Assembly (NCBI GenBank): GCA_002269645.1
Contig: NIVC01002706.1
Span: 1-64,000 of the forward strand
Reading direction: 5' to 3'
Length of the DNA: 64,000 bases
Origin: Macrostomum lignano
Lineage: Eukaryota
Shown here: in pieces, positions 1 to 64,000 of the stretch
Numbering within the stretch: position 1 is the first letter of the stretch
How the letters are laid out: every line of letters starts with the position of its first letter
The notes under the pieces: generated by a model
The model's input: only the letters and a program-made list of their open reading frames with translations
The model's database searches: none
Told to the model about the DNA's origin: nothing
Position numbers and translations under genes: made by a program

Positions 1-3000
1 CGTCGGTGCCGAAAAAGTGCACAGGAAATGTGCCCTTCTGATGGGCCATTCGTTGTATGTTCAGCGGCGCGTGGTCTGGATAGAGTATCTCGCAGGGCCA
101 CCAGCGGAAGTGGCCAACCTTCACCCAGACGATGTCGCCGTAGCGAGGCTGCCTACCCATACGGCAATCGTCGCAGGTGAACTGCTCGGGCAGCTCCGAC
201 AGCTTCAGGCACTCTGGATGGAACGAGGCCGGGCACCGCTCGCAGCAGACTAAAGAGCCGCCCTGTGTGAACAGAAGCAGGTTAAATATGAAACCGGAAT
301 CTGGGTTTGAATATGCTGAAATTTGCGTTGTCCCAGAGAGTCTTTGCATGTGACACAGTTAAGAATAGGGAAGAAGTGCCTCTAGACAAAACACTGAAAC
401 GAATTTGGGACGACTTAACTGACTTTGGGGCCGCAGAGTCGTATCTGAGGTGTGTTACAGTTGCTGTTGAATCACCGAGTTGAATCTCAAGTGCATCTGC
501 GTCTGCATTTTATGAATTTGAATAGTATTTCGCATTCATAACAACTATATTTAGTCTACTTCAGGTAGTAGAAAGTTAAGCGTTGACACAACTATTTACG
601 AGGGTTGTCCCAGAAATAGCGGGGAAAACCAGTACAGAGGCTGACTGTGATATTCGAATTTGATGCAACTTGTGTCATAAGTAGAAAAAAATGTAAAATG
701 TCAATTTATTTAAAAGTTATGCCTATAATTAGAACAGGGGTTAGGGGGTAGAGTTACACCAAGTCGAAAGGTCTGCAAAGTCGGTCACGCAGCATCGCCA
801 TCGCCCTTGACTGATGACGAAGTCACCCCTCAGCCTGTAGCTTTTCTGCTTCTGCTTCTGCTTCAGATTAGCTTCTGCTTTTTTCGAGGGCTTATGTGCT
901 CTTTTGTTTCTTTTCAGCTTCTTCGTTTGCTTTTGTTTTCGAATCGATGGTTCTGACTAAACATCAAAAGTTTAGTCTATGGCCAGCATAGTAGGCTCGA
1001 CTTGGTGTAACTCTACCCCCTACACCTTTTTTTTTAATTATAGGCATAACTTTTGAATAAATTGACATTTTCACCCCATTTAAAAAGCAAAACAACCGTT
1101 GCATTTTTTGCTACTTATGACACAAGTTGCACCAGATTCGAATATCACAGTCAGCCTCTGTACCGGTTTTCCAGCTATTTCTGGGACAACCCTCGTAAAT
1201 GACCTTTTCTCAGGTTTTTTACGATTCTGCAGCTCACGTGATGCCCTCGTGACTCAACAGTCGCCTCTCCGTCGCATTGCAGTCGTTTGAGTCACTAGTG
1301 AGTTGTTTGCAATGACTCTTTAGTAATTCAACAGAATCGGTTGGGGAACTGGGGCAGCCAAAAGTAATCGACTTAAAAAGAATCGCCTACTAACTAACGA
1401 GTAGTAAGAGAACGCTTTTAATAGAATTTCTTTGTAATTAGCGCAAATATGCGCTTATAAATACGTGAAACTGTGAAATGAGTCAACAAGAGAGTTTGCA
1501 GATCAGCGGCTAATACCTGCTTTTTAGAAGCTGGCACAATGTGTTCAATCACTTATTCTTAAGACTGAAAATAATGTCCTAAGTTTGACCTGAATATTAA
1601 GGTATTAAGGTAAGTAAGATAATCCGTTGAAGGCGGTCGTAGCCCAGTAGTCTAGCCCGGCGCTTTTATGTGCCAACAGCCCAGGCTCGATTCCAAGTGC
1701 AGTCACCTTAATTTGTTGCTAAATTGGAATCTCGGCTTGGCTCTGCTCGTGCAATTAACGGCCTTGAGGGCCAACCCCCAAGGCACAGTGAAGTGTGTAT
1801 GCCTAACGATAAATAAAGTTAGGGCCGCTGTACACTCCTGTGTGAGTGTGTGCCTGTGCGTATGACTGCGTACGTATCCGCGCGCTTGTATGCCTGCTCA
1901 GGGGAGTCGGCGGAATTGGCAGCTATGCCTCTCGCCGGCTGTGTGACAGTCGCTTAAAGTGCGCCAGGGTGCACACAACCCCCCTGCCTCTAATAAACAG
2001 CTAATTTGATAAATTATTCTTATTAAGTAATTAATGAGCCATATCTCTCCTATTGAAGATTCTCGTCTCACCTGACCTGGACTATAAAGTAGGGAGAGCA
2101 GTTGAATATATCCCAGTTCCAGCCTACCTGTGAGCAGATGAAGCACCAAGCCACATTAATAGTCTTAGCCGCTTTGTCGCGCAGATGCTCCGGACAGACT
2201 ATGCAAGTCTCGGACAGCTCCTCGCTGCCGGCTGGCACGCAGAAATCGCCGCCGTGATAAGCGGCCGGACAGCGGACGCAGCGGACCAGCTTGGCGGCCC
2301 CGGTGGCCCGGCCAGAGGAGCCCGGAGCTGACGACGGTGCATCAACGCAGCAGGCCAGACAGGCGTGCTGCGGGCAGACAAGGCCGCGGCTCTCCACCTT
2401 AGCGAAGGGCATGGAGCCGGCGCAGGCGTCGTGGTACTGCTTGCCGCAGCCGTTGATGTGGCAGCGAAGCATCCGCTTGTCGCCGGCGTCCTGTTTGCAC
2501 AGAAAGCAGAGCTGGCGACCGGCTGCACAGTCGGCGCATTTCTTAGCGCCAGCCTCGCCATCGGCAGCATCGGCGGCCGCGGCGCCGTCGGCCAGACAGA
2601 CAGCGTGGAACTGCAGACAGCAGGAATCGCACGGGATGACTTCGCCGCCGAGTTCGCATTTTGAGCACACGGGGGCCCGTTTAACGCTGCTCGGCGCGTG
2701 TAGCAGGCGCTGGAACTCGAATCGGCCGTCTGGCGCCGCCACGGGCGTCGGATCACCGTTGGACTTCTCCGTGCCGCCGCTCTCGCCGCTGTCGCTGTCC
2801 TGCTCGGTGGCGCCGTTTTGCTGCTGTTGCTGCTGAACGGCCGACTTGGATGGCCGGCCTCGGCGGCGCTTCGCTGCGGCCGGAGCGTGGCCGTTCTTGA
2901 CTTCGACCTCGTCAGCGTCGTCGCCTACCCCGCCGATGACATCATCAAACACGGACTCTAGCTGAGTGGCGCCATCGGCGGCGCTGCCAGGCGGAGGCGG

Positions 3001-3747
3001 CGAGGCCAGAGTGATTTTGGTCCGTTTAACTCGCTTTTTGGGCGGGCTGGCGCCGCTGAACTGCGACATCTCGGCCACCTCAGCCGTCGTTGAAGCCGAC
3101 GCAGCCGGACTGCAGACGCCGCTAGCCGAAGGTTTGCCAGCCTCGTCAGTCGATGACGACACGGATTTGCGCGGACGGCCGCGTTTCTTACCAGCCGCAG
3201 GCGCCGGCGTTCGCTGCACCTGCTTGGCCGGCTTGTCGACATAGACCCGGCCGAACCTGGCCATGCGCTCCGCCCGGTCCATAGCGTAGGCCAGTTCCGC
3301 CTCGCGCCAGGAGGCCTCCCAGGCTGGCGCAATTCTGGCCTTCACGTCGAAATGCGCGGCTGCCGATTTGCCGCCCTTGCGAGTCTGCTCAGCCACGTAA
3401 TCATCGTAGCCATCCTTGCCCTCGTAGGGTAACAGGTTGACATTGTCAGGCACCCAGGCTCGTTCGACTAGCGGGCCAAAGAATTGCACGTGATAGGCAA
3501 CCTTGGCTTTGCCGTGAGGCCGGCAAATGGTATTGCCAGAATGGGGGCTATAGTAAATCATGCAGGGCCAGTACGGGTGGCTGCCAACCTTAGCCCAGAG
3601 CATGTCGCCAAGGCGGTACTTCTGTCCCTCGATTAGTTCCGGCTCCACCGGCTCCGACTGCGACACAAACTGGAGCGAGTGTTGCGGCGGCAGCGCTGAT
3701 GCCTCCTCCTGTGACACATCGGCAGCGGGTGGACTGAACTCTTCCAT
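1..3747 (-). CDS. NSD: NSD-family (NSD1/2/3, Mes-4) histone H3K36 methyltransferase, 5' part; coding exons 3747-2128 and 262-<1
   Basis: PWWP1 (YRLGDMLWAKVGSHPYWPCMI) followed by a PHD-finger cluster ending NVAWCFICSQ|gtaggc. My translation of 262-1 after the cacag acceptor gives GGSLVCCERCPASFHPECL...YGDIVWVKVGHFRWWPCEI...FPVHFFGTD, i.e. the rest of that PHD plus PWWP2. The phase-0 junction rebuilds the NSD motif CSxGGSLxCC. The SET domain would lie outside the window. Confidence 0.95.
599..1195. mobile_element. Tc1/mariner-type MITE with ~170-bp terminal inverted repeats, in an NSD intron
   Basis: TA|CGAGGGTTGTCCCAGAAATAGC ... GCTATTTCTGGGACAACCCTCG|TA. The inverted match continues inward (about 599-770 vs 997-1195). 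TA on both flanks; no ORF. Confidence 0.88.
1632..1980 (+). mobile_element. tRNA-derived SINE, family A, near full length
   Basis: A-box-like TAGCCCAGTAG and B-box-like GGCTCGATTCC head. The body is near-identical to copies at 15085, 47393 and 48495. Confidence 0.8.
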
Positions 3748-3884
3748 GTCTGCAATAAATAGTAATTGGAGACAGACATTTACAGCACAGTGTAAGTATA
3801 TTCCCCTCTGGGAGCCCATTGTTTGAACTTGAAAACCATGCGAAGCAACAGAAATTAGCATTCAATATAATTTTGCCTATAATA

Positions 3885-4094
3885 ATAATAATTGATTACA
3901 CATGCCTTAATGGGCAGATGTGCAACTGACAGCTCAGCCGCAGCTATTGTGCAGCACATCTGAAGGCTGTGCATGGCTGTTCAGTCCAACGACTAGGTGG
4001 TCACCATGCACACTCAATTACCCCATCTAATGCTGGCACCCATTTTACAGTTGGGTGAACTGAAGCAATGCAGAGTTAAGTGTCTTGCTCAAGG
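3885..4094 (-). mobile_element. CORE-type SINE, 5'-truncated
   Basis: Minus strand reads CCTTGAGCAAGACACTTAACTCTGCATTGCTTCAGTTCACCCAACTGTAAAATGGG, resembling the MIR/CORE block. Tail matches the copy at 51135-51390. Confidence 0.7.
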
Positions 4095-7000
4095 CAGGTA
4101 TGGATAAAGAAAATTTTGAACAAGGAGCACAGATTACTAAGGTATATGTATATGCATACAATAATGTGTATTTTCCATAGCTATCTAAATTAAATAAAAC
4201 TAAACTATATATTTGCAATAGCTAGCCAATCCAATTGATATCTGGCTAGGATCAAATGTTGCAAACCAAAGGTATATTGCAAAATTGACAACAAACTAAA
4301 GATTTTTCATTTTTGGGTAAGTTGCAAAATTAAATTGCATTTTAAGTCAAAACTAAGTCTTATAACAAGTGTAATTTTAGAAGTCGCACATATATGACCT
4401 AAACCAATGATACTAAATGCATTAAAAAGTTATTATAAGGTTTTTAAAATCACACATAACAATAAATGAGAAAGCGAAAGAATGCTTAGCAATTATAACA
4501 AATTAACTTTTTAGACATGCTTGACTCATATATTGTGTAATACTAAAAACTATATAAAACTTTCTTATAGTTTTTCAAACACAATACCTTTAGATCCTTA
4601 TTGATATAAATAGCTATTTAAATTTATAATAAAAAGGCTATAGGCCTAGCCTATAGGGAAATATTTTTTTATAATAAAGACAATTAGTTTAGCTAGCTTA
4701 AATTTAAATCAATTGCTATATTACAATTACTTCTTTAAAATATACTTATGCATATGATCTAAAAATAGTTAAATAGTATTAGGCCTATATATTTGAAATT
4801 TAAAATCAATAAAATATTAGGGCCTAGGTCTATTATACACTGACAACAACTTAAAATAATCATATTTTCTACAAGTTAAATTTAGCTTAAATAATATGAA
4901 TTTAATTTTATATTTTAATTTAAATGAATCTATATACTAAAATGGTCTGTTGGTATCTATCAATCTATCTATTTATCTATTTAGGCCTATCTAGGTCTAG
5001 GTAGGTATGCGATCAATTTTAACAAATTTTGGTTTAAAAATTAAAGACAAAAATAGGCCTATACTAAAAATAAATAAACTTTATTTAGTGATCTTAGGCC
5101 TAAATGTGAGCAAATTATTTTTTCTTTGGGCTTTGGTACTTACTATTGCCATGACCCCATATATTATTTGTTTTTGGGATAAATTCTATCCTAGAATTAA
5201 AAAGTTAAGACCACCAAATAAAATAATTATATTTTGAACAAAAAGTAAAAAAAATAAAATGTGCATGCCTACACTACAAATCTTCATTAAATTTTTTCTT
5301 TCTCCTTGTCCTTGAGGGAGTTTTAGTTAATAAATTAAAATTAGTGCTAATATAATAATTAATATTATTATTACTACATTTAAATCCGAAATTTCAATAA
5401 GATAATAGGGGGCTTACACTCTTGACAAAAATCCACTGATTCATTTATATATCCTGGCCTTAATAATTAGGCTTTTTTAAGGCTTAATTCAATGTGTACT
5501 GTGTACAATGTGTAGTCATGAACTATAAATCATAATAACAGGCCTGAGACTTGCATAAGAAGCTAGGCTAGCCTAGCTTTTTCAGATCAAGTAAATCTTG
5601 GGTTTTAGAGCCATTATCACACAGTTTGGGCCTTTTCATATTGCTTGTTCTAATTCTAGAAGTTAGAACTAGATCCAATTTGTAAAGTATAACTTTTTGT
5701 CCCCTAAACTAGTGGGAGGGATATGTGCTAGGCCTATAAACAATCAAGTTGAAATTATTGAATGGGAATGAATAGGGCCTAGGGCTAGGGCTAGGCCTAG
5801 AAATAGCCAAGAGGAAAGTGAAAAATTGTGCAGTGAGGCTATTTAGGCAGTCAAACATTCAACAAAGTTAAGTGTTAGGCCTATACTTTTACTGGTTTTT
5901 ACTGGTTATATTTACTGGTTTTACAGGTTATACTGGTTTTTTTAAGATCCGAACCGATTCCTGTTCTGAAATCAGTAATAGTAATATAAAAAGCCTAAAC
6001 ATTATAGCCTGCCGCCGGCAATTGGTCATTAAATCTTGCCGGTGTCATTTTCAAATTGTTTTTGTCACTAGGTTAAGCAAAGTTAAAAATAAAACGTACT
6101 GATAAAAGTAAGTATTTGTATTGTAATAACGTTTTATATTCTTCTAAAAGTGCAGCAAAAGTGCAAAAAGTAAAATAAAAACATTTAGACTTAGACCCTG
6201 TCTGCTTCCTTAATTAATTTTGATTCTCACTGAGCCTGACTGTGCACTATTGAACCTATAGTAAGATTGATTGAGATCAGGACTCAGTTTTGAACAAATC
6301 ATGAACTGAATCACCAATCAAAATAAGAACTGCAGGACTTATTAATGTTGTTGACTATCAGCATGTGCAGTTGCTAGAAAGCAGGCATAGACAGTTTTGC
6401 ACTGTTTTGGATTAGTAGGACATTTTTGGGATAATACATAATTTTATACATATTATTAATAAAACAAACCAATGACAATGTCGATGTGCTAGGTGATATA
6501 GTAATAGTATATTGGCATATCGCATTAGCATAGTATAGGCCTATGGTCATGTATGTATGATATGATCTATAGATACTATAGATCTATAGATTAGTAGGCC
6601 TACTGAGGGCAATGTCCATATAAATTTTGTTATTGTTTTTTTTCTAAGTTTTAATTATAATTAAAAAACTTGATTTTTTAAGTCTTAACTAACTGTTATT
6701 TGTTTATTATCTAATAATTATTATCTAATCTAGGAGTAGCTAGTTGCAATTTTCTATTATATTTAATATTTTATAATATATAGCCTACATTTAACCCTAA
6801 TATTGAATAGGCCCTAAGAATATAAGATTAGACCAAGGTGCTCTAAAAGAAGCTCAACACAGTTTTCTATTATGCTCTATATTTTACAACCAAAATTTTA
6901 ACCCTAATAATATTGGATTTAAGATTAGACTTAAGGTACTCAAGAGATAGCTTGATGCAGCACATGTGAATGTGGCTCTAGTTTGTATCATGTTTGGCAT

Positions 7001-7699
7001 CTGCCACAGCTCTAGCAGTAAGACAACTAACTCCCTATACATGTACTAGCAAGTGCACCTAATGTGGCCTTTTGTCCTACTGAATGAGCTATATCTGCAG
7101 CTTGCTAGGCATGCCATCTGGGCCAAAGCCTATTGCCTAGAGCCACTGTAGGACATCTTGCTATAGATTCCGCAGTGACCACGCAGGCATGGACAAGGAC
7201 AAGTGGCTTGCTACATTGACCATATTTTTTATAATGAATAAGCACTTAGCTAGGCAGCTAGTATGAAGCATATTAGAGACCTTGCCCTAAAAAGGGTACA
7301 ATTTGATACCCCCTTTTTTGCCACTTGTGTGGTCAATTTGGGACATGATATCATTATTTATTATTAATATTATTATTATTATATATCCTAGTTACAAAAT
7401 CACAAGTATTTTTTTAACAAAAACTCCTTAGCAGGATTAGGCTTTTTATATACAAGCTATAAATTCTTACTCTATTCTGGGCTAAAGCCCAAAGGCAAGG
7501 TTTATTTTTTATTGAATCTAAACTAAAAGGATTATATACATAAAGCCAAAGGATAGTGGCTTTATTATATCCATTTTAAGTCATCTAATATCAATATTGA
7601 ATTTTCTTTAAATGATCTATTGAAATTTTATGCATTAGATACTAACTTAACTAATTAGTGATTATTTTTCATGCTTTTCTTAGTCTATTTTGCATCTCT

Positions 7700-10155
7700 A
7701 TGGACTGCTTCAAATCTGCAATGCGCTCTGCACCAGTACCTGACTCGGGGACAATGACAGGCACTAGCAATGATAACAAAAGGCAAAGCAAGTCACATAA
7801 GCAGCAGTCTCAGTCAGCTGCAAAGCACTCTAGCAGTGAGCGCCATCAGGCACAGCAACTTGACATGCCTTATGATCCAATTGACCTAGGCATTGAGGAG
7901 GCCAACAAGTCAGAACTGCCTGACCAAGATCTATTTCTAGAAGATGAAAATCATGAGGAACAGCAGCAGCAGCGTGACTGGTGGGAGACACTTTTCCCAG
8001 CCAGATTTGGGCTGGATTCGGACCCTCTTCAGATGGCCGAAATTGAAGCCCACTCTGATGCTCAATCGCTCCGAGTTGATCCCATGACTCCACCTGGTCG
8101 GCATGGCAACGCTTACAGGTATTACTGGCTGAGTTTTAGCAACAAGATTTTAGTGAACGAGGCTAGCTACCTTAAGCCCCTTGTTGGGGAGGCAGCGAAT
8201 GAAGTGAATATAAAGCTTTCCCAAAAAACTCCTAACCTGCGTCATATGCTCTTAAACATTGGCATCTCTGAATTCCCTCTTCAGTCTGATAAAGTTTTTC
8301 CTGTTTTGACTGGGAAATTTTTCGCCTAATCTCTCGTCCCCTGTTTAACAAATAACACTCTATGGCCTATACCTTGTGGGTTGGCTCTGTTCTATACCAG
8401 TATATGCCTATAATATCTTATCTTAACCTGTCCGTCTCAGGCGTGTCTGGGAGCGAATGCAACGCGATGAAGCTGCTGCGGCAGCCGCGGTGGCGGCGGC
8501 GGCGGCGGCGGCTGCTGCTGCTTCTACCAGACGGTCATCGCCGCACTCGTCTACCGAAGCGGACGACGTCGGCGCGCGCAGCCGGCAGTCGCGTCGCGAA
8601 CGGCAGCATTTGTCAAGTCGCGACAAAGATGAAGGCGACTCCGATTGCTTGTGGACCGCCGAGGAGTTGCGGCTGTTCCGCGGTGAGCTGGCCAAGTTGA
8701 AGAAGGAGAATCACGTGTTGAAAGCGGCTGTCAGGTTCCAGGCTGAGCGGTGAGTCCAATTCAGTATATGCAATTGCAAATTAGGGCAACCCCCTGCACC
8801 TTAGCTACCTGTGTCAGACAATATTGCCCTTTTTCCCTCTGCACCTTAGCTACCTGTGTCAGACAATATTGCCCTGTTTCCCTCTGCACCTTAGCTACCT
8901 GTGTCAGACAATATTGCCCTGTTTCCCTCTGCACCTTAGCTACCTGTGTCAGACAATATTGCCCTGTTTCCCTCTGCACCTTAGCTACCTGTGTCAGACA
9001 ATATTGCCCTGTTTCCCTCTGCACCTTAGCTACCTGTGTCAGACAATATTGCCCTGTTTCCCTCTGCACCTTAGCTACCTGTGTCAGACAATATTGCCCT
9101 GTTTCCCTCTGCACCTTAGCTACCTGTGTCAGACAATATTGCCCTGTTTCCCTCTGCACCTTAGCTACCTGTGTCAGACAATATTGCCCTGTTTCCCTCT
9201 GCACCTTAGCTACCTGTGTCAGACAGTATTGCCCTGTTTCCCTCTGCACCTTAGCTACCTGTGTCAGACAATATTGCCCTGTTTCCCTCTGCAACTTAGC
9301 TACCTGTGTCAGACAGTATTGCCCTGTTTCCCTCTGCACCTTAGCCACCTGTGTCAGACAATATTGCCCTGTTTCCCTCTGCACTTTAGCTACCTGTGTC
9401 AGACAATATTGCCCTGTTTCCCTCTGCACCTTAGCTACCTGTGTCAGACAGTATTGCCCTGTTTCCCTCTGCACCTTAGCCACCTGTGTCAGACAATATT
9501 GCCCTGTTTCCCTCTACACCTTAGCTACCTGTGTCAGACAATATTGCCCTGTTTCCCTCTGCACCTTAGCTACCTGTGTCAGACAATATTCCTATTTCCC
9601 AGGCTTAGCTGCCTGGACACGAAGTGCCGCTCTCAGAGCCGCCAGTTGGAGGCGAAATCCGGCGCCGCCGGCGAGTCCGCCAAGGCGTGCGAGCGCTACC
9701 GCATCCTGGCGCAGGGTCTGCAGGCGCGCACCGACGATGCCGAGCGTCGTTGCGCCGAATTACGCGCCGACCTGGCGCTAGCCATAGAAGAGCGCGATCG
9801 GGCGCGCGAAGAAGCACGCGACGCTAACCAACGTCTGCAACAGGCCGGCGCTAAGTTGGCGCGATTTCGCCAGCGCGAATCCAATCTGCGCGACGAATTG
9901 GCGCGGGATTTTGCACTGCGCGAAGAGCAAATCCGCGCCGAGCAGGCCGACCAGCTGCGCCAGCTGGAAGATTCGCTGGCCGACCTGCGCGCAGAGCTGC
10001 GCAAAGAGCGCTACCTGCACAGCGCCACCAGACTGGGCCACCAGCAGCTGCTCAGCCATTTCTCTTCGTCAACTGGCGGTAGTCATGGCAACGCTGTGTG
10101 CAGCGCCTGCGGCGTCTCGGCCACTTCGGGTGATACGGATATCCGCCTGTTCTAG
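7700..10155 (+). CDS. Coiled-coil protein, CCDC160-like; exons 7700-8118, 8441-8749, 9603-10155 (426 aa)
   Basis: Donors TACAG|gtatta and GAGCG|gtgagt and acceptors gtctcag|G and ttcccag|G give consistent phase-2 joins; total 1281 nt, divisible by 3. Long heptad region. WWETLFPARF and ELRKERYLHSATRLGHQQLLSHFSS recall the N- and C-terminal motifs of CCDC160 (from memory, not searched). Confidence 0.65.
8791..9599. repeat. 45-bp minisatellite, ~18 copies, filling intron 2 of the coiled-coil gene
   Basis: Unit GCCCTGTTTCCCTCTGCACCTTAGCTACCTGTGTCAGACAATATT. Confidence 0.97.
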
Positions 10156-10160
10156 TTAGA

Positions 10161-10750
10161 GATTTGGAGTAGGGTGTGGGATTGGGGGTAGGGTGTGGGA
10201 TTGGGGATAGGGTGTGGGATTGGGGTAGGGTGTGGGATTGGGACTAGGGTGTGGGATTGGGGGTAGGGTGTGGGATTGGGACTAGGGTGTGGGATTGGGA
10301 CTAGGGTGTGGGATTGGGACTAGGGTGTGGGATTGGGACTAGGGTGTGGGATTGGGACTAGGGTGTGGGATTGGGGGTAGGGTGTGGGATTGGGACTAGG
10401 GTGTGGGATTGGGACTAGGGTGTGGGATTGGGGATAGGGTGTGGGATTGGGGGTAGGGTGTGGGATTGGGACTAGGATGTGGGATTGAGGGTAAGGGTGT
10501 GGGATTGGGGTAGGGTGTGGGATTGGGGGTAGGGTGTGGGATTGGGGGTAGGGTGTGGGATTGGGGGTAGGGTGTGGGATTGGCGGTAGGGTGTGGGATT
10601 GGGACTAGGGTGTGGGATTGGGACTAGGATGTGGGATTCAGGGTAAGGGTGTGGGATTGGGACTAGGATGTGGGACTCAGGGTAAGGGTGTGGGATTGGG
10701 ACTAGGGTATGGGATCGGTCTAGGGTGTGGGATCGGCCTAGGGTGTAGGG
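10161..10750. repeat. 19-bp G-rich minisatellite immediately after the stop codon
   Basis: Unit TAGGGTGTGGGATTGGGAC with variants. Confidence 0.95.
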
Positions 10751-11529
10751 TTTCGGGTGTGCAAGAAGTTTGCTACAGGTGTATGTATATCCTTAATACG
10801 AGCTAGTTATTTGACTTTAATTCTCACAATTTTTTACCATCTTAGAGAGGTTCTCGTTATAGTAATTTATTCTAATTGATTTGTTTTGACTTCGCATCTT
10901 TATAGCAAGGGACTCAGTGTGTTTACTATGTTTCCAAGTATGCATTTTACTATTAGCTTATTATCAGCATGCTTAATGTTTAGTACTTTCTGTATAATGA
11001 GTTAATTATTTTGAATACAGCAGAGCTGTCAAGTAATCTTATTACAGTAATCTTATTCACTTTAATTGCATTTGCTATTGTTAGCCTAAAAGTACTTTGT
11101 ATTCCGTCTTCTATTTCTGCTGTCTTGATTGTCTGATTAATATTTAATTACAGCCTTCTGGAAAGGAGCATATTCTACAGGTGGAAAAATCAATCATGCA
11201 TAACACTGTTTCAGTTATTCCACTTTTTAAAACTCTGATTGCGTCCAAATCTTCAATAAATTTACTGTTTTGATTTTGATAGTTATAGAGAAAATTAATG
11301 AAAATATATATTGTTGACTTGACTTTTGAATGGAAGTTCTCATAAAATTTAAAGGCTTGTTTTTCAGCTGCTTTCCTCCTAATTAGCTACTTATAGTAGG
11401 TCGACAGAACGCGCAGGATTCCCTGCCGAAATGTGACCTTCTGTGCAATATTTTCTCCTCCTTACAGAAGAGGGAAACTCATTGATGAGCGCATTGGTAT
11501 TGGTGGAAGAGATTTTGGCTAAGTTAATA

Positions 11530-11712
11530 CGAGGGCTGTCCAAAAAGTAGTGTTACTTTTCACTATATCTCTTGTTCTGCTGATCCAAATAACATTATTT
11601 TGCACAGATTTATAGCGGCAACTCTCTTCTTTATGTTGACTTTAACATCATAAAAAACAGACAATGGAAAAAAAGTTATAAACTAAAATGTAGTACTTTT
11701 GGACAGCCCTCG
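11530..11712. mobile_element. Short Tc1/mariner-type MITE (183 bp)
   Basis: TA|CGAGGGCTGTCCAAAAAGTA ... TACTTTTTGGACAGCCCTCG|TA; same terminal CGAGGG as the 599-1195 element. Confidence 0.85.
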
Positions 11713-12194
11713 TATATCTGCTTTTTCCGCTTAACCCCGCCGCGGGAGTGGTGATTTGGTTCTGATGAAGCGGAAATGAAGCTGCGCGGTCTCTTTGTCG
11801 GTCAAAATGGTGATTTGCAGCTGTATTTGCCGCAATCAGAGAAATCAATCGGAATATTGTTTGCTTACATGTAGCCTGGAATGGCTGACCTCTTGTGTTG
11901 ACAGCTGGGCGCTACGTGTGGGGTCGCATTTACAGTCCATACATAATACACGCGTTCGGGCACAAGGAGAGATGATTTTCATACAGTTTGCCGAGCGTTT
12001 CGCGTCAACTCCCCGCCTGGCTTTCATTATTCGATAACATATACCTGTATTTTGATTCACGATTGTCTGTCTACTCGAGCTGTTGTGGCGTCACGTAGAC
12101 TGCCCCATCCTTCGGGGAGGGTTTGACGCTATCCCCCTATCATTCATCCTATCCCTCCCTATCCTCCATCTTTTAGGAATGGGTGTGTCGCTAT

Positions 12195-12740
12195 CAAACC
12201 ATCCTTCAGGAGAGGGAGTGTCTCCATCCTTCCATGTCCCATCCTTCAGGAGAGTGTCGCCATCCTCCCATCCTTCAGGAGAGAGAGTGTCGCTATCCTC
12301 CCATCCTTCAGGAGAGAGAGTGTCGCCATCCTCCCATCCTTCAGGAGAGGGAGTGTCGCCATCCTCCCATCCTTCAGGAGAGGGAGTGTCACTATCCTCC
12401 CATCCTTCAGGAGAGAGAGTGTCGCTATCCTCCCATCCTTCAGGAGAGAGAGTGTCGCTATCCTCCCATCCTTCAGGAGAGAGAGTGTCGCCATCCTCCC
12501 ATCCTTCAGAAGAGGATGCCTCCCTATCCTCTATCTTTTTGGAAAGGATGTGTCGCTATCTAACCATCCTGCAGGGGAGGAGTGTCGCTGTCCTCTCATC
12601 CTTCAGTGAGGTTGCATCGCTATACTCCATTAATGCATATCAGGAGAGGGTGTCTCGCTATCCTCCTATCCTCCAGGAGAGGGGTATCGCTATCCTCCAT
12701 TCCTTCAGGAGAAGGTTATCGCTTTCCTCCATTCCTTCAT
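12195..12740. repeat. 33-bp minisatellite, degenerate at both ends
   Basis: Unit CCATCCTTCAGGAGAGAGAGTGTCGCCATCCTC. Confidence 0.9.
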
Positions 12741-13062
12741 GGAAGGGTTGCCGCTCGGGTCGTACCTAAAATAACGGCATCCTGAATCCATCGCTACCGA
12801 CATCAGTCAGCTTAAAAAAATACAGCCAACTCCCCAAATCACGGTCGCGACCCCCCCCCCCCCAGGGCTCCCTCATTGGCTTTTGGCTGCAGCCATTAGC
12901 AAGCGGTCTTACTGGCACATCAACCGAGGGCGCCCAGCCTATTTCTCCCCGCTGCAACTGGCATTTCTTCGACGCGATATCGACACGTGCCAACTAACCA
13001 GCACGACACTTGCTATCCGGCACTCACTGAGCACACCACCGAGTGGAAAGCCTGTCACGGAT

Positions 13063-32029
<18,967 letters not shown>

Positions 32030-32772
32030 CTGCATCGGAACTTTTTGAGGTCGAGTTTTAAAATAAATAATCTGCAGAAACCAATGCTGTGGAAGGAATT
32101 TATTTTGCTTTGACATTTGGCTTAGCATTCCACGCGAAATCTTTCTGGTCGACTTGTCCATCGGTACCAACTTAAATAATGTACATTGGCGCTTCTGTTT
32201 TTCTAACCCCTCGGCGACCGCTGATTGGTTGAAACTGTTAACTGGGCGGAGCCAATCAAATGTGAGCTGTGGTCCTGTATGCTAACGTCGTTGTGTTCAA
32301 TTTTTTTCTTCTAAAGCTACTCACAATGATCCCAGTGAGCAGGTTCGCTATTTCTCTCTCAATTACACCGCTACTCATACTATCTGCTTCGATGTAAATT
32401 GAATTGCTAATATTTTTAACACAGAAGCACAAGCACCTTAATTATTTAATCTCACTCTTAGCCAACCAGGCGCAAAGCATTGTCAGTCATGCGGTGCTGC
32501 TGCAATCTCTGTATATAAACACCAATCGTTGCTAGCTTTTATTGCTAAGAAAAGTTTCATTGGGTATCAGCTAAAATTAGTGGATTTTTTCTGTCCACAT
32601 TCACGTTACTAGTAAAAGTTGTTTGCACAGACTGAGGCCATAACATTCCACTTCACTGTCTCTTTACCGTTCCCGTGTTTTATTCGATGGCTTCGGTACT
32701 TTCTGTTTAATGTCTCCTACTTCAGGTTGCTATTTAAGCCATTTAGAAAAAGACAAAAAACTGCCTGAGTTC

Positions 32773-33022
32773 ACGTTCAGTGGACCCGTAGCTACTGCAC
32801 GATCAGTGGACCCGTAGCTACTGCACGATCAGTGGACCCGTAGCTACTGCACGTTCAGTGGACCCGTAGCTACTTCACGTACAGTGAGTGGACTCGTAGC
32901 TACTGCACGTTCAGTGAACCCGTAGCTACTGCACGTTCAGTGGACTCGTAGCTACTGCACGTTCAGTGGACTCGTAGCTACTGCACGTTCAGTGGACCCG
33001 TAGCTACTGCACGTTCAGTAGA
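32773..33022. repeat. 26-bp tandem repeat
   Basis: Unit TTCAGTGGACCCGTAGCTACTGCACG. Confidence 0.92.
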
Positions 33023-33529
33023 CCCAGTCTCCTGCACAATAAGCCCACTGATTTCTCTATTATGACTTGGACTCAATGCCTCAAAATGCGCTCAGTTTCT
33101 GTATTCTGTTAACAGAAAATCTTGCCTCAACGCCTGATGAAAAATTCAATTCAAGAAATTTCAATATGCAAAGTAATTTAATTTATAATAATTTAAAATT
33201 CTGTGTTGCAGCAGAAGCGCCGTGCAAATTAATATTCTTTGCATTCGTAAACAGATTTTGGCACAGTGGTGTCTTGCATCTATCAGCTCTGAATAAAAGT
33301 GCAAGACAAAGTATATAATATTTTGTCATCCAAATTTCAACGAGTCGGTTAAAATTTTAATTAAAACATTGTAGAATTTAAACAATCAGTCAATTATAGG
33401 AGCAAAATTGAATGCATTGCTTGTTACTTGATTTATATTGAATATATCCAGCTCTTTTGTCACCGTGAGCTGATAAAACACATAGGATTGAAAAAATGGA
33501 GATTAAAATGGACCGAAAAAAGTATAGAG

Positions 33530-34275
33530 GACTGAGGGTGATTGTGAGGGGTTGAGGGTGATGGTGAGAGGGCTAAGGGTGATGGTGAGGGGTTGAGAGT
33601 GATGGTGAGAGGGCTAAGGGTGATGGTGAGGGGTTGAGAGTGATGGTGAGAGGGCTAAGGGTGATGGTGAGGGGTTGAGGGTGATGGTGAGAGGGCTAAG
33701 GGTGATGGTGAGGGGTTGAGGGTGATGGTGAGAGGGCTAAGGGTGATGGTGAGGGGTTGAGGGTGATGGTGAGAGGGCTAAGGGTGATGGTGAGGGGTTG
33801 AGGGTGATGGTGAGGGGTTGAGGGTGATGGTGAGGGGTTGAGGGTGATGGTGAGGGGTTAGGGTGATGGTGAGGGATTGAGGGTGATGGTGAGGGGTTGC
33901 GGGTGATGGTGATGGGTTTGAGGGTGATGATGAGGGGTTGCGGGTGATGGTGATGGGTTTGAGGGTGATGATGAGGGGTTGCGGGTGATGGTGATGGGTT
34001 TGAGGGTGATGGTGAGGGGTTAGGGTGATGGTGAGGGGTTTGAGGGTGATGGTGATGGGTTTGAGGGTGATGGTGAGGGGTTAGAGTGATGGTGAGGGGT
34101 TAGGGTGATGGTGAGGGGTTTGAGGGTGATGGTGATGGGTTTGAGGGTGATGGTGAGGGGTTTGAGGGTGATGGTGATGGGTTTGAGGGTGATGGTGAGG
34201 GGTTAGAGTGATGGTGAGGGGTTTGAGGGTGATGGTGAGGGGCTGAGGGTGATGGTGAGGGGCTGAGGGTAACGG
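33530..34275. repeat. ~19-20-bp G-rich minisatellite
   Basis: Unit GAGGGTGATGGTGAGGGGTT. Confidence 0.95.
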
Positions 34276-35474
34276 TGACTAAATTAAAAAAACCGGCTAC
34301 TCCATTGCTACTTCCAGTAGTATCAACATTGATTTATCAAGATAATTAAATGTGCAATAATGAACTACAGAAGTCGCTCAAAAGTCAGTAGAATGAGCGC
34401 GGCAGGAGTGATAGTCAATCCGTTGCCTACAGAGTGAGCTGAGGCCTAGGATAAACAAAAGTGGCTGACAAAATAATGCAGAGCAGAAAGTCGCGATGAT
34501 GACTAGCATCTCATTACTTAGCCTCTCAGTCTAACACAGCAGCCAGATCAGGCGATCTGGTTCAACTGCACTCCCCCAGGTATTAAGAGCGGAGTACAGC
34601 TCAGGACTCGTCTGACAGGCAGACCGAAAATCCAATGCATCAAAAAACTCCATTGATCCCCGGGGCCAGGCCTGGGATTTTGTTGGGTGTGGCAGGGCTG
34701 CTATGAAATATGAAATGGCAAGGTGATAAAATAGAAATCACAGAGTAGAGTGGGGAGGGGAGCTTCGGCTCGCTGCACAGCAATAATGCCCCGCTCCCAG
34801 TAGGCTGCAGAGGGGAGGGGTTACACACTAGCACAAACAGCACACTTCAGGTGCCAAGCGGGGGGGACAAATTCGTGTGTGTGTGTGTGTGTGCTCACCT
34901 TCCGCTGACACGGCCGCACTGTCCCCGCCGCCAATTCAATTCAATTGCAAAACAGGGAGAGAAAAATGAGGCAGGCGGTGAAAAAGAAAGATTTTTTTAG
35001 AAACGCCAGCGACTCGCCAACGGCATTGCCAGGCGCTTTGCAAATGCGGCGCCTGCCGACACCCTGCATGTTGCCAACCCGCCCTCCCCATCTCTGGGCT
35101 TACCTTTTTAAGCCCCTGTGTGTTTGTATAGTTGCACAAGGACTCCTTGCTCTCATATTCAGCCAGTTTCTGGTCCAACCTGTCCCTGTCTCTGGGACAA
35201 CAATTAGCGCCAGCAGTAGCAGCGGGGGCTCTCGCCAGATCGCGGTGGAACTCCGGCGCTGCTTATTTACACACCTGATCGGCCATCAATGTGCTCAGCG
35301 GGTCGTGCCCCTCTTCAGAGACCTCTGCCGGCACCCACCACTCTTCGCCCCGCCTTCCTTCCGCCGCTTCCCCGGCTGACACAGAGCGGTTGACAGGCAA
35401 AGGACAGGGACTGGGGAAAAGAGGAATTGAAAGAAAAAAACACTTAAAAAAAACACGGAATTCACATGACAGAT

Positions 35475-35990
<516 letters not shown>

Positions 35991-36669
35991 TGTTGTTGTT
36001 TTGTAGCTGCTGTGTATTTACAGTCTACCGTTGACAATGTCTATAGCTGAGGCTGCGCGATTGCCGCAGCACAAAATGGCTCATCCAGAGTAATACCCTA
36101 TGGGAGAAACAATAGGACAGCTAGGTAAGCCGTGGTAGAGACTTAATAATTAGCAATCTATCGCCCTAATCAATAAATGATGACCGGGAGCCTCAGTTGG
36201 CACACTCAGCAGAATTGACTTTTCAATCTATTCGAATGCGAGGCGGCTATTTATAATTAACGAATTAATCAAACACTGCTGCCCCCTCCCAGCGGTCCAT
36301 CGCTTTGAAATGAAGTCGCTCTGTCCCTGCGGGACGTGCTAGGAGAGACGGACTACTGCTACTAATTGGTCTGACCTGAGCTAGTAGGATGTATCAGAAT
36401 TCACAACTGAGAAGAAGGCGCCTCGTGTTTGATTGCGGAGAGTAACTTTTTTGCTTCACCTTGGCGCCTCGAAAATTTGCGACAGCCGGCTTGGCTGGGA
36501 GCAGGAGACACGCCGTTAATTAAGGCTGCCCGCGCCTACGGCTCTTCCACCTTCAAGGGGGGGCGGTTGAGTATTGGGGAAATCCCAAAGAGGAACTTTA
36601 CTATAGAGACGTAGCTGTGTACAATCGCAAAGTTAGTAATGTTAACCGTGGTAGTAGTCACAGGAGGCT

Positions 36670-36850
36670 GCGGGCACCCTGCGCAACGCATCGTCCTACA
36701 ACCAGCGCTGAGGCAGTTCAGCCCATTCCGCTGGCTCCTGAGCACATGCAGTCATGCACACGCTCACACAGGATGTACAACAGCTCCGACTATCTAATCC
36801 TGCCAGGCATGTACACTCTCTGTGGCCCCTATGGCTGTGATATCGGGCAA
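36670..36850 (-). mobile_element. Diverged SINE related to family A
   Basis: Minus strand GTGTACATGCCT...CCTGTGTGAGCG...TGCTCAGGAGCCAGCGGAATGGGC...GCGCAGGGTGC aligns by eye with the family A body. Confidence 0.55.
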
Positions 36851-37065
36851 AAGAAGTAATTAAAACAATCAGTCTGCACAATTTCAAAACTTCCCGATTA
36901 CAGCGATGAATTTACACGCTTTTGAAGATTGCCGGCGCAAGTTATTTATTTAATAATGGAGCTAAACAATAATTAACTAACGCTATAAGTAATAATAATT
37001 GATAGTCCATCGGAGGCCGCATCAAAGATCTGCAGTTGAGTTGCAATTACAAAGAAAAAATATTG

Positions 37066-37540
<475 letters not shown>

Positions 37541-38339
37541 AGATGCCTATCTGTTTCTTTCAGTTCATCAGTTTCTTTTATTTCCATTTCACCTTTCTTA
37601 TCAAGCCCATCTCACTTATCCATCTTAGAGCCAGAGACAGGCTAATGTGCACCTGATCGGATATTCGAACTCGGACACTCAAGTGAAAAGATCAATTTGC
37701 AGAGCAACTGGAGCACAGGGCTGCCTCATCGCAGATTGGGATGAATTCCCTCATATCAGTGTTCCTCTCGCAGTTGGCAATAACTGTAGCCCCCCCCCCC
37801 CAAGAACAACAGTGAGAAATTAATGGACTGCGACGAAAATAAAAATCCGCGAGCGAAAAATAAAAGGTTTCAGAATCCGCACCTCCCCCGCCCCTCACTC
37901 AGCAAAACCAATTTGGCTTCCCAGCCGCCGATCGAAGCAGATGAGGAAGGGATGCTGGATGGGGAGAGAAATCGCGAACCTTTCCCTGATTGTTTTCCCA
38001 TCTTGCTCGAGTGTCCCCTGACGGGAGCGAGAGCGTAAGAGAGTAAGGGAGGGGGACTGGGTGAGGGTGCGTGAGGATTTCTGAATTGAGCTCTGCTTTG
38101 CAGAAGCAGAAAATGCAGGCTGCACTTGCTGAGGACTCGGCCGGTGCCAGAGGGTCTTCTCTGCCAGCTCGCCAACCTGCTCTAATCTGTCTAATGCTCG
38201 CTGGTTTAAGTCCTGGGTTTAGCCTGAGTTGCAGGAATCAGTATCTAAGGGGATGAAAATTCTGCTGACTTCTCAGAACAGTCGTAACCGGAGTGATGAA
38301 GCCGAGCTGCTCTCACCGCTCATCATCAACGGAGATCAC

Positions 38340-39025
38340 CCATGATCAGCATTCTATATTCAGTGTGCTCATGATCAGCATTCTATATTCAGTGTGCTCA
38401 TGATCAGCATTCCATATTCAGTGTGCTCATGATCAGCATTCCATATTCAGTGTGCTCATGATCAGCATTCCATATTCAGTGTGCTCATGATCAGCATTCC
38501 ATATTCAGTGTGCTCATGATCAGCATTTTATATTCAGTGTGCTCATGATCAGCATTCCATATTCAGTGTGCTCATGATCAGCATTCTATATTCAGTGTGC
38601 TCATGATCAGCATTCCATATTCAGTGTGCTCATGATCAGCATTCCATATTCAGTGTGCTCATGATCAGCATTCTATATTCAGTGTGCTCATGATCAGCAT
38701 TCCATATTCAGTGTGCTCATGATCAGCATTCCATATTCAGTGTGCTCATGATCAGCATTCCATATTCAGTGTGCTCATGATCAGCATTTTATATTCAGTG
38801 TGCTCATGATCAGCATTCCATATTCAGTGTGCTCCTGATCAGCATTTTATATTCAGTGTGCTCATGATCAGCATTCCATATTCAGTGTGCTCATGATCAG
38901 CATTCCATATTCAGTGTGCTCATGATCAGCATTCTATATTCAGTGTGCTCATGATCAGCATTCTATATTCAGTGTGCTCATGATCAGCATTCCATATTCA
39001 GTGTGCTCATGATCAGCATTCCATA
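38340..39025. repeat. 29-bp minisatellite, ~23 copies
   Basis: Unit CATGATCAGCATTCCATATTCAGTGTGCT. Confidence 0.97.
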
Positions 39026-40054
39026 TTATTTTATGCTTGTTATGTTTGTGGTTGAAAGAATAGAATGGATTGCTAATCTAAGTCGGTATGGTTGAAGGAA
39101 TAGAATGAAGGCTGATAAGACTAATGTAATATTTGGAAGCAATTGTAAGTTAGATTTTCCTTCTGAATCTAGTTTACTAATTCGACAGGCTGAATTTAGA
39201 ATAAATATTTGCATTCTTTCAAAAAAACACAATTGAGCCATTAAAACTTGAAGCATCGATCAGCGCTTTCTCTTCCATACCAAAGTCAATTGGAATGCCA
39301 TTCAAGTGGATAATTCTTATTCTCTCGCCATTCGCTCAGGCAGTCAGTATCAAGATATCAGTTTGCATAGAGGACCTCAGGCTCTCTCGCTGGCTCCTAA
39401 CCTTCAGCCGGAGGAATTCAACATGCGGCATGCAAATTGAGGCGAAATACTGCTCTAGCCTTGGATAGCTTGGGCTGATTTAGAATAGGAAAGAGGACCA
39501 TGGGCAAACAGATTATCTCCACATGGTCGCGCCCCCTCCCCTGTCCCACTGACATGCTCTCCGGGGCGTGATCTCTGTCCCGCACCACCCCGCAGCCCTA
39601 CGGAGCGGCTGGAAGCTGCTGAACCCCCCCCCCCATCATCCGACCTTTATGGCCCGCTGGGAGCCTGGAGAGACGCGCTTTCATGCCCCACTTGTCAGCC
39701 CCCCCCCGGCCCACCCCACCCGCCAGTGAGGGGATGGGTCAGAGGTGGGCAAAGTGAGGCATCACCAAAAGCCCATTTGGCTTTTCATCCCTCTGATCCC
39801 TTGATCCGCTCGAGTGCAAACTCGGCCGATTCCCCATTCCAGTTTCTTAGAAATGCGCCTGCCCCACAGCCGGCGGGCTGGGCTAACTTTCAGCGCATGG
39901 GCTGCAATAGGCACAATAGGCATGGCTGACTAAACTAACAAATCAGGATGCATGAGAAAAAACAAATAACTCTTCGATACGCAAAAGTCTGGGAATACTA
40001 GTGAGAGAAGTGAGCATTAAATACAATTAGGCTGCTCGGCGCACATATTCTCAA

Positions 40055-42685
40055 TCAAACCGTGGCCTCGCTGAACTCAAAGTCCATCGCTTCATCTCCG
40101 TAGCGACGCTGCGGCGATCGAAAGGTGCTGAGCGTCGCGCAGGAGCCTCCGGGCTGGGCGCCAGACGCTGCCGACGCTGCCGCAGCCGCCGCCGCTGCGC
40201 TGACGCCGCCACAGAAGCTGCCGCAGTGTCTGGGCATCGTCAGAGTCTGTCGTAGTGGCCGGTGCATCGGACAGTGGCTGCTGCGCTGTCGGCTTGCTGC
40301 GAATCCACCGTACTGACTCCACGGGTTCTCATTGACGCCGCTCTCGTCCTCGTCCTGCTTGAAGCTGTCGACGATGCCCGCGGAGGCGGACAGCAGGCGG
40401 CGCGGGCTGGCGCAGGCCGAGTGCGACGAGGAATCCACCACGGCTCTGGCGGCTGCATCGGCAGCAGCGGCCACCCCATTGGCTGCGCACAGCGGCATCC
40501 GGTAGAACAGCTCGCGCCAGAAGCCGCGCCGGCCGTAGCGCAGAGCAACAGCGCGGGCTGCTGCGGCGCGTCCGCCGACGCCCAACAGGCCGGGCGGGAG
40601 CCGGTGAACACCGGGGAACAGGATGTGCACCAGGCGGCAGGCGCGGCGAGGTCGGGCTCGCGCGGCCAGGAAGTGAACAGCCAGCTGGTAGTCTGTGCAG
40701 GAATCCACGCTGGCTAAGAAGCTGTCGGTGACCACCGCCAGGACGCGCTTGCTGGACTCCACGGCGTGCCAGACGGCCGGGTAGGCGGGGACGCCGGGCA
40801 GCCGGGTGCGGTCGTGGGTGCACAGGGCGTAGGGCCGCGGCCGGCGGCGCAGCTTCTCTACTAGCACGGCGGCTACCCAGTCCGCATCGTCTGGGTGGAA
40901 CATGATAAACGCGTCGCAGGATTTGGCTTCGCCGGCGCACTCGTCCCTGTCGAAGGGGTGCAGGCCGCAGCTGGCGAACAGGCTGACCCGGCCGCAGAAG
41001 GCGGCCAAGAGGGCCATGGTAGCCAGGGCCAGGGCGGCGCTGATGGCGGACGAGCTGAGGGCCAGCCGGTCGTAGCCCCGGTTTGCCGGCCGCGGCTCCG
41101 GTAGGTCGCACAGGACGGCGGAGCTCAGCGACAGCAGGGATCGGTCGCGCAGGCGCGGCGGCTCGGCGCAGCGCACATCGTCAGGCGCCAGTAGCGTGTG
41201 GCGCAGGGCGCGCAGCCAGCCGGGCAGCCAGCTGGAGTTGCAGCCGCAGTGCCAGGGGTTTCTGTCCAGGCGGAGCCGGCGAAGCCGAGGAAACGACGTC
41301 CTGGCTAGTTCCGGGTCAAGCCGGGTGAGCAGATTGTGATGCAGCATGAGCTCTTCCAGGCTCTGCAGCTTGGCCAGGTAGCGGGCCGGCAGATCCTCGA
41401 GTCCGGTGCCGCTCAGGTCGAGACTGACGGCCTCGCGGAAGACCTTCGGCATGCCGGGCAGGCCGCGGCTGGCCAGTCGGCCGCCGCTGAAGTTGAACCG
41501 GTAGGCGTAGCCGCCGCTGACCGGGAGGGGCGGCAGCTCCCGCCAGTGCGGCAGACGGTCAAGCGTCACTCCGCGACAGTCAACAGACAGCGCCTGGCGC
41601 CACGGCTCTTCGGTGCAGCGGCAGCGCCCGGCGGCCGAGTCAAGGCAGGGCTGGCGCTGGCAGACGAGCTCCGCGGGCGCCAGGCCGGGCCGGAACTTGG
41701 CGCCAACCAGTGGACGACGGCCGCGCAACTCGGCGGGCTCGGCGCATTCGGGCAGCGCGGCTGAGCTTTCCAGCAGTGCGGCCAGCGGGGAGGTGCGCCC
41801 GCCGTCGGGATAGAGAAGCCGGAAGTCTTCGCAGTCGCAGTGCAGGGGATTTCCGGCCAGGCTGCTGATCAGTGGTCGCCAGTTTTCTGCCCGAGCCGGC
41901 GGCTGATTGTCGAGCAGGTGCCAGCCGCTGAGCAGGACGCCGAGGTGGCGGATGCCGTTGCCAACCAGGCTGATGTTGAGCCCAGCATCCGCCAGACGGC
42001 CCAGCATATAGGCCGGCCACCGCCGCTCAGCCGTGAACTGGCGCACCTGGTTGTGGTCGAGCAGCAGCCGCAGGCTCCGCCTGACGCCCGGCCGGTGTCC
42101 GGCCCGCTCAGCCAGCAGCAGAGGCCAGTCCGTCAGCTCGTCCAGCAGGTTGTGGCTGAGGTCAATCCGCGTCAGCTGATTGGCGGCGCTGCCAAACGCC
42201 GCCGCCGAGATGTTGGCCAGCCGGTTGCGCGCCAAGCTGAGCCGGCGCAGTCGAGGCGCCGCCAGCGACCCGTCGGCGAGGCTGTCGATTCTGTTGGCGT
42301 CGAGGACGAGGTCGCGCAGCTCGGCGAATCCGGCGAAGGCGCCGGCTGGCAGGCCTGTGACGTCGTTGCGGCTCAAGTTGAGGTAGATGAGGCGCGGCAG
42401 GCCGGACAGCTTGCTGAGCAGCCGGACAGCCGAGCGCACCCGGCGGATGATCAGCACATTGAGGTCGCCGCCAGCCAGGCAGTTCGTCAGAGGTGTCAGA
42501 GCGCCAGCGTCGGCAGCAAAAGCGCAGTCGAGCTCCAGATGGTGCTGGGCGAATGCGTAGCGGAAGCTGCAGACCGGACAGGCGGCCGGACAGAGCCGCC
42601 GGCAGTCGTCCAGGCCGCTGATCCTCCTGCAGAGCAGAGCAGCGGCCAGAAGCAGCAGCAGTGCGGAGGCCCTCGCACAGTGCAT
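40055..42685 (-). CDS. Toll-like receptor, multiple-cysteine-cluster (protostome) type, intronless, 876 aa
   Basis: In order: signal peptide (MHCARASALLLLLAAALLC); LRRNT; LRRs (LIYLNLSRNDV, LRDLVLDANRI, LRRLSLARNRL, LTRIDLSHNLL); LRRCT (GNPLHCDC); internal LRRNT; more LRRs; second LRRCT (RNPWHCGC...C); TM (ALSSSAISAALALATMALLAAFC); HPFDRDEC; TIR (box1 DAFIMF, box2 LCTHDRTRLPG, box3 GFWREL). Confidence 0.92.
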   Translation of the reverse strand: MHCARASALLLLLAAALLCRRISGLDDCRRLCPAACPVCSFRYAFAQHHLELDCAFAADAGALTPLTNCLAGGDLNVLIIRRVRSAVRLLSKLSGLPRLIYLNLSRNDVTGLPAGAFAGFAELRDLVLDANRIDSLADGSLAAPRLRRLSLARNRLANISAAAFGSAANQLTRIDLSHNLLDELTDWPLLLAERAGHRPGVRRSLRLLLDHNQVRQFTAERRWPAYMLGRLADAGLNISLVGNGIRHLGVLLSGWHLLDNQPPARAENWRPLISSLAGNPLHCDCEDFRLLYPDGGRTSPLAALLESSAALPECAEPAELRGRRPLVGAKFRPGLAPAELVCQRQPCLDSAAGRCRCTEEPWRQALSVDCRGVTLDRLPHWRELPPLPVSGGYAYRFNFSGGRLASRGLPGMPKVFREAVSLDLSGTGLEDLPARYLAKLQSLEELMLHHNLLTRLDPELARTSFPRLRRLRLDRNPWHCGCNSSWLPGWLRALRHTLLAPDDVRCAEPPRLRDRSLLSLSSAVLCDLPEPRPANRGYDRLALSSSAISAALALATMALLAAFCGRVSLFASCGLHPFDRDECAGEAKSCDAFIMFHPDDADWVAAVLVEKLRRRPRPYALCTHDRTRLPGVPAYPAVWHAVESSKRVLAVVTDSFLASVDSCTDYQLAVHFLAARARPRRACRLVHILFPGVHRLPPGLLGVGGRAAAARAVALRYGRRGFWRELFYRMPLCAANGVAAAADAAARAVVDSSSHSACASPRRLLSASAGIVDSFKQDEDESGVNENPWSQYGGFAASRQRSSHCPMHRPLRQTLTMPRHCGSFCGGVSAAAAAAAASAASGAQPGGSCATLSTFRSPQRRYGDEAMDFEFSEATV

Positions 42686-44211
42686 CTCTCAGAGCCGAGG
42701 CCTGCAGTCTAAGTTCCCATAGCCGCAAAGCCGCCAGACTGTCGCTTAGAGGTTGACGCGAGCGCATTTTTATAGAAATTTGACTGATCCGACAACTGCT
42801 AGCTCCGCGGCCACTGATTCCCATTGGCTGGCATCGGAGAGCGCAGAGCTGGGCCGACCGCCTCAAATCCCCTCTCCACAGTCCTCATTTTGTTTATCAG
42901 TTTGGCATGCCCGCTCCCGGCCCTCAATCATCAATTTTGAAGACTAAAATGACTGACTGGCTGGAGATGGCCTGACCAACAGCTGGGCATCTGCTCCCAC
43001 ACTTGTGTAAGAGCGTACAACCTCACCTGCGCGTGCGAAAACGCTGAGAGAGAGGGGGGATGGGCATTAGAAGAGTGAAGTATATCTACTGTTCATTGCC
43101 GGCCATACAAGCTTTGTAAAGCACTAACCGCTATCAATTATGCAACTACCTCTGGGGGTCCCTGAGGCCCTGCACAGTCTGCTTACTGACGCACACTGTC
43201 CCCACTTTACAACACAGTTGCCTGCCAAATTTGGAGTAAGCCAGCTGCCCCATTGCACCATTGCCCATTCCAATGCACTTTGATGCAGCGGGTCCCTAAG
43301 TGATTCTGAAATATTTTATGCTCTGGAAAATGATTTTAAATCCTTTTCGACTTTCTGTGCCTCTTTTTGGCCATCTTATGGGAGATTGTCTCGCTTATCA
43401 ACAACTCACTCTCGCTTCTGCACCTTTTATCGATCCCAATCCTCCCCTTGCCACTTCCGCTGCCCACTAATCTTTAATCTCGATAATATCAACTCCTCAA
43501 CAATTGCTTGAGCACCCTAGACACCCCACTTAACAAGGTGTGTCAGTTAAGATCTTCCAATTCCACTTTCAGAGTGTTTCAGCCCTGGCGTGCTTCATTC
43601 TGATAACAGATGCGGGCTATTTGATCCATGCGAAGGGGAAGACAGAGGGAAGGGATCGCAGAAATAGGTTTGCAGACCCCAGAGAGTTGGCCGCCCCAGG
43701 TACTGGAATTGAAAGTTTTTAAGGCCGGCACAGCGGCATACAGACACTGTATTTAAGGCTTAGGGAATGCAAGCGTATCGGAGGCTCAAATTTCTCACTG
43801 CGTGGCGCAGTTTTATCCACACACAACTTGGCGCCCAATGACAGATACAATTCCCCCCCCCCCTGAATGCTACACGGACTCAGCAGTGCACCTCCCACGG
43901 TGGGGAGCAGGGAGACAGACAAGGGAAGAACTCCGCTTTATCGACTGTCCCACAAGGGAGGGGACCGCGTGGGTTTGGGAATTGGAGCAGAAATCGACTC
44001 AGCAGCAGCATTAACTCTCACTCTCGACGATTACACCTTTTTACAATATCCTCACTGTGTCCCCGTTTCCCTTATAAAAGTTGAGGGATTTTTGGTCAAT
44101 ACTGCAGCCGGTGCAGCTAACGCTGCAGTTTGGGACTCTGCTTCACCTGATGCAAATACGAGTATATCGTATTATTTTATCGCGTCCAAGTTATAGGGTG
44201 ATAAAGCGAGG

Positions 44212-45020
44212 CTTCTCCGGTACAGATGTACCTCAGGTGCTTCTCCGCTACAGATGTACCTCAGGTGCTTCTCCGCTACAGATTAACCTCAGGTGCTTCT
44301 CAGCTACAGATTAACCTCAGGTGCTTCTCCGCTACAGATGTACCTCAGGTGCTTCTCCGCTACAGATGTACCTCAGGTGCTTCTCCGCTACAGATGTACC
44401 TCAGGTGCTTCTCCGCTACAGATTAACCTCAGGTGCTTCTCAGCTACAGATTAACCTCAGGTGCTTCTCCGCTACAGATGTACCTCAGGTGCTTCTCAGC
44501 TACAGATTAACCTCAGGTGCTTCTCCGCTACAGATGTACCTCAGGTGCTTCTCCGCTACAGATGTACCTCAGGTGCTTCTCCGCTACAGATGTACCTCAG
44601 GTGCTTCTCCGCTACAGATGTACTTCAGGTGCTTCTCCACTACAGATTAACCTCAGGTGCTTCTCCGCTACAGATGTACCTCAGGTGCTTCTCCACTACA
44701 GATGTACCTCAGGTGCTTCTCCGCTACAGATGTACCTCAGGTGCTTCTCCCCTACAGATGTACCTCAGGTGCTTCTCCACTACAGATGTACCTCAGGTGC
44801 TTCTCCGCTACAGATGTACCTCAGGTGCTTCTCCGCTACAGATGTACCTCAGGTGCTTCTCCGCTACAGATGTACCTCAGGTGCTTCTCCACTACAGATG
44901 TACCTCGGTTGCTTCTCCACTACAGATGTACCTCAGGTGCTTCTCCCCTACAGATGTACCTCAGGTGCTTCTCCACTACAGATGTACCTCAGGTGCTTCT
45001 CCGCTAAAAATGTACCTCAG
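44212..45020. repeat. 28-bp minisatellite, ~29 copies
   Basis: Unit CTACAGATGTACCTCAGGTGCTTCTCCG. Confidence 0.97.
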
Positions 45021-46674
45021 AAGCACCTGATTTAATTTGCGCGTCAAAGAAATATTGCTCCCAAGATCACTGGACTCAGTTTCTCTCTTCATATCTTCAC
45101 AGTTTAAGAGGCTCACAACTCACTAATTGATTGATAGATTTTAGTTTGAAAGCGCGTTTCTTTCTTTCACAGTTTTGTGACTTCAAACTGTTAAATCGGA
45201 GCTCTCCAACCAGACGCTGCACCGCTTCAGGGCGTCACCAAGCGAAGTGTAAACAAGTTTTTGCTTTCCACAGTTCAGCTGTTGAAATGCTTTTGCCTAA
45301 AGTGATAAATATTGACCGAGAAAGATAGCGGAATTGGCACTGATGGCTCTGGCTAGACTGGCTGCCTGCCAGTTTCCAGCTAAACGATGATGGAAGCTGC
45401 AGCTTTCACCTTCGCCATGGCAGACGCGGTTCACTTGCTGTCGCAGTCACGGTATTGCGTGCAACGCGACTCGTCCAATCGTGTCTACCGCAGTTGAAAT
45501 GCCTGAGGCAGTAGGACTGGCCACGGCTAGCGCATATAGGTACTAGAGTGATAAAATCGAACCTTTTTTGAAACAGATCCACTTCAAACTATAGTCAATC
45601 CCAAAGTGAGTTAACTTTTTGTTACATCAACAGGGATCTAGTCGGTTGAAATTTGCACTAATGGAAAGCTAGGCACCTATTTCTGCGTGTGACGCATAAG
45701 AGCGAGAGAATTTTCCAACTCCCAATGCTCCGTGTGCATCTCTAAAGCTTTTTCTGTCCCTCCGGCCTGTCAGCATCGCTGCACGCGCCAGATGAAGCAT
45801 TCTGCATGGTTTCCAGCTGCTCCACCGCGCGCTTCTATAGCCAAATAATGTTTCAAGTCTCATCCAGGTGTTGCTTATTTTTAGCAAACACTGAGAAAGG
45901 CAAGACAAAGCAAGTTCAAGTCTGAGCGATTGCTGAATGGCTGCAGTTATTATTAATGATAGCTTGAAGAATATTTTAGCGAAGGTGGCGTGTTACACCT
46001 TAAAGGGTGTTAGCAATCTAATTAAAGCTAGCTATTTCGCATACCTTAGCCAGTTGATTACGAGCGTACTTTCTTGTAAAGCTGTAAAAAAACTTCTGCC
46101 AAATTACATTGGGTCTCTGTTTTCTTGCCGCAAATCTAAGATTGACAAATTACCGACAACAGGGGGTGGCCATAATTGTTGGCCGCGGTGTTAGAGGCGA
46201 CAGAGAGAGAGAGTTGAAATGCCGCAATGGGTTCTCAGGGCTGCTTGTAAAGCAGCCAAGTCTCCATCTTGTGGCAAGTGCAGCAGATTTTATATATATA
46301 TATAATATATATAGAGCTGGAGAAAAAATGAGGCACTCAGGACCATCCACTGCAGACCAGCGCGATTTAAAATTAATGAAGCTTTCCTTTCTCTCGTAGC
46401 AGTGCTTATTGTGTGTGTGTGTGTGTGTGTGCATGGGTGCGGCTACAGCAGTGCCCAGAATAGGCGTGGCGACTCAAATATTTGTTTGCCGCTGCCGGGA
46501 GGCATCATAGTGCTGCAGACTGGCACAGTTGCCAGGCACTCCATGGGGCCTGTCTGTGTGCACTGGCTCGGATGACTGCTGCGAATCTCCTCGCTTCTCT
46601 CAGTTTACCACACAGCTGGTGTACATGTTGGCTGGCCGCTGCTCTTTCCCGGCGCCCCCCGTGATGGAAACTCT

Positions 46675-47372
46675 GCAGCAATCTAGACTGCGCAGCAATC
46701 AATTGCAATAATATGACACAGCAATCTAGACTGCGCAGCAATCAATTGCAATAATATGACACAGCAATCTAGACTGCGCAGCAATCAATTGCAATAATAT
46801 GACACAGCAATCTAGACTGCGCAGCAATCAATTGCAATAATATGACAAAGCAATCTAGACTGCGCAGAAATCAATTGCAATAATATGACACAGCAATCTA
46901 GACTGCGCAGCAATCAATTGCAATAATATGACAGCAATCTAGACTGCGCAGCAATCAATTGCAATAATATGACAAAACAATCTAGACTGCGCAGCAATGA
47001 ATTGCAATAATATGACACAGCAATCTAGACTGCGCAGCAATCAATTGCAATAATATGACACAGCAATCTAGACTGCGCAGCAATCAATTGCAATAATATG
47101 ACACAGCAATCTAGACTGCGCAGCAATCAATTGCAATAATATGACACAGCAATCTAGACTGCGCAGCAATCAATTGCAATAATATGACACAGCAATCTAG
47201 ACTGCGCAGCAATCAATTGCAATAATATGACACAGCAATCTAGACTGCGCAGCAATCAATTGCAATAATATGAAACAGCAATCTAGACTGCGCAGCAATC
47301 AATTGCAATAATATGACACAGCAATCTAGACTGCGCACCAATCAATTGCAATAATATGACACAGCAATCTAT
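46675..47372. repeat. 43-bp minisatellite, ~16 copies
   Basis: Unit GCAATCTAGACTGCGCAGCAATCAATTGCAATAATATGACACA. Confidence 0.97.
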
Positions 47373-47392
47373 ATTTCAGTGGAATCCAGTTA

Positions 47393-47542
47393 GAGCCGAC
47401 TCCCCTGAGCAGGCACAAGCGCGTGGATACGTACGCAGTCATACGCACAGGCACACACTCACACAGGAGTGTACAGCGATTAACTTTATTAATCGTTAGG
47501 CATGTACACTTCACTGTGCCTTGGGGGTTGACCTTCAAGGGC
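47393..47542 (-). mobile_element. SINE family A, internal fragment
   Basis: Matches the body of the 15085-15426 copy; head and tail absent. Confidence 0.75.
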
Positions 47543-47989
47543 GCTGCGATTCCAAAATGCCCCTACTACTCGTAGTAGCATTCTAGCTCGAACTATATTA
47601 CACTGCCTCTAATGAATACGGAAAATGTAAATATTGAAATGAAAAAAATAAAATATTCATAAGCGCACCCTTCGCGAATGTTTAGCATCGCAGCAATTTT
47701 ATTGCATTTTCTTTCTTGGAATAATAATCGAAAATTAGCAGTCGAGCAGCTGCGCTACCAGATCCTGTAACCCAGTTAGACCGAGAGACTGCATGCAGCT
47801 CGAACGGCTATACAATATTATCCTCCTTATCAACCCAGTGCCCGTTGCAGCGAACATCAAACACAAGCAATCATTACAGAAAGTGTTCACTTTATTTAAC
47901 ACGTATTGAATTCACCAAACACATCAAAGCATTGCGCCATTTGAAAAATAAATTCTACGAGAAAATTAACAGCAGATGTAAGGACACTG

Positions 47990-48240
47990 GCTGATCTGAT
48001 CGTCAATACGCACAATCGTACACACGCGCTCACACAGGATGCACAGCTGCCATGACTTTCCAATCGTCAGGTATGTGCACTCTCTGCGCCTTGGGGTGGG
48101 TTGGCCCTCGTGGCTGTGAATCGCACGGCAACCCATTGGCCAGTTTTCGCCCACAAGCCATAAAAGTGAGTATGTCGGCGCGCAGAATCGAATCAAGGAT
48201 CGTGAAGCGCGAGAGTCAGCCGCGTCTGCCAGTGAGCTGC
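47990..48240 (-). mobile_element. tRNA-derived SINE, family B (different head, central block shared with family A)
   Basis: Minus strand head GCAGCTCACTGGCAGACGCGG...GATTCGATTC, then GAGGGCCAACCCACCCCAAGGCGCAGAGAGTGCACATACCTGACGAT (family A: GAGGGCCAACCCCCAAGGCACAGTGAAGTGTACATGCCTAACGAT). Confidence 0.6.
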
Positions 48241-48494
48241 TCTGACCCTTTGCAGCCGGTTCGACTCGGAGCAGCGCTCGAACTTCGGGCTGTATTCCAG
48301 TGCTCAAGTTGACTAGTTACACTAGTTAATTAACTGGTATATAGTAGATATTCTCAGTAGGCTACTATTGACAGAATAAGAATAAGTAGTATAAGAAGTA
48401 CACTAATTGAATTTTACATGCTATAAGGGATTTATTATTATAACCAATAGAAGAGAATTCCTATTTCGCTCGTAGAGGCAGGGGGCTGTGTTTA

Positions 48495-48785
48495 AACCAT
48501 TGCGCACTTTAAGCCATTTCTGCCCATTCCGCCGACTCCCCTGAGCAGCGCACACAAGCGCGCGGATACGCACGCAGTCATACGCACAGGCACGCACTCA
48601 CACAGGAGTGCACAGCGGTCCTGACTATATATCGTTAGGCATGTACACTTCACTGTGCCTTGGGGTTTGGCCCTTCCAAGCCGATATTCAATTTAGCTCC
48701 AAAGCAATGTGACGGCACTTGATATCGAGCCTGGGCCGCTGGCACATCAGAGCGCCGCGCTAGACCACTGGGCTACGGCAGCCCT
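48495..48785 (-). mobile_element. tRNA-derived SINE, family A
   Basis: Head GTAGCCCAGTGGTCTAGCGCGGCGCTCTGATGTGCCAGCGGCCCAGGCTCGATATC plus body. Confidence 0.82.
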
Positions 48786-49289
48786 TGAAGAGGATGGACC
48801 GTCAGTGGACGTCAAAATCACAACTTTAACTTGTTATGCCTTGTTACTAACAATGATCATTGCAATACTTACAGTAGGTGCATCAGCAAAATTTTCCTTC
48901 CAAGTTTAGATGTCTATTAAAAGACCGCAATGCATTCAAATTCCAGTTTGCTTAACTTAGCTGTCAATCAATGGAGAATGTTTGATAATGTAATCATCTT
49001 ATTTTGGAATTTATTTGGCAATAGAGAAATATGATTAAACATAATTTTTATTGTCTCGGATTGTAAATGACCGCAACGCAAAACAAGTATGTACATTTGA
49101 AATACTGAAGTAGAATTAAATATTACTGTATTCTGTGCGGCTGAAATCCATGCAATTCACAGCATTGTAATAAATCAAGTTCCTAGCAACAATTGAATGC
49201 AAAAGCAACTGGGTCGCAGTCTCATTTGATGTTGAGAATGAGTAAGAAATTCTTCTTACTGACACAGATCTGAAAAACTGATGGAAGAC

Positions 49290-50520
49290 GCTAATTGGGA
49301 CTGTAGGATTCCTAATTGGGACTGTAGGATTCCTAATTGGGACTGTAGGATTCCTAATTGGGACTGTAGGATTCCTAATTGGGACTGTAGGGTTCCTAAT
49401 TGGGACTGTAGGATTCCTAATTGGGACTGTAGCATTCCTAATTGGGACTGTAGGATTCCTAATTGGGACTGTAGGATTCCTAATTGGGACTGTAGGATTG
49501 CTAATTGGGACTGTAGGATTCCTAATTGGGACTGTAGGGTTCCTAATTGGGACTGTAGGGTTCCTAATTGGGACTGTAGGGTTCCTAATTGGGACTGTAG
49601 GATTCCTAATTGGGACTGTAGGGTTCCTAATTGGGACTGTAGGGTTCCTAATTGGGACTGTAGGATTCCTAATTGGGACTGTAGGATTCCTAATTGGGAC
49701 TGTAGGATTCCTAATTGGGACTGTAGGATTCCTAATTGGGACTGTAGGATTCCTAATTGGGACTGTAGGATTCCTAATTGGGACTGTAGCATTCCTAATT
49801 GGGACTGTAGGATTCCTAATTGGGACTGTAGCATTCCTAATTGGGACTGTAGGATTGCTAATTGGGACTGTAGGATTCCTAATTGGGACTGTAGGATTCC
49901 TAATTGGGACTGTAGGATTCCTAATTGGGACTGTAGGATTCCTAATTGGGACTGTAGGATTCCTAATTGGGACTGTAGGGTTCCTAATTGGGACTGTAGG
50001 ATTCCTAATTGGGACTGTAGGGTTCCTAATTGGGACTGTAAGATTCCTAATTGGGACTGTAGGGTTCCTAATTGGGACTGTAGGGTTCCTAATTGGGACT
50101 GTAGGATTCCTAATTGGGACTGTAGGATTCCTAATTGGGACTGTAGGATTCCTAATTGGGACTGTAGCATTCCTAATTGGGACTGTAGGATTCCTAATTG
50201 GGACTGTAGCATTCCTAATTGGGACTGTAGGATTCCTAATTGGGACTGTAGGATTCCTAATTGGGACTGTAGCATTCCTAATTGGGACTGTAGGGTTCCT
50301 AATTGAGACTGTAGGATTCCTAATTGGGACTGTAGGATTCCTAATTGGGACTGTAGCATTCCTAATTGGGACTGTAGGATTCCTAATTGGGACTGTAGCA
50401 TTCCTAATTGGGACTGTAGGGTTCCTAATTGGGACTGTAGGGTTCCTAATTGGGGCTGTAGGATTCCTAATTGGGACTGTAGGATTCCTAATTGGGACTG
50501 TAGGATTCCTAATTGGGGCT
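49290..50520. repeat. 21-bp minisatellite, ~58 copies, just 3' of dysbindin
   Basis: Unit CCTAATTGGGACTGTAGGATT. Confidence 0.98.
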
Positions 50521-50637
50521 TTATGTAAACAAGGCAGTAAGACACTATAAAATTGATGACAAGCCACTCCACACAGCCGGCAGACGGTTAAAATTGTCTA
50601 ACAGATTCAAACCCAACTCCATCGCGAGTCCAAGCTG

Positions 50638-52863
50638 TCACTCCTGAGGCGCTGCCTGAGATGAGTCGTCGGCGTCGGCGGCAGGAAACACCGGCGATCT
50701 GACGTCATCGTCATCATCCTCTTCGTCGTCGAGTTCGACAGCCGCATCGGCGTCAACATCGTCAGGATCTTCGCCGACATCTTCGTCATCGTCGTTCGCT
50801 TCAAGAAATTTGTCCAACGCCTCGGCGGCGTCGTCCAGCGGCGGCGGCGGCAGCAGATCGGCGGCGTCGGCCAGAGAAGCCGGGGTATCCTGACCGCCGC
50901 CGCCGCTACCGACGCTGCCGGCTCCGCCTCCGCCGCCACCGCCGCTGCTGCTGACGCTCGGCGCCCGCTCAGTGTGGCCGTGCTCCTTGAAGAACTGCAT
51001 GTCCCGCTGGAACTCCTGAGAAATTGGATGGAGAAGGGTTCGGTGAAGACACAGCGAACGAATGCCAAGTGAAGCCTTAAGCCTAATTATATTTAGCTTA
51101 TAGCCAGGGGTTTTATTCTAGTAGAACTCTCGACGGAAAGGTCGGGGGTTCGATTCCCAATCCTACTTGGAACAATCTGTGTCCTTAAGCAAGACACTTA
51201 ACTCTGCATTGCTGCAGTTCACCCAGCTGTAAAGTTAGGGTGTGTGTGCGGCGAACCCCCAGTCCTTGGACTGAACAGCCGTACGCAGCCTTCAGATGCG
51301 CCGTGCAATAGCTGCGGCTGAGCTGTCGGTTGCACATGTGGCTCCATTAGGGCAGGCGTAATAAATTATTACAGTATTATTATTTATTATCACCTGTTCA
51401 AAAGCGCGCTGCCTTTCCAACAGGGCGGCCTGTCGAGACTGTTCCAACGCTCTGACCCGGCCGGCGTGGCGCTGGGCCATCTGCACCCGGCGCCGTTCCA
51501 GCTCCTCTGATCGGCGCCTACTGTGCTCCAACAGCTGGTAGTTGTGAGCGTGCTGGTCCCGGCGCAGCTGCACCCACTCGGCCTGAATGACGGCAAAGTG
51601 TTCATTCTAATTGATTGATTGATGCATGAACTCCAATGTTTGTAATGCGTTTATGTTTATGCAAATGTTTATAATAATTTTTATCAAGTGGCAGATTCTG
51701 GGATAATTAAGTGCGGTGATTCTTGAGTGACAATGACAACTTTGGAGTGACAAGTTTGAAGTGATTCTCGAGTGACAAGTTTGAAGTGATTCTCGAGTGA
51801 CAAGTTTGGAGTGATTCTGGAGTGACAAGTTTGGAGTGATTCTTGAGTGACAAGTTTTGAGGCGATTCTTGAGTGACAAGTTTTGAGGCAATTCTTGAGT
51901 GACAAGTTTTGGGGCGATTCTTGAGTGACAAGTTTTGAGGCGATTCTCGAGTGACAAGTTTTGAGGCGATCCTCGAGTGACAAGTTTTGAGGCGATTCTT
52001 GAGTGACAAGTTTTGAGGCGATTCTTGAGTGACAAGTTTGGAGTGATTCTTGAGTGACAAGTTTTGAGGCGATTCTCGAGTGACAAGTTTTAAGGCGATT
52101 CTTGAGTGACAAGTTTTGAGGCGATTCTTGAGTGACAAGTTTTGAGGCGATTCTTGAGGGACAAGTTAGGACTGATTCATGTGTGACATCTTTGGAGTGA
52201 TTTTTAGTGACAAGGTGCCAATTAGGGTGATCCGATATAGATTTTTAAGTGATAATTTGGAACGATTCTGTTTTGAATTACAATTCTGTAGAGCCGCTCG
52301 TCAGTAAGTGAGTAACTGCAACCTTACCTGATTCTCCAGCAGCGCCAGTTCATGCTCAACCTCGCGGCAGCTCTGCTCCAAGCTGTCTAGCAGGGCTCCG
52401 ATGCACTCCAGACTGGCCAGGGTTCGCGGCAGGTCGCAGGCCTCGCGCTGCAGGGCCGTCCAGGCGGCGGCGCGGGAACGCGCTCGGCCGGACACCACGG
52501 CGGCCAGGCGGCCGACTCGATCAACGGAGCGGCCGACTTCGTCGCTGCCGCGGTGAATCTCCGACCAGTGGCGCTGGTAGGCGGCCAGCAGGTCAGCGCC
52601 AGGCAGCAGGCAGCCAGCGGATTGGGCGCGCAGATGCTGGGGATCTTGCCTGGGAAAGATTAGAAATCTCAATCAGGGATGAGCAGTGCTGCCTGATATT
52701 GAAGCTAATAAAATAAGCAAAACTTCACTCACTTGTCATCAGCAATGTGTTTGAGCGAACTGTCAAATGAGGCGCTAGCTTTCACTTTGAGTTGGCTCAG
52801 ATTTTGATTGATGTCTTCTGACACCTCGGATAACTTTTTGCCAAGGTTGCGTAGAAAATTCAT
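50638..52863 (-). CDS. DTNBP1: Dysbindin (BLOC-1 subunit); exons 52863-52733, 52649-52328, 51582-51394, 51015-50638 (339 aa)
   Basis: MNFLRNLGKKLSEVSEDI; GADLLAAYQRHWSEIH; LPRTLASLECIGALLDSLEQSCREVEHELALLEN; ALLERQRAFEQEFQRDM; AEALDKFL; acidic tail. These are colinear with the human dysbindin motifs as I recall them. GT-AG junctions are phase-consistent (131+322+189+378 = 1020 nt). Confidence 0.9.
51135..51390 (+). mobile_element. CORE-type SINE in dysbindin intron 3
   Basis: B box GGTTCGATTCC, then GTGTCCTTAAGCAAGACACTTAACTC...CACCCAGCTGTAAA and an AT-rich tail; matches the 3885 and 20868 copies. Confidence 0.8.
51715..52165. repeat. 24-26-bp minisatellite in dysbindin intron 2
   Basis: Unit GAGTGACAAGTTTTGAGGCGATTCTT / shorter TTTGGAGTGATT variant. 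Confidence 0.94.
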
Positions 52864-54319
52864 TGTGCAAAGACAGTAAAAGAGAAAGGTTTTTTATCAA
52901 GTGTGAGTAGATTAATATTTAGTTAAAATGATAAAAAAATTAATTAAACTAGATATAGATACAAAAAATGTAAAATAAATTTGGTTAGGTTTATAGCACA
53001 GCTCTAAAAATAACCAAGGGCACTTTCTTTGCAAGTTATAGCTTTAAAAGACCATTCAAACTGTTGAAGGCTATGATTATTAATATATTAACCTTATTGA
53101 AAAATGTACTATTGGAAATGTTTGTAGGCCTTGTCAGCTAATTGCTACTCTTATTAGACTTTTTGGCGATATGGCACACTAGGCACAGTGCAACAAAAAT
53201 AATAGTTGTGTGGCATAGTAGCCTAAAAGCCTATAACAAAAAATAAGATAAGAAGGTCCTTATATAGATAAACATGACCATTGAAGCCAAGCAAATATTC
53301 TGAACTAATTAAGATAGCTAAATGTGACATAATTGATATATTTGTAAATCTTAGCAAATTGCTATATTCTAAAAAAATTCAATAGGGAATATCAAATGTA
53401 GTGATTTGTTAATAAATATTCAGATAGACAATTTAAACAAACAGTGTTCTTTTTAACAAAGATGCTCAATGCAGAGTATGTACACATATATTTTAGCTAT
53501 CCTTTTACACATTTGTAAGCCTTCTTTTGATGTAAAAGTTTTCAGCTTAAATGGTTGAATTAGACCTAAAGCAAGAAGTCAAAAACCCTTAACCCCAAAC
53601 CCCAAAAACAACATACACACAAAAGTTTCGTGTTATAATTCTGCTTTAAGTTTGAACAAAATTTTCCAAACTTTATAATATCTTTTGAATAGAAAATAAA
53701 CTTCTATGCATTTATGACAATCTTAGCAGCAACAACATATGTCACACATAATATTGTGCTTACTCTATACTATATAAATTCTTTAAATTTTAAATTGAGA
53801 AGAAAATCTCATTTTACTAAAAATATTTTCAGTTAAATTTTAATCAAAATCTTTCATATGCCCTTGCTTTTAATTGACATTGCAAATGATCAGAATCAAT
53901 GTTTTTTGACAAAAATGCACTTTATATATATATGTCTACATTGAAATATCAAAGGCCTTAATAAATATAGTTCTTAAACATTTTGTCATTTGCCACTTTG
54001 TTATCTTAGATGACAGATTGACCCAAATTTTCTTATAGCTTATTGGTAGATGACAAAGTGATTAGACAAACTTGGTTAATTAATTTGTCATTTACCATTT
54101 TATCCTTTTTTGTCATTTGTCATGAGCCATGTTTGAATTCTTAGCTGAAAGTGCCAAATCAGAGTGGTGAACTCTTACAAAAAATTGATGATTCATATTT
54201 ATATTAGTTAATTATTAGTCATTAAAACAAGCTTCATTTTAAACTATCCAACAAAATAAACATAAATAAAAATAAATATAGTAAAAAGTACAGTAAAATA
54301 TAAATAGAATACAAATACA

Positions 54320-55099
54320 GGCAATCCTGAAGATTCCCGTGTTTAATTATTTTACACATTTTTATGCACATTTCAGCCACGGAATTATGGCAGGGCGACC
54401 TCCAGCACCCCAGACAATTGTGGATCCTCAAGAAGTTAGACTGACTATTGAACTAGCTGAACTTAGCATCAACCATTGTGAATTGAGGGCTCTAACTGAT
54501 GAGACAGGCATCCAGTGGCTGGCCAAGTATGGGCTGCTGCGAAATAGCATGGACTATGAGCACTGCCCCAACAGGCCTATGTCATTCCAAAGGCAGGCTG
54601 GTTGAGACTATGTGGATGGTGTCTGCTGGAGCTGCAAGACTTGCCGCCAACATTGGTCAATTCGGTGTGGCTCCTTCTTCCAAGGCAGTCACCTGTCACT
54701 TGTTCAGTTGATCAACATGATCTACTTCTGGTCAATGAACAGCCACCTGTCCACTGTGGTTGAAGAGACGAGCCAGCGAACACTCCGTGATTGATTGGTT
54801 CAACTATATCCGTGACATCTGTGCCCAGTACCTCATCGACCACCCGACACAGCTTGGTGGGCCCGGAGTGGACGTTGAGATCAATGAGGTGAATGAGTCC
54901 AAATTCATACATCGCAAGTACCACAAGGGGCAGTACCGTGAAGGCCACTGGGTGCTGGGCATGGTGGAGAGAGGCACTCATCGATGCATTCTCATTCCTG
55001 TGCCAGACCGTTCAGCCAACACCCTGCTGCCAGTGATCAACCAGCATGTGCTGGTAAAATTCCGTAAAATAATTAAACGCGGGAATCTTCAGAATTGCC
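54320..55099 (+). mobile_element. Merlin (IS1016/ISXO2-like) DNA transposon, internally deleted, transposase pseudogenised
   Basis: ~35-bp TIRs GGCAATCCTGAAGATTCCCGTGTTTAATTATTTTA and its inverse; flanks CAAATACA / CAAATATG (6 of 8 match). Transposase remnant from ATG 54387: WSCKTC...SIRCGSFF, LGGPGVDVEINE..SKF..RKYHKG...GHWVLGMVERG...PVPDRSANTLLPVI. It has a stop, a frameshift and no C-terminal catalytic part. Confidence 0.9.
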
Positions 55100-55744
55100 C
55101 AAATATGACATTGTCATTGACTTCTTTTGTCTTTGAGTCATAAATATCAGCTACGCATTTTTAAGCATGTCTGAACTTTTAAATGAAGCCTTCGTGGGCA
55201 CTTTGCACTTAAAATGACAAGAAATTTGCCTAATATATTATATATTTACTTAAAAGCAAAGTTTATATCAAGATCTGACTATAAGCATAGTTGAATTGAA
55301 CATGTAAACTTGATTGAATCTTGAATGTGAACGAAAAAAAGTCAATAACCTCTCTTGACTCTGAGTCAACTCTTTTGACAAAGTCGGTTTACCTTGTCCT
55401 TAGGCCTACCATAGATTTTTGACAAATTCGTTTACATTGTTGACTGAGGTACTTTTCGTAGAAAAGAAGAATTTTGTATATATACCCTTTTCGATTATAG
55501 CAAACTTACGTCTAAAATAAAACTATATTTTAAAAAAAATACAAAAAAACGTACCAAAAATAAGTTTTTTAAGTTTTCAGTTCCAATTTTTCTAAATTGT
55601 CGCACTTGCGTCTGCTAACTTGCTTTCACACTTCGAATCAGGTTCTTCGGTAAGGCCGCGCCGCGCCGCCTCTAGTTGAACTTCAAGATCGTGCTCCCGA
55701 GGGCTAGGCCCTAACGCCTGAAGGGTAAAGCGGATTTTAATAAT

Positions 55745-57903
55745 GGTACCCGGTAAAATGCGGAATCCGCAACGGAATCGGAATGGAATAGTACGGTAAA
55801 ACGCGGAATCCGCAGCGGAATGGTAAACTGCGGAACGAAGTGCGGATTCCGCATATTAAAGTAAAATGCGGAATGCGAAAATGAAAAAAGTAAAATGCAG
55901 AATGAAAACTAACTGAATTATACTTTTATTCATCAACATCAACATGTACTAAAGACTACAAATAGCTATCTAGCTACATGTATATATAGCTTAATTTATT
56001 TAGAAGCTGATTTTTTGTAGTGTCAAATAAAGTTTCTATCATCGGAATGTATATTAACAACATATTGTGCAGTTTTTAAAAATAAGTATACGCTAAAAAT
56101 ACAGAAATAAATTTTTTTGCAAGAAATGTTTAAATATTCCATTTGCCTATCTTGCAAATGCATTCGGAAGTGTTACCATGATGCTCACTTGCGCTAGGCT
56201 TCCGCGCCAGTTTATCACAATATATCATGATATTAAAAAGTGCTTATGCATGGACCTGGCCTGATTTCCAAGTGCCAAAATGTGCTATAAGGGAACCTAA
56301 CGTACAAGCAAAACCCTTTCCTGGACATCCTTTTTGATGCGACCAACTATTAACAGCTAATTTTCTAAATGTACTGTTTGATTGAATCTATGCATTAACT
56401 TTTCTGTGGACAAAGCCCACGAGATTAAGTTCTGAAGAGGGTTTACAGGCGACAACAACCCGCTTTACGGGTGTGCGGGTAGAGCCTCTATGTGACTATG
56501 ACCCGAAACAACAGCCCAGCAGTTGATTTGTGTCCTTAGAAGTAAGCACTATTTGCAGGCATAGATTAATAAAGTTAACAAAAAGGTTGCGATAAAAACA
56601 ATGCCCATTTTTGTAATAGTTACTCTGGAACCCGATGTGCAACTATAAATATAAACGTATGCCCAGATTGATAATTTCCATACTATGACTTGACTTCGCG
56701 ATTCAAACACTGCATCAACATTACAATTCGGGGAGTCGAATTTCTTGGGTTTGTCCTCCAGTGGAGGAGTTCCACTCGTTATACCTAACTTTCTATTGCC
56801 TAGAGAAGTCACTATATTTGATTTATCTGATTCATACCCCCAAGCAGTGGTTAATTCAATAGAATAGAATGAAGGGATTGTTATGCAAGTGAGAAATCAA
56901 ATAATTTTATACATTTTCTTATATATTTACTAGCAAAATAGAGCCCCAATAATAAATAATCAAGCACTTATTCGTTAGCGATTTGCTGTCCCGTCGCTGG
57001 CGAAAAGTCGCTGGCGAAACTTTGCTAATGTTCCGCGGACGATTCGCCAATGCGACCGAGGTGGAAAAACTATGATTTATGCTGCAGGAAGAAAAGTTCC
57101 AGACAAACACAGCTTTTTGAAACGTTCTATATGGGAAATGAAGAAAAAAAAATGTCGCCACTACTTCGCTGTCTCGCTGACAATTCGCTTGCGATTCGCC
57201 GGCGATTTTCCCAGAGGGTACTGACCTTCCATACTGATCTGACTGATCTGACTTTCCATGCTTCCTTGTACTATTTATTGCCTTTCTTGACACTAAAAAC
57301 GTAAAAGCGTCTTGCAAATCGTAATTTTAGCTTTGCTAAAATCTATCTTGTCCTAAAGTTTCGGATATAATTTTTTTTTTTAGAAATGCACATTTAATGC
57401 TACGATTTTTTTTGACAGCAATAGGATGTAGGATGACTTCTCGCCACATGTCAGCGGGCACTTTTGAAATACATTAAATATAAAAATTGTACGTAGTATG
57501 CACTTTCGCTTCCAGAGTATGAATTTACCTTAAATAAGTTGCCAAAGCTCTATCTTCATTCCAAAAATTACTGTATCTTAACCATTCTGCTGAGGATTTT
57601 GCTAAGGGAAGATCAACGACAACAGATTTGATTTGAGTGTCATAGTGACAATGAAAAAAAATTTGTTCAGCAAAAATGTACATAAATTTCAGATGTTTTT
57701 TTAAATATAAGGTGATGAATAAAAGTATAATTCAGTTAGTTTTCATTCCGCATTTTACTTTTTTCATTTTCGCATTCCGCGTTTTACTTTAATATGCGGA
57801 ATCTGCACTTCGTTCCGCAGTTTACCATTCCGCTGCGGATTCCGCGTTTTACCGTACTATTCCATTCCGATTCCGTTGCGGATTCCGCATTTTACCGGGT
57901 ACC
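55745..57903. mobile_element. Non-autonomous element with ~190-bp TIRs and a 9-bp TSD (Mutator/Foldback-like)
   Basis: TTTAATAAT|GGTACCCGGTAAAATGCGGAAT... at the left and ...ATTCCGCATTTTACCGGGTACC|TTTAATAAT at the right. TIRs are built from GCGGAAT subrepeats. No recognisable transposase inside. Confidence 0.88.
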
Positions 57904-59656
57904 TTTAATAATTTCTATTGGGGTATAAATTATACGGCCAAGTCGGCCATATCCAATATTTACCATGTTTAATGACCGCTCAGACTGTAAAGGGGCAATC
58001 GAATTTTTGTTTGAATACCTTACTTGTTTAAAGTCCATGTCCCAAATAATGGTCCAACTCAACCCAATATAATATTAGCTTATTAGGCCCTAATAACTAG
58101 GCCTAGTAGAGTTCATGACATGATATTATTAATATATTAATCATGTATAGCAATCATATAGGCTTACAATAGTATATAAGTTAAATATTCTAAATTATTA
58201 GGCAATTAAGACTAGGCCTAAGTATACAAAGACCCAAAAATAAGCCTAATTTAATTAGGCCTTTTCCATTTTAAAATGGCAGTTGCAGGGTTGTAACTTC
58301 TGGGGTTATTTTTCCAGTTACTGGATAAATAGCCACATTCCACTATTCATCTGGTTAGGCCTAATACTAGATAAATAAGCATTTTGTTTTTTGTCCAGTT
58401 AAATTATTGCAGTTGTTATTGTTATGGTGACCATATAGATAACAAAATTATTATTTTTACGGTTAACGCATAAGACACTATCTGGGCCTGGCTATGGTCT
58501 TTACTTAATATAATCATATAAATAACAAAACTGTTATTTTTACGGTCACCATAGGTAGGCCCCCCCTAGAAAGCAAAATGGCTATTTTTATAGTCATGTG
58601 GAAGAAATTTCAATTAAATTACAATGTAAATTTAACCATCATAGGCCTAGTATTTGAATAGCAAGTTTGTCACTTTATTTAGATGGTATTTTTTTAAGTA
58701 TTAGGTGTAACCATAAAAATAACCATCCTGCCAATAACCAATTGATATAATACTAATTATATCAATTTTATAGTGAATATTTAGGACTTTAAAGATTCTT
58801 ACTCAAATTTTATTATTATGTTGTTATACCAGAGTAGGGCCTATGTTTCATAACTATGATCACTTTTTAACTTAAATTTTTTGCTAACAATAACATGACT
58901 AATGAGAAAAATATTTTAAAGCAAGTATAGGTCTAATCTTATACTCATGATTCTATGAGCTTTGCTTACATTAGTGAGACGGCTATAATAAAATATTTAT
59001 CTGGATACAAGAAAAGGTCTTAAAAATTCAAAATATTTATCACTAAACAAATAAACACTTGTGTTAACACTTTAACCAGACAAAAAAAGAAAATGGCTTT
59101 AAGTTGCATTTTAATTTTTTCTCTATTCAATTTACAATATAAATTATATTCAAAATAAATTGTAAAGTAGGTTAAACTTTCTCTTTAAATCCTAATTACT
59201 ATCACCAAATTTCAAGTTATAGTAGGGGTTTTATTAATTTTATAAAGCCAATTAATTGAAGGCAACTTATTATTAACTCCAAAGTTTTTTGTCAAAATGC
59301 CAAGTGCTGTCCCAATTGAGCGCAAAGTCTAGCAGCGTACACAACTGCTGGCCAGTGTGGCAGAACACACAGGGATTGACATAAAATGAGCGCAAAACTT
59401 TCTCCTCATTGAGGGCAGTGGTGAAGTCTACCCTGGCGTCTGTCTTGCCTGCCAGCCACAGCTTATGTCTGCTAGGCTGCATGCCGGGGCCAGGTGCAGC
59501 TGCAAAATAGAACCCTCGACATTGGGCTATAGCCAGCCCTCCCGGCCCTCTCTAGGGCAAATGACCTGGTGATGTGGTATAGGTTTTGTGGGTCCAATCA
59601 TGTAATGTGCCTTTTGATAGCCCTGAGGTGCCTGGAAAAAAAATTTTTTGTGCAGT

Positions 59657-59690
59657 ATTCAGAGCGCCGCGCTGGACCACTGGGCCATGC
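59657..59690 (-). mobile_element. SINE family A head fragment
   Basis: CAGAGCGCCGCGCTGGACCACTGGGC matches the family A tRNA-like head. Confidence 0.55.
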
Positions 59691-59856
59691 ACGCCCCCGC
59701 CCTCGCAACCCCCTAACCCTAGTGGAAATATAAAGTTTCAGAGATATTAAGTTTTGTAGCTTGAAAAAAAGCTGCTTTTTGGAAGTTTAAATTTCGAAGA
59801 TATCAAACCCCATCCTCAGATATGCATTTACGAGTAATTTGAATTATAATCGAAAA

Positions 59857-60837
59857 ATGTCTGCCATCCCTCAGCAGTATCCCAGTTGCATCGGCTTTAA
59901 CTCGCTGCGGTCTGTCACCGCCTGCTGCTGCCGCCGCAGCCTGTCACAATGGCCTACCCCCCTGTCATCATCCTCGGCTCATCCAGCTCGTCAGCAGCGT
60001 CCGTTGCAGCTGTCGGACGCTCGAGCCACTCGTCACCGCGGCCGGCACAACGTGCTCAAAGCTCTGCTAAAATTTCTAGTCTCAGATTTCGGCCTGCTAG
60101 GCGTACATTGGCGTAACAAATTCGAAATCGAGTACATTGCGGCGCTTAGCAACCGAATCGCCGCTGGCCGGAGCCTCGCCGATCCCGGCTTGCCGTTCCC
60201 AGTGTCGGCCGAATGCGTTGATCAGATAGCCCGCGGCGTCGCCCGCCTTTCATCTAGCCAGCTGACCGAGGTGGCCGCCTGTCGCGGCATGCTTATTGAC
60301 ACCAGCCGGTCCTCGGAGAACCCTTCCCTGGTGAACTTTGACACTGTCACTGCCCAGTCTGGCTGGGGCGGCAAATGCGTCCGATTCGACTATAGCGACA
60401 AAATTGTCGGCTTCCGATTGAATCCTCGCGCCCCTAAAGTATTCCGCAAACGGCAGTGCCAGTGCAGCTTCGAGAACATCCGGAGCTGCCATCTGCGGCC
60501 GGTGTGCCATCTCGGCCAGAAACTTGTCCATTGCAACGAGCTGACGCAGTCCAGTCTGCGGAACGTGCTTCAGCCGCCGCCGGCATCAAAATATCCGGCA
60601 TTGCGCGGCGGCGCCGGCCAGCAGATTCTGGACGACTTTATTAAAAATGCCTTCGTTTGGCTGCTTAATTGGACTTATGTGGTGCCGGTCTGGCCGCCAA
60701 CCAGGCCTCTGCCAGCTGGCCAGGAGCTCCGGCTGATTCCTAGCGGCGTAACTTTTCCGGTTGGCGTTCACGTTCTGTCCGGCCTGAATTTGGTGCTTGT
60801 GAAAGACTTGCTTAGTGGTTCCGTGACTATTGGCTGA
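59857..60837 (+). CDS. Hypothetical protein, 326 aa, family not recognised
   Basis: Non-repetitive, GC-rich, ~1-kb open frame with GC-biased third positions, standing out from AT-rich or repetitive flanks. The true start could be an upstream exon (possible acceptor ccctcag at ~59873). Confidence 0.65.
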   Translation: MSAIPQQYPSCIGFNSLRSVTACCCRRSLSQWPTPLSSSSAHPARQQRPLQLSDARATRHRGRHNVLKALLKFLVSDFGLLGVHWRNKFEIEYIAALSNRIAAGRSLADPGLPFPVSAECVDQIARGVARLSSSQLTEVAACRGMLIDTSRSSENPSLVNFDTVTAQSGWGGKCVRFDYSDKIVGFRLNPRAPKVFRKRQCQCSFENIRSCHLRPVCHLGQKLVHCNELTQSSLRNVLQPPPASKYPALRGGAGQQILDDFIKNAFVWLLNWTYVVPVWPPTRPLPAGQELRLIPSGVTFPVGVHVLSGLNLVLVKDLLSGSVTIG

Positions 60838-60907
60838 ATTCTGTATCGAGCGCCCATGTATAACTTTAGAATCGAGACACCTTACATTTTCATAGCCAAT
60901 TACGGGA

Positions 60908-61848
60908 ATCCCATCATTCAGAATCAGAATCCCATCATTCAGATCACAATCAGAATCCCATCATTCAGATCAGGATCAGAATCCCATCATTCAGATCAGA
61001 ATCAGAATCCCATCATTCAGATCAGAATCAGAATCCCATCATTCAGATCAGAATCAGAATCCCATCATTCAGATCAGAATCAGAATCCCATCATTTAGAA
61101 TCAGAATCCCATCATTCAGAATCCAGATCAGAATCAGAATCCCATCATTCAGAATCCAGATCAGAATCAGAATCCCATCATTCAGAATCCAGATCAGAAT
61201 CAGAATCCCATCATTCAGAATCCAGATCAGAATCAGAATCCCATCATTCAGATCAGAATCAGAATCCCATCATTCAGATCAGAATCAGAATCCCATCATT
61301 CAGATCAGAATCAGAATCCCATCATTCAGAATCAGAATCCCATCATTCAGAATCAGAATCCCATCATTCAGAATCAGAATCCCATCATTCAGAATCAGAA
61401 TCCCATCATTCAGAATCAGAATCCCATCATTCAGAATCAGAATCCCATCATTCAGAATCAGAGTCCCTTAATTTAGAATCAGAATCCCATTATGCAGAAT
61501 CAGAATCCCATCATTCAGAATCAGAATCCCATAATTTAGAATCAGAATCCCATTATGCAGAATCAGAATCCCATCATTCAGAATCAGAATCCCATAATTT
61601 AGAATCAGAATCCCATTATGCAGAATCAGAATTCCATCATTCAGAATCAGAATCCCATCATTCAGAATCATAATCCCATAATTCAGAATCAGAATCCCAT
61701 AATTTAGAATCAGAATCCCATTATGCAGAATCAGAATCCCATCATTCAGAATCAGAATCCCATAATTTAGAATCAGAATCCCATTATGCAGAATCAGAAT
61801 CCCATTATGCAGAATCATAATCCCATCATTCAGAATCAGAGTCCCTTA
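60908..61848. repeat. 21/27-bp minisatellite with higher-order variants
   Basis: Unit CAGAATCAGAATCCCATCATT, with ATAATTT and ATTATG variants cycling in the right half. Confidence 0.96.
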
Positions 61849-62256
61849 TAATGTTAAGTCTCATTCTACGGATTAGTAAATGCGAGTTTTCTACAATAGG
61901 ATTTGTTACGCGTTTAAATGCGATGCATTTTATAAGTGAGTAAATTGGATTACAATCATTAAAATATTTCGCTGATCTTATTTATACGCTACTGCCACAG
62001 TCAAACAATAAAGCACACATAGTTTCCTTAATATTTTTAAGGCTTCCATTTAATACACAGTCGTACGTGTCTAATTCCTGATTTGATATGATACATGTGA
62101 GTGTAGAATGTTATTAATGCATAGAAATTTGATCAGCTGGTTATATAGATATCTATTTGTATTTTATTGTCAAAGTAAACAAGTAAACATCAAAGCGCGC
62201 CGCCCGGCTGATAATTTGCAGTTTAACTAACAAATAAACAAAACCAAAGCACCGCC

Positions 62257-62640
62257 ATGCTTACTCGAAGCCTTTCATCTCGCCGACAATCGGCGGCCTC
62301 TGCCAGCGGTCTGTTCCGCTGCTGCCGGCGCTGGTTGAACCTGCAAGAATATCAGAGCAAGAAGCTGATGCAAGATTACGGAGTGAATGTGCAAAGCTTT
62401 GTAGTTGCCGACAATGCACAGTCGGCTAGCAAATTGGCCGACTCGTTCAAACCGGCCGAGTACGTTATTAAAGCTCAGATATTGGCCGGCGGCCGGGGCA
62501 AAGGCGTCTTTGACACCGGATTCAAAGGCGGCGTCCATCTCACTAAGGAGCCAGCTAAGGTGGCTGGCCTGGTTCAGAGCATGCTTGGGCACAAGCTGGT
62601 TACTAAGCAGACTGGAAAGGAAGGCGTCATGGTGTCCAAG
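62257..62640 (+). CDS. SUCLG2: Succinate-CoA ligase [GDP-forming] beta subunit, exon 1 (gene continues beyond the window)
   Basis: Mitochondrial-type leader, then WLNLQEYQSKKLM, KAQILAGGRGKG, GGVHLTK, LVTKQT; donor TCCAAG|gtaacc. Confidence 0.95.
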
Positions 62641-62741
62641 GTAACCGCTCAGTTATTTGTCGTACTAAGGTTTACGTCTAACTCTTATTCCTCGACCCTT
62701 CGGTTTTAAGGCTTGAAAGCACTTTTCCTTCTTTAATGTCC

Positions 62742-64000
62742 GATGTCAATCCGCCCTTTCCCTCCTCTGACGCCTAATGTCAATCCGCCCTTTCCCTCCT
62801 TTGATGCCTGATGTCAATCCGCCCTTTCCCTCCTCTGACGCCTAATGTCAATCCGCCCTTTCCCTCCTTTGATGCCTGATGTCAATCTGCCCTTTCCCTC
62901 CTTTGACGCCTAATGTCAATCCGCCCTTTCCCTCCTCTGATGCCTGATGTCAATCCGCCCTTTCCCTCCTTTGATGCCTGATGTCAATCCGCCCTTTCCC
63001 TCCTTTGACGCCTGATGTCAGTCCGCCCTTTCCCTCCTTTGATGCCTGATGTCAATCCGCCCTTTCCCTCCTTTGACGCCTAATGTCAATCCGCCCTTTC
63101 CCTCCTTTGATGCCTGATGTCAATCTGCCCTTTCCCTCCTTTGACGCCTAATGTCAATCCGCCCTTTCCCTCCTCTGATGCCTGATGTCAATCCGCCCTT
63201 TCCCTCCTTTGATGCCTGATGTCAATCCGCCCTTTCCCTCCTTTGACGCCTGATGTCAATCCGCCCTTTCCCTCCTCTGATGCCTGATGTCAATCTGCCC
63301 TTTCCCTCTTTTGATGCCTGATGTCAATCCGCCCTTTCCCTCCTTTGATGCCTGATGTCAATCTGCCCTTTCCCTCCTTTGACGCCTAATGTCAATCCGC
63401 CCTTTCCCTCCTTTGATGCCTGATGTCAATCCGCCCTTTCCCTCCTTTGACGCCTGATGTCAATCTGCCCTTTCCCTCCTTTGATGCCTGATGTCAATCT
63501 GCTCTTTCCCTCCTTTGATGCCTGATGTCAATCCGCCCTTTCCTCCTTTGATGCCTGATGTCAATCCGCCCTTTCCCTCCTTTGATGCCTGATGTCAATC
63601 CGCCCTTTCCTCCTTTGATGCCTGATGTCAATCCGCCCTTTCCCTCCTTTGATGCCTGATGTCAATCTGCCCTTTCCCTCCTTTGACGCCTAATGTCAAT
63701 CCGCCCTTTCCCTCCTTTGATGCCTGATGTCAATCCGCCCTTTCCCTCCTTTGACGCCTGATGTCAATCTGCCCTTTCCCTCCTTTGATGCCTGATGTCA
63801 ATCTGCTCTTTCCCTCCTTTGACGCCTGATGTCAATCCGCCCTTTCCTCCTTTGATGCCTGATGTCAATCCGCCCTTTCCCTCCTTTGATGCCTGATGTC
63901 AATCTGCCCTTTCCCTCCTTTGACGCCTAATGTCAATCCGCCCTTTCCCTCCTTTGATGCCTGATGTCAATCCGCCCTTTCCCTCCTTTGATGCCTGATG
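62742..64000. repeat. 34-bp minisatellite in SUCLG2 intron 1, running to the window edge
   Basis: Unit GATGTCAATCCGCCCTTTCCCTCCTTTGATGCCT. Confidence 0.97.

What the first reader, a model, noticed from the sequence alone, without database searches (positions are those of the whole stretch)
40055..42685. Complete intronless multiple-cysteine-cluster Toll-like receptor in what looks like a flatworm genome
Seen: one 876-aa ORF with signal peptide, two LRR blocks separated by an LRRCT/LRRNT cluster, a TM segment and a TIR domain. It has the same GC-rich, poly-Ala style as neighbouring host genes and is flanked by the same minisatellite and SINE landscape, which argues against contamination. Established: LRR-TM-TIR with an internal cysteine cluster defines P-type/mcc TLRs, and as I recall canonical TLRs are reported absent from the surveyed Platyhelminthes. 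Inference: if the host is Macrostomum-like, this is a retained TLR that would revise the claimed loss in flatworms. High GC and a divergent TIR could have hidden it from surveys.
Basis: partly seen in the sequence, partly recalled or inferred. Interest (0 to 1): 0.82.

Follow-up and report, generated by a model that had tools for sequence, protein, structure and literature searches.

The report
Canonical Toll-like receptor in a flatworm
An intact, intronless gene for a complete Toll-like receptor sits among ordinary host genes in what is almost certainly a Macrostomum-like flatworm genome, although published surveys report that flatworms have lost all such receptors.

Summary
Window 40055-42685 (minus strand) is one 876-aa ORF. 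It encodes a signal peptide, LRRNT, about 7 LRRs, LRRCT, LRRNT, about 4 LRRs, LRRCT, one TM helix, a TIR domain and a 146-aa low-complexity tail.

Pfam TIR passes its gathering score. An MSA-based AlphaFold model is confident (pLDDT 88), and its best PDB matches are the multiple-cysteine-cluster (mcc) receptors Drosophila Toll, Aedes Toll5A and C. elegans TOL-1.

The protein aligns end to end, in the same order, with a subfamily of short intronless mcc TLRs. The only named members are annelid. It shares their juxtamembrane signature HPFDRDECxGE and 58 of 73 highly conserved positions, at only about 25% overall identity.

Host evidence:
- The neighbouring NSD gene's best match is Macrostomum lignano.
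- NSD exons and an interspersed repeat match an M. lignano contig at 73-88% DNA identity.
- Codon usage and amino-acid bias match the neighbouring host exons.

No protein more than 37% identical exists among about 15 billion public proteins. Three surveys (2021-2023) report no TLR in Platyhelminthes, M. lignano included.

This is a new member of a known kind, and it contradicts a phylum-wide loss. Expression, read-level contiguity, exact species and signalling partners were not testable here.

The parts
40055..42685 (-). Complete intronless coding sequence of the Toll-like receptor (876 aa plus stop codon)
   Evidence: ORF list; 876 codons against a maximum of 517 in 500 shuffles; collinear full-length alignment with short mcc TLRs
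42767..42827 (-). Putative core promoter: CCAAT box (42823-42827) and TATAAAA box (42768-42774), about 90 nt upstream of the ATG
   Evidence: Read directly from the sequence; function is inferred and not tested
42689..42691 (-). In-frame TGA 6 nt upstream of the ATG, which closes the reading frame at the N-terminus
   Evidence: Sequence
42614..42685 (-). Signal peptide, aa 1-24 (MHCARASALLLLLAAALLCRRISG)
   Evidence: Kyte-Doolittle peak at the N-terminus; not tested with SignalP
42476..42610 (-). N-terminal cysteine cap (LRRNT-1), aa 26-70, with C32, C36 and C54 invariant in the family
41855..42475 (-). LRR block 1, aa 71-277, about 7 repeats; asparagine ladder N107, N131, N154, N179, N212, N243
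   Evidence: Pfam LRR_8/LRR_4; motif scan; conserved columns
41657..41854 (-). Internal LRRCT-1, aa 278-343 (NPLHCDC...C314...C342)
   Evidence: C283, D284, C285, C314, P317 and C342 invariant in alignment A1
41573..41650 (-). Internal LRRNT-2, aa 346-371 (C347, C355xC357, C370)
   Evidence: together with LRRCT-1 this defines the mcc type
41261..41572 (-). LRR block 2, aa 372-475, about 4 repeats
   Evidence: aligned with the last LRRs of TLR3
41105..41260 (-). Membrane-proximal LRRCT-2, aa 476-527 (NPWHCGC...C506...C526)
   Evidence: Weak Pfam LRRCT hit; invariant N476, W478, C480, C482, W490, C506, C526
40988..41065 (-). Single transmembrane helix, aa 541-566
   Evidence: Only internal hydrophobic peak; AlphaFold helix 537-564
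40928..40960 (-). Juxtamembrane subfamily signature HPFDRDECAGE, aa 576-586
   Evidence: Invariant F578, D581, E582, C583, G585, E586 in A1. The motif occurs in 76 of the 150 best relatives, including the annelid TLRs. It is absent from the vertebrate, arthropod, nematode and amphioxus TLRs checked
40496..40924 (-). TIR domain, aa 588-730. Box 1 is CDAFIMF (590-596), box 2 is HDRTRLPG (624-631), box 3 is GFW (720-722)
   Evidence: Pfam TIR above gathering score. Best PDB sequence matches are the TIR domains of TLR15, TLR2, MyD88 and TLR7. The AlphaFold model shows a five-strand, five-helix fold with pLDDT 79-97
40058..40495 (-). C-terminal low-complexity tail, aa 731-876, with a poly-Ala run; no counterpart in relatives
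   Evidence: Alignment A1; translation

Best explanation
This is a genuine, endogenous, protein-coding gene of a Macrostomum-like free-living flatworm. It encodes a canonical type-I transmembrane Toll-like receptor of the multiple-cysteine-cluster (mcc, 'P-type') kind. It belongs to a subfamily of short, intronless mcc TLRs otherwise named only from annelids.

Shown here: the complete LRR-TM-TIR architecture, the Toll-like fold of the ectodomain, a complete TIR fold, retention of the family's structural residues, host-like composition, and location between host genes.

Inferred mechanism, from what is established for Drosophila Toll, Toll5A and vertebrate TLRs: the glycosylated LRR ectodomain binds an extracellular ligand. 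That ligand is either a Spaetzle-like cystine-knot protein or a microbial molecule. Binding brings two receptor chains together. The paired cytoplasmic TIR domains then nucleate a TIR-domain adaptor of MyD88 or SARM type, which activates downstream kinases.

Evolutionary consequence: TLR loss in flatworms was not complete at the base of the phylum. At least one macrostomorphan lineage keeps one.
For: ORF integrity: 876 codons, z of about 9 against shuffles, with an in-frame stop just upstream of the ATG and a CCAAT/TATA pair.

Domains: LRR_8 7.5e-25; TIR above the gathering score.

Collinearity across the LRR-LRRCT-TM-TIR junction: aa 406-664 align with TLR3 residues 571-828. aa 13-732 align with residues 20-693 of a 737-aa TLR at E=9e-62.

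Family alignment: all four cysteine clusters, the juxtamembrane FDxDECxGE motif, box 1 and the SKR motif are invariant. The window's protein keeps 58 of 73 columns that are at least 80% conserved among 76 relatives, despite about 25% overall identity. That pattern argues for purifying selection rather than decay.

Structure: pLDDT 88.1, pTM 0.67. The best PDB matches are Drosophila Toll-Spaetzle (E=1.3e-13), Aedes Toll5A and C. elegans TOL-1, then vertebrate TLRs. The TIR alone matches the TIR domains of TLR15, TLR2 and MyD88.

Host: NSD best hit is M. lignano, E=5e-60. DNA-level matches to M. lignano contig NIVC01000782.1 cover NSD exons (73-77%) and a dispersed repeat (74-88%). RSCU r is 0.75-0.80. 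GARP is 0.39 against 0.35-0.44 in host exons and 0.14-0.22 in TLR relatives. CpG observed/expected is about 1.0, as in host exons. Copies of the same dispersed repeats lie 5-9 kb from the TLR and also next to NSD and KCNN.

Uniqueness: no protein more than 37% identical among 1.84 billion representatives of about 15 billion proteins; nothing close in the word-indexed search.
Against: No expression data are available. Read-level support for the assembly cannot be checked.

Box 2 of the TIR reads RTRLPG where the family has RDFxPG. The D-to-T and F-to-R changes are at columns conserved in 84% and 95% of relatives, although the BB-loop Pro-Gly is kept. Adaptor binding could therefore be altered.

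GC3 of the TLR (0.83) is somewhat higher than in the neighbouring exons (0.63-0.78).

The ectodomain has only about 11 LRRs, which is short for a TLR, although it is typical of this subfamily.

Whether MyD88, IRAK/Pelle, NF-kB or a Spaetzle-like ligand exist in this genome is unknown. Reports for planarians disagree on MyD88 (PMC7958881 against PMC13563047).

The species is not identified. The host assignment rests on one gene and shared repeats.
Confidence: 0.8

Rival explanations
1. The gene is real and endogenous, but it is not an immune MyD88/NF-kB receptor. It acts instead as a developmental or neuronal cell-surface receptor, like C. elegans TOL-1 (which binds latrophilin) or Drosophila Toll-6/7/8. 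It would signal through SARM-type or other partners, or mainly through adhesion.
For: TOL-1 ectodomain bound to the LAT-1 lectin domain is among the best structural matches. The best full-length named arthropod hit is Nasonia Toll-6. Box 2 of the TIR is altered to RTR in place of RDF. It is a single copy with no expansion in the window. Planarian surveys report partial or absent canonical pathway components (PMC13563047). PMC8609888 documents developmental expression of protostome TLRs.
Against: Nothing in the sequence discriminates immune from developmental use. The BB-loop Pro-Gly, box 1 and box 3, which are needed for TIR-TIR assembly, are intact.
Confidence: 0.35
2. The ORF is a recently inactivated or never-expressed relic. 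It remains open only because the GC-rich sequence has few stop codons.
For: At 70% GC, long ORFs arise easily: other frames of the same region hold ORFs of up to 290 aa, and shuffles reach 517 codons. There are no expression data. The C-terminal tail is low-complexity.
Against: The 876 codons exceed every one of 500 shuffles. 58 of 73 highly conserved family positions are retained at about 25% overall identity, including every structural cysteine and the LRR asparagine ladder. The signal peptide and start context are intact, with a TATA box. GC3 (0.83) is well above GC2 (0.55), the periodicity expected of a coding sequence.
Confidence: 0.1
3. The TLR segment does not belong to the flatworm. 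It is a contaminant, or an assembly chimera joined through the surrounding minisatellites.
For: The gene is bracketed by minisatellite arrays (38341-39027 and 44211-45020), which can cause misjoins. M. lignano is reported to lack TLRs (PMC8609888). The TLR's GC3 is the highest in the window.
Against: Codon usage, GARP bias and CpG ratio match the host exons and differ strongly from every known relative. The closest proteins anywhere are only 24-37% identical, so no plausible donor is known. Dispersed repeats 5-9 kb upstream of the TLR (47395-47543, 48531-48672, 51138-51371) recur beside NSD and KCNN, and one family recurs in the M. lignano contig. Host genes lie on both sides: KCNN to about 27 kb and SUCLG2 from 62.3 kb.
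Confidence: 0.06
4. The architecture arose independently in this lineage by fusion of an LRR-only gene with a TIR-only gene. Both kinds are known in flatworms. On this view it is not a retained ancestral TLR.
For: Flatworms possess TIR-only and LRR-only 'TLR-like' proteins (PMC7958881, PMC6043800).
Against: Homology to other TLRs runs uninterrupted across LRR block 2, LRRCT, TM, the juxtamembrane motif and TIR. The subfamily-specific juxtamembrane motif HPFDRDECxGE sits exactly at the supposed fusion point and is shared with annelid TLRs.
Confidence: 0.03

Closest known systems
Annelid short mcc TLRs: Arenicola marina 'Toll-like receptor 13' (UCK81512.1, 756 aa) and Paralvinella palmiformis KAK2163172.1 (761 aa), plus many unnamed relatives on eukaryotic contigs in metagenomes
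   Same: Collinear over the whole length. They share LRRNT, about 7 LRRs, LRRCT, LRRNT, about 4 LRRs, LRRCT, TM, the juxtamembrane FDxDECxGE motif and TIR. Core size is similar (about 735 aa here, 650-760 aa there). Relatives whose loci were fetched are also single-exon.
   Different: Only 24-29% identical, whereas other members are 29-44% identical to each other. Amino-acid composition is strongly GC-driven (GARP 0.39 against 0.14-0.22). Box 2 is RTR in place of RDF. There is an extra 146-aa low-complexity C-terminal tail. The host phylum is one reported to lack TLRs.
Drosophila Toll, Aedes Toll5A and C. elegans TOL-1 (mcc/P-type TLRs, clade alpha)
   Same: These are the best structural matches to the model (4lxs/4lxr, 7b1c, 8suf). 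They share the principle of two LRR blocks split by an LRRCT/LRRNT cluster, a single TM and a C-terminal TIR.
   Different: The ectodomain here is much shorter (about 520 aa and about 11 LRRs, against about 800 aa). Sequence identity is 15-21%. They lack the FDxDECxGE juxtamembrane motif, as checked in Nasonia Toll-6, Pollicipes Toll-like and a Panagrolaimus TIR protein. Clade-alpha membership of the flatworm gene is inferred from PMC10279657, which places all mcc TLRs in clade alpha. It was not tested by a tree here.
Mollusc 'SPP-type' short mcc TLRs (nomenclature of Gerdol 2017, used in PMC10279657)
   Same: Short mcc architecture with a single TIR.
   Different: No mollusc sequence was compared directly here, so any relationship is by description only.
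Flatworm 'TLR-like' proteins (TIR-only and LRR-only proteins of Schmidtea mediterranea)
   Same: Same phylum, and the same domain types (PMC7958881, PMC6043800).
   Different: Those proteins never combine LRR, TM and TIR in one chain. In S. mediterranea, 20 TIR proteins were found and none is linked to LRRs (PMC7958881). This ORF combines all three.

Membership tests
Toll-like receptor (criteria of PMC8609888: TIR + TM + at least one LRR in one protein) | Extracellular leucine-rich repeats | tested here: met
   Pfam LRR_8 E=7.5e-25, LRR_4 E=3.1e-18, LRR_1 E=7e-07; LRR solenoid in the model
Toll-like receptor (criteria of PMC8609888: TIR + TM + at least one LRR in one protein) | Single transmembrane segment between the LRRs and the TIR | tested here: met
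   One internal hydrophobic peak at aa 541-566; predicted helix 537-564. TMHMM was not available.
Toll-like receptor (criteria of PMC8609888: TIR + TM + at least one LRR in one protein) | Cytoplasmic TIR domain | tested here: met
   PF01582 scores 24.5 bits (whole protein) and 28.5 bits (isolated domain) against a gathering score of 21.3. TIR_2 scores 22-26 bits, below its cut-off of 28. PDB phmmer: TLR15/TLR2 TIR at 3.8e-09, plus MyD88 and TLR7. Complete five-strand, five-helix fold at pLDDT 79-97.
Toll-like receptor (criteria of PMC8609888: TIR + TM + at least one LRR in one protein) | N-terminal signal peptide (type-I topology) | tested here: inconclusive
   Hydrophobic N-terminus aa 1-24, and all five NxS/T sites lie N-terminal to the TM. 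No dedicated signal-peptide predictor was available.
mcc / P-type TLR | At least two LRRCT modules, with an LRRNT interrupting the LRR array | tested here: met
   CxC...C...C clusters at 283/285/314/342 and 480/482/506/526, with an internal C...CxC...C cluster at 347/355/357/370. All are invariant in the family alignment. The best structural matches are mcc Tolls. Caveat: the Pfam LRRCT model gives only E=0.037, and only for the second cluster.
Short mcc TLR subfamily with the juxtamembrane FDxDECxGE motif (annelid TLR13-like) | Full-length collinearity and the signature motif between the TM and box 1 | tested here: met
   aa 13-732 align with residues 20-693 of P0055, E=9e-62. HPFDRDECAGE lies at 576-586. 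The motif occurs in 76 of the 150 best relatives and is absent from the non-subfamily TLRs checked.
Metazoan TLR clade alpha (PMC8609888, PMC10279657) | Placement within clade alpha in a TIR or full-length phylogeny with the reference data set | not tested
   Inferred only from the statement that all mcc TLRs fall in clade alpha. A TIR-only neighbour-joining attempt was uninformative: distances were 0.75-0.79 to everything and few references carried names.
Signalling-competent TLR TIR domain | Boxes 1, 2 and 3, including the BB-loop proline | tested here: inconclusive
   Box 1 D591 and F593 are kept. BB-loop P630 and G631 are kept. Box 3 F721 and W722 are kept. However, box 2 reads R626-T627-R628 where 84-95% of relatives have R-D-F.
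Signalling-competent TLR TIR domain | Presence of MyD88/IRAK/TRAF6/NF-kB and a ligand such as Spaetzle in the same genome | not testable with these tools
   Only a 64-kb window is available, and none of these genes lies in it.
Host = Platyhelminthes, Macrostomorpha | Flanking host genes are closest to Macrostomum | tested here: met
   NSD exon: M. lignano at E=5e-60, 34% identity over 100% of the query, then Protopolystoma. blastn to M. lignano NIVC01000782.1: NSD exons 73-77%, dispersed repeat 74-88%. Only one host gene could be searched by name. The 34% identity means this is a different species or an unannotated paralog.
Host = Platyhelminthes, Macrostomorpha | The TLR is physically contiguous with the host genes (reads, depth) | not testable with these tools
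   Indirect support only: host-like codon and amino-acid bias, and repeat families shared on both sides.

The most novel reading that the evidence does not exclude
Flatworms did not lose Toll-like receptors at the base of the phylum. At least the macrostomorphan lineage retains a functional, vertically inherited, fast-evolving short mcc TLR orthologous to annelid TLRs. The absences reported in planarians, tapeworms, flukes and perhaps M. lignano would then be later, independent losses, or in free-living species an artefact of annotation-based surveys. This would give a genetically tractable flatworm in which TLR function can be tested in a stem-cell-based regenerating animal.
Probability: 0.6. 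Interest if true: 0.7.

Novelty: new member of a known kind. Interest (0 to 1): 0.62.

Why it matters
Three independent surveys conclude that Platyhelminthes have no canonical TLR. They are PMC8609888 (2021), PMC10279657 (2023, 85 metazoan genomes) and the review PMC7958881. PMC8609888 uses the absence in M. lignano, an early-branching lineage, to argue for loss early in flatworm evolution. PMC10279657 even ties the loss to parasitism.

A canonical LRR-TM-TIR gene in a free-living macrostomid contradicts a single basal loss. It also shifts the reconstruction of TLR evolution in non-trochozoan Spiralia.

Macrostomum species are experimentally tractable: RNAi and transgenesis are established in M. 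lignano, as far as I recall. The question of how flatworms sense microbes without TLRs therefore becomes testable in a relative that has one.

The gene itself is an ordinary TLR in mechanism. The interest is phylogenetic and comparative-immunological, not mechanistic.

Tried and rejected
- Single-sequence AlphaFold gave a useless model (pLDDT 36.6). It was replaced by a run with a 77-sequence alignment.
- A TIR-only neighbour-joining tree was uninformative. The flatworm TIR is roughly equally distant (0.75-0.79) from all relatives, and almost no neighbours carry names. No clade assignment is claimed.
Only Paralvinella, Arenicola and Branchiostoma carried organism names. The rest are unnamed metagenome, Logan or unannotated-assembly proteins.
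- The best full-length relative, P0055, comes from NCBI assembly GCA_029979725.1. I could not identify its organism, and a literature search for the accession found nothing.
- Synteny with M. lignano could be examined only within 10 kb of its NSD gene. Neither an SK channel nor a TLR lies in that stretch. The region equivalent to the TLR, about 36 kb away, was out of reach, so presence or absence of an M. lignano ortholog remains open.
- An exact-sequence look-up of the ORF found no record. Rfam and tRNA scans of the window found nothing.
- The large ORFs at 8824-10155 and 49116-50567 were considered as possible genes. They were rejected as translated minisatellites with no Pfam hit.
- Retrogene origin was considered. 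There is no poly(A) remnant downstream, and relatives in other phyla are also single-exon. Intronlessness is therefore a family trait, not evidence of retroposition.


Full report
**1. The observation**

The window holds a single 876-aa ORF at 40055-42685 on the minus strand, starting with ATG. The region is 69-71% GC, so long ORFs are cheap there. Other frames of the same stretch carry ORFs of up to 290 aa. Dinucleotide-preserving shuffles of the 2631 nt give a longest stop-free run of 292 +/- 65 codons, with a maximum of 517 in 500 shuffles. The observed 876 codons lie far outside that range.

An in-frame TGA sits 6 nt upstream of the ATG. A CCAAT box (42823-42827) and a TATAAAA box (42768-42774) lie about 90-140 nt upstream. 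The reading frame is therefore complete at its 5' end within one exon.

**2. Domain anatomy**

Pfam finds the following:
- LRR_8, E=7.5e-25.
- LRR_4, E=3e-18.
- A weak membrane-proximal LRRCT hit, E=0.037.
- The TIR domain PF01582 at 24.5 bits in the whole protein and 28.5 bits on the isolated domain, against a gathering score of 21.3.

Hydropathy shows only two hydrophobic segments, aa 1-24 and about 541-566. All five N-glycosylation sequons lie between them.

The cysteines form four clusters:
- 28/32/36/39/54/69, the LRRNT.
- 283/285/314/342, a CxC...C...C LRRCT.
- 347/355/357/370, an internal LRRNT.
- 480/482/506/526, the membrane-proximal LRRCT.

This is the multiple-cysteine-cluster (mcc, P-type) layout defined in PMC8609888.

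The TIR has box 1 (CDAFIMF, 590-596), the BB-loop Pro-Gly (630-631) and box 3 (GFW, 720-722). Box 2 reads RTR where relatives have RDF.

**3. Homology is continuous across the domain junctions**

Against PDB sequences the best hit is TLR3 (E=1e-22). One alignment runs from the last LRRs through LRRCT, TM and half of the TIR, covering aa 406-664 against residues 571-828. The TIR alone best matches the TIR domains of TLR15, TLR2, MyD88 and TLR7.

I ran an exhaustive HMMER search with the LRRCT-TM-TIR segment (aa 480-730) against 1.84 billion representatives of about 15 billion proteins. It found 581 relatives. Almost all align from residue 1 of the query onward. None is more than 37% identical, and none scores better than E=4e-24.

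Full-length BLASTP against these hits gives end-to-end, collinear alignments. For example, aa 13-732 align with residues 20-693 of a 737-aa protein at E=9e-62.

**4. A defined subfamily**

In the multiple alignment with eight of these proteins (A1), the following are invariant:
- All four cysteine clusters.
- The LRR asparagines.
- A juxtamembrane motif, HPFDRDECxGE.
- Box 1, and an SKR motif in the TIR.

The juxtamembrane motif occurs in 76 of the 150 best relatives. These include the only named members: Arenicola marina 'Toll-like receptor 13' (UCK81512.1) and a Paralvinella palmiformis TIR protein (KAK2163172.1). The motif is absent from the vertebrate, lamprey, amphioxus, barnacle, wasp and nematode TLRs at hand.

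Members are 650-760 aa long. Those whose loci I fetched are single-exon.

Members share 29-44% identity with one another, but only 24-29% with the window's protein. Even so, the window's protein keeps the consensus residue in 58 of the 73 columns that are at least 80% conserved among 76 relatives. Two of the 15 differences are one- to four-residue shifts of a cysteine (C347 for C351, C663 for C662). This pattern is what purifying selection on a fast-evolving, compositionally skewed protein would leave. It is not what a decaying pseudogene would show.

**5. Structure**

Without an alignment, AlphaFold failed (pLDDT 36.6). With the 77-sequence alignment, the model of aa 1-735 has mean pLDDT 88.1 and pTM 0.67. 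Only the stalk at 531-541 is uncertain. The model shows a TM helix at 537-564 and a complete five-strand, five-helix TIR.

Foldseek against the PDB ranks the Drosophila Toll-Spaetzle complex first (4lxs/4lxr, E=1.3e-13, TM 0.37-0.40 over about 520 columns). Aedes Toll5A and C. elegans TOL-1 follow. All three are mcc receptors. Vertebrate TLR5, 7, 8 and 9 come after them.

**6. Whose genome is it?**

Neighbouring genes:
- An NSD-type histone methyltransferase exon (2068-3861, minus strand; PWWP plus NSD PHD fingers).
- An SK/KCNN potassium channel (exons at 12883-14270 and 21263-21934, plus strand).
- The first exon of succinyl-CoA ligase beta (62335-62652, plus strand).
These are supported.

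The NSD exon's best match among 5.8 billion proteins is Macrostomum lignano BOX15_Mlig028383g3 (E=5e-60, 34% identity, full coverage). Next is the monogenean Protopolystoma.

I fetched the M. lignano locus (NIVC01000782.1) and compared it at the DNA level. Three NSD exon segments match at 73-77% identity. A dispersed repeat of about 210 nt, present three times in the window (3880-4094, 20883-21091, 51138-51371), matches at 74-88%.

The host is therefore a fairly close relative of M. lignano. It is not M. lignano's annotated NSD locus. Unannotated assemblies of other Macrostomum species exist (PMC10468722).

**7. Is the TLR part of that genome?**

Codon usage correlates with the NSD and SK exons (RSCU r = 0.80 and 0.75).

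| Measure | TLR | Host exons in the window | TLR relatives elsewhere |
|---|---|---|---|
| Gly/Ala/Arg/Pro (GARP) fraction | 0.39 | 0.35 (NSD), 0.44 (SK exon 1); 0.34 in M. lignano NSD | 0.14-0.22 |
| CpG observed/expected | 1.0 | 1.05-1.13 | not measured |
| GC3 | 0.83 | 0.63-0.78 | not measured |

A SINE-like repeat of about 150 nt lies at 47395-47543 and 48531-48672, about 5-6 kb upstream of the TLR. It recurs beside NSD (1759-1911) and KCNN (15165-15315) at 88-91% identity.

No plausible donor exists, because the closest proteins anywhere are under 30% identical over the full length. Contamination or chimerism is therefore unlikely. Minisatellites bracket the gene, and read-level evidence could not be examined.

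**8. What is known**

- PMC8609888 screened predicted proteins with TIR and LRR HMMs. It found no TLR in M. lignano, Echinococcus or Hymenolepis. It cites earlier absences in Schmidtea and Schistosoma and proposes loss early in flatworm evolution.
[quoted passage not shown] It places all mcc TLRs in clade alpha.
- PMC7958881 and PMC6043800 describe only TIR-only and LRR-only proteins in planarians.
- I found no paper in the held library that reports a canonical flatworm TLR.
- The ORF, or anything close to it, is absent from the protein collections.

**9. Mechanism**

Shown: a secreted, glycosylatable LRR ectodomain of Toll type, one TM helix, and a complete TIR with the BB-loop Pro-Gly.

Inferred from the established behaviour of Toll, Toll5A and vertebrate TLRs: ligand-induced dimerisation brings the TIR domains together, and they nucleate a TIR adaptor.

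The sequence cannot decide two questions. One is whether the ligand is a Spaetzle-like protein, a microbial molecule or a cell-surface partner (as for TOL-1 and latrophilin). The other is whether the output is immune or developmental. The RTR-for-RDF change in box 2 is the one feature that might alter adaptor choice.

**10. Verdict**

The gene is a new member of a known kind: a short mcc TLR of the annelid-like subfamily. Its interest lies in where it is found.

Still open: the species, expression, assembly contiguity, whether M. lignano has an ortholog, and formal clade placement.

Noticed in passing
window 30000-52000 and throughout (e.g. 38341-39027, 44211-45020, 46676-47371, 49291-50517, 8655-9719): Minisatellite density is extraordinary: at least 20 arrays in 22 kb, with units of 13-45 nt and up to 58 copies. 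Several arrays translate into spurious long ORFs with no Pfam hit (e.g. 49116-50567, 483 aa; 8824-10155, 443 aa).
   Followed up: partly
window 1759-1911 (-), 15165-15315, 47395-47543, 48531-48672: A dispersed SINE-like repeat of about 150 nt has four copies at 88-91% identity, lying beside NSD, beside KCNN and upstream of the TLR. It has no tRNA or Rfam match, so its origin is unknown.
   Followed up: partly
window 3880-4094, 20883-21091, 51138-51371; L001 6070-6367: A second dispersed repeat of about 210 nt is shared with Macrostomum lignano contig NIVC01000782.1 at 74-88% identity. In M. lignano it lies inside an annotated 1875-aa 'gene', which may therefore be a mis-annotation or a transposable element.
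   Followed up: no
window 54339-55143 (+) and 55737-55935 / 57713-57911: There is a fragment of an ISXO2-like (DDE_Tnp_IS1595) transposase, at 23.7 bits and below the gathering score. Just downstream is a pair of 199-nt inverted repeats, 97% complementary and 1.8 kb apart. This is probably a decayed DNA transposon or a MITE-like element.
   Followed up: partly
window 12883-14622 and 62257-63934: In both the SK-channel gene and the SUCLG2 gene, the first coding exon runs directly into a minisatellite, with a 14-nt unit from 14274 and a 34-nt unit from 62583. The mechanical ORFs therefore read on into repeat-encoded peptide. The first introns seem to begin with tandem arrays.
   Followed up: no
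window 13060-14200 (+): The N-terminal exon of the SK channel is dominated by poly-Ala and poly-Gly tracts and acidic runs (GARP 0.44). This is the same GC-driven low-complexity style seen in the TLR's C-terminal tail.
   Followed up: no
L002 (GCA_029979725.1), L003 (ERZ25767047), L004 (ERZ28675667), L005 (SRR30767268): The short mcc TLR subfamily with the juxtamembrane FDxDECxGE motif is common on eukaryotic contigs hidden in ENA/JGI metagenome assemblies and in Logan assemblies. It is single-exon there too. Only annelid members carry names, so its taxonomic range is essentially uncharted.
   Followed up: partly
window 39630-39710 and 43850-43860 (minus-strand reading): G-runs of 9-11 nt flank the TLR gene on both sides, within otherwise unique sequence. 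Their significance is unknown.
   Followed up: no
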